Part shown: positions 1-32,000 of the stretch, piece by piece | Position numbering within the stretch: position 1 is the first letter of the stretch | Layout of the letters: every line of letters begins with the position of its first letter | NCBI RefSeq assembly: GCF_008000775.2 | Contig: NZ_CP042905.2 | Coordinates: forward strand, 270,001 to 302,000 | Length of the DNA stretch: 32,000 bases | From: Promethearchaeum syntrophicum | Lineage (GTDB): Archaea > Asgardarchaeota > Lokiarchaeia > Sigyniarchaeales > Promethearchaeaceae | Reading direction: 5' to 3' | Position numbers and translations under genes: made by a program | Notes under the pieces: generated by a model | The model's database searches: none | What the model was told of the DNA's origin: nothing | What the model saw: the letters and a program-made list of their open reading frames with translations, nothing else

Positions 1-1
1 A

Positions 2-118
2 ACGATTTACGATAATCTAACTAGATTACAAAATCATAATTTAATTCGTAAATTTTCCCGTCCTACAAATTCCCGCGGAAGACCGTTGGTATTTTTTAAA
101 TTAGTAGATGAGGATTAG
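2..118 (+). CDS. C-terminal fragment of a probable winged-helix DNA-binding regulator, truncated at its 5-prime end by the window edge
   Basis: The frame is open from nt 2 to TAG at 116-118 and translates TIYDNLTRLQNHNLIRKFSRPTNSRGRPLVFFKLVDED. The L..L...LIR......GRP..FF.L pattern resembles the recognition helix and wing of MarR/ArsR/PadR-type wHTH proteins. The fragment is very short, so the call is weak. Confidence 0.3.
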   Translation, partial: TIYDNLTRLQNHNLIRKFSRPTNSRGRPLVFFKLVDED

Positions 119-140
119 AAAATTTTAGAGGTAAAATATC

Positions 141-284
141 ATGGAGACATTAAATCAAATATTCTTAATCGGTGATACAACATATCAACGAGTTTTCAAC
201 AGAAACAACGAAGCTAATCTAATTGAAGTAAAAACTCCTGAATATTTAACATTAAAACAATCTAAAAATAGTATTTATAACTAA
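141..284 (+). CDS. small hypothetical protein (47 aa)
   Basis: ATG at 141 is preceded by GAGGT about 9 nt upstream. It translates METLNQIFLIGDTTYQRVFNRNNEANLIEVKTPEYLTLKQSKNSIYN and ends at TAA 282-284. It is not in the supplied ORF track (too short) and has no recognisable domain. Confidence 0.25.
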   Translation: METLNQIFLIGDTTYQRVFNRNNEANLIEVKTPEYLTLKQSKNSIYN

Positions 285-357
285 ATTTTTTAAAAAATTA
301 ATATCTTGAAAAGAAATTTTTTTTCTTTTCTTATTTATAAAGTGTTATTTACATCAT

Positions 358-570
358 ATGGTGATAATCGAAATGGGATTCCAAACAAACTTTCAACAAA
401 ATAACATCTATCATACGATAGAAAAAAGGCTTATTAGCATTTTAGATAAGGAAAACGCTCAAACAACTCAAAATTATAATAATTATATAATTCCTTGCAC
501 AAATTTAACAATAAAAAATTATAATGGTCTTTTAGATGTATTAAATCGAAAAATTTTAAATATAAAATAA
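358..570 (+). CDS. hypothetical 70-aa N/I/K-rich protein (doubtful)
   Basis: ORF from the supplied track. A TTTATAAAG TATA-like element lies about 20-25 nt upstream of the ATG. The composition is low-complexity and AT-driven, and there is no motif. Confidence 0.2.
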   Translation: MVIIEMGFQTNFQQNNIYHTIEKRLISILDKENAQTTQNYNNYIIPCTNLTIKNYNGLLDVLNRKILNIK

Positions 571-992
571 TAATTGTTGTCTTTTTTCAGGATTCAAAAT
601 TTGAAATTAGAGTTCCTCTGGAATAATTAACCTCATAATATAAGATAATCAATAAGATAATATCTTTTGGAGAGGGGTTTGGTGGCAATTGGAACTGAAA
701 TAAATAAAATTAGAATAATAATTAATATATTAAAAAAATAAAAATACCACATTTACAGCTTACTTATTCTATATTTATATTATTCTATCTTTTAACTAGT
801 TTGATGATGTGGTTTGGTTAACATTCTAATATGGTTAAATTAATATTTTTGTCGAGTTCGATCTTTTTTTATTTAGAATATTTCATATTTAAATGAATCT
901 AAATTGAAAAAATAAAAAACTAAGAATAGTTTTCCAATGGAAACAGTACCACTTTTCAAAAAAATTTCATATTAAGGAGAATTCAGAAAAAT

Positions 993-2185
993 ATGGAAGA
1001 AGTTGAAAAAAAAGGAACTTCAGGCAAAGTTATTGTGTTTGGAATTTTCCTGGCGACTTTCTTTTGTAGTTTTCGGGACAAGTTAATGATTTAATCACAG
1101 TTAAATATCTTCCGGCACAATTTGCTGGGGATTCAGTTATGTTTGCTTTTACTTTTTCAGCTTTCTCATTAGGTAAAATTTTAACAATGATTTTATTTGC
1201 TAAGTTAAGTGACCGAATTGGGCGTAAAAAGATTTTACTTTTAGCGTTTTCGTTGTATTCTTTAGGGACTTTTTTAGCAGGTATTGCTCAGACTCCACTT
1301 CAATTTATGATTTTTCGCTTTATCAAAGGAACAAGTGCATTTGAAGGAGTAGTATTAGCCTTAATTAACGATTATTATAAAGAGGGAGAAAGAGGAAAAG
1401 CTATGGCAATTTTTAGCGCATCCTTTGGAATTGGTGCTTTAATTGGATCAGTTTTGGGCGGTTACTTTTTAATTTGGTTTGAATACAAGACATCTTTTTT
1501 TATTTTAGGCTTTGTTACTTTGTTATCAATTTTATTCGTTTTTCTTTGTATTTCTAATCATCCTGATCAGAAAATCGAAATCATAAGAAAAACATCTGAA
1601 TATCTCAAAAAAGAAAGGAAACTTCGATTGAATAAGACTTTAAAGACAAAAAATTACATTTTAGCCGTAATAATAAATTTCCTCTTAATGTTTTGTCTTC
1701 AAGGGATATCAACTTATATGATTTTCATCATTCTAAATCATTATTTGATTCTTGAAGAACTCTCAGGATTAATCCTATTTCCAATTACTTTTTCATATAT
1801 CTTTTTTGCACTTGTAATGGGGAAAAAGGAAAACCCAATTAGAATAATTCGTTTCGGTCTAATTATTTTAACAATAAGCTTGTTTTCGGTGATAATTTTG
1901 AATTTTTATGATTTTATATTAATATTTGTAATCGCTGCAGGAATTTCCTCAAGTGCTTTAGGTGCAATCACTCCTGCTGTAGATAATTATATCTCAAGTT
2001 TCATACCAAAATCAATTCGAGGAGAAACTTTAGGAATTTATCGATCACTTTCACTAATTGGAAGCGTTTTTGGAGCTATAACTGCAGGATATTTAGGAAA
2101 TGTTTCTTGGATTTTTTCACCATTTTTAGCGATGGCATTTATAGCTTTAATTTCTTTTCTTGTTAGTTGGGTTTTTTTAAAATAG
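993..2185 (+). pseudogene. MFS (major facilitator superfamily) transporter, apparently interrupted by a 1-nt frameshift near nt 1070-1076
   Basis: The 1139..2185 ORF has multiple hydrophobic helices and the MFS loop 2-3 signature (AKLSDRIGRKKILL). A short ORF from ATG 993 (MEEVEKKGTSGKVIVFGIFLATFFCSF...) encodes the missing TM1 and stops at 1092-1094. The downstream frame is open from 1070 (FSGQVNDLITVKYLPAQFAGDSV MFAFTF...), so the two pieces join if one base is restored in the T-run at about 1070-1073. Confidence 0.6.
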
Positions 2186-2255
2186 ATTTTTAAAATCGAA
2201 AAATAAAATAAGATAAGAGAGGAAATATTACTATTTTTTGAGAGGGAGATAAAAA

Positions 2256-4607
2256 ATGGCGTTAACAACATCTGATGAATTACATAAGCAATTAACAGTA
2301 ATATTTGGATTTTCGGGTCAATTAGATATTGAAGTTGGGGAAATTATCGGAATAGGAAAACTTTCTGAGCACGAAACTAAGAAATTGACTCAATCTGTTC
2401 TAAGATTTTTAAATAATTATAATTCTATGCTTAAAGATTATGCAGGTTGTACGCTTTATTCAATTGAATTTGAATTAGAAAATCTAGGAAAACGAAATTT
2501 AGTTAGTTTAATGCCTAAATCAATGTTATTTATTCCCGGGTCGTATAAAGATTGTAATACTTTAATGTTATTACTCGCTCCAGAAATGAGTCTAGTTGAT
2601 TATACTAAATCAAGAGAAGCAATAGACGATTTAGGAAAGCTATATTTTGAAGTAGAAGAAGCAATAGATCGACCTGAACTCGAAAAAGAACAAAGACGAA
2701 AAGTACTAAAAAATTTTGCTAAAAGATTTGCTTTGAAATTGCAAGGGAATGTAATTAAAGGTAAATGGAATCGCAAAATGATCGGTATAACTTCGGGGAT
2801 TAAAGAAGACCTATATTTATCCGTCAATATCCAAAAGGAAGTTAAATGGAAAAATAAAGAAATTATCCCCTTAAAATCAAGTTTTTCTGTTCCTCGCCTT
2901 AATTTGATGAAAAAAGAACAATTTGATTTTATGAAACATTGGTTAAACCAAAGTACATCATTAGTAATTGCAAAAAATACATGTAAATTGACTGCAAATT
3001 TATTACAACTCGCTAATACCGGAACAATTAGTGAAACTCAAAAGCAGATACTAATAGCTTTCTTAAAATCTTTTATAGATTATTCTGAGCAAAATAAAAA
3101 ACTTGTAACATTTGATCAATTCAAAAGTGAAATTGAATCATTTTATACAATATATGAACAATATTTGGAGAATTTTAAAGAAAAATCAACTAACTTTATA
3201 AAAAGTGGAGAGATAAAACCTCTAAATGAGATAAATTCTTTGTATTTGAATATTTTAACTGAAAAGGACACTACATCTGTAAAAGAGAAATGTATAAATA
3301 ATCTAGCCAAAATTACCCATAATCATATATTCACTACAAAATATCGCTATCATTCTCAAGAAAAAGTTCGATCCTCCGAGTTTACAAATCCTATATTAAA
3401 TATTGAACAAAATACGCAATTAGTGTTAAAAAAAATTAAGAATGCAGTACCTTTCTATATTCAACATTATCTTTTTGATAGTTTTTTTAGTAACCTTTTA
3501 GAAATGTTGCAAAAAGAGTTTGATCTAATTAATAATAAATCAATAAAAGCATTAAGTGTAAAATTTTTAGAAAAATACGAAGATTACCTAAAAAATGAAT
3601 TAGAAAAATCATATTCTCAAATTGTTGCTACAAACCAACGAAATATTTATCTGAAATTTAAAGAGATTGCTAAAAAAACTATAGAGCCATTTATTAATTC
3701 AGTAAATATTGAAATTAAAGATTTAGTTGATTTCTGTAATATTATTTTATCGGATAACCTTGAAATGCAACCATATCTTGAACATTTGAAGAAATTTCAG
3801 GATGAAATCGATTTCTTATGGGGTTTTATTTTGAGATCATCTACTTTTCAGCGATTTTTAAAAGAATATCCAGAAGAAGAAATATTTGATCCTGAACACT
3901 TTGCTAACCGATTTATTGATTTTTTACAAAAAAAACGGTTAGGTGGGCTCCAATTAGAATGGAAAAATTATATTTTCCAATGGATTAACACATATAAATA
4001 TGAGTTTCAAACGAAATACACGAAAGATCAAGAAGGAAAAATTATTTGGCCTAAAACTAAAATAATTTCAAGTTTTATCGATTTTATTGGTAAGAAAGTA
4101 GAAGAAGAAACTACAATCCAAGGATTTTTAAATCCATTGAAAAGATATTTGGACAATATTGCAATGTCAAATATAAAAAATAAATTTGTTTTAGAAATTC
4201 TAGAAGCGTATAAATTAAGTTTAGAAATTGTACAGCAATTTCCTGACTATTTAAGGCAAGTTTTTAATAAAGCAATTGAAAATCGTCAAGAAAAATTAAT
4301 GCCACAAACAATTTCCGCCTATATTGGGGCTATACCAGATTTAGATAAAATTTTATCTGAAGAAATTGAAGAAAAATCACAATTTCTTGCTATAAAAAAA
4401 AGCCTTTATGCGTTTATCATTGAAACTGAATTAAAATATTATTCAAAGCTGTTAGCTAAACCAAAGCAGATTATACTTCAAAATTTAGATAATGAATTAT
4501 TCCAAAAGAAGATATTACAACATCGAATAGAATTTGATACATTAGGCGATAAATATATGAAAATGTCCATTTTTTCAAATTTCAAAGATGTTTATCCACG
4601 ATATTAA
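2256..4607 (+). CDS. large hypothetical protein (783 aa): possible N-terminal Roadblock/LC7-like module followed by a long all-helical region
   Basis: An uninterrupted 2.35-kb ORF in an AT-rich genome, with GAGGGAG about 9 nt upstream of the ATG. Residues about 5-135 show an alpha-beta-beta-alpha-beta-beta-alpha pattern reminiscent of Roadblock/MglB (LTVIFGFSGQLDIEVGEIIGIGK...SVLRFLNNYNSMLKDY...LYSIEFELEN...NTLMLLLAPEMSLV). The remainder is K/E/L/I-rich and helical with no catalytic motif seen. Confidence 0.8.
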   Translation: MALTTSDELHKQLTVIFGFSGQLDIEVGEIIGIGKLSEHETKKLTQSVLRFLNNYNSMLKDYAGCTLYSIEFELENLGKRNLVSLMPKSMLFIPGSYKDCNTLMLLLAPEMSLVDYTKSREAIDDLGKLYFEVEEAIDRPELEKEQRRKVLKNFAKRFALKLQGNVIKGKWNRKMIGITSGIKEDLYLSVNIQKEVKWKNKEIIPLKSSFSVPRLNLMKKEQFDFMKHWLNQSTSLVIAKNTCKLTANLLQLANTGTISETQKQILIAFLKSFIDYSEQNKKLVTFDQFKSEIESFYTIYEQYLENFKEKSTNFIKSGEIKPLNEINSLYLNILTEKDTTSVKEKCINNLAKITHNHIFTTKYRYHSQEKVRSSEFTNPILNIEQNTQLVLKKIKNAVPFYIQHYLFDSFFSNLLEMLQKEFDLINNKSIKALSVKFLEKYEDYLKNELEKSYSQIVATNQRNIYLKFKEIAKKTIEPFINSVNIEIKDLVDFCNIILSDNLEMQPYLEHLKKFQDEIDFLWGFILRSSTFQRFLKEYPEEEIFDPEHFANRFIDFLQKKRLGGLQLEWKNYIFQWINTYKYEFQTKYTKDQEGKIIWPKTKIISSFIDFIGKKVEEETTIQGFLNPLKRYLDNIAMSNIKNKFVLEILEAYKLSLEIVQQFPDYLRQVFNKAIENRQEKLMPQTISAYIGAIPDLDKILSEEIEEKSQFLAIKKSLYAFIIETELKYYSKLLAKPKQIILQNLDNELFQKKILQHRIEFDTLGDKYMKMSIFSNFKDVYPRY

Positions 4608-4621
4608 CAAGATGATGACTT

Positions 4622-7066
4622 ATGGGAGAAATAGTAGCCGTTAGGAGAAGAAAAATTGCCGAAGAGGGAATTCAGCGATTTTTTCAAAGCATATATCAAA
4701 TCCTAAATCATTTCAAAAGTAAATATGATAGAGAATTTCTGTATAAAATAACAACAGAAGAAAATACTCTTACTAATCTTATTATTGGTTCAACAACAAT
4801 CCATATTTATCATTTTCTTGGAATAAGAACTAAATCAGATGAAGAAATGGTTTCACGCACTAGAAATATAAAAGCTTTTCAAAATGCTGAAAAAAAAGAA
4901 ATATTCTCAGAACTACTTGATTTAGTCGGGGATTCAATCAATTATGAATTGGAATTCTTTAAATTATCGATAGATTATGAGGAACAAATTCTTAAATCAA
5001 TGGTTTCAGGAGAAGATCTTAACGAACGGTTTACCCTTAAATTAAGTGAACAGATTGAAGATCATATTATTGAATCCTTAAATAAATATCCAATTTCATA
5101 TTGGATTGATCATATTGGAGAATTGACAGGTTATTCAGAAGTTGTAAAAAATCAAATATTGACCGAAACAGCTGGACTCAAAATAATTGGAGCAGATTTA
5201 GAAAGAAATTTGATTGAAGAAGGGCGTAGAGATCAATACCTTGAATTAACGACATTTTCTCAATTAATTAAAAAGGCAAAAAAAGATTTTGAATTTACAT
5301 CTATTCGCGATTTAAAGATAGAAACTTTTCCAATAAAATTGATGACTAATCAAATTATAAAATATGTTATGAATTTATATCCGATTAGTACTCGAGGAAT
5401 ACATCAATATCTAAAAGCCACTGATTTAAAGAAAAAATTATTTGCAGAATTATTGGCAGCAAATAAGAAATCAACTAATTATATGAAAATGGAAGAAAGA
5501 ATCTTAAGTGAAATAAAAACAGAATTAAAAAATCAAGCTAAGTTAGATCCTAATGATTTTGTATATTTCATTCAAAATCTCTTAGAACTAAATTTTGAAG
5601 AAACATTTGCTTTATTATCTCGTTTGGGAATAGATAACGTTGCTTTATTTTGTCATGTGCAAAATTTTGATTTAGAAATGTTCTTTGAAGATATAAAATT
5701 AAATCAACTTTCTAAAATGTCTTTTATGAAAGTTGGGAAAAAGGAAAATGAACTTCAAAAAGTTGAGGATAAATTAAACGAGTTGAAAAATCGCGGGAAA
5801 ATTAAATCCGGGCTTTCAGGACAAGAATTAGTTTTAAATCCTACTCCTGAGGGGGATAAAATTATTGAATTAGCATGTCAAATGGCTAATGTAGATTGTG
5901 AAAAATATAAACAATTGTGCAAAAAGAAGCAAATTATTATTGACATAATACAGAAAAAATACCCATTAAAGGGACCATATTCTTGTTATTCTATGGTATA
6001 TGACCTTCCAGAGATTTATCAAAATTTAAGTCGACATGTTTATTACAAATACATCGAAAAGGTTTGTAGACATATTGCAAGGGTTTTAGAGACATATATA
6101 AAAATTAAAGAAGATAAAGGATTATTTTTGCAAGGATTAAGAAGGATTTTTAATTCTACTGAAGAAGAAGAATGGGTTGTAGTAAATATTGAAGAACTGA
6201 TTATTCAGAGAATAATGGATCGACAGCAAGAATTATCTATAATTTTTAATGCTGAAACAGATGCATATCTTGTGAATTCTTTCATTCTAGCTAGATTATT
6301 AGATATCGATCTAAAATCTGCATTGAACATGTTAAAAAATGAACCAAGCTCAGTTTATAGAAATTCGGCTGAATTAACGCTTCCAAGAGAACTAATTTCC
6401 CCAAGATCTTATATTATTGCATATGATATATTAACCAGATTCAAAGAACATCAAGAATTATTATTAATGAAGAAGGAGCAGGTTTTCGAATCTAATAAGG
6501 AAAAAAAGTTACAATATGAAAAAGATGTTCAAAAAGCTCGAACTTTAACAACATTGAATTGGATAGACAAGAAAATTACAAGTGGTCTAATTTCTATTTC
6601 TGCAACAACAACAAATCCAACTAAGTTATATTGGAACGAGAAAGATCAAAAAATTACCTCTGAAAATTTAAAACTTCACAGTGAACTTGAAAATATTAAA
6701 ATTTGTTCTGTATGTGGAAAAGATTTAACTAATTCTCCTTGTTCAGATCATCCTGGAAGCGAAAAGGAGGCAAATCCTGTTGATTTATTTGCTAGCTTCT
6801 ATTCTTTTGCTTTAAGTAGAATAAAATTACATTGGAGTAAAACTAAATTACCAACTTATGAAGCGATTTATAATGAAGTTTTAAATTGGGTATTAGAAAT
6901 AACAGAGAAACGTTTAGGGAAAAAAATCAATCCAGAAGAAAGTAAAAATCTCCTTGAAGGCGAACGTCTAGAAGTTTCGAATAAAATAGCTAGTTCCATT
7001 GGAATTATTCTAGATAAAGCACTTTATAAGAAATTTAAGGCAAGTATGAAAACTAGGAAAAATTGA
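4622..7066 (+). CDS. large hypothetical protein (814 aa), mostly helical, with a single CX2C-X8-CX2H zinc-knuckle-like motif near the C-terminus
   Basis: A 2.4-kb ORF starting 14 nt after the previous stop, so a likely operon partner. The motif CSVCGKDLTNSPCSDH is encoded at 6704-6751. I saw no P-loop or other enzymatic signature. Confidence 0.8.
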   Translation: MGEIVAVRRRKIAEEGIQRFFQSIYQILNHFKSKYDREFLYKITTEENTLTNLIIGSTTIHIYHFLGIRTKSDEEMVSRTRNIKAFQNAEKKEIFSELLDLVGDSINYELEFFKLSIDYEEQILKSMVSGEDLNERFTLKLSEQIEDHIIESLNKYPISYWIDHIGELTGYSEVVKNQILTETAGLKIIGADLERNLIEEGRRDQYLELTTFSQLIKKAKKDFEFTSIRDLKIETFPIKLMTNQIIKYVMNLYPISTRGIHQYLKATDLKKKLFAELLAANKKSTNYMKMEERILSEIKTELKNQAKLDPNDFVYFIQNLLELNFEETFALLSRLGIDNVALFCHVQNFDLEMFFEDIKLNQLSKMSFMKVGKKENELQKVEDKLNELKNRGKIKSGLSGQELVLNPTPEGDKIIELACQMANVDCEKYKQLCKKKQIIIDIIQKKYPLKGPYSCYSMVYDLPEIYQNLSRHVYYKYIEKVCRHIARVLETYIKIKEDKGLFLQGLRRIFNSTEEEEWVVVNIEELIIQRIMDRQQELSIIFNAETDAYLVNSFILARLLDIDLKSALNMLKNEPSSVYRNSAELTLPRELISPRSYIIAYDILTRFKEHQELLLMKKEQVFESNKEKKLQYEKDVQKARTLTTLNWIDKKITSGLISISATTTNPTKLYWNEKDQKITSENLKLHSELENIKICSVCGKDLTNSPCSDHPGSEKEANPVDLFASFYSFALSRIKLHWSKTKLPTYEAIYNEVLNWVLEITEKRLGKKINPEESKNLLEGERLEVSNKIASSIGIILDKALYKKFKASMKTRKN

Positions 7067-7130
7067 ATCGCGTTTTAAAACAAATCGAACTATAAAATTT
7101 TTATTACTTTTTCATTTTTTCATCTTAATA

Positions 7131-7391
7131 ATGGATCTAAATCTCTCTAAAATTAATAAAAAATTTTTGATTAAAGGAGCTATTTACGCACTAATGTTAA
7201 TGGTTGCACCAATTTTGGGTATTTTAATGCGTAGCGGTGGTTCTAATCAATATCTAATCTTTGGGTTTGTAGCGGCTATCAATATTATTGCAGTAATCGG
7301 TGTTTTTAAAATGTTGAAAGATGATTTATTTGAGGAAGAAAAAGAAGAAATCCATGATAAGAAAAAAAAAATAACAGAAACAACTAAATAG
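7131..7391 (+). CDS. small membrane protein (86 aa, two predicted TM helices, acidic/basic C-terminal tail)
   Basis: Hydrophobic stretches AIYALMLMVAPILGILM and YLIFGFVAAINIIAVIGVF are followed by EEEKEEIHDKKKK. A TATAAAATTTTTA element lies about 30 nt upstream of the ATG. Confidence 0.55.
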   Translation: MDLNLSKINKKFLIKGAIYALMLMVAPILGILMRSGGSNQYLIFGFVAAINIIAVIGVFKMLKDDLFEEEKEEIHDKKKKITETTK

Positions 7392-8247
7392 TTCTTAAAA
7401 TTTCCCTCCAAGGTAAATTGGGATTTCCGTATTTTTTAATTTCTTCATTAATTTCCTTTAAAACTTCAGGACTATAAATCCATGCGTCATCTTTATTAAA
7501 AGATAAACATTTTACATTTAAACCACGAATATTAAGTATTCTTCTTAAAATTAAAGCATAAAAAGCAATTTGTGGTAGAGATCTGAGGAAATAACCTTCA
7601 GGTTTGTAATCTGCTATGATCAAATTTTCCCCCTTTTTATCGTAAAGTAATAAATCTATATGTCCTGTTATTGACTTAGAATAAGAAAAATCATAATCAT
7701 TTTTTCCAATATTCATGTAATCTGTTAATTTTTTTTGTTTCCTTAACCATATTGGCGTTTCTATTGATAAAGCATTCCCAAGTTTTAATAAAATTGCCGT
7801 TAAGACAGAATCATGAGATGGTTTATAATAAGAATCTGGATCTTTTTCAAAATCTTCAAAACTTTCATTTACAATATCTAACAAATTATGGACCCATTTG
7901 TAATCCCCAATTTTAGAAGTAGGAATTGAATTTATTCGATTTATAGAACCTGTTTCTAATAATTTTTCCGATATTATTTTGTGAGCACCGCGGTTTAACT
8001 TGGTAATTTTAAAATTTGAACAACGTGTGATTTTTGAATCATTAAATAAATCAAGTGCGATTTGTTTTTTTAGAATTAAATCAAATAGACCATTTATTTT
8101 AGTCTGAATTGGTTTGGACATGAGCGAAATCACGTTTTGACGCTTTGCTAATTTAAATTCATATTTGATTCCAGAATGAAAAAATCTTTGAATTGATATC
8201 GTGTCTGTATTCTTATTTTTCAAATAGTTTTCACCAAATATCTCCAT
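7384..8247 (-). CDS. PD-(D/E)xK nuclease, Cas4/RecB-like core without an Fe-S cysteine set (paralog 1, 287 aa)
   Basis: Ordered motifs are SIETPIW (E), GHIDLLLYD (D), IIADYKPE (D-x-K) and LPQIAFYAL (QxxxY). This is the canonical RecB/Cas4-type arrangement. Only two Cys are present, so no 4-Cys cluster. The N-terminal ~150 aa is an unknown domain shared with the neighbour. Confidence 0.7.
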   Translation of the reverse strand: MEIFGENYLKNKNTDTISIQRFFHSGIKYEFKLAKRQNVISLMSKPIQTKINGLFDLILKKQIALDLFNDSKITRCSNFKITKLNRGAHKIISEKLLETGSINRINSIPTSKIGDYKWVHNLLDIVNESFEDFEKDPDSYYKPSHDSVLTAILLKLGNALSIETPIWLRKQKKLTDYMNIGKNDYDFSYSKSITGHIDLLLYDKKGENLIIADYKPEGYFLRSLPQIAFYALILRRILNIRGLNVKCLSFNKDDAWIYSPEVLKEINEEIKKYGNPNLPWREILRTI

Positions 8248-9029
8248 ATCAGATTAGGATTTCCGAATCTTTCTATGTAATAGGGGATTTGTTTCTTAAT
8301 AATTTCTGGATCATAAATCCAAAGTTTATCTTTACTAAAAGAAATACACTTAATCTTATCCAATTTCAACATTTTTTTTATAAATAACCCATAGGTGGCC
8401 ACTTGAGGCAAGCTTCGTAAAAAACCATTTTCGGGTTTGTAATCTGCTACGATTATGCTATTATCCAATTCATCATACAAGAGAAGATCAATATGTCCTG
8501 TGAATAATTCTCCGGTGATACATGAAAATTCCGTTCTTTGAATTAATTTAGTCCTAAATGATTCCAAAGTGGAGCTCCATATTGGGATTTCTATACTTAA
8601 GCTATTTTCATTTAATTCTAAGATCTTTTGAAGGATAGGACCATGTTTCGGATTTTTTTTCATCTGATAATAAAAAATATCATACCAAATTCTTGTCATT
8701 TTTACCAAATTAACAATACTCTTGGAAACGTCTTTGGGGGTATTTTCATCATTAACAAGAGTTACATAGTTATTTTTTATGAGCTCCAAAGAAATTTTTT
8801 TTAAACCATCTTTATCTAAATTCTTAAGTTTAAAACTTGAGCATCGTAAAATTTCTTTACTATTGAATAATTTTTCGGGGTATACATTCGAGCAAACTAA
8901 ATTATAATACTTAATTAATTTGTTTCCAAAATTTTGGGCAATGTTTGGCAAATGATGGCGATTTTCAACCCATTTAAACTCATATTCAACCCCGCCTTGG
9001 TAAAACTTTCGAGTTTCTATCTCAACCAA
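8220..9029 (-). CDS. PD-(D/E)xK nuclease, Cas4/RecB-like core (paralog 2, 269 aa), inferred TTG start
   Basis: It has the same motif set: SIEIPIW, GHIDLLLYD, IVADYKPE, LPQVATYGL, and the C-terminal FGNPNLIWR (versus YGNPNLPWR in paralog 1). The frame opens only 2 codons upstream of the TTG at 9029-9027, and the N-terminal conserved block (TRKFYQGGVEYEF versus IQRFFHSGIKYEF) requires a start there. Confidence 0.65.
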   Translation of the reverse strand: MVEIETRKFYQGGVEYEFKWVENRHHLPNIAQNFGNKLIKYYNLVCSNVYPEKLFNSKEILRCSSFKLKNLDKDGLKKISLELIKNNYVTLVNDENTPKDVSKSIVNLVKMTRIWYDIFYYQMKKNPKHGPILQKILELNENSLSIEIPIWSSTLESFRTKLIQRTEFSCITGELFTGHIDLLLYDELDNSIIVADYKPENGFLRSLPQVATYGLFIKKMLKLDKIKCISFSKDKLWIYDPEIIKKQIPYYIERFGNPNLIWRYLVKTI

Positions 9030-9094
9030 CTTTTCTCAAATATGAAGTAATAGCATAACTTTTAAGAGTTAACGTTAACGGATTATTTGATGTG

Positions 9095-9571
9095 ATGAAA
9101 AAAATTCCAATAATCGGGATGACAAAAAAATTTCATCCAAAAAAAAGTCTTTCACTTGATTATATAGCTAAAAATGTAGATAGAATAAACTTTCTAAACA
9201 AAATTCTTCCCACAGATCAAATTGAAGTAAAATCTATAAATAAGGATTACATTCAAATTGTTTACAATAAACCATTGAATTATCAGATTATTTCTGAATT
9301 AAAAATTGAAATGGATTTAAAAATTGAACAACAAATTCCTGATGAGATATCCCCATTAATTTGGAATTTCTCAACAAAGAATTCTTCTCATTTTTATGAA
9401 TATTCAGGAAGAATAAGAGCAAAAAGGGTCGGGAAAGACATTAAAATTGGCTTATTTATTTATGAAATAAAATTAGATAATGAAAATATAACCAAATTCG
9501 GGCTTCGAGCCATGAAAAATATCATAAAAGAATTAATTCTACAGATTTTCCAAAATCTAACTAAATTATAA
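9095..9571 (+). CDS. hypothetical protein (about 158 aa)
   Basis: ORF track entry 9092..9571. The first codon is GTG, immediately followed by ATG at 9095. It is divergent from the nuclease pair (about 65-nt spacer). No recognisable motif. Confidence 0.45.
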   Translation: MKKIPIIGMTKKFHPKKSLSLDYIAKNVDRINFLNKILPTDQIEVKSINKDYIQIVYNKPLNYQIISELKIEMDLKIEQQIPDEISPLIWNFSTKNSSHFYEYSGRIRAKRVGKDIKIGLFIYEIKLDNENITKFGLRAMKNIIKELILQIFQNLTKL

Positions 9572-9626
9572 TAAAAAAAACAATAAAAACAATAAAAAAG
9601 ATGAAAAAAATCAATATATAGATAGT

Positions 9627-9875
9627 TTATTCACATGCTGCAATATCTGCGGCAGTTACTCTCTTTCTCTTGTCACCTTTGACAAGTTTAACAGCTTCTT
9701 TCGTAACTTCTTTAGCTGCTTTTGTTAATTCTTCGATCAATAAAATTACTGCATCTTCAGCTACTAATCCTGCGCCTTCATTCTTCATTAATCGTCGAAT
9801 TGGTGCTTTAGCAATGTAGGCGGATCGGTTTTTGGTTGCTGCTTTCTTTTTTGGTGCTGCTTTTTTCTTAGCCAT
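9627..9875 (-). CDS. archaeal histone (HMf-type histone fold) with a lysine-rich N-terminal tail
   Basis: IAKAPIRRLMKNEGAGLVAEDAVILLIEELTKAAKEVTKEAVKLVKGDKRKRVTAADIAA aligns by eye to the HMfA/B histone fold (loop-1 R, RKT-like motif). It is preceded by MAKKKAAPKKKAATKNRSAY. The track start at 9884 is GTG, so ATG at 9875 is the more likely start. Confidence 0.85.
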   Translation of the reverse strand: MAKKKAAPKKKAATKNRSAYIAKAPIRRLMKNEGAGLVAEDAVILLIEELTKAAKEVTKEAVKLVKGDKRKRVTAADIAACE

Positions 9876-9892
9876 ATTTTTCACATCATTAA

Positions 9893-9906
9893 TTTTTTAT
9901 AAAAAA
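9893..9906 (-). promoter_or_regulatory. TATA-box-like element upstream of the histone gene (short or absent 5-prime leader)
   Basis: The minus strand reads GGATATTTTTTATAAAAAATTAATGATGTGAAAAATATG. The T/A box is centred about 24 nt upstream of the ATG, matching the archaeal TATA-to-TSS spacing. Confidence 0.4.
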
Positions 9907-10403
9907 TATCCTCCGCGATGATAGGATATAAATACAATATCACAAACTCACTATATAAATGTTGTGTATTTTGAATAGGTTTGGGGCGAAATTTAAACCG
10001 AGTTTATAGATCTCTTCAAATTTTTTCCCACTAAAATCAAATAAAGAAGGAAAAAAAAAAAATCTTTTATCTTAAGGCTACGCATACAGAACGTTTAAAT
10101 GAAGTTATTTTAATTTTACTCCCGAAATATTTCCCACTATTCTAGCGATCAATTTTTGTCGGATACAAACATTCATCAATTATTTTTATCAAATTTTATT
10201 CAATAATTTGTTTAAATCTTTCTGAATCACTCATTATCTTATATTTTCCTTTTAATCACGTGAAAAAGTGCCAAACAAAAATGTCAAATTCTTTAAATGG
10301 TGATAACTATTAAAAAAAAAATAGAAGTTCATAATTCTTGATAGGATTTGTTCAAGTACCTTTAAAATTCAAAAATTGAGTTTATTTTGATAAAAAATGA
10401 GTT

Positions 10404-10421
10404 AAAAAAAAATTTTTTTTT
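10404..10421 (-). terminator. A9T9 palindromic oligo-T tract immediately after the oxidoreductase operon stop
   Basis: AAAAAAAAATTTTTTTTT lies 3 nt downstream of the stop at 10425-10427. Oligo-T tracts are the usual archaeal intrinsic termination signal. The palindrome presents a T-run on both strands. Confidence 0.4.
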
Positions 10422-10424
10422 CTT

Positions 10425-11528
10425 CTAGATAATTAAATCTTTATTCATTATTTGATACCCAGATGATCTAACTATTGCAGATTTCAAGAATTGAAAACCA
10501 ATATTAACGGTAGAACCATCTCCACCAATATGAATTACATAAGGGACTTCTTTCTTGATTCCTTTATTGTACATGATTCTATAAGCTGTAGAAATTGCAT
10601 CCGCTACTGTTGCTCCAGATTCAAATAATTGATGCATCCATGAAGCTTGCCATGAGGTTACATCATCCTTACTTGTAGCTACTTCCACACAACATGTATT
10701 ATTCACATAAATACAATTCTCTTTGGCTACTAGGTAAGCTGCGTGCCCCAATTGATTCAGAAGCATTCCAGCACCACAACCGGGACAAAGTCCATATCCT
10801 GGATTTATATGAAATTGGGGAGGAATTTCTCTATGAATCACGGAATATCGTATTTTACAATCATCTTCCCCAAATGAAGCGAGTAGGTTATTTAAATTTA
10901 TATTTCGGGCTTTAACTTGACCAAAATTTTCATCAATATTCTTTTCTAAAAATTCAGGCTTCAACAAGTGGCGGAATTTACCTTGAGTTTTCAGGTATTC
11001 CAACATTTTCTCTTCATCGGTTGTAATATATTCCTTTTCAGATTCAGATTTCTTCATTCCAGGAACTGAAGTATAGTAATATTTTGGAACTCCATCTTTA
11101 ACTTTAATTGTGATTAAAGGCCAATATCCAGATTCTGTTGCTAGTTTTGAAATTTTGATAGTGTCTTTTGACGGATGACGCCAACCTCTAGGACATGGGC
11201 TATAAACTTGAATAAATCCTCCTCCAGGAGTTTTCATTGCATCCATCACTTTTCCCATGAGATCAGTAGGATAAGCCACATTTGCAGTAGCAAAGAAAGC
11301 ACTTTTATGACCAAGAAATGTAAAACCTAAGATATAATCTTCTTTAATTCCGATTTTCCCCTTAATTTTTTGTCCTCCTGGTCCTGTTGTAGTGCTGGCT
11401 CCAAATGGTGTGGTTCCACTTTCTTGAATACCAGTATTCATAAAAGCTTCGTTATCATATCCAATATATAATACTGTATTTCTTTCAGATCGTGCCAAAA
11501 TATCTGCCATTTTTATTATTTTTGTCAT
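10425..11528 (-). CDS. 2-oxoacid:ferredoxin oxidoreductase beta (TPP-binding) subunit, with the canonical C-terminal half preceding the canonical N-terminal half (apparent circular permutation)
   Basis: The protein contains all PorB-type signatures: YDNEAFMNTGIQESGTTP, VYSPCPRGW, WPL, GKFRHLL, then LCPGCGAG, NNTCCVEV, HIGGDGSTVNIGFQ. The likely start is ATG at 11528 (MTKIIKM...), 8 nt after GGAGATGAT and just after the alpha-subunit stop. The track start at 11564 overlaps the alpha gene. Confidence 0.85.
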   Translation of the reverse strand: MTKIIKMADILARSERNTVLYIGYDNEAFMNTGIQESGTTPFGASTTTGPGGQKIKGKIGIKEDYILGFTFLGHKSAFFATANVAYPTDLMGKVMDAMKTPGGGFIQVYSPCPRGWRHPSKDTIKISKLATESGYWPLITIKVKDGVPKYYYTSVPGMKKSESEKEYITTDEEKMLEYLKTQGKFRHLLKPEFLEKNIDENFGQVKARNINLNNLLASFGEDDCKIRYSVIHREIPPQFHINPGYGLCPGCGAGMLLNQLGHAAYLVAKENCIYVNNTCCVEVATSKDDVTSWQASWMHQLFESGATVADAISTAYRIMYNKGIKKEVPYVIHIGGDGSTVNIGFQFLKSAIVRSSGYQIMNKDLII

Positions 11529-11545
11529 GATATCATCTCCTTTAA

Positions 11546-12772
11546 TTAAAAACGAACCTCCCACATCTTATCTTTGGATTGCCGAACTCCAAGGTAATCA
11601 TACAATTTTCCTCTATTATCCGTTATAGGTTTCATCTTTTTCGCCGCATATTCAATTTCATCTTTGGTAACATCTCGCCCACCTAATCCGACGATAAGAG
11701 ATCTAAGAACTACATTTAACCCAAAAAGCGCGCTTGCAACTGATTGGCCAACTGGAGGTAGAATTCCACTAAGATCATCATCTTTTTCAAGAATAATAAT
11801 TTTTTCAATTTTATTCTCTTCAATGATTTTTCTGAGTTTTTCAGCAGGAAACGGTCTCCATGTTCTTAACTTAATTAATCCTACATCTTTATTGTGTTCC
11901 ATCCAAGTTAGAATATTCCCACACATCGATCCCATTGTTAGAAACACTGTTTTACTAGAGCATTCTAAATTATATGTTTCAATCGAATGATAAGATCTCC
12001 CTGTCATTTTTTCAAATTCTTTGAAAGCATTATCAATTATGGGCAATACTTTATTCTTTTCTAATTCTAAAGCTAATCTTCCTTCTCCAAAATAATCAGG
12101 TGTAACAATTCCACCCCAAGTCCCTGTTTTTTCAGTATTAATATGGTGGCGTGGTTTTTTGGGAGTATATTTCAGGACATCCTCATCTGGAACTGCGAAG
12201 AATTTCTGCGCACTATGTGAAATTATAAACCCATCGTGAACAAATTGAGTTGGGAATAATGAATCTTCAGAAATTTTGGATGCAATTATTGAAGCATCAT
12301 ATGTTTCTTGAACATTTTCAGAAACAATCGTATTCCATCCCATCCCAGATAGTAATGTAAATTCCCATGAATTCCATATTGAAAGATTTGGAGAATTAAA
12401 TGCACGGGCTGATATCATCATTGTTAGCGGAACTCGCCATCCAGGGGCCATAGGTAAACATTCAGCCATTAACAATAACCCTTGAGATGCAGTAGCTATA
12501 AAAGTTCGCGCTCCAGCAGCACATGCAGCAGTACTAAACGCGCATGCCGCTAATTCAGATTCTACATTAACAAATGCCGCTTTCAACTTTCCATGGTTGA
12601 CAACATCAGATAAACCTTCCACAGATTGAGTTTGAGGCGTAATTGGAAATGCACAAATCACATCGGGATCAGTTTGACTAACGCCACCCGCAACAGCATA
12701 ATTACCTGTCATAGTTAATTCGACAGGTTCCTTGATTTCCTTGAAAAAAGGATTCATTGGTTGTACAGACAT
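11546..12772 (-). CDS. 2-oxoacid:ferredoxin oxidoreductase alpha subunit
   Basis: The N-terminus TGNYAVAGGVSQTDPDVICAFPITPQTQ, then ESELAA...GARTFIATASQGLLLM, and the C-terminal GLGGRD are typical of PorA/VorA. GGTGAT lies 8 nt upstream of the ATG. Confidence 0.9.
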   Translation of the reverse strand: MSVQPMNPFFKEIKEPVELTMTGNYAVAGGVSQTDPDVICAFPITPQTQSVEGLSDVVNHGKLKAAFVNVESELAACAFSTAACAAGARTFIATASQGLLLMAECLPMAPGWRVPLTMMISARAFNSPNLSIWNSWEFTLLSGMGWNTIVSENVQETYDASIIASKISEDSLFPTQFVHDGFIISHSAQKFFAVPDEDVLKYTPKKPRHHINTEKTGTWGGIVTPDYFGEGRLALELEKNKVLPIIDNAFKEFEKMTGRSYHSIETYNLECSSKTVFLTMGSMCGNILTWMEHNKDVGLIKLRTWRPFPAEKLRKIIEENKIEKIIILEKDDDLSGILPPVGQSVASALFGLNVVLRSLIVGLGGRDVTKDEIEYAAKKMKPITDNRGKLYDYLGVRQSKDKMWEVRF

Positions 12773-12785
12773 TTTTCATATCACC

Positions 12786-13775
12786 TTAGCATTTCATGAC
12801 CATAGTCAAAGCTTTATGGACCTCTCCCGTTTCTTTATCTTTCTTTCCTGGACAAACATAAACACAATTTTCGCACCCTTTACAATGAAATGCGTCAACA
12901 CCGACTATTTGCCATTTATTATCTTTAAATTCTCGTTGAATACATAAATCAGGGCAAATAAAAACACAACTGCCGCACTGTATACAATATTCTGGGTGAA
13001 AAGATGCATAACTGACTCCCCAAGATCCTGTATTTACCCGAGTTGAGCCTCCGTCTATGGCATCAGTATACCAAACTCCTGCTTTATCTAATTCTGCAGC
13101 TCCTAATTTACCTAAGCCAATGTGGCTCCATTCTTTCTTGTAATCTTTTTCAAAACTAACTTTTATTTTATCATCACAAGGAAAAATTATAGTTGCATCT
13201 GGAACTGTTTTTATTGCATCCATGTTCTTTTGTGCAATTTTTGGATTGAATTGTTCACCTATTGCAGAAATCAATTCTTCTAAAGCAAAAATTTGTGGTG
13301 CGACCTTGACTAAAGCTCCTAAAATTAAGGTATTCGTAATATTTCGCCCTAAATATTCTAACGCAATATTTGTAGCATCAATTAGTGCAACATTTATTGC
13401 TGGAGGATTATTCTTATCAATAATTTCTCGTATTTCCTCATAGGGTTTACATGTGTTTACAATCAAGTAACCCCCTGGAACCATTCCAGCAGTACAGTCT
13501 ACATCTTCAAGTAAAGTATCATCTAAGACACAACTATATTGGGGGGAGTAAACTTGCTCATTTGTTCGTACTTTATTATAGTCTTTTGACATTCGTGCAA
13601 AAGAGGCAACAGGAGATCCCATTCTTTCTGCACCAAAAGTGGGCATACAAGTAGCTGGACCATCAAATGCCATAGAACAGAGTTGGGCAGCAGTAACCGC
13701 TCCTTGACCCCCACGTCCGTGAAATCTCACAAGATATTTGGGTATATTTTCTTTATTTTCAGTCATATTTTTCAT
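12786..13775 (-). CDS. 2-oxoacid:ferredoxin oxidoreductase gamma-delta fusion subunit (gamma domain plus 2x[4Fe-4S] ferredoxin-like delta domain)
   Basis: RFHGRGGQGAVTAAQ is the gamma signature. The C-terminal CIQCGSCVFICP and CKGCENCVYVCP are two CX2CX2CX3CP ferredoxin motifs. The track start at 13796 is TTG. In-frame ATGs lie at 13775 and 13766, so the start is uncertain within about 30 nt. Confidence 0.88.
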   Translation of the reverse strand: MKNMTENKENIPKYLVRFHGRGGQGAVTAAQLCSMAFDGPATCMPTFGAERMGSPVASFARMSKDYNKVRTNEQVYSPQYSCVLDDTLLEDVDCTAGMVPGGYLIVNTCKPYEEIREIIDKNNPPAINVALIDATNIALEYLGRNITNTLILGALVKVAPQIFALEELISAIGEQFNPKIAQKNMDAIKTVPDATIIFPCDDKIKVSFEKDYKKEWSHIGLGKLGAAELDKAGVWYTDAIDGGSTRVNTGSWGVSYASFHPEYCIQCGSCVFICPDLCIQREFKDNKWQIVGVDAFHCKGCENCVYVCPGKKDKETGEVHKALTMVMKC

Positions 13776-14117
13776 CCCATTTAAATGGAAAAACAATAAC
13801 TAGACTTCGCTTTGTCATAATAAATGATGTCTTATAGATTTTCCTTTATCAAATTATTTAGGATAAAATCATAGCAATTACATATTTAATTGAATACAAT
13901 AGATAATTAAATCGGGTTCTAATTTTTTGGAGAACCAATCAAATGATTTCAAATATGGAATACATTTTCTAATCTTAGCTAACTTTTAGATACTAATTTA
14001 CCATTGACATAATATTCGAAGTTTAAAAAAATAGATATTTAAAAATTTTATAGAGTTATAGTATTTTTCTTGTAAAACCCTAACCATAACCTAAATGACC
14101 ATTATCTAGATGATTTA

Positions 14118-14576
14118 ATGCAAATCACAGTAAATTCAAACATTTATATAAAATTGGTTTCTATTCTTCAAAAAATTAATAAAGATCTAGGAAGTCCTGC
14201 AAATTTCAGTATGGTTCTCCAACTCATGTTTGATAGAATCAAAATTATAAGAAAACTTCAAGAGGAAAATTCGAAATTAAGAGAAAAGGTTGATGAAATG
14301 AATTTTAATATGCAAGATTTGTTACGATTATCTCTTTCTAGACCCGCTGCCCCAATTATGGCAATGGCACAATCAAATCTTCAACCATTATCTCCTCCTT
14401 CATCATTATATCCTCCAGCACCTCCCATTAGAAAGATAAAAAATATTATTCATTCTCCTCCAGAAACGTTGAATATAAAAAAAGATTTACAGATTGAATT
14501 AAATCAACTCTTAGATGGAAGTGTTCCTAAACCTTCAAAGATTAAACAACTCATAGAACAGAATATAGCAAACTAA
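14118..14576 (+). CDS. hypothetical protein (152 aa): possible ribbon-helix-helix-like N-terminus, short coiled coil, proline-rich segment
   Basis: ITVNSNIYIKLVSILQKINKDLGSPANFSMVLQLMFD fits a beta-strand plus two helices. It is followed by KLQEENSKLREKVDEM, then LSPPSSLYPPAPPI. The domain assignment is speculative. Confidence 0.45.
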   Translation: MQITVNSNIYIKLVSILQKINKDLGSPANFSMVLQLMFDRIKIIRKLQEENSKLREKVDEMNFNMQDLLRLSLSRPAAPIMAMAQSNLQPLSPPSSLYPPAPPIRKIKNIIHSPPETLNIKKDLQIELNQLLDGSVPKPSKIKQLIEQNIAN

Positions 14577-14596
14577 ATGCGTGAAAAAGAAAAAAA

Positions 14597-14923
14597 CTAA
14601 ATCTTTGATGCCCAATATGATGGATCATATCCATTAGAGATAAATTCCTTTTGATTTTTTCTAAATATTACAAAAGGTGTCCCCATTCTTGTTGGTAAAT
14701 CATATTTTGCTTGGATCCATTTCTTCAGTGAATTTTTCATAGCTAAAGGTAATTTGTCAAGATAAAGCCACTTGAAACCCACTTTTCTTTCTAATAACCA
14801 TTTTATCCCTTTTTTACAATGTGGACATGTAGTTAAACTGAAATAATAAATAGTTACATTTTGTTCTTCTAGCTTTTCTTTATTTTCAATTACCCAATTA
14901 AGTGATTCTAAATTTATGTCCAT
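14597..14923 (-). CDS. glutaredoxin/thioredoxin-fold protein (CPHC active site)
   Basis: YYFSLTTCPHCKK...GTPFVIF matches the Grx/NrdH layout (CPxC after beta-1, cis-Pro motif TP before beta-3). The track ORF start at 15016 overlaps the upstream gene. The internal ATG at 14923 (MDINLESL...) lies 26 nt after that gene's stop. Confidence 0.65.
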   Translation of the reverse strand: MDINLESLNWVIENKEKLEEQNVTIYYFSLTTCPHCKKGIKWLLERKVGFKWLYLDKLPLAMKNSLKKWIQAKYDLPTRMGTPFVIFRKNQKEFISNGYDPSYWASKI

Positions 14924-14948
14924 GATAAAAGAAAATGATAAATGGGGT

Positions 14949-15932
14949 TTAAGTTTTTTCTTTTGTGAAATCGTAAATCGGGACCCCAAAAATATCCCAA
15001 ACCGGTTTTTGGTCAAAATTTACTTTTTGAATTGCAGTTGTAATAACTGGGTATTCTTTCATTAATTTTGCAAGTTCACTAATTACACTTTTACCTTGTG
15101 ATACTTGATGAATCAAATCTACACAATAATCATGAGGTGCCCCTAAGTATATTGCTTCAGTTAAAATGAGTTTTTGATATAGATCAAATGTTTGCTTTCT
15201 ATACTGGATAAAAAACTTATTTATGGTATCTTGGAATTTTGAAAAATCATCAGAATTTACTAATCCTTTATCATAACATGCATAAATCTGTTCGGAATAA
15301 TTATTTTCAAAAGCTTCCCCAATATCACTTGCAAAATCAAATAATGTTGGTTCCACTAGATGACTTAATCGCGAATTAACATTAGTCATCAAAGCAACAA
15401 AAATATGTTCTTTTTTACTGAATCTTACTTCGATTTCACCTGATTTTATTAATTGTACTCCAGATAACCAACCTATATTTTCAGCGAAGGAATTTATTGC
15501 ACTAAGCAATCCGGAAACTAAATTTTGATTAACTGGTGACTTTTCCATTTTTCCATGATAAGCTAAAAAGTGAAATAAGCATAAACCATTATTTGTGATA
15601 AAGTAAACCTCAGGAATTTTCAATGATCCTTTAAAAGAAAGAGGAGTAATTTGTCCCGTTTTAGATTTACTCCGAGAATCTTTATACTTATAATCAGGGA
15701 GAATATATTTTAAATCGATATTATTTTTAACTTGAGCTAAATAATGAAAATATAGGGAAAATTGAGAATAATTTAATGAAAATTCATTTTGAGTAAATCG
15801 AATTTCTTCTAATTTCTTATTTACTTCAACTGCAGAAATTGATAATGATTCAAAATTGTCATTTTTAATTTTCCATGATGTCACTGATTTTTTATTCAAA
15901 TCAAGATCCATGATGATAAAACTTTCATTCAT
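14949..15932 (-). CDS. hypothetical protein with a central Roadblock/longin-like domain, candidate small-GTPase partner
   Basis: The central segment is VYFITNNGLCLFHFLAYHG...NQNLVSGLLSAINSFAENIG...VQLIKSGEIEVRFSKKEHIFVALMTNVN. It shows the beta-beta-alpha-beta-beta-beta pattern and the sGllsAinsF helix typical of Roadblock/longin-type modules. The gene is divergent from the GTPase gene with a 64-nt spacer. Confidence 0.5.
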   Translation of the reverse strand: MNESFIIMDLDLNKKSVTSWKIKNDNFESLSISAVEVNKKLEEIRFTQNEFSLNYSQFSLYFHYLAQVKNNIDLKYILPDYKYKDSRSKSKTGQITPLSFKGSLKIPEVYFITNNGLCLFHFLAYHGKMEKSPVNQNLVSGLLSAINSFAENIGWLSGVQLIKSGEIEVRFSKKEHIFVALMTNVNSRLSHLVEPTLFDFASDIGEAFENNYSEQIYACYDKGLVNSDDFSKFQDTINKFFIQYRKQTFDLYQKLILTEAIYLGAPHDYCVDLIHQVSQGKSVISELAKLMKEYPVITTAIQKVNFDQKPVWDIFGVPIYDFTKEKT

Positions 15933-15996
15933 CCCTAATAATTTTGCGTTACTTTTTTTTTTCGCAATTTATAACATTCATTTAAAGAAATAGTCT

Positions 15997-16563
15997 GTGT
16001 CTTTATATAATGAAAAATACCCTATAAAAATTGTAATCGCCGGTCAAGCAGGAACAGGAAAATCTACATTAATTTCTACTAAAAAAACGGGATCTTTTAA
16101 TATTGCTTCAAAAATGACTATAGGGGTAGATTTTGTAATTTTAGAAATAAACCATAATGAAAAAACGTATCAATTTTTAGTCTATGATTTAGGTGGACAG
16201 AAAAGATTTCAATTTCTTCATGATTCCTATATCAAAGGTGCTAAAGCGAGTATAATATTGTATGATTTGACTCGAATCATTACATTCAATTCAATACCAA
16301 AATGGATCGCACTTTTAATGGCAGAAAATCCTCAAATTCCAATTTTAATATGCGGATCAAAAAAAGACCTTATTCAATATGAAGATATCAAGAATTTTGA
16401 GAACAAATGGATTGATTTTGTATCCAAAATTCCAAAAAATTGTAATATAATCGGTCATATTTTTACTTCCTCGAAAACTATGGAAGGAATTGATTCAATT
16501 TTTTATACTTTAGCTGATTATTTAATGTTATCTATAGAGTCCTACATTTCTAAAAAGATATAA
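15997..16563 (+). CDS. Ras-superfamily small GTPase, Rab-like
   Basis: G1 is GQAGTGKST, switch I is TIGVDF (Rab-type), and G3 is DLGGQ. G4 is GSKKD (a variant of NKxD) and G5 is SSK. YDLTRIITFNSIPKWI resembles the Ras/Rab interswitch region. The start is GTG at 15997, and no in-frame ATG lies nearby. Confidence 0.85.
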   Translation: MSLYNEKYPIKIVIAGQAGTGKSTLISTKKTGSFNIASKMTIGVDFVILEINHNEKTYQFLVYDLGGQKRFQFLHDSYIKGAKASIILYDLTRIITFNSIPKWIALLMAENPQIPILICGSKKDLIQYEDIKNFENKWIDFVSKIPKNCNIIGHIFTSSKTMEGIDSIFYTLADYLMLSIESYISKKI

Positions 16564-16596
16564 AAAAATGCTTCTTTTTTTTATTAGGTAAAAAAA

Positions 16597-18123
16597 ATGC
16601 CATTAGTTGAATTAGTTCCAAATTTTTCAGAAGGTCGTAGACAAGATGTAATCGATAAAATTCTTGCTGCGATGAAAGAAGGTAGTAATGCAAAGATCTT
16701 AGATTCAAGAGCAGATCCAGACCATAATCGATTAGTTGTTACATTAGTTGGGGAACCCGAAGAAGTTTTTAATGCAGGGTTTGCAGGAATTAAAACTGCT
16801 GGCGAATTAATTGACATGGATAATCATTCGGGTGAGCATCCGCGTATCGGAGCCACAGATGTAGTTCCATTTGTACCAATAAGTGGAATTACTCTCGAAG
16901 AATGCAACAATTTAGCAAACAGATTAGCAGAAAAGGTTTCAAAGGAATTAAAAATTCCTACTTATCTTTATGAAGCTTCAGCTAAACGACCAGACCGAGT
17001 AAATCTTGCTAATATTCGAAAAGGACAATATGAAGGATTAAAAGAAGCGATAAAGACAGATCCTGAAAGAAAACCTGATTTTGGCCCTTCAATTCTTCCA
17101 AAAGCAGGAGCGACAGTAATTGGCGCTCGTGAATTTTTAATTGCATATAATATCTATCTCAATACAACAAACGTTGAAATAGCAAAAACTATTGGGCGTA
17201 ATATTCGACATAAAAACGGAGGATTTCATTATGTGAAATCGATGGGATTTGAAACCAAACCGTTCGTTCAAGTTTCCATGAATCTTACGAATTATAAAGG
17301 AACCCCTATGCACATGGTTGTCGATACAGTTAGAAATGAAGCTGCCCGATATGGGGTGTCAATTATTGAGACCGAGGTTTATGGAATGATTCCTGTTGAT
17401 GCTTTACTAGAGTCATCAGAACATTATTTGCAATTAAATGATAAATGGGATCGCTCTCAAATTATTGAGAAGAAGATGGAAAGCAAAGGATCGGAAAAAT
17501 CTTTGGAAAATCTATCGGTTAATGAATTTCTTAGTGAATTAGCTTCAGATAGTCCTGCACCAGGAGGAGGTTCTGCATCTTGTGTCGCCGGTGCAATGGG
17601 TGCTGGATTAGCTGCAATGGTTTCAAGATTAACTCTTGGGAAGAAAGGATATGAAGAGTTAGAGCCATTCTTCAGTGAGAAAATAAGCCAATTGGATAGT
17701 CATTATAAGACATTAACAAAATTAATTGATAAAGACGCAAACGCATTTAATGGCGTAATTGCAGCTTTTAAACTTCCTAAAGATACAGAGGATGCAAAAG
17801 CAAAACGTTCTGCAAAAATACAAGAAGAGTACAAAAATGCAGCTTTAATTCCAATGGAAACAGTGAGAACTTGTAAATCTGTATTAGATATTATCTTGGA
17901 AATTGGAACCAAAGGAAATAAGAACGCAATGTCTGATATTGCAGTTGCTACCCTAAATACTTTAACAGGATTAAAAGGTGCAGCTTTTAATGTAGAAATA
18001 AACCTACCCTCAATTAAAGATCAAACATTCAATGCAGAAATGAAGAAAGAACTTGCAGTAATTATGAAAGGTTTAGACGATAAAGTATTAAAATTGATTA
18101 GTGAAGCAAAATCGAAATTTTAA
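16597..18123 (+). CDS. ftcD: bifunctional glutamate formiminotransferase / formimino-THF cyclodeaminase (FTCD-type fusion)
   Basis: The N-terminus LVELVPNFSEGRR is the hallmark of formiminotransferase. The C-terminal SPAPGGGSASCVAGAMGAGLAAMV is the cyclodeaminase/cyclohydrolase (FTCD_C) signature. Confidence 0.85.
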   Translation: MPLVELVPNFSEGRRQDVIDKILAAMKEGSNAKILDSRADPDHNRLVVTLVGEPEEVFNAGFAGIKTAGELIDMDNHSGEHPRIGATDVVPFVPISGITLEECNNLANRLAEKVSKELKIPTYLYEASAKRPDRVNLANIRKGQYEGLKEAIKTDPERKPDFGPSILPKAGATVIGAREFLIAYNIYLNTTNVEIAKTIGRNIRHKNGGFHYVKSMGFETKPFVQVSMNLTNYKGTPMHMVVDTVRNEAARYGVSIIETEVYGMIPVDALLESSEHYLQLNDKWDRSQIIEKKMESKGSEKSLENLSVNEFLSELASDSPAPGGGSASCVAGAMGAGLAAMVSRLTLGKKGYEELEPFFSEKISQLDSHYKTLTKLIDKDANAFNGVIAAFKLPKDTEDAKAKRSAKIQEEYKNAALIPMETVRTCKSVLDIILEIGTKGNKNAMSDIAVATLNTLTGLKGAAFNVEINLPSIKDQTFNAEMKKELAVIMKGLDDKVLKLISEAKSKF

Positions 18124-18141
18124 TTTATATATGTCATTTTT

Positions 18142-19950
18142 TTAAATTAAACTAAGTAATGATGGTTGTAATTTGGTTACTTTTTCCCAAATTTCAGGAG
18201 GAAGAATTTCCAACCATTCTTTTTTATTAATTGGTCTTTTCAAAAGTATCGCTTTTGCCCTTTTTTTTCCGATTCCATCAATGATTTCTAACTCTCGTTG
18301 GCTTAATTCATTTAATATGATTGGTGTTTTTAAACAATTTAAAGATCTGAATCCATGATCAACAACCATTAGATTAAATTTTATTTTTAAATCCAATTTT
18401 CTAGGGACAAAACATGTTATTGGATATGTTCCTGGTTGCCGCAATAAAGTGCCATTACCATCGATTTTTTCTGCATAAACATTTTTTAATTCCCGACCAA
18501 CTGGATAGATTTTTTGAAGCATAGGATGGTCAATTTCGTTTCTTATAGTATCTTTCCATTTATAATACTTAGAAGCAAATTTGTTCAAGTGATTTTTTAT
18601 CTTTTTATTTAATCTGGGATTAAATCCTGCTGGTATAAGAAATTTCCTTAGGTTAATTCTCCTTATCCAATAGTTTTTCTTTAGAATTTTGTGAAGAAAT
18701 TGATAATTAAGGTTTAAAGATTCTTGAGTCTCTCCTGGTAATCCCATTATAAAATTTAATCCTGGCAAAAAGGCAGGATTTCCATTTTTTCCAATAAATT
18801 TTCCATATTTATTAATTACTGATAACGCTTCAAGTATCTCATCAGCTGAAGCTTTTAAATTATTCATTGATATTACATTAGAATCCACTGATTCTATTCC
18901 AATTGCTGCCACATTCCCTTCGGTGCAATATTTAATAATGCTCCTTGTTATTTTTTCTGCTTCCTTGGGATATAATGCAAAATTTAATGCATTTACATTA
19001 TCTATATGAAGTGTTCTAATATCCGGACAGGAATTTCGTATTTTTGATAATAAACTTTCAACTGCTTCAGGATTGGGTTTCGGATATCTTTTATTCTCAT
19101 AAAGACCGTGATTAAATGCATAAAAATCTGTTTGATTTCCTAAACGAAAATGCCTAACTCCTTTATTATAAAGTGATTCTATCTCTTTTACTATAGAATC
19201 AATTTTTCGATGAGCTGTTGGACCTTTTTTTGGTTCAACACAAAATAAACACCCTCCATTGATATATCTGGGGCATCCTCTAAAGGTTTCGATTTCGCAA
19301 ATTAAATTACCCCCTTCAAATCTAGAAAAATTAGGATGATGAATAATTAATTCTGCTCCAATAACTGAAAAATCCAAAATATCTTCCATATTTTCACGTT
19401 TTAATTGCAGAATTTTTTCCATATTTGGATTATTGCCTATTTCTTCATAATTATAAAAAATATTTTCATAATTTTGAAGAAGAGTGGAAAGTACAATTTC
19501 CGAATCCCCTTTAACTATTAAATCCCACTTATTTTCAAGATTCTCCAGTCTTTCAATAGGTATGCTCGGTTTCCCCCCTTCTTCTCCAATTCCAAAAATA
19601 GTTGACGGCCCACAAATAATTTTAAAACTTTCTGAAAAGAAATTTGAGATATGCTTTATATCCGAAAATCGTAAGGGAGTTCCACTAAGATATTTTCCGG
19701 GTACAGATACTCCTGATATCAATATTATAATGTTATTCTCTCTTAACCGATTTAACCCAATTGAGGCTTTATTTTGATAATTATCTTTTAAGACTTTACG
19801 TATCTGATCTATTGTTATATAATCAATTTCCCATGAAGGCTTAATTTTTTTAATGGCTCCATAAATATAACGGGGTAATGGTGCTAAAAATGGTGGAACT
19901 CCTAAGCAACTTGGTTGATCGATATATCCATCGATTATTAACACCCTCAT
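18142..19950 (-). CDS. radical SAM enzyme with an N-terminal flavodoxin/B12-binding-like domain and a C-terminal helix-hairpin-helix motif
   Basis: Cluster motif FRGCPRYINGGCLFC. TIM-barrel-like blocks follow: RHFRLGNQTDF, LHIDNVN, GIESVD, GLPGET. The C-terminal ELEIIDGIGKKRAKAIL is an HhH motif. The track N-terminus (to 20181) overlaps the divergent gene. ATG at 19950 (MRVLIIDGY...) or 19977 is more plausible. Confidence 0.75.
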   Translation of the reverse strand: MRVLIIDGYIDQPSCLGVPPFLAPLPRYIYGAIKKIKPSWEIDYITIDQIRKVLKDNYQNKASIGLNRLRENNIIILISGVSVPGKYLSGTPLRFSDIKHISNFFSESFKIICGPSTIFGIGEEGGKPSIPIERLENLENKWDLIVKGDSEIVLSTLLQNYENIFYNYEEIGNNPNMEKILQLKRENMEDILDFSVIGAELIIHHPNFSRFEGGNLICEIETFRGCPRYINGGCLFCVEPKKGPTAHRKIDSIVKEIESLYNKGVRHFRLGNQTDFYAFNHGLYENKRYPKPNPEAVESLLSKIRNSCPDIRTLHIDNVNALNFALYPKEAEKITRSIIKYCTEGNVAAIGIESVDSNVISMNNLKASADEILEALSVINKYGKFIGKNGNPAFLPGLNFIMGLPGETQESLNLNYQFLHKILKKNYWIRRINLRKFLIPAGFNPRLNKKIKNHLNKFASKYYKWKDTIRNEIDHPMLQKIYPVGRELKNVYAEKIDGNGTLLRQPGTYPITCFVPRKLDLKIKFNLMVVDHGFRSLNCLKTPIILNELSQRELEIIDGIGKKRAKAILLKRPINKKEWLEILPPEIWEKVTKLQPSLLSLI

Positions 19951-20023
19951 TATTCTTTTTCTAATTAACACTTTCATTAATCTTTTTCTAAGAAATTTTA
20001 AGGATTGAATACATTTTTGACAT

Positions 20024-21139
20024 ATGGACAATAGAGTGAAACGGGCGATAATCGTTGGAATCGGAGGCCATGCACATGTTTGGAAGAAGGCTTTAGATGA
20101 ACATCCTGATTGGGAATTAGCAGCAATTGTCGACACCGACACCGATAAACTCGAACATGCACCTAATAGCTGGGGGATCAATAGAAAGGAAGCATTTACA
20201 AGTATCGAAGAAGCGATTCAATTTGGAAAAGGACCCCATGACTTAGCAATACTCGTTACCCCTACATACACACATCATGTTCTTGCAATGGAATCTCTTG
20301 AGGTAGGTTTAAATGTTATAAGTGAAAAAAACCTTGCTTCCAGCATTGATCAAGGTAGACAAATGGTTAAAGCTGCAAAGGCAAATCCACATTTGTGCAC
20401 CGCTGCAGGAACTCAAACAAGATATTTTCCTCAAAATTGGAGTTTAAAGAAATACTATCTCGAAAATAAAAAGACTTTAGGAAGAATTACATCATTAAAT
20501 TTCTCGTATTTATATAATTGGGGAAAAACTCGGCAAGGCTGGCGAAGGTGGCTTAGAGATTTATTTTTAGAAGATATGGCACCTCATCATTTTGATCTAA
20601 TGCGATACTTAACTGATATGGACATTGTTCAAATTCAAGGAGCCACAAATTTCAAACCCACTTTCTCATATTTCAAAGGGTCGTCTACTACCTTTGCAGT
20701 ATTTGCACTTTCAACTCCAGAAAATTATGAAAACCCTGATAACTGGATTTATGCAACATATAGAGGAGATTGGCAAAAAAAGGGAAAATTACAACATACT
20801 GTTGAATTAAATTATGAAGGTGGAGAATTAAATCTAATAGAACAAAAAAAAGAAAAAAAAATTGAAATCTCAATTTTTGATGATGCTGAAGGTTTCCAAT
20901 ATCATAATAAGCCTGTTCCAATAACATCTGATGTAGAATTCAATAAGAAAAATTATTCTTCAGAATTGTTCTTGCTAGAAGAAATGTCTATAGGAATTGA
21001 TTCCAAGGGTAAAATTCAACCAAAGACGAATTACAATGATGCTATTAAATCTTTCGCTGTTTCACGAGGGATAGTTGAGAGTTTTGAAACTGGGAAATCA
21101 GTATATCTTCCAAAATATTGGAAAAATTTACTTGGATAA
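20024..21139 (+). CDS. Gfo/Idh/MocA-family NAD(P)-dependent oxidoreductase
   Basis: N-terminal Rossmann motif AIIVGIGGHAHVW. TPTYTHHVLAMESLEVGLNVISEKNLA corresponds to the family TP...H......AL..GkhVl.EKP block. Confidence 0.75.
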   Translation: MDNRVKRAIIVGIGGHAHVWKKALDEHPDWELAAIVDTDTDKLEHAPNSWGINRKEAFTSIEEAIQFGKGPHDLAILVTPTYTHHVLAMESLEVGLNVISEKNLASSIDQGRQMVKAAKANPHLCTAAGTQTRYFPQNWSLKKYYLENKKTLGRITSLNFSYLYNWGKTRQGWRRWLRDLFLEDMAPHHFDLMRYLTDMDIVQIQGATNFKPTFSYFKGSSTTFAVFALSTPENYENPDNWIYATYRGDWQKKGKLQHTVELNYEGGELNLIEQKKEKKIEISIFDDAEGFQYHNKPVPITSDVEFNKKNYSSELFLLEEMSIGIDSKGKIQPKTNYNDAIKSFAVSRGIVESFETGKSVYLPKYWKNLLG

Positions 21140-21191
21140 TTAAAAAATCTAAAAAAATTGGAATTTAAAATGTATGCCATTTTATTTTTTT

Positions 21192-22244
21192 CTATTCTTC
21201 ATCATTTGAAGAATCATCAATTGGAGAGTCATTATTTGAAGTATCGTTAATCCCAAGTTGGTTGATCATTTGCTTCTTTAATGTTGAAAGATCTCTTGAA
21301 AGTCCAAAAGTATCTGAAAAATTCTCAGTTGTCATCAATTCATAAGATCTTCCCTTTTTCATTGCACTAATAAACCCTCTATCCAATAAAAACTTAACAT
21401 GTTCATATGCTCCCGATCCCCGAATTTTTATTAATTTGGATTTTAGAATCGGTTGTTTTAAAGCAATAATTGTTAGAGTTTTCAAATGCCTGTCTGGTAT
21501 AAGCCCTCCAGTAGCAAATTTTTTAACATTAGGGGTATATTCTGGTTTAATTTGAAGGCTGAATTTATCTTGAATCTGGACAATCTCTAATGCAGTTGCA
21601 CGCATCAAATAATCCAACATTAACTCTTCTAAATTCTTTTCTAAATCTTTTTTCTTAATTTCTGTTTTTATATTAAGTTCTTCTATCGAGATAGGACGAC
21701 CCGCTACAAAAAGAGCACCCTCAATAATATTCTTCATTCGAGAGTTTTCATCAATTTCTTCTGAAACTAACTCTTCCGTTGATAATTCATCACTAACTGC
21801 GGGGGTTTCTAGTGCTTCTGGATTATCTTCATCTATAAATTCTTCGATAGATTCATGAGTTATCTCCTCTCCAGGAATATTATTATCTAATTCTTCATAA
21901 TTTTCTGGAGCTTCTTCTCGTTCTTCTTCCTTCTCTCCCTCTTCTTCTATTAATTCCTTTTCAGCAGGTAAACTCTCAATTTCTTTATCAATTTCTTCTA
22001 AATCAGCTAAAATTTCTTGTTCAATTACATCTTGATCTTTTTCAATATTTTCTTCTTTTGGTTCCGGTTCTTCAATCCTATCTATTTGATGTTCTTCAAT
22101 TGGGGCTTCATCTTCTTCTTCTGCTTCTTCATCTTGATCTAAATCGTCTGGTTCTTGCTGATCACTATTTTCTTCTTCAATTTCATCTAATTCTGGGATT
22201 TCATCATTAATTTCTTTGTTTAAATCATGTTCTTCTTCAAGCAT
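21192..22244 (-). CDS. scpB: ScpB (condensin accessory subunit) with a ~168-aa polyacidic N-terminal extension
   Basis: The ScpB core is IEGALFVAGRPISIEEL...LKTLTIIALKQPILKSKLIKIRG...LLDRGFI...GRSYELMTTENFSDTFGL. AAGGTGA lies 6 nt upstream of the ATG at 22244. The extension is about 50% D/E. Confidence 0.85.
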   Translation of the reverse strand: MLEEEHDLNKEINDEIPELDEIEEENSDQQEPDDLDQDEEAEEEDEAPIEEHQIDRIEEPEPKEENIEKDQDVIEQEILADLEEIDKEIESLPAEKELIEEEGEKEEEREEAPENYEELDNNIPGEEITHESIEEFIDEDNPEALETPAVSDELSTEELVSEEIDENSRMKNIIEGALFVAGRPISIEELNIKTEIKKKDLEKNLEELMLDYLMRATALEIVQIQDKFSLQIKPEYTPNVKKFATGGLIPDRHLKTLTIIALKQPILKSKLIKIRGSGAYEHVKFLLDRGFISAMKKGRSYELMTTENFSDTFGLSRDLSTLKKQMINQLGINDTSNNDSPIDDSSNDEE

Positions 22245-22269
22245 TATATTTCACCTTATTAATATTATA

Positions 22270-23328
22270 TTAACTTAAATTGATGCTAGTTTTATCGACA
22301 AGAGTTACCTCAATTGGGCTCCGCATCGTTCTTTGAGCCATTGTTACTTTATTTAAAGATGCTAAAAATAACAACTCTTCAAAAAGTTGAATGTAATTTA
22401 CCTTTTTCTTCAGTATTGCTTGATCTTCTTGATAAATCATTTTTTTTAGTAATGCAACGGAAAAAGTTTGGCCATCTTTATTCATGCGAATGATTTCCTT
22501 TATTTTTTGATGCGTTTTTTGAAGTCGTTCTTCAATAGTTAATTCGCTCCCAGTAATATGCTTCAAAATTTCAGCAGGTAGTTTTCCTTTTCCCCGTATC
22601 TTAATTTGTTTTTCTCGTTTAGCAAGACTGCGTTCACGCCTAATTCTTAATTTTTCGCGTTTTTGCATAGTTTCAATAATTGCTCTCCTCATTGCACCAA
22701 ACAATTCACTCGAGGTTGCAATTTTTCGACTTTCTCGTAAAGGCTGTGCTATGGCTCTAGGAATTTCTCTTCGTAAACGCGCGCGTGCCTCTTCTCTTTG
22801 AATATGTTCCTCTTCTGCTATCACACTTGTGATTTTCTTATGATAAAATTTCGCAGATGAATAGATCGCTAGCCCAGATATACGAAAATCGATTAATTCT
22901 TCAGTTAACATCTTGTCAATAAATTCTTCTATTAATTTGCTTATATCGAATTTCGCCAGATCTACATTACTCGCCAGATCAGGATCCAATAAAGATCGCC
23001 ATGGTTCCTCAATCCACCATTTTCCTGATTTTTCAAGCACTTCATTTTCATTAATCTCTGAATTATCCTCAATTTCTGCCCCGACTGTAATGACTTCCTT
23101 AATAACAGGTTCTACTTCTTCTTTTTTGACTTTTTTCTTTGATTTTTTCTTATCTACTTTTGGAGATTCTTTCTTTTGATCTGATTTTGGCTTCTCAATT
23201 TTACCAGTTAAACTTGTTTGCTTTAATTTTGTTGTCTTTGCTTTTCTAGTCTTTTTTTTACTAGATTTCTTTGAGGTTGTAGGTTTTTTAGTTGTTTTTT
23301 TTTTCTTTTTTGTTGTTTTCTTTGCCAT
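22270..23328 (-). CDS. scpA: ScpA (kleisin) with a polybasic lysine-rich N-terminal extension
   Basis: The archaeal ScpA-like N-terminal block is LDPDLASNVDLAKFDISKLIEEFIDKM...ISGLAIYSSAKFYHKK. The C-terminal winged-helix-like block is FEELLFLASLNKVTMAQ. The gene sits between smc and scpB, with AGGAGAGG upstream of the ATG. The first ~75 aa are K/T/S-rich (MAKKTTKKKKKTTKKPTTSKKSSKKK...). Confidence 0.75.
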   Translation of the reverse strand: MAKKTTKKKKKTTKKPTTSKKSSKKKTRKAKTTKLKQTSLTGKIEKPKSDQKKESPKVDKKKSKKKVKKEEVEPVIKEVITVGAEIEDNSEINENEVLEKSGKWWIEEPWRSLLDPDLASNVDLAKFDISKLIEEFIDKMLTEELIDFRISGLAIYSSAKFYHKKITSVIAEEEHIQREEARARLRREIPRAIAQPLRESRKIATSSELFGAMRRAIIETMQKREKLRIRRERSLAKREKQIKIRGKGKLPAEILKHITGSELTIEERLQKTHQKIKEIIRMNKDGQTFSVALLKKMIYQEDQAILKKKVNYIQLFEELLFLASLNKVTMAQRTMRSPIEVTLVDKTSINLS

Positions 23329-23345
23329 CCTTCAATTCCTCTCCT

Positions 23346-26300
23346 CTATTCATCAAGTACATCAGTGACTATTGGGGAATCTAAATCTGCATCATCAATT
23401 CCCTCTATTTTAGATCCAAAATCATCGCGATCCTTTTCTTCCTCCAGATCCACATTAAAAATATCGGTAATTCCATCATTCATCGCAACTCCATATATTA
23501 TTTCGGAATTTGTAATATTCTCCTCTCGGTGTGAAATCACCAAAAATTGACTCTGAGACGCATATTCCTTAATAACCATCGACACACGATACACATTTGG
23601 GCCGTCTAAAGCCGCATCTATTTCATCCATGATGTAAAAAGGCGCTGGGTAGAAATTCTGGACTGCGAAAATAAAACTTAAGGCCACCAGTGTTTTTTCA
23701 CCACCTGATAAGATAGTCAAAGATGAAATTTTCTTTCCTCTCGGACGCGCTTCGATGGTAATCCCCCCTTCAAATGGATGAGCCGGATTTTCTAAAATCA
23801 TTTTCGCCGATCCTCCTGGACTAAGCTTTTGGAACACAGCACTAAAAACTCGATTAATCTCATGATAAGCTTTCATGAAGTTTCGCGTTTTTTCCAATTC
23901 AATCCTTTCTATACTATCCAATATTGCTTTTCTTTCACGTTGTAACGTTTGTCTACGCATATCTATTTCATCCCATCTTTCTCTAACTTGTTCGAACTCC
24001 TCGATAGATTTCAGGTTGACTGGTTCTAATGCTGTGCGTTCAGTCGTTACTTTGTTGATTGAATTAGTGAGTTGGGTTTCATCTAAATCATCAGAAACAG
24101 GAGGCAATGTTCCGAATTCTTTTGATTTTTCAAAATATTCATCGATTTTTTCCTCAACATAGATTTTTTCATTTTCTAAATTATTAAATTTCGTGGTATT
24201 CATCGATAAATCTGTGTTAAGTTCCCCTAGTTCATCCCTTAGACTTTTTTGTTTTTCCCAAGACTCGTTAATTTGTGTATTTAATTCTGTTATTGCGTTT
24301 GATTTTTCGGTTCTTTCTTCTTCAAATTTTCCAATTTCTTCAGTTATATATTTAATGCTATCTTCAAAATCAATAATACCATCCTGCAAATCAATGACTT
24401 CACTTTTCATATTCTCAATTTCAATAGCACGATCCTTCATTTGTTGTTGCTTATCACGTTTTTTGTCCAATGCATTCTTTTCATTGGTGAGATCTGAAAG
24501 TGTTCCCCTTTGTTCATTCTCTTTTTGTTCGAGATCTTTGCGTTCTGATTGAATTCCTTCAATTTCAGTATTCTTTACATTGATTTGCTCATCAAATTTC
24601 TCGATATCCGCCTCGAAAGTGGTGATTTTTTCTTTATCTTCATTAATTGTCTCAGTAAATTCTTCATTTTCTAATTTTAGGTTTTCAATATCAGAAATGA
24701 GCTTTTGCACATTTTCTAAATCTTTGAGTTTTGAAATGCTCTCGTTAAATTTCTCATTTTCCCCTTCAATTTGCGCTTCAAGATCGGTTCTAATATCCTC
24801 TGCCGATTCCCTATCCTGTTTTATTTTGCTTATTTTCTCATTTACAGATTTTGTTTCTTCTTGAGCTTTTGTATTACTTTGATTCAGTTCTTCAATAGAT
24901 TTCTTCTTATTCTTAATATTTTCGCGCAATTTTTCTTGATCTTTTGTTGCACTCTCAATATCCTCAAGAAATCGTTTAACTGTGCCTAATGAATTCAGGT
25001 CAGAAATAATACCATTTAATTCCTCTGATTTCGAGTCAATAAGTGATTGTAAATCTTTACTAGATTTCCAAAAATCATCGGAAAATTGTTTAATCTCTGT
25101 AAATTTTGTATTGATATCCTCAATTTCTTTTTTCAGAGTTTCAATTTTGGTGGCTTTTTCCTCTATTTCTATATTACCGTTCTTAATTTTTTCTGTATTG
25201 TCTTCAAAATTTTGAGTTAAATCTTTAAGATCTCTTTTTAAAGTGGCATTTCGATCTTCCTTTTGCTCTAAATTGCTCTCAATCTTTGTTAGTTTATTTG
25301 AAATCTCTAATAATTGGTTTTGTTCTCTTTGAATGCTTTCATTTAACGAATCTAATAACCGATATTGCTCTGATGTATCGGAAACTCCTAACGCCTGAAT
25401 TGCAATTCTAATAGAAGCAAAAACCTCTGTAAAATCTAATACAAAATTATCAAAATTTGATGTAGACTCCACCAATGCTTCTTCACTTGCATCGCGTACG
25501 ACCTCATTTAATTGCTGGATGGGTTGATCCGAATTTTCAATTAAGAAATTTAGTGTAGTGACCACTTGCTCCAATTCAATTTTTATTTCTTCGGCTTCCT
25601 TTGTAGATATTTCTTCAATAGTCCCTAACATGTCGGTAATATCCATCACGAATGATCTTAAAACCGATTCTGATTCGTCAATAGCCACCTGAGTGGCATT
25701 TTGAATATCACTTTTGATATTCCCCGCAGATCGGTCAATATTCTGGATTAATTCATGAACCGTTGTCATTACACTTTCTAACTCATGTGACGATTCCGCC
25801 TGTTCATCCGCCTTTTTATCAATTTTTTCTTGGAGATCTTCCCTATCTGTATTTAATTTCTCCAATTTTTTATTTATATTTTTAGCTTGCTCACTCAGTT
25901 TTTCTTTTTCTATCGTTAAAACATTAATTTCATCCGTTAAATTTGTGTTATGAAGGGTTTTTTCATTTTTCTCGCGCTCGCTTTTCTTTACTTCGCCTTG
26001 AGCATTTTTCAAATCATATTTTACATTTGAGATCCGCTTTTCTAAATCCGCCACTTCATTTTCTAATGATCGTCGTTTTATTTCAAAAGTTTCCTTCTTA
26101 TTTTGCGAATTTTTTTGCTCATCATTTGCCTTCTTCAATTTATTCTTGGCTTCCGCTAATTCGTTATTGAGCAGCGCCTCTTTACTTTTTAAGCCTTTGA
26201 CTTGATCTTCAACCGGGTTCCCTTTTGTGAGTCTATCATATTCTTTTTGAAATCCTTCTTTCTTCTCTTCCAGATCGTTTATTTGTCCATCAAACAGATT

Positions 26301-27827
26301 GATTTCTGCACTCGCTGAAGATACTGAAGCCTGAATATCAGCTTGTCTTTGCATTGCTTTATCTCTGTCAACTTCTGCTTTTTTAATTTCCTCATCCAAT
26401 TCTTTTTGCTGATTTTTTTGCTCTTCAATCTTATTCTTCAAGTCATTTATTGCCCCGCTGATTTCATCCTTCTCTGCTTGGGCTGCCTTAATAGCCTCGT
26501 CAATTGACTCATCTTCTTTCTTAAGTTTTGCCAACTCTTTTTCCAATTTCGTCAATTTTTTGGTATTTTTCGTAATATTTTTGTTGGACAGATTGATTTC
26601 AGTTGATAATCCTTTTATATCTTGCTTTACTTTCGAAATTTCTTTATTTATTCCGGTTTTCTGCTCATTGATCTCGGCTATTTGGATTTCTCGCTTTTTC
26701 TGCTCTTGAATTGTTTCATTAATGATTTCAGAAGTTTCATCCATCCGCTGCTCCACAACATCTATCTCCCCTGAAGACAATGCTATTAAATCATCGAATG
26801 TTTGCCCCTCTTCCAATTTCTCTTGGAGATTTTGCAATTTTTCAATATTGGCTTCCAGTCGCTTTAAATTCTCCTTTGTTGCTTCCAAGGTCGCCTCTTT
26901 TGCCGACAAATCGGATCTTTGCTGGCTGATATCCTCCTCAATTTTGGCCTTTTCCCCTTCTACCCCGGCTAAATCTTCTTTAATATTATTTAACAGTAAA
27001 TTTTCGGTTTCAATCTTCTCTTTCTGCCGATCTATTCGCGATTTCAACTCGTCCATCACTAATTGGGTTGATTCGATATCAGCTCCGATTTCTTCCTCTC
27101 GCTGGCGTAGATGAAAGATTTTCAGCGCAATCAGCTGCGCATTATATTGTTTGATTAAATTATCCAACTGTTTCCATTGGAGTGCATCATTTTTCTCCTT
27201 TTCGACCTTCTTTAACTGCTGTGACACTTCTTTGAAAATTGCCTCGAATTGCCCCAAATCTGTATCTGCTTTCTCCAGCTCTTTGAGGGTCCGCGCCTTC
27301 ATCTGATCATACTTTTCTAGTCCAATAAGGGTTTCAATGAAAATCCGCCGATTCACCGTATTCATATGAGTCAGTTCGACAATTTTTCCTTGGAGAATAA
27401 ATTGATTTGAGCCATCTGGATCAATATTTGCCTGCGCCAGTGCATTTAGCAGGATTTCGCGGGTAGTTTTTTTTCCTTGAATCTTATATCCTGATTGTCC
27501 CTTCGCTTTGACCCACCGTGTTATGTCATATTCATCGCTGTCTTCTGGAAACTCTCGATTCCTATTGTCGAACGTTAATGTTACCTCTGCTCTGGTTGCT
27601 GCTTTAGCTGTTTTTGAACCCGCAAATATGAGATCTGTTAAGGCGCGCGCGCGCATTGTTTTTTTCGACATACGCCCCAGTGCAAAACAGAGAGCGTCTA
27701 TGATGTTGCTTTTACCGTTTCCGTTTGGACCGATGATACATGTAAATCCTTTAGCAAGTGAGACAGAGACAGTGCGATTTCCGAAGCTTTTAAAACCAGT
27801 CATGGTAACGCGTTTAATGAAAGTCAT
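23346..27827 (-). CDS. smc: SMC chromosome-condensation ATPase, unusually long (1493 aa)
   Basis: The N-terminal head is MTGFKSFGNRTV...IIGPNGNGKSNIIDALCFALG (Walker A) with Q-loop QGK. The C-terminal head is LSGGEKTLVALSFIFAV (signature) and FYIMDEIDAALD (Walker B/D-loop). Between them lie about 1050 aa of coiled-coil-type sequence. The gene is followed directly by scpA and scpB. Confidence 0.92.
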   Translation of the reverse strand: MTFIKRVTMTGFKSFGNRTVSVSLAKGFTCIIGPNGNGKSNIIDALCFALGRMSKKTMRARALTDLIFAGSKTAKAATRAEVTLTFDNRNREFPEDSDEYDITRWVKAKGQSGYKIQGKKTTREILLNALAQANIDPDGSNQFILQGKIVELTHMNTVNRRIFIETLIGLEKYDQMKARTLKELEKADTDLGQFEAIFKEVSQQLKKVEKEKNDALQWKQLDNLIKQYNAQLIALKIFHLRQREEEIGADIESTQLVMDELKSRIDRQKEKIETENLLLNNIKEDLAGVEGEKAKIEEDISQQRSDLSAKEATLEATKENLKRLEANIEKLQNLQEKLEEGQTFDDLIALSSGEIDVVEQRMDETSEIINETIQEQKKREIQIAEINEQKTGINKEISKVKQDIKGLSTEINLSNKNITKNTKKLTKLEKELAKLKKEDESIDEAIKAAQAEKDEISGAINDLKNKIEEQKNQQKELDEEIKKAEVDRDKAMQRQADIQASVSSASAEINLFDGQINDLEEKKEGFQKEYDRLTKGNPVEDQVKGLKSKEALLNNELAEAKNKLKKANDEQKNSQNKKETFEIKRRSLENEVADLEKRISNVKYDLKNAQGEVKKSEREKNEKTLHNTNLTDEINVLTIEKEKLSEQAKNINKKLEKLNTDREDLQEKIDKKADEQAESSHELESVMTTVHELIQNIDRSAGNIKSDIQNATQVAIDESESVLRSFVMDITDMLGTIEEISTKEAEEIKIELEQVVTTLNFLIENSDQPIQQLNEVVRDASEEALVESTSNFDNFVLDFTEVFASIRIAIQALGVSDTSEQYRLLDSLNESIQREQNQLLEISNKLTKIESNLEQKEDRNATLKRDLKDLTQNFEDNTEKIKNGNIEIEEKATKIETLKKEIEDINTKFTEIKQFSDDFWKSSKDLQSLIDSKSEELNGIISDLNSLGTVKRFLEDIESATKDQEKLRENIKNKKKSIEELNQSNTKAQEETKSVNEKISKIKQDRESAEDIRTDLEAQIEGENEKFNESISKLKDLENVQKLISDIENLKLENEEFTETINEDKEKITTFEADIEKFDEQINVKNTEIEGIQSERKDLEQKENEQRGTLSDLTNEKNALDKKRDKQQQMKDRAIEIENMKSEVIDLQDGIIDFEDSIKYITEEIGKFEEERTEKSNAITELNTQINESWEKQKSLRDELGELNTDLSMNTTKFNNLENEKIYVEEKIDEYFEKSKEFGTLPPVSDDLDETQLTNSINKVTTERTALEPVNLKSIEEFEQVRERWDEIDMRRQTLQRERKAILDSIERIELEKTRNFMKAYHEINRVFSAVFQKLSPGGSAKMILENPAHPFEGGITIEARPRGKKISSLTILSGGEKTLVALSFIFAVQNFYPAPFYIMDEIDAALDGPNVYRVSMVIKEYASQSQFLVISHREENITNSEIIYGVAMNDGITDIFNVDLEEEKDRDDFGSKIEGIDDADLDSPIVTDVLDE

Positions 27828-28077
27828 GTGGGTGGGCTCTTTTTATATTAGGTAGGGGGATTTTTTGGTGCTTATAAGGGGAAAAAGATTTCTAATGCTA
27901 TAGACCTTATGCTTATATAAGAATTAATTGTCGTATTTAAAAGCATTAACTCTTTGCGAGAAATTTATCATAAGAAAATGATCGGTATTTGGTGCCGACT
28001 TCAATTTTCTGGGTTATTTTAAAGGATGGGAAGAAGTCGATATATAGTCAAAAGGAAAAGGAATGCTATTAAAAAAT

Positions 28078-28818
28078 TTAGCGGATATAGAATGCAACCT
28101 TTCCATTAGTGTCGATTTTAATTTGTGTTTTCGGCGAGATATCGAAGTCATAGAACTCTTCGGCGATTTTTGGGAATTTTTTGAAGGTGTCGTGGATAAA
28201 TCTTCTGCATGTGGTGATTCTGGATTGTTTGTGGGCATCGGGGGTTTGGGTTAAGATTTCAGTCATCATCGAGGATAGGTCGGCATGTTTTTGGATTTGT
28301 TTGGTGATATATTGTTTTACATTGGAAATCTTGTTTTGAAATTCGAGTAATTTATTGAATTGAAGGAAATTTTGCACAATTCTTTTCTGTTTTCTGATTG
28401 TGTCAGAAGAGTATTTTCTATTTTCAGTGAGATAAGTCTTAAACTCGTTTAATTGGGAATTTTTAGCGTTTTCTATGCTGTTCAAGTCGGGATTCTGTAT
28501 TTTAAGGAATTTATAATAGTTTTTAAGAGCGAGATTTGCTTTTGATATCAATTCTTTAGATTTACTTTGTCTAACGAATTCATTATCGATGAATTTTTCA
28601 ATAAGTATGTGGTCATTTTGGAGGATAGGTTGTTGGTGTGAATCAGAATACCATTTTGAAAAGTCAGGGTTATGAAATCTTAAATATCTTCGAATCTGGT
28701 TAGAATAATTAGTATAAACTTTTTTAGATTTCAAGTTTTTTTTCAAATATTTTTCATATTGTTGATATTGTTTATATGAAATTTTAGAGATTTCTTGTGT
28801 TTTTGGGGAATTTTTCAT
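28078..28818 (-). CDS. hypothetical protein (246 aa) built from about four helical repeats resembling integrase N-terminal SAM-like (core-binding) domains, with no recombinase catalytic domain
   Basis: Repeated pattern F/Y..YL......S..T......I..FL.F: YEKYLKKNLKSKKVYTNYSNQIRRYLRF, IEKFIDNEF...ANLALKNYYKFL, FKTYLTENRKYSSDTIRKQKRIVQNFLQF, VKQYITKQ...TTCRRFIHDTF. The start overlaps the upstream stop (ATGA). The domain call rests on pattern only. Confidence 0.55.
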   Translation of the reverse strand: MKNSPKTQEISKISYKQYQQYEKYLKKNLKSKKVYTNYSNQIRRYLRFHNPDFSKWYSDSHQQPILQNDHILIEKFIDNEFVRQSKSKELISKANLALKNYYKFLKIQNPDLNSIENAKNSQLNEFKTYLTENRKYSSDTIRKQKRIVQNFLQFNKLLEFQNKISNVKQYITKQIQKHADLSSMMTEILTQTPDAHKQSRITTCRRFIHDTFKKFPKIAEEFYDFDISPKTQIKIDTNGKVAFYIR

Positions 28819-29072
28819 GAAGTAATCATAAAATTATAAAATTCCTTACAACTTTCACATTGCATTGGTAATTCGTTTGTTTTATTGTTATATCCGTTCT
28901 CAAGAGTGGTTTTATTTAAATATTCGAAAACTTTGGTTTTTGGAACAAATTTAACCACATTTTTTTCAAACCTTACCAAATTGGCCACATTTCTCTTTCC
29001 ATAAATTTCTTCTAAAAATCTGATATATTCCATTCCTTGGTTTTCTGATAGTGAATTTTGCAATTTAATCAC
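28815..29072 (-). CDS. small hypothetical protein (72-85 aa)
   Basis: ORF track entry. The start is either GTG at 29072 (6 nt after the upstream stop) or ATG at 29033 (MEYIRFLEE..., AAGGA upstream). The stop overlaps the next start. A C-terminal CESC pair is the only motif. Confidence 0.45.
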   Translation of the reverse strand: MIKLQNSLSENQGMEYIRFLEEIYGKRNVANLVRFEKNVVKFVPKTKVFEYLNKTTLENGYNNKTNELPMQCESCKEFYNFMITS

Positions 29073-29078
29073 CTTGTT

Positions 29079-30071
29079 TTAAAAAAATAATTGGACATAT
29101 TCATTTGTTTTTTGATAAATATGGGGATACGGAACTTGATAGCCTCTTTTCTTAGCTTGTCCATTGATCCATGCGGAGAGTTCATTGATTAAATTATTTT
29201 TATTGGAGGTTTTAAGTCGAAAATTGTCAAATCGAGAACAAATTTCTTCATTTGAGAGAAAATCAAATCCAAAATCAAAATAATTGGGTAGGTTCTTCTT
29301 ATTAAATTGAGAAAATGCTTTTTGTATTTTTTCTTCGGGTTCTTTAATCATATTAAAGAGTGCTTTTCCATCAAGGTCAGGCAGTTTTAACCATCCTTTC
29401 ATTGTCCAAAAGAGTAAGACATGAAAACTATCATCGTAAAGTCGTTGAATTTCTCTTTCATTATTTAAATTCCTGAGGTTAAAATATTCTTTTGCCATTT
29501 TAGCTCCGCTAGCTTTAATAAGCTGAAAAAATCGTTTCACAGGGGTAATATGTCGTGAAATAGGACCCGCTCCATGAATATTCATCTTAAACGGTCCAGG
29601 TTCTCCTGAAAAAACTAAATTAATCATGGTGAAATCCATATAAGATCTGATCATTTCGATTGTTGCTTGATCTGCTTTTGCTCCCATAAGGTATTGTTTC
29701 AAGTAATTACCACTTAAATACGAATCTTTTTTTGCTTTTATCAACGGTTTCCCGTAATCAAGTAATGGTTCGATCCATCCGCGTGCATACCAATAAGTAA
29801 TCAAATATTTTACCTTATCAAAAATTTCTTTATGCCTCCCTCGAATAACGTCTATTTGGAGTAATGCAAGAGTCACTTCAAGGGCAGCCATATGCCTCAT
29901 CAAATTAATAGCATCGCAAACGTTTTTTATGGGGTGTTTCTCACCCATTATAATTTTTTCTTCTCCCAAAGGGAGATCGAGCTTATTAATTTCATCTTGA
30001 GCAATCTCCAATAAGGCTGGAGCGGGTTTACCCCCCTCTAGAACTCGTTGAATATAATCTTCTTGAGTCAT
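29079..30071 (-). CDS. hypothetical protein (330 aa), paralog A of a tandem pair (shared ~230-aa N-terminal module, unique ~100-aa C-terminus)
   Basis: GAGGTGA lies 5 nt upstream of the ATG. The N-terminal 233 aa are clearly homologous to the upstream gene (e.g. IAQDEINKLDLPLG, MGEKHPIKN, HMAALEVTLALLQIDVIR, YLSGNYLKQYLMGAKADQ, MKGWLK). I recognise no known domain. Confidence 0.75.
   Translation of the reverse strand: MTQEDYIQRVLEGGKPAPALLEIAQDEINKLDLPLGEEKIIMGEKHPIKNVCDAINLMRHMAALEVTLALLQIDVIRGRHKEIFDKVKYLITYWYARGWIEPLLDYGKPLIKAKKDSYLSGNYLKQYLMGAKADQATIEMIRSYMDFTMINLVFSGEPGPFKMNIHGAGPISRHITPVKRFFQLIKASGAKMAKEYFNLRNLNNEREIQRLYDDSFHVLLFWTMKGWLKLPDLDGKALFNMIKEPEEKIQKAFSQFNKKNLPNYFDFGFDFLSNEEICSRFDNFRLKTSNKNNLINELSAWINGQAKKRGYQVPYPHIYQKTNEYVQLFF
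29373..30071 (-). repeat. tandem duplication unit, copy A (N-terminal module of the 330-aa gene), homologous to 30727..31413
   Basis: Nucleotide-level similarity is visible by eye over about 690 nt at an offset of about 1342 nt. It includes an identical run of about 56 nt, CTCGAATAACGTCTATTTGGAGTAATGCAAGAGTCACTTCAAGGGCAGCCATATGC, at about 29841-29896 and about 31185-31240. Confidence 0.85.
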
Positions 30072-30099
30072 AATTTCACCTCAATCAATAATTAGGATT

Positions 30100-31413
30100 T
30101 TATCTTGATAATTTGCTCATCTCAAACATTGTTTTCATAATTCCAGAGCCAGATGATTTTAAAAATTCCCAAAATCCTTTTTTCACTCGTTTACTCATAG
30201 AGGAAGTATATACAAAAGAAATTTTTCCTTCTTTTGGTCCTATAACAGGTATCCAACGATAATTTTCATTAATCCAATTTCCATCTCTGGTTAACCCAAA
30301 AGCAGCCATTATGTTTTCACTTATTTTCTGATTTATCTCCCACTCATTAGCTTTTTTGAATAATATTCTGGCAAGTAATGCAAAATTGAAACCATCCCGA
30401 TTTTGTCCATTTCGACTCATTTCCGCGTATCCTTTCCACCAAGCTTTCATAAATACGTCGTATTCTCCAATGGTTAGTGTAGGAAAATCAAAATCTTTCG
30501 ATTTACTCATTTCTAAATATACTTTTTTGATTTTAGGATTATCTACAACAATTATAGTAGTTGTCCGGTGTTTTTTATTTCCAAATTGTTTATCTCGGTT
30601 TGCTATAAATTCAAAAAGTATTTTTGGATTTTTTTCTTTGGAGAATAAAAACTCTAAGATTCTTGTAAAACCGCCGTCTCGAAATTCAAGGATTTGAGAC
30701 GTAATTGGGGATGGATCGTTTTCCTCAAGATCTGGTATCTTTAACCATCCTTTCATTATCCAAAAGAGTAAAATATGAAAGCAATCATCATTAAGTTGCT
30801 GGATTTCTCTTTGGTTATTTAAATTTTTGAGATTAAAGCATTCATTTGCCATTTTAGTTCCACTAGTATTGAGAAGTTGAAAAAATCGTTTCATAAGGGG
30901 ATCATTCCTTGAAATTGGACCGACTCCATTAGCATGAGTAAGTCCAGATTCTTTTGAAAAAAACTGAACCATGGTTAAATCCATGTATGATTGAATCATT
31001 TTGAGAGTTTTTTGATCTGCTTTAGCTCCCATAAGGTATTGTTTTAAGTAATTACCACTTAAATACGAATCTCCTTTCGTTTTTATCAAGGGTTTCCCGT
31101 AAGCCGGTAATGGTTCGATCCATCTACGTGCATACCAATATGGAATCAAATATTTTACATCTTCAAAAATTTTTTTATGCCTCACTCGAATAACGTCTAT
31201 TTGGAGTAATGCAAGAGTCACTTCAAGGGCAGCCATATGCCCCATCAAATAAATGGCATCACAAATGTTTTTTATGGGGTGTTTCTCCCCCATTATAATT
31301 GGTTCTCCTCCCAAAGGGAGATCAAGTTTATTAATTTCATCTTGAGCAATCTTCAATATGGTTGGGTCGGGCTTAGCTACCCCTGCTAAAACTTGTTTAA
31401 GATATTCTTCCAT
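30100..31413 (-). CDS. hypothetical protein (437 aa), paralog B of a tandem pair (shared N-terminal module, unique ~208-aa C-terminus)
   Basis: GGAGGAG lies about 9 nt upstream of the ATG. Its N-terminal 229 aa are homologous to the downstream gene, and the C-terminal region is unrelated by eye. No known domain recognised. Confidence 0.75.
   Translation of the reverse strand: MEEYLKQVLAGVAKPDPTILKIAQDEINKLDLPLGGEPIIMGEKHPIKNICDAIYLMGHMAALEVTLALLQIDVIRVRHKKIFEDVKYLIPYWYARRWIEPLPAYGKPLIKTKGDSYLSGNYLKQYLMGAKADQKTLKMIQSYMDLTMVQFFSKESGLTHANGVGPISRNDPLMKRFFQLLNTSGTKMANECFNLKNLNNQREIQQLNDDCFHILLFWIMKGWLKIPDLEENDPSPITSQILEFRDGGFTRILEFLFSKEKNPKILFEFIANRDKQFGNKKHRTTTIIVVDNPKIKKVYLEMSKSKDFDFPTLTIGEYDVFMKAWWKGYAEMSRNGQNRDGFNFALLARILFKKANEWEINQKISENIMAAFGLTRDGNWINENYRWIPVIGPKEGKISFVYTSSMSKRVKKGFWEFLKSSGSGIMKTMFEMSKLSR
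30727..31413 (-). repeat. tandem duplication unit, copy B (N-terminal module of the 437-aa gene)
   Basis: See copy A. Similarity ends abruptly after the MKGWLK(L/I)PDL codons. Confidence 0.85.
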
Positions 31414-31532
31414 TAGACTTTCTCCTCCAAATTCTTTAACTTATGGATTGAAATATTAGATTGAGCAAAAATTACCCCAACTAGAGCAATAAACGCTAAT
31501 ATCATTATATGATTTTGTTTTTTGTTTTTCAT
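31413..31532 (-). CDS. possible 39-aa membrane/signal-like peptide, translationally coupled to the 437-aa gene
   Basis: Not in the ORF track. The minus strand reads ATG AAA AAC AAA AAA CAA..., giving MKNKKQNHIMILAFIALVGVIFAQSNISIHKLKNLEEKV. Its TAA shares an A with the downstream ATG (TAATG at 31415-31411). It has one hydrophobic helix after a basic N-terminus. Confidence 0.35.
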   Translation of the reverse strand: MKNKKQNHIMILAFIALVGVIFAQSNISIHKLKNLEEKV

Positions 31533-31777
31533 TTTTGATCACTTTTGTATTTTTGTTAAAAAAATATCTGTTAAACTTCTATAAAAAAATTTAGAAATTT
31601 TGACTTTCATTTTTTTTCTGGTGTTTTTGAATTCCTTAACTATTCCGATATTAAATAGATTCATCATTTGTTTTGAGTTACGACCTTTTTTTCATTTGAC
31701 ATAGTAATTTCTCCATGAAAAATAAGGTTGAAATCAGTAAAAACAAAAAACAAAAAATAATAAAAAGTGAAAAAAAT

Positions 31778-32000
31778 ATGGGTTTATTTTACGATATACT
31801 ACTTTTACAATTCTTCGGATTGATAACGGTGAAAATATGCAATTTTGTCAAAGATCGGTTCGATCTAATCGATCAAATTTGTGATATTTTCTTAAAAACT
31901 GGTATTTATATTCGGGAATTGTGTCATTTTGCAGTATCCAAACTCTTGTTGGTTCCGATAGACTGGTCTGATTTAAATTTTAATAACAAGAAAGGGCGGA
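31778..32000 (+). CDS. possible 5-prime part of a hypothetical gene running off the window end
   Basis: ATG at 31778 opens a frame that stays open to nt 32000 (MGLFYDILLLQFFGLITVKICNFVKDRFDLIDQICDIF...). There is no motif and no clear RBS. Confidence 0.2.
   Translation, partial: MGLFYDILLLQFFGLITVKICNFVKDRFDLIDQICDIFLKTGIYIRELCHFAVSKLLLVPIDWSDLNFNNKKGR

Follow-up and report, generated by a model that had tools for sequence, protein, structure and literature searches.

General organization of the locus

The window analysed here is a stretch of 32,000 nt of the Promethearchaeum syntrophicum genome (contig NZ_CP042905.2, positions 270,001 to 302,000), and all coordinates given below are positions in this window. 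It carries two adjacent genes on the minus strand, paralogue B and, downstream of it, paralogue A, which converge with an operon of three genes on the opposite strand (table 1). An earlier reading made from the sequence alone had described the two genes as a tandem pair of paralogues. The open reading frames lie exactly where that reading had placed them, and their products are similar over their full length, with 35% identity over 276 columns by BLASTP (E 2e-52). Paralogue B scores 341 bits against the family profile. The 4.32-Mb genome holds only these two copies of the nuclease.

Table 1. Features of the nuclease locus in the 32,000-nt window. Residue numbers refer to the respective protein.
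Feature	Position	Strand	Description
Neighbouring operon	2256..7391	+	c2, c3 and small membrane protein; given as context, functional link not implied
Orphan c2	2256-4607	+	783 aa
Orphan c3	4622-7066	+	814 aa
Small membrane protein	7131-7391	+	86 aa
Convergent overlap	7384..7391	.	8 nt, CTAAATAG; stop of A and stop of the 86-aa membrane-protein gene
Paralogue A, downstream copy	7384..8247	-	287 aa (start ATG 8247) or 279 aa (start TTG 8223); predicted RecB-family PD-(D/E)XK nuclease
A, motifs II-IV	7558..7665	-	GHIDLLLYD (D198), ADYKPE (D213, K215), LPQIAFY (Q226, Y230)
A, motif I E163	7759-7761	-	in IETPIW
A, H145	7813-7815	-	invariant residue
A, R75-C76-S77	8017..8025	-	R-x-S of the extension; equivalent in B at 8838-8846
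Out-of-frame overlap	8220..8247	-	end of B and ATG start of A; 28 nt if A starts at ATG 8247
Paralogue B, upstream copy	8220..9029	-	269 aa, TTG start; predicted RecB-family PD-(D/E)XK nuclease
B, motifs II-IV	8391..8498	-	GHIDLLLYD (D181), ADYKPE (D196, K198), LPQVATY (Q209, Y213)
B, motif I E147	8589-8591	-	

Gene B had been thought to need a TTG start, and this start is well founded: there is an in-frame TGA 7 nt upstream of the TTG, no other ATG, GTG or TTG precedes the conserved beta-hairpin, and the resulting N-terminus (MVEIETRKF) aligns with MVSVEKRQF of the Lokiarchaeum ossiferum orthologue. The 28-nt overlap of B with A, also reported earlier, is present when A is started at ATG 8247, but it depends on this choice. 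An alternative TTG at 8223, with GGTGA 7 nt ahead of it, gives a protein of 279 aa and reduces the overlap to 4 nt (TTGA); the recorded form of A's own protein is 279 aa long, in agreement with this start. When the longest open reading frames are taken, the 28-nt overlap is found in two other Promethearchaeum genomes and is confined to this genus, the two genes being separated by gaps of 60-110 nt in other genera. At its 3' end, the pair overlaps the end of the orphan operon convergently, as had been noted.

The neighbours of the pair in the window are the orphans, a histone and oxidoreductase subunits. No helicase domain was found in the ten neighbouring open reading frames scanned (1139-14576), and the window contains no CRISPR-like array and no Rfam RNA. 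There are no cas genes, integrase or transposase near the pair, and no gene of the neighbourhood points to DNA repair. Neither the pair nor its neighbours matched a PADLOC defence model. The proposal that the genes lie outside any known defence or repair context agrees with the lack of a CRISPR array, of a neighbouring helicase domain and of a PADLOC match.

Active-site motifs and predicted fold

The motif series attributed to the pair, E / GHIDLLLYD / ADYKPE / QxxxY, together with the GNPNL tail and the RCS triplet, is present in both proteins. In A, these motifs are located at residues 163 (E), 195-203 (GHIDLLLYD), 212-217 (ADYKPE), 224 (LPQ) with Y230, 274 (GNPNL) and 75-77 (RCS); in B, the equivalent of IETPIW is at 146, followed by GHIDLLLYD at 178, ADYKPE at 195, LPQ at 207 and GNPNL at 256, with RCS at 62. 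Residues H145, E163, D198, D213, Q226 and Y230 are invariant in nine A copies, nine B copies and the single-copy orthologues, and K215 is equally invariant apart from a single B copy, which has N. D198 of motif II, invariant in 40/40 sequences compared, lies on strand 193-203 of the predicted model, which also has a helix at 220-238, the region of Q226 and Y230 of motif IV. The conservation alignment includes one wrong-frame row, which could only lower the conservation counts; the tree was built with the true gene. No position is fixed differently between the A and B copies.

There are two cysteines in A (76 and 247) and four in B (46, 63, 170 and 228). Because C247 alone is conserved across the family, there is no four-cysteine cluster of the Cas4/AddB type, which confirms the absence of the Fe-S cysteines.

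The assignment to the PD-(D/E)XK nucleases of RecB/Cas4-like type is also supported. Pfam family PDDEXK_1 (PF12705) matches A with a borderline score (22.7 bits for a cutoff of 22) and 14 of the 21 family members at E<=0.1 (best value 5e-6); B alone matched no Pfam model, and no second Pfam domain was detected in A or B. The AF2 model of A has a pLDDT of 84.7 and a pTM of 0.85. When it was compared with the PDB by Foldseek, as had been suggested, every top match was a RecB-family protein (MGME1, RecB, EXO5, AddA, Cas4 and SSO0001), although the scores are weak (E 2e-3 to 1e-2, TM 0.25-0.34). There are 25 matches at E<=1e-3 in BFVD, about half of them without a name, and the named ones are only PD-(D/E)XK, RecB or Cas4-like exonucleases.

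A PDB sequence-profile search with the nuclease family gave nothing at E<=10, and a profile search of the protein database did not reach beyond the single-sequence search. Searches of NCBIfam, PADLOC and PHROGs with A and B returned nothing useful, and no paper mentioning the Lokiarchaeum locus tags of the pair, which in Lokiarchaeum ossiferum are NEF87_002843 and NEF87_002844, was found. As to possible membership in an already characterised family, which had been raised with the sequence-only reading, none claims the pair in NCBIfam, PADLOC, the PDB profile search or the locus-tag literature. Judged by their motifs and by the predicted model, A and B are predicted RecB-family PD-(D/E)XK nucleases without an Fe-S cluster and with intact active-site motifs. 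The pair is an addition to a known nuclease type, and constitutes a solid gain in annotation and no surprise.

N-terminal extension

A shared N-terminal region of about 150 residues had been left unassigned. The region is indeed shared, and its first approximately 100 residues match nothing known, but it is not an independent domain: residues 114-160 or so of A, two helices with the invariant H145, are part of the nuclease core. The extension itself corresponds to residues 17-110 of A and is specific to the family. Among relatives of at least 220 aa, 89/108 cover the whole profile, extension plus core, and the two parts fold as one compact body in the predicted model (pTM 0.85). Since the N-terminal region accompanies the core in relatives and packs with it into one body, it is not a separate accessory. 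The extension contains an R-x-S motif whose R and S are invariant in 40/40 sequences compared. The region around this motif can be aligned with fusion proteins as well, and with a relative carried by a provirus, in which K replaces R. Contact with a DNA end or with a phosphate is a possible role for R75 and S77.

Phyletic distribution and evolution

Across the four families of the order, 12/13, 1/1, 120/135 and 4/4 genomes contain the nuclease, mostly as a single copy. The gene is missing from some genomes of the order, two of them single-contig, so the nuclease is not strictly essential. Outside Asgard archaea, no standalone form was found. Full-length but distant orthologues exist in other Asgard classes, where the genes around them, which encode transglutaminase-like, RimK-like and winged-helix proteins, have no theme in common.

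The tree follows taxonomy and contains one duplication, with support of 100/100 for the A+B clade, 98/96 for A and 100/99 for B. The tandem, B then A, is kept in all nine descendant genomes (9/9). The gene is vertically inherited, and its only tandem duplication took place in a lineage ancestral to Promethearchaeum, Lokiarchaeum, Harpocratesius and one further genus. Both copies are under purifying selection: dN/dS is 0.09-0.27 for the two and, within the genus, about 0.10 for B and 0.24-0.27 for A.

In the wider family, the nuclease module is often joined to long regions that vary and have no annotation, as in 68 of the 150 best cluster representatives; family f3 has up to seven profile matches per genome, and one relative lies in a provirus-like contig, between a repressor and an integrase. 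The fusions, the variable copy number and the provirus relative would suit a role in defence or in mobile elements for at least part of this wider family. What looked like further copies of the N-terminal region within the fusion proteins scored 0.3 bits or less and was discounted. A Rosetta-stone link between the orphans next to the pair and the N-terminal partners of the nuclease fusions found no support either, phmmer having given no match.

Proposed function

The best explanation, to which we give a probability of about one half, is that A and B are catalytically competent, metal-dependent RecB-family nucleases that derive from a vertically inherited, duplicated gene, form an A/B hetero-oligomer and have a housekeeping role at DNA ends. 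Such a hetero-oligomeric DNA nuclease is favoured because both copies are under purifying selection with their catalytic residues kept; the DNA substrate, the formation of a hetero-oligomer and the housekeeping role are what we infer. E163, D198 and D213, with H145, would hold Mg2+ or Mn2+, K215 would activate water, and Q226 and Y230 would position the scissile strand. The same catalytic scheme is used by RecB, AddA and MGME1. The enzymes would act on DNA ends or on single-stranded tails or flaps, in chromosomal housekeeping and not as defence effectors, and the A/B hetero-oligomer would have replaced an ancestral homo-oligomer.

Conserved neighbourhood and alternative functions

The convergent neighbours of the pair had been treated as incidental, but no feature of the locus is more strongly conserved than adjacency to them. 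The analysis of neighbourhood conservation suggested at the outset shows that adjacency to c2, c3 and the membrane protein is kept across two families and in several arrangements. The order c2, c3, small membrane protein and convergent nuclease is found in the window and in all the fetched loci of families f1 and f3, except in one genus. In most of the genomes in which c2 and the nuclease could both be placed, their coordinates put them on one contig, 2.4-3.2 kb apart. Between f1 and f3, the four genes are turned around together with respect to the histone/c5 flank, one genome carries the whole block in two diverged copies, and in several g20 genomes the nuclease is located upstream of c2-c3-tm in the same direction. 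The standalone nuclease is also missing from 12 of the 13 f3 genomes that lack c2, two single-contig genomes among them. These observations are compatible with a nuclease that forms the enzymatic part of an Asgard-specific module, the other members being c2, c3 and the small membrane protein. Its activity would then be directed or controlled by the complex instead of being free-standing, which we consider possible but less likely than the explanation given above.

The usual orientation is convergent, however, and therefore implies separate transcripts. An in-place inversion limited to c2-c3-tm accounts for the co-directional variant, so the nuclease is not part of that operon. Furthermore, the genes are no longer adjacent in genus g2 of f1 or in family f4, c2 is present in f7, f20 and f21, where the nuclease profile matches nothing, and the distant nuclease orthologues of other classes do not adjoin c2 or c3. 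Genes that lie side by side can be expected to go missing together from incomplete assemblies, and related genomes do not count as independent observations. Finally, c2 has no recognisable fold that would hint at a nucleic-acid function: its model (pLDDT 80, pTM 0.74) has no PDB match below E 0.6 by Foldseek. PDB sequence-profile searches with c2, c3 and the main fusion family were also without match. It appears doubtful that the nuclease or nucleases, c2, c3 and the membrane protein constitute an Asgard-specific machine that has so far escaped notice and in which the nuclease would be the one recognisable enzyme; the conserved neighbourhood, with its inversions, its block duplication and its presence in two Lokiarchaeia families, would be the trace of such a functional unit. 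Should the nuclease work together with these orphans, it would offer a first way into the function of two large, conserved proteins of Asgard archaea without recognisable fold.

RecB-like nucleases are common defence effectors, and the pair might degrade invading DNA, as a defence or mobile-element nuclease, in the manner of many stand-alone Cas4/RecB-like effectors. The fusions, the multiple f3 copies and the provirus relative described above would fit such an activity, as would weak Cas4-type PADLOC matches to the core in two relatives. This is nevertheless an unlikely function for the pair itself, since the standalone gene occurs almost universally, in conserved synteny and mostly as one copy, with a tree that follows taxonomy, whereas defence genes are usually patchy and horizontally mobile. 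The PADLOC result for the pair and its neighbours and the lack of an integrase, transposase or CRISPR array close by argue in the same direction, and GenBank phages contain no relative of A or of the provirus-borne protein.

Action on RNA, in processing or decay, is known for some PD-(D/E)XK proteins (cap-snatching endonucleases, Dxo/Rai1). Cap-snatching endonucleases do occur among the lower Foldseek matches of A, and no gene specific to DNA metabolism is present in the neighbourhood, but the RNA-acting matches score about 10-100 times worse than the best ones. The GhhD / DYK / QxxxY motifs, like the top structural matches, point to the DNA-acting RecB branch, and an RNA substrate is quite improbable. 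A non-catalytic regulatory or scaffolding role for one of the copies, as a pseudo-enzyme, could be evoked from the slower evolution of B within the genus (dN/dS 0.10 versus 0.25 for A) and from the replacement of H24 by Q or S in 4/9 B copies, but is very improbable with E163, D198, D213, Q226, Y230 and H145 kept in all copies examined and K215 in all but one B.

Two active nucleases that act together on DNA ends remain the preferred explanation. The family is near-universal in the order of the cultured Promethearchaeum and Lokiarchaeum, its RecB-type active site is intact, and it lies outside every characterised family. The pair is encoded by two organisms in culture, which puts nuclease assays, pull-downs and transcript mapping within reach.

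Comparison with known nucleases

Human EXO5 and yeast Exo5 have the RecB-like fold that is predicted for the pair (7lwa_A and 7lw7 are among the top Foldseek matches), but EXO5 carries an Fe-S cluster, which the pair lacks. No homology to MGME1 or EXO5 was detected at the sequence level in the PDB profile search (E<=10), nor to EXO5 by Pfam.

Cas4 and the viral Cas4-like 5'-3' exonucleases (PF01930 / PF12705; SSO0001, type I-C Cas4) resemble the pair in size (about 200-290 aa), in their stand-alone RecB-like core and in the QxxxY helix. Foldseek retrieved 8d3l_I and 4ic1, and in BFVD Cas4-like proteins of archaeal viruses. Cas4, however, has four Fe-S cysteines, one N-terminal and three C-terminal, that are absent from the pair, and is associated with cas1/cas2 or a CRISPR array, none of which lies close to the pair. 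The Cas_Cas4 Pfam model matched 0/21 family members at E<=0.1.

The nuclease domains of RecB (C-terminal domain of the E. coli protein), AddA (B. subtilis) and MGME1 (human) are similar to the pair in their acidic/His motif I, GhhD, D-x-K and Q-x-x-x-Y, and in having no cysteine cluster; GHIDLL and DYKPE closely resemble motifs II and III of the RecB type. The best Foldseek matches, 5zyw, 6sjb_B and 3u44_A, belong to this non-Fe-S group. Unlike these enzymes, the pair has an extension of about 100 residues at the N-terminus, with the invariant R-x-S and a beta-hairpin, and has no helicase or partner domain; nor does it match solved structures significantly by profile, the TM values being those given above (0.25-0.34).

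In AddAB and RecBCD, the nuclease is fused to or encoded with a superfamily-1 helicase, whereas neither arrangement was found for the pair by Pfam or in the ten neighbouring open reading frames scanned. AddA and AddB exceed 1100 aa, with helicase or helicase-like domains and an Fe-S cluster in AddB; A and B are nucleases of about 270 aa only. The likeness to AddAB lies in the two side-by-side paralogous units of RecB type, both with active sites that are intact by sequence. AddAB is a heterodimer in which each RecB-like nuclease domain cuts one strand, and by analogy it may serve as a precedent for a hetero-oligomer of A and B. If A and B do form a heterodimer, they would be a minimal equivalent, without helicase, of AddAB and its two nucleases.

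The tandem nuclease genes

Both open reading frames lie where the sequence-only reading had placed them, and the two products are paralogues with 35 per cent identity across practically their full length (E 2e-52). The upstream copy, B, follows an in-frame TGA, downstream of which no start codon other than the assigned TTG would preserve the conserved first beta-hairpin; the N-terminus read from this TTG aligns with that of the Lokiarchaeum ossiferum orthologue. The proposed 28-nt overlap with the downstream copy, A, holds only if A starts at ATG 8247; with TTG 8223 it shrinks to 4 nt (TTGA). This second candidate has GGTGA 7 nt upstream and fits the recorded form of the window's own A protein (P0003, 279 aa), and the residues between the two starts are predicted to be disordered (pLDDT 36). 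The length of this stretch differs among close relatives by whole codons only, which argues that it is translated; either start agrees with these data. The B–A gap in other genera is 60–110 nt. At its other end, A does overlap the gene of the 86-aa membrane protein convergently by 8 nt.

Divergent from B and separated from it by 62 nt is a 159-aa ORF with a GTG start (9092–9571, plus strand). Pfam gives no match for it, and the related genomes examined all lack a counterpart at the same position; it may be genus-specific, or no gene.

Features of the tandem pair, its neighbourhood and a provirus-borne relative (window positions unless a locus is named)
Feature	Position	Strand	Size or extent	Remarks
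Copy B	8220-9029	minus	269 aa	TTG start
Copy A	7384-8247	minus	287 aa	ATG start
Core insert	7690-7760		A residues ~164-186	equivalent region in B
Neighbour operon	2256-7391	plus	c2 (783 aa), c3 (814 aa), ~90-aa membrane protein	recurs in fetched loci L032-L040, L043, L056, L081-L086
Provirus-borne relative	L064:7152-8648	plus	498 aa	IMGVR_UViG_3300031541_000112

Fold and active site

All the motifs described from the sequence are present in both proteins: E (as IE(T/I)PIW), GHIDLLLYD, (I/V)ADYKPE and LPQ(I/V)A.Y, together with the GNPNL.WR tail and the N-terminal RCS.FK. A has two cysteines and B four, and there is no cluster of the Cas4/AddB type, since the family as a whole conserves a single cysteine position (C247 of A). 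Pfam assigns A to PDDEXK_1, at 22.7 bits against a cutoff of 22, and gives no match for B; 14 of 21 family members match this model and none of the 21 matches the Cas4 or Exo5 models.

The AlphaFold2 model of A, built with 22 homologues, is confident (pLDDT 84.7, pTM 0.85). Its leading Foldseek matches in the PDB are all RecB-family nucleases (MGME1, the RecB nuclease domain, EXO5, AddA, Cas4 and SSO0001), yet they are weak (E about 2e-3, TM 0.25–0.34). There are 25 matches among predicted viral structures at E<=1e-3, and the named ones are PD-(D/E)XK, RecB or Cas4-like exonucleases. The active-site geometry can be read from the model: a helix bears H145, the first long strand E163, the two strands after it D198 and D213/K215 in turn, and the next helix Q226/Y230. 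This modelled layout is the canonical RecB-type arrangement.

The family sequence profile matches no solved structure, NCBIfam and PADLOC hold no model for the family, and automatic annotation labels its members 'PD-(D/E)XK nuclease family protein' or 'hypothetical protein'. The fold class, RecB-type PD-(D/E)XK, is well supported, unlike placement in any characterised subfamily. The analysis confirms the finding, and its first interpretation is essentially right: A and B belong to a well-known class of enzymes, as a so far uncharacterised member.

N-terminal extension and core insert

The N-terminal region had been described as about 150 additional, unassignable residues. This stands for residues 17–110 of A, which have no detectable relative; residues 114–160 belong to the nuclease core. 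The family-specific extension consists of a beta-hairpin, two helices and an invariant R75-x-S77. The full chain is predicted as a single compact body (pTM 0.85), and on this model the extension is not a separable domain. Of the 108 relatives that are 220 aa or longer, 89 span the profile from its first 40 to its last 30 positions.

Both paralogues carry a low-confidence insert of about 35 residues between the E163 strand, the first of the core, and the GHIDLL strand. All single-copy orthologues lack it, so the insert was gained before the duplication.

Distribution and duplication

The genome of the window has exactly two copies of the family. Named relatives occur in Promethearchaeum MAGs (73–74% identity), in Lokiarchaeum ossiferum Loki-B35 and in Harpocratesius repetitus, which places the lineage in the Promethearchaeota (Lokiarchaeia). 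In the scan of 400 Asgard genomes, the nuclease was found in 12/13, 1/1, 120/135 and 4/4 genomes of the order's four families. Where other Asgard families give weaker 'double' matches, each pair comes from the two halves of one ORF of 243–266 aa, a distant full-length orthologue.

The maximum-likelihood tree agrees with taxonomy and contains a single duplication. All A and all B sequences form one clade (support 100/100) that divides into A (98/96) and B (100/99); outside it stand the single-copy genes from two further genera of the same family and from the sister family. The B-then-A tandem is kept in all nine genomes that descend from the duplication. Pairwise dN/dS is 0.12–0.27 for A and 0.09–0.16 for B, both clades keep all catalytic residues, and no position has a fixed difference between the two. 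The standalone nuclease gene shows the behaviour of a stably inherited chromosomal gene.

Conserved neighbourhood

The neighbours of the pair are two orphan proteins of about 800 aa (c2 and c3), the 86-aa membrane protein, a histone, subunits of a 2-oxoacid:ferredoxin oxidoreductase and the 159-aa ORF, which is not conserved. The c2–c3–membrane protein operon is near-universal in the order and mostly single-copy; c2 is present in 13/13, 1/1, 122/135 and 4/4 genomes of its families, and in three other Asgard families. The order c2, c3, small membrane protein, then the convergent nuclease, is found in all fetched loci of f1 and f3, two families of the order, except in one genus. By coordinates, in most of the genomes in which c2 and the nuclease could both be located, the two share a contig and lie 2.4–3.2 kb apart.

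That these four genes form a functional module we consider rather unlikely. In its favour, the four-gene block is inverted as a unit relative to the histone/c5 flank between f1 and f3, and one genome has two diverged copies of it. An in-place inversion of the operon in several genomes of one genus has left the nuclease upstream and co-directional; however, this same inversion puts the nuclease outside the operon, and the usual orientation is convergent. The standalone nuclease is also absent from 12 of the 13 f3 genomes without c2, two of them single-contig, but joint absence of adjacent genes from draft genomes is weak evidence. Also against a strict link, one f1 genus and family f4 have lost the adjacency, some families have c2 but yield no match to the nuclease profile, and the distant nuclease orthologues do not adjoin c2 or c3.

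The in-place inversion and block-copy loci are L081 (G237:C50:66000-85999), L082–L085 and L086. In the genome with two block copies both nuclease genes are adjacent and divergent; another genome of these loci has a second c2 copy.

The AlphaFold2 model of c2 is confident (pLDDT 80, pTM 0.74) and predicts long helical bundles flanked at the two ends by small alpha/beta domains. It has no fold match in the PDB (best E 0.6), and the neighbours therefore yield no functional clue.

The wider family

Among 1.84 billion cluster representatives searched with the family profile, 501 are relatives at E<=1e-3. Among the best 150 of these, 35 are standalone, 42 are fragments and 68 carry the whole nuclease unit of about 250 aa at the C-terminus of proteins of 340–1680 aa. 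The fusion partners are a few unannotated families with weak winged-helix matches and, once, a TFIIB-repeat match.

The biggest fusion group (29 of the 68) includes P0060, P0065, P0085, P0088–P0090, P0094, P0099, P0115, P0142, P0150 and P0158 (alignment A6; loci L065–L070). Its N-terminal region of about 500 aa carries three times a motif like K.PKY.A..LIY..L, and these repeats look like the cyclin/TFIIB type. The Pfam TFIIB match in this group is weak and limited to one member (E 0.016), and the region has no match in the PDB.

The 498-aa relative lies on a 20-kb, provirus-like contig (41% GC) that also encodes a small terminase, and its gene sits between those of a CI-like repressor and an integrase. 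The protein has a CxxC zinc-ribbon-like motif at its start and a complete nuclease unit (KKCSDIR, HEN, EVPVW, GHIDLL, DYKP, QVFLY) at its end; in this unit the R75-x-S77 region can be aligned, with K replacing the initial R. It may therefore be that parts of the wider family work for mobile elements or in defence.

Proposed activity

What is new here is a nuclease gene conserved Asgard-wide, with one ancient duplication, an integrated N-terminal extension and a lasting neighbourhood with two conserved orphans. As to substrate, oligomeric state and cellular role, we infer that A and B would act as a Mg2+/Mn2+-dependent RecB-type nuclease with DNA ends, tails or flaps as its targets. For the Promethearchaeum/Lokiarchaeum lineage we propose a hetero-oligomer of A and B that would derive from an ancestral homo-oligomer. 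AddAB is a precedent, with two RecB-like nuclease domains that each cut one strand.

Follow-up and report, generated by a model that had tools for sequence, protein, structure and literature searches.

Circular permutation inside a single protein domain has natural precedents in the cpGTPases of the YlqF/YawG type, the motif permutants of DNA methyltransferases, transaldolase and the swaposins, and the split transketolase of Carboxydothermus is reportedly broken between its PP and PYR domains into two polypeptides. ThDP enzymes also differ in the order of whole domains, PP-PYR-x in transketolase and E1 versus PYR-x-PP in decarboxylases and AHAS, and the GDG-X~30-N motif has been described as ‘strictly maintained’ throughout the ThDP family (bioRxiv 10.1101/2021.03.21.436335). 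Here we describe the beta subunit of an Asgard archaeal 2-oxoacid:ferredoxin oxidoreductase (OFOR) in which this motif, the recognition motif of ThDP enzymes, is cut in its middle and appears to be re-formed from the two ends of the chain, in an enzyme that is transcribed.

The gene lies in a window of 32,000 nucleotides from Promethearchaeum syntrophicum MK-D1 (contig NZ_CP042905.2, positions 270,001 to 302,000), where it adjoins the genes for the alpha and gamma-delta subunits, as expected of an OFOR beta:

12786–13796, minus strand: fused gamma-delta subunit CDS, with a POR domain and a 2x[4Fe-4S] ferredoxin domain (DSAG12_00810)
12773–12785, minus strand: gamma-delta/alpha spacer GGTGATATGAAAA, 13 nt, with a Shine-Dalgarno-like GGTGAT
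11546–12772, minus strand: alpha subunit CDS, 408 aa, POR_N plus PFOR_II (DSAG12_00809)
11529–11545, minus strand: alpha–beta spacer TTAAAGGAGATGATATC, 17 nt, with a Shine-Dalgarno-like GGAGAT just 5′ of the ATG
10425–11528, minus strand: permuted OFOR beta subunit CDS, 367 aa plus stop, ATG start (DSAG12_00808/QEE14985.1)

The three genes are close-packed, with spacers of 13 and 17 nt, and are likely co-transcribed. The first-pass annotation had called them translationally coupled; the genes are tightly packed, each spacer with a Shine-Dalgarno-like site, but do not overlap, and coupling is only plausible. The GGAGAT just before the ATG, along with the N-termini of homologues, supports a beta start at 11528; an alternative in-frame GTG upstream at 11564 gives a 379-aa ORF. 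The beta reading frame is unbroken and placed between the alpha gene and a histone gene. The top NCBIfam model of alpha is PorA_Arch, below its cutoff (281 versus 550 bits). The gamma-delta protein is colinear with an oxalate oxidoreductase delta model, and, as homologues align only from around aa 8–23, translation may in fact begin at an internal Met. A scan of the operon for sigma-70 promoters and terminators gave counts equal to the shuffled expectation, such models not being meaningful for an archaeon.

The ORF at 10425–11528 is a true circular permutant of a PorB/VorB-type beta subunit, as proposed in the first-pass annotation, whose quoted peptide strings are all present in the ORF. Homology to OFOR beta subunits (PorB/VorB, COG1013/arCOG01601) is significant in the Cys-motif half as well as in the ThDP/C-terminal one, and three independent comparisons match the two halves to PorB-type proteins or profiles in swapped order, with E-values of 1e-20 to 1e-52, far beyond chance. 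First, the NCBIfam PorB profile matches in two out-of-order stretches, the best of which pairs protein residues 25–217, in the numbering of the 379-aa ORF, with positions 114–296 of the 300-position profile. Second, in phmmer comparisons with the solved PorB 9bt4_C, query residues 236–354 match residues 5–115 and query residues 18–169 match residues 118–261 (E = 7.5e-43 for the PDB PorB match); the beta subunit of oxalate oxidoreductase, 5c4i_C, gives the same swapped pattern. Third, a profile HMM that we built from 50 canonical betas aligns its positions 7–121 with query residues 233–355 (86 bits) and its positions 120–296 with query residues 16–209 (162 bits). Finally, the protein becomes colinear with a canonical beta only once the latter is tandem-doubled, the local alignment then running over query residues 21–358 with a score of 520 versus 353 for a single copy. 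Swapped homologous segments that are colinear with a doubled reference are what a natural permutant presents.

No colinear full-length match rises above a curated OFOR beta cutoff: the NCBIfam PorB score is 220 bits versus a cutoff of 405, all NCBIfam beta models lie far under theirs, and Pfam TPP_enzyme_C gives a partial match at 22.3 versus a threshold of 21.9. Nor is there a contiguous GDG-X(25–30)-N motif. Its residues are invariant, but GDG occupies residues 336–338, 29–31 aa from the C-terminus, and DNE residues 25–27, so that the two half-motifs sit at opposite ends of the chain, where the first-pass annotation had placed them.

From its N-terminus, the protein is made up of the following parts:

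11484–11528, minus strand: N-terminal extension, aa 1–15, MTKIIKMADILARSE, preceding the start of homology to canonical betas
10902–11483, minus strand: canonical C-terminal-half equivalent, aa 16–209, corresponding to canonical profile positions 120–296
11448–11456, minus strand: codons of D25-N26-E27, second ThDP/Mg half-motif (reverse complement gataacgaa)
11193–11195, minus strand: codon of C112, predicted fourth proximal [4Fe-4S] ligand (PCP motif), invariant in the 30-member alignment
10833–10901, minus strand: junction or linker, aa 210–232, leading from the old C-terminal helix into the old N-terminus
10464–10832, minus strand: canonical N-terminal-half equivalent, aa 233–355, corresponding to canonical profile positions 7–121
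10515–10523, minus strand: codons of G336-D337-G338, first ThDP/Mg half-motif (reverse complement ggagatggt), invariant in the 30-member alignment
10425–10463, minus strand: C-terminal tail, aa 356–367, SGYQIMNKDLII, and stop; variable among family members

The first half in the new order, aa 16–209, contains a beta-strand and the DNEAFMNTGIQ half of the Mg/ThDP motif, together with the SPCPRGW segment and its cysteine C112, a hairpin with WPL and a tail helix, GKFRHL. The other three cluster cysteines, C248, C251 and C280, belong to the second half, aa 233–355, which also contains the GGDG triad and the IGFQFLKSAIVR helix. In an alignment of 30 permuted-family members (55–91% identity), C112, C248, C251, C280, G336-D337-G338 and N26-E27...N31-T32-G33 are invariant in all 30. 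C248, C251, C280 and C112 align with the cluster cysteines of PorB (CxxC, later GC/TC, and PCP) and are predicted to be the proximal [4Fe-4S] ligands; N26 aligns with the Mg ligand Thr991 of D. africanus PFOR. The segments at the new and old chain ends are conserved as well. In the N-terminal extension, I5 and D9 are conserved in at least 90% of members and L11 is invariant, and the AF2 model places a strand at residues 3–6 and a helix at 7–11 (pLDDT around 93). The junction adds only about 7 residues beyond a direct head-to-tail join, judged by alignment to the doubled canonical beta; it is ordered in the model (the end of helix 194–219 and strand 220–229, pLDDT around 90), with Y228 invariant and F219 and G220 conserved in at least 90%.

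The AF2 model as a whole has a pTM of 0.86, with a ThDP-loop region (aa 28–61) at pLDDT below 50. Its top Foldseek matches are PorB 9bt4_C, the oxalate oxidoreductase beta and PFOR, the match being partial (TM 0.38–0.46). Together with the sequence, this partial match suggests that the permuted chain rebuilds an ordinary PP-domain fold, that is, the domain that would bind the ThDP diphosphate and also carry the proximal [4Fe-4S] cluster. The chain would begin at the beta-strand just before DNE/NTG, one half of the Mg-ThDP motif, run through the old C-terminal half, pass by the short ordered junction to the old N-terminus with its Cys motif, and end just past the GDG triad and its helix. A ThDP/Mg site would then be built from residues about 25 aa off the N-terminus and about 30 aa off the C-terminus, and the new termini, at a helix-to-strand turn, are expected to lie far from the cofactor.

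The permutation is a lineage trait, not a one-off. A search of related genomes recovered at least 120 full-length colinear homologues, at 54–91% identity. The same architecture is found in the single-contig genomes of cultured MK-D1 (4.32 Mb) and Lokiarchaeum ossiferum (contigs of 6.27 and 6.04 Mb); a Harpocratesius MAG, likewise a single contig (4.36 Mb), has it too, as do more than 100 other metagenome assemblies (NCBI, JGI, ENA and Logan). Across 25 species-representative loci (L001–L025), the order gamma-delta, alpha, permuted beta recurs wherever the upstream flank is long enough. Recurring in independent genomes, the gene is under purifying selection, with a dN/dS against Harpocratesius of 0.10 for beta and 0.07 for alpha. 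The permuted family is common within Asgard archaea, in the Loki, Thor, Hel and Hermod lineages; the only Heimdall representative retrieved is canonical. A wider search of a library of 1.84 billion cluster representatives gave 1326 matches, and among the best 150 of these only two representatives, P0121 and P0122, together with some short fragments, are colinear with the permuted beta, 118 have the canonical half order, and the others, mostly truncated fragments, hold one half only. Because only the permuted family is colinear among those 150, we conclude that the permutation arose once, in the ancestor of the Loki, Hel, Thor and Hermod lineages.

The swap would most likely have come about through an in-frame tandem duplication of the terminal gene of the operon, followed by loss of the outer halves; duplication of an operon's last gene is a simpler and more often documented route than fission and fusion. 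A decayed copy of the linking helix and strand at both termini had been read in the first-pass annotation as the footprint of such an event, and this reading finds no statistical support. Comparison by hhalign of the N-terminal profile (aa 1–45) with the C-terminal profile (aa 326–367) returned only an unrelated 7-residue match (E = 0.4); set against the canonical GDG..NTG region, the flank columns at both ends pass the breakpoint only at about zero posterior confidence; and the N-terminus of the AF2 model is a short strand and a 5-residue helix, with no copy of the 12-residue helix. The footprint of duplication and trimming is therefore unproven. Statistical support was also lacking for the tail, aa 356–367, as a remnant of the following strand and DNE, and no tandem beta–beta or three-segment intermediate occurs among 270 retrieved homologues.

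Termini that hold no significant duplicated remnant would equally suit fission and re-fusion, in which beta was split at the helix/strand turn and its pieces were reordered and fused, C half then N half, with no duplication at all. This history predicts the junction of native C-terminus to native N-terminus just as well, and among the entries made up of the C half alone several, including P0171, P0191 and P0265, have an initial Met close to the breakpoint. However, the majority of such entries start at non-Met residues or within the GDG region and so resemble contig-end fragments, and paired N-half and C-half genes were seen in 0 of 80 loci. We regard fission and re-fusion as unlikely, and tandem duplication as the preferred route. 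Three canonical homologues (P0123, P0129 and P0144) carry insertions of 150–550 aa that seemed to lie at the breakpoint; the inserts of P0123 and P0144, which we examined, are inteins, lying between YV and CYDNE and between DNEAYMN and TG, a few residues downstream of the breakpoint, and are therefore unrelated to the permutation. The nearest canonical relative is uninformative about the ancestor, the top canonical beta (the extein of P0123) being from a PorB family of Altiarchaeota rather than of Asgard archaea. Ranked by score over the canonical matches, the two halves show no positive correlation (Spearman −0.35), although P0123–P0126 rank high for both.

The permuted beta is probably a conserved, functional variant of a known enzyme. 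The operon is listed as the MK-D1 pyruvate:ferredoxin oxidoreductase and was transcribed in culture, with RPKM values of 286 for beta and 372 and 314 for its partners (Imachi et al. 2020, PMC7015854, Supplementary Table 4); KEGG labels the beta K00170. MK-D1 also has the OFOR betas DSAG12_00252 (VorB-like) and DSAG12_02891 (KorB). The alpha subunit is only 30–38% identical to the alphas of the retrieved canonical operons, so the operon belongs to a divergent clade and its pyruvate specificity is only a homology-based label. The enzyme would act as a normal POR-type OFOR, decarboxylating a 2-oxoacid (by annotation, pyruvate) on ThDP, passing electrons from the beta cluster to the two delta clusters and on to ferredoxin, and releasing acyl-CoA. 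One might instead take the protein for a degenerate, non-catalytic beta-like subunit, a pseudo-enzyme or scaffold that does not bind ThDP and has another role, given NCBIfam beta scores well under the cutoffs (220 versus 405 bits), a partial Pfam TPP_enzyme_C match barely at threshold and the NCBI name ‘hypothetical’. Yet each half alone scores strongly, the full-length scores being low because the half order is swapped; every checkable cofactor ligand is invariant; the dN/dS of 0.10 is similar to that of alpha; and the gene stands beside alpha and gamma-delta at every locus with enough upstream flank and is transcribed at the same level. A non-catalytic role is thus very improbable, and the first-pass view of the enzyme as probably functional is supported. 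An artefact of assembly or gene calling, in which a contig was joined wrongly or a sequence rotated by mistake, has no observation in its favour and a negligible chance of being the cause, and it is excluded through independent assemblies rather than reads: the cultured strain has an identical protein on its 4.32-Mb contig, with orthologues in L. ossiferum (6.27 and 6.04 Mb), the 4.36-Mb single-contig MAG and more than 100 independent metagenome assemblies, and the reading frame being intact between the alpha and histone genes. We are accordingly highly confident of the explanation as a whole: a PorB-type permutant within a gamma-delta/alpha/beta OFOR, with presumably normal chemistry and a single Asgard origin.

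No earlier account of this conserved natural rearrangement appears to exist. Literature searches by topic and by accession number found no description of it, in agreement with the first-pass annotation, and in the searchable literature no OFOR or ThDP PP-domain member was found among the reported intradomain permutants. The permuted form is not an annotated subfamily either: it goes under ‘hypothetical protein’ at NCBI and is labelled as an ordinary beta subunit by JGI, KEGG and Prokka. We lean towards the view that the whole Loki/Hel/Thor/Hermod clade, including both cultured genera represented, runs its main pyruvate/2-oxoacid OFOR with a split-motif beta, and that this is the first case in nature of permutation within a ThDP PP domain. 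Oxidation of 2-oxoacids by ferredoxin oxidoreductases is central to the energy metabolism of MK-D1 and to the associated eukaryogenesis scenario (Imachi et al. 2020, PMC7015854). Since the listed pyruvate enzyme has an atypical beta that NCBI calls a hypothetical protein, automated reconstructions from Asgard MAGs can miss or mis-score PFOR. If our reading is correct, the permutation could mark a clade among the Asgard archaea, being a single rare genomic change that the one Heimdall representative, with its canonical form, does not share, and may help to delimit Asgard subclades; cofactor loading or subunit assembly may also have changed, through either the free termini by the helix/strand turn or the conserved new junction. 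The permuted beta is a ready-made test case for PP-domain folding, cofactor insertion and engineering.

The closest relatives are the canonical PorB/VorB proteins (Methanosarcina acetivorans PFOR, 9BT4 chain C; Moorella oxalate oxidoreductase beta, 5C4I chain C; domain VI of fused PFOR, 1B0P/6CIN), to which both halves are homologous at around 35–45% identity. The Asgard protein shares with them the four cluster cysteines, GDG, DNE..NTG, PCP-GW, WPL and G(K/R)F(R/K)HL motifs and the operon partners, and its gamma-delta fusion resembles that of oxalate oxidoreductase. Unlike them, its halves are swapped at about canonical position 120, where the helix after GDG gives way to the strand before DNE, its native termini meet in a junction that is conserved and ordered, it has new extensions of about 15 aa at the N-terminus and 12 aa at the C-terminus, and it fails all curated family cutoffs. 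As in the domain-order permutations of ThDP enzymes and the shuffling of OFOR subunits and domains, the chain order is rearranged and the active-site geometry presumably left intact; ThDP domain shuffling, however, moves whole domains and keeps the motif contiguous, whereas the Asgard beta is broken inside the PP domain and inside the motif. With cpGTPases and the other intradomain permutants it has in common swapped homologous segments, colinearity with a doubled reference and conservation across a clade, and it differs from them in fold and cofactor. Split-gene ThDP enzymes likewise tolerate chain breaks and assemble again from their pieces, but the Asgard beta is a re-fused permuted chain, not two polypeptides.

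The beta subunit of a predicted 2-oxoacid:ferredoxin oxidoreductase (OFOR) is encoded on the minus strand. The ORF finder returns a 379-aa frame that opens with GTG (10425-11564), and we take an internal ATG at 11528, giving a 367-aa protein, as the right start because TTAAAGGAGATGATATC directly before it contains a Shine-Dalgarno-like GGAGAT and because orthologues in the family alignment begin MTKIIK or MTTIIK. All peptide strings quoted in the first-pass annotation occur in this 10425-11528 frame. Its product matches QEE14985.1 / WP_147661915.1 ('hypothetical protein DSAG12_00808', Ca. Prometheoarchaeum syntrophicum MK-D1) exactly, with DNE at residues 25-27 and GDG at residues 336-338 of 367.

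Residues 1-15: new N-terminal extension, modelled as strand 3-6 and helix 7-11
Residues 16-209: old C-terminal half, with the strand to DNE, ThDP loop, PCP-GW, WPL hairpin and GKFRHL tail helix
11448-11456, minus strand: DNE codons (gataacgaa, read directly)
Residues 210-232: junction, ordered and conserved, with strand 220-229 at pLDDT ~90
Residues 233-355: old N-terminal half, with CxxC, TCC, GDG and the GDG helix
10515-10523, minus strand: GDG codons (ggagatggt, read directly)
Residues 356-367: variable C-terminal tail

Every comparison, with Pfam, NCBIfam, solved structures, an HMM and a doubled reference, upheld the first-pass claim that the two halves of this subunit stand in swapped order. 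First, Pfam TPP_enzyme_C (22.3 bits; cutoff 21.9) matches the back half only, protein 27-119 against profile 71-150, and the NCBIfam models for PorB, VorB and oxalate oxidoreductase beta all fit in two separate stretches, far under their cutoffs, the best of which pairs protein 25-217 with positions 114-296 of a 300-position profile (both in 379-aa numbering). Second, in M. acetivorans PorB (9bt4_C) residues 5-115 align with query 236-354 and residues 118-261 with query 18-169; Moorella oxalate oxidoreductase beta (5c4i_C) gives the same swapped alignment. Third, an HMM of 311 positions, built from 50 canonical-order homologues, matches the query twice, positions 7-121 to 233-355 (86 bits) and positions 120-296 to 16-209 (162 bits), the two matches meeting at one canonical Arg. 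Finally, against a tandem dimer of the spliced canonical beta P0123, query 21-358 is colinear in one alignment, scoring 520 versus 353 for a single copy, with similar results for the canonical homologues P0124 and P0125. At the junction this alignment runs from the reference C-terminus straight into its N-terminus, the query being only ~7 residues longer there. The break lies in the turn that links the post-GDG helix to the pre-DNE strand, presumably the end of the motif distant from the cofactor in the general ThDP fold.

Large inserts in the ThDP motif were seen in three canonical PorB homologues, P0123 (852 aa), P0129 (859 aa) and P0144 (474 aa). The insert of P0123, whose extein is a member of an Altiarchaeota PorB family, is intein-like and falls between YV and CYDNE; that of P0144 is mini-intein-like, between DNEAYMN and TGIQ.

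The permuted architecture is not an assembly artefact, since homologues share it across 25 loci (L001-L025) in a scan of GTDB species representatives. Gamma-delta, alpha and permuted beta follow in this order in those loci with enough upstream flank, and the best, Ca. Harpocratesius repetitus, shows 81% (beta), 83% (alpha) and 76% (gamma-delta) identity. Loci from L026 onward have the canonical half order, among them Hadarchaeota, numerous bacteria and one Heimdallarchaeota MAG (L053). A search of 5.8 billion proteins gave 919 matches, of which the best 120 are full-length and colinear (~360 aa each, 54-91% identity); source names of permuted homologues include Promethearchaeota/Lokiarchaeota, Helarchaeota, Thorarchaeota, Hermodarchaeota and Ca. 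Lokiarchaeum ossiferum. We also classified the best 150 matches among 1.84 billion cluster representatives at 50% identity: 118 have the canonical order (~33-51% identity), only the representatives P0121 and P0122 plus some short fragments are colinear with the query, and the remainder cover one half only and mostly resemble truncated fragments. The permuted betas therefore form one tight clade, which by sequence is consistent with a single origin.

Three of the permuted loci show irregularities. In MAG YT6_002 (L025:6001-7099), tblastn recovers beta as two pieces, aa 3-39 and aa 34-365, offset by 14 nt, which points to a frameshift or small indel close to DNE/NTG, either sequencing error or a pseudogene. 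Two Promethearchaeota MAGs carry the final ~42 beta codons a second time, as a diverged copy at ~80% nt identity (L007:2106-2231 and L023:2963-3082) that lies 750-820 nt beyond the genuine 3' end, with an in-frame stop in L007 and open in L023. A 204-aa ORF with no Pfam match (L007:1443-2057) is inserted between the gene and the copy; this looks like an element inserted in the beta 3' end, supplying or displacing a replacement end.

Several lines of evidence support the first-pass view that the enzyme is probably functional: ligand residues are invariant, dN/dS is low and the operon is transcribed. In a 30-sequence family alignment, cluster cysteines C112, C248, C251 and C280, GDG with post-GDG helix residues I343, G344, Q346-K349, A351 and R354, and the Mg/ThDP loop (Y24, N26-S37, T40/P41) are invariant, and the invariant residues line up with counterparts in solved PorB and PFOR. 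The extension (I5 and D9 conserved at >=90%, L11 invariant) and the junction (F219 and G220 at >=90%, Y228 invariant) are also conserved; a Loki-type subgroup (MK-D1, L. ossiferum, Harpocratesius) has an extra ~13-aa insertion past the hairpin. In the comparison with Harpocratesius, beta has a dN/dS of 0.10 and alpha one of 0.07, rough values because dS is near saturation. An AF2 model from the family alignment (pTM 0.86, mean pLDDT 78) is confident at both chain ends beside the break, its low-confidence parts being cofactor and interface loops (28-61, 184-190, 283-290). For this model Foldseek ranks PorB 9bt4_C, oxalate oxidoreductase beta and PFOR highest, at TM of only 0.38-0.46, a value to be expected of a sequential aligner set against a permutant. 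DSAG12_00808, 00809 and 00810, listed as pyruvate:ferredoxin oxidoreductase beta, alpha and delta/gamma, have RPKM of 286, 372 and 314 (Imachi et al. 2020, PMC7015854, Supplementary Table 4); the main text of that study puts the oxidation of 2-oxoacids by enzymes of this type at the centre of MK-D1 catabolism. The alpha/beta/gamma-delta complex would bind ThDP, Mg and three clusters and oxidise pyruvate or another 2-oxoacid; the substrate assignment is uncertain because alpha shares only 30-38% identity with its counterparts in the canonical operons retrieved and all curated NCBIfam equivalog cutoffs are missed. The permutation inside the ThDP-binding domain of this Asgard POR-type enzyme is real and conserved, and the subunit is very probably functional.

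Neighbouring genes include the following.

2256-4607 and 4622-7066, plus strand: large tandem ORFs, 783 and 814 aa
7384-8247 and 8220-9029, minus strand: adjacent, overlapping paralogous ORFs, 287 and 269 aa
9627-9884, minus strand: archaeal histone with Lys-rich N-terminal tail, directly downstream of beta
15997-16563, plus strand: Ras-family small GTPase
16597-18123, plus strand: formiminotransferase-cyclodeaminase (DSAG12_00815)
21192-27827, minus strand: SMC gene, unassigned 352-aa ORF and ScpB gene in a row

The gamma-delta ORF (12786-13796, minus strand) is listed with a TTG start; homologues align only from ~residue 8-23, so its true start is probably an internal Met codon (MKNMTENK...). 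The large tandem ORFs have no Pfam match at E <= 0.001. The paralogous pair shares motifs such as GHIDLLLYD...ADYKPE...LRSLPQ(I/V)A.Y, and one member gives a weak PD-(D/E)XK nuclease match. DSAG12_00815 belongs to the histidine-degradation pathway (Imachi et al. 2020, PMC7015854).

On the origin of the permutation, the first-pass annotation had read both termini as decayed duplicates, the footprint of duplication and trimming, which profiles, alignments and model do not substantiate: the family profiles of the two ends are unrelated to each other (E = 0.4), permissive alignment of each end to the canonical profile passes the break only at about zero confidence, and the modelled N-terminus does not reproduce the 12-residue helix. 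Among 270 retrieved homologues, no beta-beta intermediate turned up. The tight junction of native end to native end is compatible with duplication and with fission-and-refusion alike; the latter predicts it just as well and fits equally well. We favour tandem duplication plus trimming with moderate confidence, because, for a gene at the end of an operon, duplication is the simplest event.

The permuted form is not a known annotated subfamily: NCBI labels it 'hypothetical protein', UniRef gives the L. ossiferum orthologue a generic TPP-domain name, and Prokka, KEGG and JGI treat it as an ordinary beta subunit. Searches by topic and by accession, in a literature collection that covers subscription journals poorly, turned up no permuted OFOR beta or PP domain, so an earlier description is possible. 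The finding matters to ThDP and OFOR enzymologists and to Asgard metabolic annotation.

Circular permutation is an established evolutionary mechanism. The permuted beta is homologous to PorB/VorB and would work alike, but it lacks the contiguous GDG...N motif and the colinear match above curated cutoffs by which those subunits are recognized. The GDG-X~30-N motif has been described as 'strictly maintained' across the ThDP family (bioRxiv 10.1101/2021.03.21.436335). Whereas in the 'circular permutation' known among ThDP enzymes it is entire domains that change places, here the chain is broken inside the ThDP-binding domain.

Follow-up and report, generated by a model that had tools for sequence, protein, structure and literature searches.

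The smc-kleisin-scpB locus

The window analysed here, a 32,000-nt stretch of Promethearchaeum syntrophicum DNA (contig NZ_CP042905.2, positions 270,001 to 302,000), carries an intact smc gene, whose product we call SMC_A, together with downstream genes for a ScpA-like kleisin and for the kite subunit ScpB, all on the same strand (Table 1). The gene order smc-kleisin-scpB is the same in all seven genomes sampled across the host order. An earlier note, made from the letters of the window, had described an smc-scpA-scpB operon. The ScpB part of this description stands on profile matches (PF04079, TIGR00281); the middle gene gave no ScpA match in Pfam and owes its assignment as scpA to a match with the PDB entry 6ivh. 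The kleisin carries a polybasic tail ~75 residues long. Based on gene order and homology, the ScpA-like kleisin and the kite ScpB are the putative partners of SMC_A.

The head motifs of SMC_A had been called textbook SMC, and all of those quoted are indeed present: GFKSF at residues 11-15, GPNGNGKSN at 33-41, LSGGEKT at 1373-1379 and MDEIDAALD at 1400-1408. Every ATPase motif residue is invariant in 10 members of the SMC_A family. In a phmmer search against the PDB, SMC_A was matched by the Smc heads of 5xei, 5xns and 4i99 with E-values of 1e-92 to 7e-116, and the Pyrococcus Smc 5xei scored 392 bits with SMC_A versus 384 bits with the canonical SMC_B of the same genome. The heads of SMC_A are complete, and their SMC-likeness is on a par with that of the SMC_B heads.

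On the curated NCBIfam equivalog TIGR02169, SMC_A reaches 596.7 bits against a cut-off of 729.4, in a match that is split into five stretches. Proteins of the SMC_A type are labelled ‘chromosome partition protein Smc’ despite failing this equivalog cut-off, and such annotations should be read with caution. Two other identities were considered and rejected, namely Rad50 (68-104 bits with the Rad50 NCBIfam models, whose cut-offs are 700-1087) and the archaea-specific SMC-related protein ASRP (NF045487; 157.7 bits, below the curated cut-off of 300). Because the same architecture recurs in more than 100 genomes, with open frames of ~1480-1515 aa, SMC_A is no assembly artefact.

Table 1. Features of SMC_A and its neighbouring genes, with positions in the window
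Feature	Position	Strand	Evidence
smc (SMC_A), 1493 aa, intact	23346..27827	-	Pfam SMC_N (PF02463) 1.7e-39
ATPase head, N-terminal half, residues 1-183: Walker A, R-loop, Q-loop	27279..27827	-	Alignment to PDB 1xew_X 1-182; motif residues invariant
N-terminal coiled-coil arm, residues 184-676, heptad-periodic	25800..27278	-	Period 3.5 power 15.7 (residues 561-670); AF2 helix pLDDT >90
Three tandem ~98-residue N-arm coiled-coil modules: 281-378, 379-476, 477-574	26106..26987	-	hhalign E 1e-8 to 1.6e-10, in register over 95-96 columns
Tip repeat R1, residues 677-741, outgoing helix of apex hairpin	25605..25799	-	hhalign R1 vs R2 97.4% probability, E 1.3e-11
Apex turn, residues 742-745, variable loop with indels	25593..25604	-	DSSP break in AF2 model; least conserved columns, gapped
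Tip repeat R2, residues 746-815, returning helices of apex hairpin	25383..25592	-	hhalign homology to R1; AF2 helices; period 3.67
C-terminal coiled-coil arm, residues 816-1309, heptad-periodic	23901..25382	-	Period 3.5 power 22.1 (residues 830-939); AF2 helix pLDDT >90
Tandem ~90-residue C-arm coiled-coil modules: 920-1009, 1010-1099; 1100-1189 borderline	24261..25070	-	hhalign E 4.8e-13 first pair, 8e-7 third
ATPase head, C-terminal half, residues 1310-1463: signature motif, Walker B, D-loop, H-loop	23439..23900	-	Alignment to PDB 3kta_B 2-155; motifs invariant
Acidic C-terminal tail of SMC_A, residues 1464-1493	23349..23438	-	D/E = 40%
ScpA-like kleisin, 352 aa, polybasic N-terminal tail	22270..23328	-	PDB ScpA 6ivh E 5e-5, residues 120-224
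ScpB kite subunit, 350 aa, acidic N-terminal extension	21192..22244	-	PF04079 9.2e-35, TIGR00281 4.9e-32

Absence of a canonical hinge

Sequence searches recovered no canonical hinge in the centre of SMC_A. The Pfam family SMC_hinge (PF06470) gave no match in SMC_A and eight relatives even at E-values of 0.1-10, and phmmer found no hinge entries in the PDB for SMC_A; the same search with the canonical SMC of the same genome matched the hinges 4rsj, 3nwc, 1gxl and others. Nothing hinge-like was matched when the SMC_A family profile was run against the PDB with hmmsearch. Comparing central alignments of SMC_A with hinge alignments in hhalign gave a probability of just 0.2-4%, versus 88% (E 3e-6) for the positive control, in which the SMC_B hinge was compared with the SMC_C hinge.

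The central segment quoted in the earlier note corresponds to residues 677-817 (nt 25377-25799) and contains exactly three Gly, at 702, 735 and 814. It had been read as all-helical, and an AlphaFold2 monomer of residues 560-940 agrees, being entirely helix with no strand; pLDDT exceeds 90 in the arms and is 56-78 in the tip. The tip was predicted from a shallow alignment of 29 sequences, and its low pLDDT could equally reflect flexibility or this shallowness. Searching with the AlphaFold2 model, Foldseek returned antiparallel coiled coils only (the MukB elbow, chemoreceptor hairpins, and Rad50 and Smc5/6 arms). The whole of SMC_A contains just two Cys, at 30 and 47, so that there is no CxxC and, as had also been claimed, no Rad50 zinc hook; a conserved Cys in the rod was not found in any SMC_A relative checked.

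The earlier note had named two outcomes that would speak against its reading. Recovery of a hinge fold by profile or structure search did not occur, be it with hhalign, AlphaFold2 or Foldseek, and a plain coiled-coil insertion beside a standard hinge does not describe the protein, in which duplications are present and the standard hinge is absent. The earlier interpretation of the central region of SMC_A as a non-canonical hinge is supported.

A conserved acidic hairpin at the tip

The region in question comprises two repeats of ~65 residues each, R1 and R2, which are homologous to each other and lie on either side of a short turn (Table 1). The periodicity of these repeats departs from that of the arms: at period 3.5 the tip shows a power of 0.2-0.3 (R1 0.3) versus 15.7-22.1 in the arms, and at period 3.67 the power is 7.6 in R1 and 9.2 in R2. 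Large hydrophobic residues make up 36% of R1 and 38% of R2, versus 24-25% of the arms. The tip is also the best-conserved part of the rod, with a conservation of 0.70 (R1 0.71) versus 0.55 in the arms. It is poor in K/R and has a net charge of -21 over 139 aa in SMC_A (range -13 to -21 per 139 aa), whereas the net charge of the canonical hinge is +6.5 per 100 aa. A two-helix hairpin with such hendecad periodicity might stand alone as a stable unit.

Long arms of equal length

The head boundaries given by PDB alignments, 183 and 1310, leave ~494 and ~495 residues flanking the tip. Since the predicted turn at 742-745 sits midway between these boundaries, the arms are equal, and the earlier estimate of unequal arms (~500 versus ~400 aa) was wrong. 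With ~560 residues per strand, the rod would measure roughly 80 nm, whereas the rod of Smc from Pyrococcus or Bacillus has ~330 residues per strand and measures 50 nm; the arms of SMC_A are ~1.7 times the usual length (~70% longer). Both arms contain tandem modules (Table 1), and the autocorrelation of the C-arm peaks at shifts of 90, 180 and 270; against these, the arms of canonical SMC, taken as background, reached hhalign E-values no better than 1e-5. The extra arm length derives from tandem coiled-coil modules of ~90-98 residues, whose duplications in one strand lie opposite those in the other.

Distribution and other SMC proteins of the host

The tip domain was detected in 131 of 153 other genomes of the host order and in only 6 of the 246 genomes sampled elsewhere in the phylum. 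Among 1.84 billion cluster representatives it is found in just 42, all of them Asgard-type. Within the largest family of the order, most of the high-quality genomes match PF06470 only through a weak hinge of the SMC5/6-like type, which leaves SMC_A as their only condensin-type SMC. Judging from this family, the canonical-hinge SMC has probably gone from most genomes of the order.

The host genome encodes three SMC proteins, including SMC_A. In the second, of 1197 aa, a canonical hinge is detected by the same tests, and an SMC5/6-like paralogue has a hinge that scores only 24 bits. There is also a second ScpB. As the host has retained both a canonical-hinge SMC and this second ScpB, the chief organiser of its chromosome need not be SMC_A. 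The same genome further contains an orphan protein of 921 aa (G000:C1:978980-981745, minus strand) with two copies of the tip domain (E 4e-12 and 9e-6) and a K-rich tail at its end. Our genome survey detected relatives of this protein in 9 genomes, all of them from f1, the family to which the window belongs.

Possible roles of the hairpin tip

Dimerisation and DNA binding are credited to the SMC hinge, and some models add a role in DNA entry. As far as we know, dimerisation distal to the heads is a functional property of all SMC complexes. In MCPs, two helical hairpins pair into a four-helix bundle. We consider it reasonably probable that SMC_A is a functional condensin-type ATPase with its own kleisin and ScpB, in which the hairpin tip has replaced the hinge and dimerises as a four-helix bundle. 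Under this model, a globular alpha/beta hinge would have given way to a helical hairpin tip in the common ancestor of the Lokiarchaeial order. The SMC_A chain is predicted to run out along one coiled-coil strand, turn at 742-745 and run back again, and two tips would pack into a long four-helix bundle that dimerises the protein in place of the hinge. The heads would be bridged by ScpA, with ScpB sitting on ScpA, to close a tripartite ring whose perimeter is far greater. Given the acidity of the tip, the binding of DNA that the canonical hinge provides has probably been lost or moved elsewhere.

The tip could instead be a docking site and not a homodimerisation device, one that binds a basic partner such as the kleisin tail or a chromatin protein, or that forms hetero-bundles with the 921-aa protein, which would then link the tips of two SMC_A molecules as a ‘hinge in trans’. 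This possibility, which we regard as unlikely, draws on the strong acidity of the tip and its scarcity of K/R, on the polybasic tail of the kleisin and on the two tip-domain copies and K-rich end of the orphan. However, the 921-aa family is confined to f1 while the SMC_A tip is order-wide, and there is therefore no general requirement for that partner.

The dimerising hairpin can also be taken further, to a reading that we think quite unlikely in its entirety. Here R1-R2 would be a new, lineage-specific helical association module and a full substitute for the hinge, and the only condensin-type SMC of most genomes in the order would organise their chromosomes as a ring with a much larger lumen and with neither a hinge nor a hinge DNA-binding site. 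Within f1, the module would also have been copied twice into the basic-tailed 921-aa protein, possibly a trans hinge that bridges or caps the tips.

Tips that do not associate stably within the complex are a more doubtful proposition still. In such a Rad50/RecN-like arrangement, the heads would be dimerised by ATP and kleisin, with the tips free or transiently tethering distant DNA between complexes. The arms of SMC_A are very long, Rad50 coiled coils are among the best Foldseek matches, and hairpin-tipped SMC-like proteins have precedents in Rad50/SbcC and RecN. Yet the rod has neither CxxC nor any Cys, and the partners are ScpA and ScpB with no Mre11/SbcD-type nuclease. The tip also exceeds the rest of the rod in both conservation and hydrophobicity, which speaks for an interface that is permanently buried. 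Finally, although hinges can diverge greatly, as the 24 bits of the host SMC5/6-like paralogue illustrate, the persistence of a canonical hinge diverged past recognition by sequence methods is highly improbable, given a region that has no strand in the AlphaFold2 secondary structure (residues 560-940), contains only 3 Gly, is made up of two internally duplicated helices, reaches 0.2-4% in hhalign versus 88% for the divergent control, and has a family profile that matches nothing in the PDB.

To our knowledge, the hinge is regarded as a defining feature that all SMC proteins share. A whole Asgard order that has kept heads, kleisin and kite, but has an acidic helical hairpin instead of the hinge and arms ~70% longer, prompts one to ask how an SMC ring operates without a hinge. 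It offers a natural experiment that bears on which functions of the hinge SMC proteins can do without and on the tuning of arm length. The archaea concerned belong to the lineage nearest to eukaryotes, and the question can be addressed with recombinant protein or in laboratory cultures; the host order includes Ca. Lokiarchaeum ossiferum, already in culture.

Comparison with known systems

Asgard archaea have been described as having two, sometimes three SMC-kleisin-kite sets, and the SMC-kleisin-kite gene row of Prometheoarchaeum is listed as condensin/cohesin-related, in two studies (Yoshinaga & Inagaki 2021, PMC8665677; bioRxiv 10.1101/2024.01.07.573240). In the main texts and supplements searched, hinge loss or replacement and longer arms go unmentioned, and we found no published description of a hinge-less, extra-long SMC family in the literature. 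‘Hinge-less’ SMC-like proteins of marine Actinobacteria combine heads of the SMC type with a coiled coil that has neither hinge nor CxxC (PMC12153180). Unlike SMC_A, they are bacterial and known from metagenomes only, and their partner genes are undescribed; the SMC_A tip is unrelated to them, its domain being confined to the 42 Asgard-type clusters.

As in Rad50/SbcC, the coiled coil of SMC_A folds back at a small apex without a globular hinge, and the Foldseek matches to Rad50 are weak. SMC_A differs from Rad50/SbcC in lacking a zinc hook or rod Cys, in having SMC-type heads and in being accompanied by a kleisin and a kite instead of a nuclease. The cytoplasmic signalling domain of MCPs (PDB 2ch7) is likewise a long helical hairpin with its tip most conserved, and Foldseek gives it a probability of 0.99-1.0 with a TM-score of only 0.23-0.29. 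There is no sequence homology (E 0.67-0.77), and the likeness is one of architectural analogy only.

With canonical Smc-ScpAB of Pyrococcus, Thermococcus and B. subtilis (TIGR02169/TIGR02168; 5xei, 4i99, hinge 4rsj), SMC_A shares ABC heads bearing all motifs, antiparallel coiled-coil arms, and downstream genes for a ScpA-type kleisin and a ScpB kite. It departs from them in scoring below the TIGR02169 cut-off, in arms lengthened ~1.7-fold through tandem modules and in an acidic, all-helical hairpin tip that stands in place of the PF06470 hinge.

SMC_A has Smc heads but no hinge

The gene for SMC_A, the 1493-aa Smc, is an intact open reading frame, and an assembly or frameshift artefact is ruled out by the identical architecture seen in more than 100 genomes. 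All of the head motifs listed in the earlier note were found, and the catalytic head residues do not vary among 10 aligned family members. Heads of the Pyrococcus Smc (5xei) are matched equally well by SMC_A (392 bits) and by SMC_B (384 bits), the canonical-hinge Smc of the same genome and our within-genome positive control for hinge detection. The two proteins share 31% identity over A7-481/B1-426 and A1090-1461/B762-1175, and between these blocks lie 610 residues in SMC_A versus 336 in SMC_B.

Pfam matches in SMC_A comprise SMC_N and generic P-loop families only; the hinge domain PF06470 was not found by Pfam in SMC_A, even at E 0.1, nor in eight of its relatives. TIGR02169, the NCBIfam archaeal Smc equivalog, aligns with SMC_A in five pieces and at 596.7 bits, below its cut-off of 729.4 bits. 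In phmmer searches against the PDB, solved hinge structures (4rsj at 2.8e-28, 3nwc, 5h69, 1gxl, 4rsi and others) were matched by SMC_B and not by SMC_A, and SMC_A residues 480-1090, searched alone against PDB sequences, matched nothing relevant. A profile built from 30 orthologous central regions (SMC_A residues 665-835) gave no hmmsearch match to PDB sequences better than E 0.1, the best being designed helical bundles. With hhalign, the SMC_A central alignments reached only 0.2-4% probability against the hinge alignments of SMC_B type and SMC_C type (SMC_C being the SMC5/6-like SMC of this genome), while the positive control, the two hinge types aligned with each other, gave 88% (E 3e-6, 132 columns). 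Permissive Pfam, PDB and hhalign searches with their positive controls thus rule out a cryptic hinge, bearing out the earlier note's view that a canonical hinge is missing. A zinc hook is also ruled out: the note had seen no CxxC, and the whole rod is devoid of cysteine.

Locations of features of SMC_A and related loci. G000:C1 is the contig of the window's genome, other G numbers are surveyed genomes and L numbers are loci.
Feature	Location	Strand	Description
SMC_A	window 23346-27827	minus	intact, 1493 aa
Kleisin	window 22270-23328	minus	352 aa
ScpB	window 21192-22244	minus	350 aa
SMC_A N-arm tandem modules	residues 281-378, 379-476, 477-574		in register, hhalign E 1e-8 to 1.6e-10
SMC_A tip, R1 and R2	residues 677-738 and 746-807		outgoing and returning halves
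SMC_A C-arm tandem modules	residues 920-1009, 1010-1099		in register, hhalign E 4.8e-13
SMC_A C-arm third module	residues 1100-1189		borderline, hhalign 8e-7
SMC_B	G000:C1:3323466-3327059 (L011:7467-11060)	minus	1197 aa, textbook hinge, PF06470 101.7 bits
Second, short ScpB	L011:3186-3758		190 aa, about 4 kb from SMC_B
SMC_C locus	G000:C1:4292228-4302266 (L012:1229-11267)		SMC_C, 1183 aa; HEAT-repeat protein, 1176 aa
921-aa orphan protein	G000:C1:978980-981745 (L075:4981-7746)	minus	two SMC_A tip domain copies, E 4e-12 and 9e-6
Hinge frame L056	G162:C96:12793-13134		strong SMC hinge
Hinge frame L057	G161:C72:87110-87448		strong SMC hinge

The rod is a pseudo-symmetrical hairpin with a duplicated tip

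AlphaFold2, run on SMC_A residues 560-940 with 29 sequences, returned helices only (561-741, 746-764, 767-815 and 819-939), in agreement with the absence of a hinge; mean pLDDT was 83, with values above 90 on the flanks and of 56-78 at the centre. A Foldseek search of this model against the PDB recovered antiparallel coiled coils only, with weak scores (the MukB elbow, chemoreceptor hairpins, Rad50, and Smc and Smc5/6 arms); hinges were absent, no match fell under E 1e-3, and TM was about 0.2-0.3. Neither this search nor the central-region profile supports homology of the tip, the apex of the helical hairpin, to a solved structure.

According to PDB alignments, the heads are bounded by residues 183 and 1310; the midpoint of these, at about 746, coincides with the predicted turn of the chain at 742-745, which is the least conserved stretch and bears indels. 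It follows that the two arms are equally long, each strand having about 560 residues with the tip counted in; the 500 versus 400 residues estimated earlier proved wrong because the start of the C-terminal head had been placed too early. As coiled coils rise about 0.15 nm per residue, the rod would be roughly 80 nm long, compared with the 50 nm or so of a canonical Smc.

Profile autocorrelation of the flanking coiled-coil strands peaks when the C-arm is shifted by 90, 180 or 270 residues and the N-arm by 195. Background hhalign scores on the SMC_B arms reached E 1e-5 at best, so only SMC_A module pairs with E 1e-8 or better were counted. When reflected about the apex, N-arm modules lie opposite C-arm modules, as expected if both strands of a rod segment had been duplicated in concert. 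Of the possibility that the extra length is a coiled-coil insertion next to a standard hinge, the coiled-coil part stands and the standard hinge does not.

R1 and R2 align without gaps at 34% identity (hhalign 97.4%, E 1.3e-11), and the hairpin tip is therefore a tandem duplication, with one copy per strand. Tip and arms differ in kind. Power at the heptad period of 3.5 is 15.7 and 22.1 in the arms versus 0.3 and 0.2 in R1 and R2, and at a period of 3.67 it is 0.8 and 1.3 versus 7.6 and 9.2; large hydrophobic residues account for 24-25% of the arms and 36-38% of R1/R2, and column conservation is 0.53-0.57 and 0.70-0.71, respectively. The tip is strongly acidic: its net charge per 139 residues lies between -13 and -21 among members of the order, and K+R make up only 5% of it in the window's SMC_A, whereas the SMC_B canonical hinge carries a net positive charge.

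Gene neighbourhood and paralogues

The window's genome is a single contig of 4.32 Mb with 31% GC, and its relatives, which bear the names Promethearchaeota or Lokiarchaeia, include Ca. Lokiarchaeum ossiferum. Of the two proteins encoded downstream of SMC_A, ScpB is identified by PF04079 (9e-35) and TIGR00281; the other has no Pfam ScpA match, though its residues 120-224 match the N-terminal domain of ScpA in a solved structure (6ivh, E 5e-5). The smc-kleisin-scpB order is conserved in 7/7 genomes sampled across the order. The smc-scpA-scpB operon proposed at the outset is upheld, with a ScpA-like kleisin as its middle member. Charged appendages recur in the complex: the kleisin begins with a polybasic tail of ~75 residues and ScpB with a polyacidic extension of ~170 residues, and SMC_A has an acidic tail at its C-terminal end besides its acidic tip.

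The genome encodes three SMCs, SMC_A, SMC_B and SMC_C. No kleisin was recognised near SMC_B, and Pfam found no ScpA across the genome; a 285-aa neighbour of SMC_B shows no similarity to the kleisin adjoining SMC_A. SMC_C has a weak hinge (24 bits) of SMC5/6-like type. The HEAT-repeat protein encoded three genes upstream of SMC_C matches condensin Cnd1 at 39.5 bits, above the Pfam cut-off, and the stromalin SCD domain weakly; it is a candidate hawk-like protein in the neighbourhood of an archaeal SMC.

Distribution and origin

A six-frame search of 400 genomes of the phylum with SMC_A residues 640-860 matched 13/13 genomes in the window's own family (f1), 1/1, 115/135 and 2/4 in the other families of its order (f2, f3 and f4), and 6/246 outside the order, nearly all matches sitting in open frames of 1480-1515 aa. 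Among 1.84 billion cluster representatives, the tip profile found 42 proteins only. Two architectures are represented, that of SMC_A and one of about 920-1180 aa in which the domain occurs two or three times close to the N terminus. In genomes of 90% completeness or more, a strong SMC_B-type hinge is confined to some genera, and most of f3 has the weak SMC5/6-like hinge alone, which makes SMC_A the sole condensin-type SMC there. The canonical-hinge Smc has been lost from most of the order. Two genomes of one genus hold frames of only 238-247 aa that match the SMC hinge strongly (90-100 bits); these encode either hinge proteins that stand alone or pieces of a canonical Smc whose gene is broken.

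A careful maximum-likelihood tree of the head and proximal-arm regions gave the SMC_A clade 100/100 support and a long stem (1.0 substitutions per site), and placed it in a polytomy with the Asgard canonical Smc clade, Thermococci/Methanomicrobia and DPANN; monophyly of SMC_A with Asgard canonical Smc was not rejected (p-AU 0.56). SMC_A is not nested within Lokiarchaeial canonical Smc and is therefore a paralogue that is either old or fast evolving; a recent duplication from the Lokiarchaeial canonical Smc is unsupported. The members that branch first in the clade (protein P0037 and those of the f4 genomes G280 and G281) are shorter (1296-1349 aa), their tip domain lying at about 572-733, and arm lengthening may for this reason postdate hinge replacement.

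Possible modes of action

SMC_A combines functional-looking heads and conserved kleisin and kite genes with a hinge-free hairpin rod and a distinct, conserved acidic tip. We infer that two tips probably form a four-helix bundle standing in for hinge dimerisation: conserved hydrophobic positions exceed the need of a two-helix hairpin, the 11/3 periodicity of the tip is characteristic of straight helical bundles, and its monomer model has lower confidence.

It seems unlikely that the tip is instead a docking site, for a basic partner or for the 921-aa double-domain protein. In the latter, the two tip domain copies are followed by a beta-rich C-terminal region and a tail rich in K; Pfam gave no match, and AlphaFold2 predicts an all-helical N-terminal half (pLDDT 84). 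The tip domain is reused in this second protein family. That family was found in 9 genomes of our survey, all within f1, which counts against it as a general partner of the order-wide tip. More doubtful still is that the tips are free, or touch between complexes as in Rad50.

Comparison with known systems

Asgard archaea carry two or three SMC-kleisin-kite sets, and the Prometheoarchaeum row has been classed as condensin/cohesin-related; the missing hinge is unmentioned in both of these archaeal SMC paralogue studies (PMC8665677; bioRxiv 10.1101/2024.01.07.573240). Our literature search found no paper on a hinge-less Lokiarchaeial SMC_A family. The 'hinge-less SMC' described in metagenomes of marine Actinobacteria (PMC12153180) is unrelated to SMC_A.

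Follow-up and report, generated by a model that had tools for sequence, protein, structure and literature searches.

Five closely packed reading frames lie upstream of smc on the minus strand of the window, the whole stretch of 32,000 nucleotides that was analysed. An earlier note took them for a translationally coupled orphan operon, possibly a conflict system or the cargo of a mobile element. Do they constitute a conserved system, or did a recent genome rearrangement bring them together? We lean towards the latter: the block is rather probably a young lineage-specific arrangement beside smc, with a recent tandem duplication and domain shuffling in a possibly adaptor-like family, and not a conserved system.

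The gene block

The following features were considered, the coordinates of genes and ORFs being those of the ORF list.

31413-31532, minus strand: 39-aa ORF
30100-31413, minus strand: 437-aa gene (protein P0001)
30718-31413, minus strand: N-module of P0001, residues 1-232, with 72% identity to the 330-aa paralog
30100-30717, minus strand: C-terminal region of the 437-aa protein, 205 aa, unique, with coding-like codon usage
29079-30071, minus strand: 330-aa gene (protein P0002)
29364-30071, minus strand: N-module of P0002, residues 1-236, delineated by paralogy, profile search and AF2
29079-29363, minus strand: C-domain of the 330-aa protein, about 90 aa, predicted helical bundle, FDFGF..LSNEEI ... 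EFVQLFF
28815-29072, minus strand: 85-aa ORF from a GTG start (72 aa from the first ATG)
28846-28850, no strand: probable rearrangement breakpoint, with DNA homology to the SAM-like-gene/smc locus of the relative starting here (codon 37 in the 295-aa ancestral form)
28078-28818, minus strand: 246-aa SAM-like gene, 5'-truncated, with only integrase-type SAM-like (core-binding) repeats
23346-27827, minus strand: smc, 1493 aa, given as context only (NCBIfam SMC_prok_A, E 9e-179)

The five frames and their junctions, as first described, were borne out by the ORF list and by direct reading of the sequence. The 39-aa and 437-aa ORFs meet in TAATG with a one-base overlap. The 437-aa and 330-aa genes are separated by 28 nt, with GAGGTGA 4 nt ahead of the ATG. 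The spacer between the 330-aa gene and the 85-aa ORF is 6 nt, only with the GTG start, and the 85-aa and 246-aa ORFs overlap in ATGA. The SD-like motifs of the block are GAGGTGA and GGAGGAG.

Codon usage in frame is coding-like in the 437-aa gene (C-terminus included), the 330-aa gene and the 85-aa ORF, and long open frames are improbable at about 30% GC in a shuffle test. The dN/dS ratio is 0.36 between the two N-modules of the window, 0.29 between the 330-aa protein and its ortholog, and 0.26 between the 246-aa protein and its ortholog. For the family it is about 0.3-0.5, against 0.05 for SMC. The products of 437, 330, 85 and 39 aa are unmatched in Pfam, NCBIfam, PADLOC and PHROGs, so that they keep their orphan status, and no catalytic signatures were found in the products, in agreement with the earlier note. 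Pfam matches are absent for many other ORFs of the same window as well.

The N-terminal module

The relationship between the 437-aa and 330-aa proteins is far beyond chance. BLASTP aligns them with 168 identities in 232 positions (72%, E 2e-117), and nothing significant is seen beyond the point ...WLK(I/L)PDL(E/D). Thus the shared module of about 230 aa, its abrupt end and the unrelated C-termini are all real. At DNA level the two copies share 80-87% identity up to 29365 and 30719, where the repeats stop. The duplication seems to be young, since dS between the paralog N-modules is 0.39, compared with 1.03 for SMC of the window and its close relative L006. By these comparisons the two genes appear to be recent tandem duplicates of the domain.

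An exhaustive profile search of 1.84 billion cluster representatives at the threshold E <= 0.001 produced 21 matching representatives. Those bearing the N-module number 16, counting both window proteins. All named family members come from Lokiarchaeia/Promethearchaeota (Ca. Harpocratesius repetitus, Lokiarchaeota and Promethearchaeota MAGs), and the sole genome match is a Promethearchaeum sp. MAG. The window itself stems from the chromosome of a Promethearchaeum-like Asgard archaeon (Lokiarchaeia). Identity in the core of the module is 19-30% across Lokiarchaeia.

The N-module is internally duplicated, as half A aligns with half B with probability 94% and E 1.2e-7 (hhalign). The repeat unit of about 110 aa comprises L.G.KP....L, a helix, a beta-hairpin and two helices leading to (Y/F)W(Y/T)(A/M)K.W(L/I)..P. 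In the AF2 model of the 330-aa protein (mean pLDDT 87.1, pTM 0.70) the module is folded as two repeats, each with a short helix, a helix, a beta-hairpin and two long helices, and this fold recurs in the model of the 437-aa protein, where its pLDDT is mostly 83-96. A Foldseek search of PDB and BFVD with the predicted structure gave no match (best E 0.72 and 0.35, respectively), a sequence-profile search of PDB with the N-module found nothing, and no weak Pfam match was consistent across the 21 family members. In these searches, for homology and for structure, the N-module matched no known enzyme family. It is a genuine, undescribed domain that occurs within Lokiarchaeia/Promethearchaeota only and is lacking in Pfam, NCBIfam and PDB.

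The invariant columns of the module are W93, G163, G165, W218, K221 and W223, the invariant residue types being W, Y, G, K and A. No conserved set of polar or catalytic residues was found in the alignment. There is strong conservation of a Gly-rich hairpin, HG.G..S, with G.K.AK after it, and these residues might form a site for catalysis or for binding a ligand.

Most family members consist of the N-module alone, including the close relatives P0007, P0027, P0028 and L009. In other architectures it is followed by the helical domain of about 90 aa, by LRRs (P0016, P0022), or by the 205-aa tail of the window protein. The survey of C-termini that had been proposed earlier therefore gives three states in homologs: none, the 90-aa C-domain, or LRRs.

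The C-terminal regions and the small ORFs

The C-domain of the 330-aa protein is predicted with pLDDT 83-98 (residues 261-330). Domains of this type stand alone in P0015 and P0019 and follow N-terminal TM segments in P0020, P0021 and P0024. In L018 the C-domain is a separate 90-aa gene with 78% DNA identity to window positions 29069-29354 only. These occurrences make it a separable cassette, found as an independent gene and also, in small membrane-anchored proteins, as their cytoplasmic end. The C-terminus of the 437-aa protein has no homologs in sequence searches beyond the N-module, in PDB or in IMG/VR, and its AF2 model (pLDDT 32-51) is not a confident structure. Recombination exactly at the domain boundary probably joined both C-terminal pieces to the N-modules of the window.

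The 39-aa ORF, a candidate gene, would encode a peptide with a basic N-terminus, then 15 hydrophobic residues and a short polar tail. Chance alone keeps the frame open in 1.9% of shuffled sequences, and the codon test is ambiguous for coding. No homolog was found, including upstream of the ortholog in L001/L002 and in all the loci compared. Of the "TM peptide" of the earlier note, the ORF and the hydrophobic stretch stand, but the product resembles an orphaned signal peptide no less than a TM peptide, and either a small membrane peptide or the remnant of a signal peptide would fit it.

The 85-aa frame is open in just 1e-4 of shuffles. The ORF occupies the 222-nt segment between the homology breakpoints 29069 and 28846, and its 3' end overlaps, in a different frame, 5' codons that are now a vestige of the SAM-like gene. 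It has no similarity to the N-terminus of P0005, the 295-aa ortholog of the 246-aa protein (p 0.24), or to genes downstream of relatives. Homologs of the two small ORFs were not found anywhere searched.

The SAM-like gene and the probable rearrangement upstream of smc

The last gene of the block had been likened to DNA-binding domains of integrases. The 246-aa protein itself scores below the threshold of Pfam Phage_int_SAM_1 (PF02899; 20.2 bits, E 7.6e-4). The likeness is upheld by P0005, 74% identical to it, which gives a full-length match to the family with 27.8 bits against a gathering score of 22.3 (E 3e-6). N-termini of XerA/XerC (NCBIfam) give weak matches. The resemblance to phage integrases and Xer proteins is thus in this N-terminal domain, which is repeated in both orthologs. 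However, the protein has only repeated core-binding-type helical domains and cannot be a recombinase, because the catalytic tyrosine-recombinase domain is absent. There are three such sequences in all, from one genus-level lineage. Repeat 1 of P0005 aligns with residues 105-165 with score 67, against 23.7±4.8 in shuffles. As it is a true repeat, the long 295-aa form is likely to be ancestral.

In both L006 and L007 a P0005-type gene is the immediate upstream neighbour of smc. In the window, the 246-aa gene and smc are separated by 250 nt containing a TATA-like box. Beyond smc there is an ORF in the kleisin position and then scpB (ScpB Pfam match at 21192-22244). The conserved local layout, as read from these sequences, is a gene for a SAM-like-domain-only protein, smc, (kleisin) and scpB.

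In L006 (84% DNA identity) the SAM-like gene and smc are present without the other four ORFs, and the SAM-like gene is flanked on its other side by a divergent NACHT-LRR gene. No NACHT homolog is found in the window. Window positions 28846-23362 align with L006 4955-10449 at 83.6% identity (blastn), and at the breakpoint the ancestral frame reads GIL*FYDYF-M in the window and GILQFYEFLS in L006 (MAFFT). The first 36 codons of the SAM-like gene and its upstream region are replaced in the window. Hence comparison with a close relative, proposed in the earlier note, reveals the block as a lineage-specific difference beside smc, the comparison being with one relative lineage (L006/L007).

Probably, in this lineage, a segment with the 39-aa ORF, both paralogs and the 85-aa ORF became attached to the SAM-like gene at its codon 37. 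The join would have deleted the first repeat and the native upstream region, and the 246-aa product would now begin at a new ATG that overlaps the stop codon of the 85-aa ORF. On this account the ATGA junction owes its tight "translational coupling" to the rearrangement, of which it is a by-product. The other end of the segment is beyond position 32000, and thus insertion, inversion and translocation all fit.

Genomic context and alternative explanations

In 13 independent related loci, one family member each was found within ±10 kb, and in none of these loci do any two of the five genes occur together. In L001/L002 the 330-aa gene has an ortholog that is solitary. Elsewhere, family members are surrounded by metabolic and housekeeping genes in contexts that all differ and have no recurring partner. 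One member adjoins a PIN-domain gene that is paired with an ORF of 80 aa. A coherent five-gene module is not supported, as the SAM-like gene belongs to the smc neighbourhood, the 330-aa ortholog and the C-domain are found separately, and there is no co-occurrence. Neither is the block an operon universally conserved in a fixed core-genome context.

If the block were a module for conflict or defence, the paralogs would represent a diversifying pair of the sensor/effector or toxin/immunity kind, whose variable C-termini would act as effector or specificity domains behind the constant N-module, and the small ORFs would have an accessory or immunity role. Consistent with it are the constant N-terminus with variable C-termini, the indel between close relatives, the dN/dS well above that of SMC, the LRR fusions, the NACHT-LRR gene flanking the equivalent position in the relative, and the PIN-domain neighbour. 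However, none of the five products matches a PADLOC model; no toxin, nuclease or NTPase domain, conserved catalytic residues, or virus or plasmid copies were found; most members are single-copy and N-module only; and the small ORFs have no homologs. We consider this explanation improbable, the note's conflict-system reading having gained no positive evidence. A conflict-related family would also fit the elevated dN/dS, the polymorphism in indels, the fusions to LRRs and the variability of the C-termini.

The tandem paralogs with a constant N-module, different C-termini and probable recombination at the domain boundary resemble polymorphic toxins and diversifying effectors. However, no recognisable toxin domain, no domain for secretion or trafficking and no recurrent immunity gene were found in the family, and in most members a C-terminal extension is lacking altogether. 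The LRR fusions and the NACHT-LRR neighbour are reminiscent of Asgard LRR signalling and NLR-like (STAND) proteins, whereas LRRs and an NTPase domain are both missing from the window proteins, and the libraries searched contain no known effector or NTPase domain to which the N-module is related.

Equally doubtful is a reading of the block as cargo of an integrated mobile element or provirus, which would have entered the SAM-like gene at its 5' end and would have one end at about 28846 and the other beyond the window. Such an event would explain the sharp intragenic breakpoint with the loss of 36 codons, the lack of the block in the relative, and the orphan genes. On the other hand, the visible 3.2 kb contain no catalytic integrase domain, transposase, viral hallmark, tRNA, or terminal direct or inverted repeats, the GC content is similar to that of the surroundings, searches of IMG/VR, phages and plasmids were negative, and family members elsewhere are chromosomal singletons. 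This part of the earlier interpretation has no positive evidence either.

A true five-gene operon for chromosome biology, in which the SAM-like and N-module proteins work with SMC-ScpAB, is very unlikely. The genes are indeed co-directional and tightly packed, with SD-like motifs and overlapping stop and start codons, and the SAM-like gene is kept beside smc. However, the relative has the latter two genes without the rest, the 250-nt spacer carries the TATA-like box, and the components are not together at the other loci examined. Decay of non-functional DNA (pseudogenised duplicates and chance ORFs) is hardly credible, since the lack of homologs for the 437-aa C-terminus and the small ORFs, the failure of AF2 to fold this C-terminus and the truncation of the 246-aa gene are outweighed by dN/dS below 0.4 for the N-modules and the 246-aa gene, improbably long open frames, coding-like codon usage and a confidently predicted fold.

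Proposed function of the family

Taken jointly, the evolutionary and structural account of the locus as a young arrangement is likely to be correct. The family resembles lineage-specific ORFan families in its narrow range, small size, recent tandem duplication and variable context. It differs from them in that the core of the N-module is conserved at 19-30%, internally duplicated and confidently folded. By these features of alignment and model it is an established domain rather than a de novo ORF.

The N-module may be described as a pseudo-dimeric helical scaffold, predicted from the models, that has been repeatedly fused to LRRs or to a common small helical domain. Since there is no conserved polar or catalytic set, and given the scaffold and these fusion partners, one tentative possibility is that the family are soluble non-enzymatic protein-protein adaptors. 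The N-module would then serve as a constant platform, with the appended part setting the partner or location, and the tandem pair in the window may heterodimerise via the N-modules.

Gene arrangement upstream of smc

Five open reading frames occupy the minus strand from 31532 to 28078. The earlier note took them for a translationally coupled orphan operon upstream of smc, a candidate undescribed module whose layout recalls conflict systems.

Open reading frames upstream of smc, and smc itself
31413-31532, minus strand, 39-aa ORF, candidate gene
30100-31413, minus strand, 437-aa ORF
29079-30071, minus strand, 330-aa ORF
28815-29072, minus strand, 85-aa ORF with a GTG start (72 aa from the first ATG)
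28078-28818, minus strand, 246-aa ORF
23346-27827, minus strand, smc, 1493 aa, after a 250-nt spacer that follows the 246-aa ORF

The junctions are indeed as tight as had been described. The 39- and 437-aa ORFs are joined by a TAATG overlap, and the 28-nt spacer before the 330-aa ORF contains GAGGTGA 4 nt ahead of the ATG. The 6-nt spacer that follows is valid only if the 85-aa ORF begins at GTG; this ORF overlaps the 246-aa ORF by ATGA. A scan for bacterial promoters and terminators, with archaeal promoters lying outside its coverage, produced the same counts as in shuffled sequences.

The 437- and 330-aa proteins share an N-terminal domain of about 230 aa, hereafter the N-module (72% identity over 232 residues, E 2e-117), and their similarity ends abruptly, as expected from the earlier description, with nothing detectable beyond ...WLK(I/L)PDL. 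The corresponding DNA repeat is 80-87% identical and ends at 29365/30719. The dN/dS ratio is 0.36 between the two N-modules, 0.29 for the 330-aa gene and 0.26 for the 246-aa gene, each compared with its ortholog, and 0.054 for SMC. In-frame codon usage is coding-like in both paralogs, including the unique C-terminus of the 437-aa protein, and in the 85-aa ORF. Given the same composition, an 85-codon open frame occurs in 1e-4 of shuffles and a 39-codon one in 1.9%. The putative 39-aa product begins with basic residues, followed by a run of 15 hydrophobic ones and a short tail; no counterpart was found in the fetched loci, nor ahead of the gene orthologous to the 330-aa one.

The window has a GC content of about 30% and contains no tRNA features or Rfam matches. 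Its remaining part is made up of ordinary chromosomal genes: an MFS transporter, 2-oxoacid:ferredoxin oxidoreductase, formiminotransferase-cyclodeaminase, a radical SAM protein and smc/scpB. ORFs with no Pfam match at E <= 1e-5 are located at 2256-7066 (plus strand), 7384-9029, 10425-11564 and 14949-15932 (all minus strand), and those lacking a Pfam match include two of 783 and 814 aa. Since several large ORFs of the window have no Pfam match, missing annotation is common in this genome and not peculiar to the locus. The 679-aa radical SAM ORF (18142-20181, minus strand, TTG start) and the divergent 371-aa GFO/IDH/MocA oxidoreductase ORF (20024-21139, plus strand) share 158 nt at their 5' ends. 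The radical SAM gene probably starts further downstream than the listed TTG.

The smc locus of a relative and the rearrangement breakpoint

The 246-aa protein, which contains a SAM-like domain, has an ortholog of 295 aa (P0005, 74% identity) found on two JGI contigs of a relative, L006 and L007. The P0005 gene (L006 4848-5735; L007 311-1198) is located directly upstream of a 1493-aa smc (L006 5984-10465), and the relative's locus contains no trace of the 437-, 330-, 85- or 39-aa genes. Thus the view of the block as a lineage-specific difference beside smc holds in comparison with a close relative. On the longer contig, L006, the other side of the P0005 gene is occupied by a divergently transcribed NACHT-LRR (STAND-type) gene of 1351 aa (407-4462, minus strand). 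This gene flanks the position that the paralog block takes in the window, and no homolog of it is present anywhere in the window.

The window and L006 are homologous at the DNA level over 5.5 kb (83.6% identity). The homology starts at window position 28846, equivalent to L006 4955 and codon 37 of the L006 gene, and the alignment contains nothing homologous upstream of this codon. The sequences next to the breakpoint, in the ancestral frame, are as follows.

Codons and translations at the breakpoint
L006 codons: GGA ATT CTT CAA TTT TAT GAA TTT CTT TCC AAA AAC TCC
L006 translation: G I L Q F Y E F L S K N S
Window codons: GGA ATT TTA TAA TTT TAT GAT TAC TTC ATG AAA AAT TCC
Window translation: G I L * F Y D Y F M K N S

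In the window Gln40 has been replaced by a stop codon, and Ser46 by the present ATG. Residues 1-50 of P0005 resemble its residues 105-165 (score 67, compared with 23.7±4.8 in shuffles). The part missing from the window protein is a genuine structural repeat, and therefore the long form is ancestral and the window gene is 5'-truncated. The ATGA overlap of the 85- and 246-aa ORFs is placed exactly at the rearrangement junction, where the 85-aa ORF reads through vestigial SAM-like codons in another frame. The breakpoint described here is one end of the rearranged segment, which continues past the window end at 32000.

By eye the 85-aa ORF might plausibly derive, by divergence, from repeat 1 of the ancestral SAM-like protein, but its Smith-Waterman score was no better than in shuffles (p 0.24), and this candidate was rejected. 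Separately, a 39-nt stretch in the spacer upstream of smc (27911-27949), containing the TATA-like sequence TTATATAAG, recurs at L006 97-135 with 92% identity, in the opposite orientation and on the downstream side of the NACHT-LRR gene, and may represent a small repeat element, either regulatory or mobile.

Components of the block in other genomes

The ortholog of the 330-aa protein (P0003, 59% identity, with the same C-terminal domain) is encoded by a gene that stands alone on its contig (L001, L002), preceded by some 200-270 nt of non-coding DNA and followed by unrelated genes. The C-terminal domain of about 90 aa, the C-domain, also exists as a free 90-aa gene (P0015; L018, 283-555). DNA identity between the latter and the window (78%) is confined to 29069-29354. 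This span extends from the domain boundary to 10 nt beyond the stop codon and abuts the end of paralog similarity at 29365. As the ends of the homology fall at the domain boundary and at the stop codon, the 330-aa gene is an N-module joined to a C-domain cassette. The 222 nt between the homology breakpoints 29069 and 28846, which contain most of the 85-aa ORF, match nothing, and no homolog of this ORF was found; it is also unrelated to the genes downstream of relatives.

A tblastn comparison with all family proteins, run over 13 independent related loci, gave a single family member at each within ±10 kb and no companion of the 85-aa, 39-aa or SAM-like kind. Co-occurrence in the same order, which a coherent five-gene module would imply, was not found: L006 and L007 have only the SAM-like gene and smc, and L001 and L002 the 330-type gene alone. 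Of the earlier interpretation, the orphan genes, the swapped C-termini and the lineage-specific block thus stand, but the five-gene module is not supported.

Judging from the sequences, the locus was probably shaped by recent tandem duplication, domain shuffling and rearrangement beside smc. A helical domain family specific to Lokiarchaeia would have undergone the tandem duplication and shuffling, and the rearrangement would have placed it against the truncated SAM-like gene. The dS value is 0.39 between the paralog N-modules and 1.03 for SMC between the window and L006, which dates the duplication, or the most recent gene conversion, to after the two organisms had separated. What looks like a tidy operon can arise through recent rearrangement, and tight packing with overlapping stop and start codons in one genome should not be taken as evidence for a functional module.

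The N-module family

A word-indexed search of 5.8 billion proteins retrieved P0003 and the two window proteins, and nothing else. When 1.84 billion cluster representatives were searched exhaustively with an HMMER profile, 21 proteins were obtained at E <= 1e-3, 16 with the N-module and five with the C-domain only. A metagenome scan with a narrower alignment added one N-module-only gene (L009). Most members, among them relatives with identities of about 50-56%, consist of the N-module alone (200-260 aa). In other proteins it is combined with the C-domain, with the unique 205-aa tail of the 437-aa protein, with N-terminal leucine-rich repeats (LRR) and a tail (P0016), or with C-terminal LRRs (P0022). 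The C-domain occurs alone or after N-terminal transmembrane helices (P0020, P0021, P0024). Hence a constant module with swapped C-termini, proposed from the two window proteins, is seen across the family, in which the C-terminal part is absent, the C-domain, the unique tail or LRRs.

The only genome-collection match for the family is in a MAG named Promethearchaeum sp., and those remote members that carry a name belong to Ca. Harpocratesius repetitus and to MAGs of Lokiarchaeota and Promethearchaeota. Scans of the five window products against Pfam, NCBIfam, PADLOC and PHROGs were empty save for one weak SAM-like match, so that they remain orphans, and a literature search found no paper on the N-module family. 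The family appears to be undescribed, with modest novelty.

The N-module is internally duplicated (hhalign of half against half, probability 94%, E 1.2e-7, 86 columns). Each half has the pattern L.G.KP....L, a helix, a beta-hairpin and a pair of long helices that terminates in (Y/F)W(Y/T)(A/M)K.W(L/I)..P. The AlphaFold2 model of the 330-aa protein, based on the 21-sequence alignment (mean pLDDT 87.1, pTM 0.70), shows precisely this arrangement of two repeats in the N-module, with a helical bundle for the C-domain, and the N-module was reproduced in a second model, that of the 437-aa protein. Foldseek comparison of the 330-aa model gave best E-values of 0.72 against PDB and 0.35 against BFVD, with TM-scores <= 0.26. 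Nothing significant was found with PDB sequence profiles for the N-module, the 437-aa C-terminus, the C-domain or the SAM-like protein; the best result for the C-domain, the anti-sigma factor NepR, falls short of significance (E 0.034). No weak Pfam match recurred when the 21 family members were scanned singly. Thus, domain by domain, these searches revealed no known relatives of the N-module and C-domain, and the only recognised domain in the five window products is the SAM-like one of the last gene.

Residues W93, G163, G165, W218, K221 and W223 are invariant, and Y92, W98, G129 and A189 nearly so. The N-module has no conserved constellation of acidic, His, Cys or Ser residues hinting at catalysis, in agreement with the lack of a recognisable catalytic motif noticed earlier. 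The sole candidate ligand site suggested by the conservation pattern is the HG.G..S hairpin followed by G.K.AK. The 437-aa C-terminus had no homolog in any search, and its AlphaFold2 model is unusable (pLDDT 32-51).

The SAM-like protein

The last gene had been said to resemble DNA-binding domains of integrases. The 246-aa protein itself is below threshold on PF02899 (Phage_int_SAM_1; 20.2 bits, E 7.6e-4), and P0005 exceeds the gathering score (27.8 compared with 22.3 bits, E 3e-6, profile positions 2-83 of 83). Thus the resemblance to the SAM-like core-binding domain (PF02899/PF13495) is confirmed through the ortholog. The NCBIfam models of XerA and XerC match the 246-aa protein weakly, over only the N-terminal 60 or so model positions. 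It resembles tyrosine recombinases and phage integrases in the core-binding domain but differs from them in the absence of the catalytic one: the Pfam scan gave no Phage_integrase match (PF00589, R-H-R-Y active site) at E <= 1. The product therefore consists of core-binding domains only and is not a recombinase.

The SAM-like gene is part of the conserved surroundings of smc and lies outside the variable block. In this Promethearchaeum lineage a protein of integrase-type SAM-like repeats without a catalytic domain is conserved immediately upstream of smc, and only three sequences of such SAM-like-only proteins are known. Past smc are an ORF in the kleisin position and scpB. The former (352 aa, 22270-23328, minus strand), at the place of ScpA, has no match to SMC_ScpA or any other Pfam family at E <= 1. 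The 1493-aa SMC of the window and of the relative exceeds the SMC_prok_A model (1165 positions) by about 300 residues and matches it in five separate stretches.

The SAM-like-repeat protein might bind DNA as a factor connected with SMC. XerD of Bacillus subtilis has a recombination-independent role at XDS sites. By analogy, the SAM-like protein could be a site-specific DNA-binding factor loading or unloading archaeal SMC, a reading independent of that of the N-module.

Possible roles of the N-module family

The paralogs resemble polymorphic toxin and toxin-immunity systems in having a constant N-terminus and variable C-terminal domains, but differ in lacking a recognisable toxin and a recurring immunity gene. 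No family or PDB match, whether to a toxin domain (nuclease, deaminase, pore-former) or to any other, was obtained for either C-terminus, although a cryptic toxin fold is possible in that of the 437-aa protein. The downstream genes of the relatives are unrelated to the 85-aa ORF. PADLOC-DB v2 gave 0 families at E <= 1 for all five products, PHROGs gave no useful matches, and no relatives were seen in IMG/VR or in phage and plasmid collections. No mobility gene (integrase, transposase), tRNA or meaningful flanking repeat is present within 27700-32000. These searches lend no positive support to the conflict-system or mobile-cargo reading of the layout, as far as the segment runs within the window.

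The remote members lie beside an aminotransferase, TCA-cycle genes, a peptidase and RtcB, a nitroreductase, an ABC ATPase and, in one case, a small GTPase together with a PIN-domain gene that has an 80-aa ORF as its partner. No partner gene recurs. A conflict role of the family is nevertheless compatible with the LRR fusions of some members, with their fast evolution and indel polymorphism, and with the NACHT-LRR neighbour in the relative; the absence of PADLOC matches and of a recurring partner speaks against it. As for STAND/NLR-like proteins, a NACHT/NB-ARC P-loop NTPase was not found in the 437- or 330-aa protein, and the only NACHT gene seen is that of L006. Nothing at the locus points to a new kind of system.

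The leading, though somewhat doubtful, reading of the N-module family is that of a non-enzymatic adaptor. Broader and rather improbable are an LRR-linked platform role of the N-module and, independently of it, the SMC-factor role of the SAM-like protein. In the former case the N-module would constitute a domain superfamily confined to Lokiarchaeia, new also in its fold, and a constant platform in signalling or effector functions. It would serve an LRR-linked recognition network, either innate-immunity-like or partner-sensing. The tandem pair would be a recently diversified sensor/effector heterodimer, of which one arm would dock to membrane-anchored proteins via the C-domain.

Among cultured organisms, Lokiarchaeia stand nearest to eukaryotes. 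No better models of the archaeal ancestor of eukaryotes are available than Asgard archaea from the Promethearchaeum/Lokiarchaeum group, in which about half of the genes are unannotated. The N-module family is now defined by its boundaries, internal duplication, motifs, predicted fold, domain partners and taxonomic limits. The SAM-like-only protein is a small lead that may bear on the targeting of archaeal SMC to DNA. Should the N-module indeed prove to be an adaptor or effector linked to LRRs, Asgard signalling or immunity would gain a component particular to this lineage.
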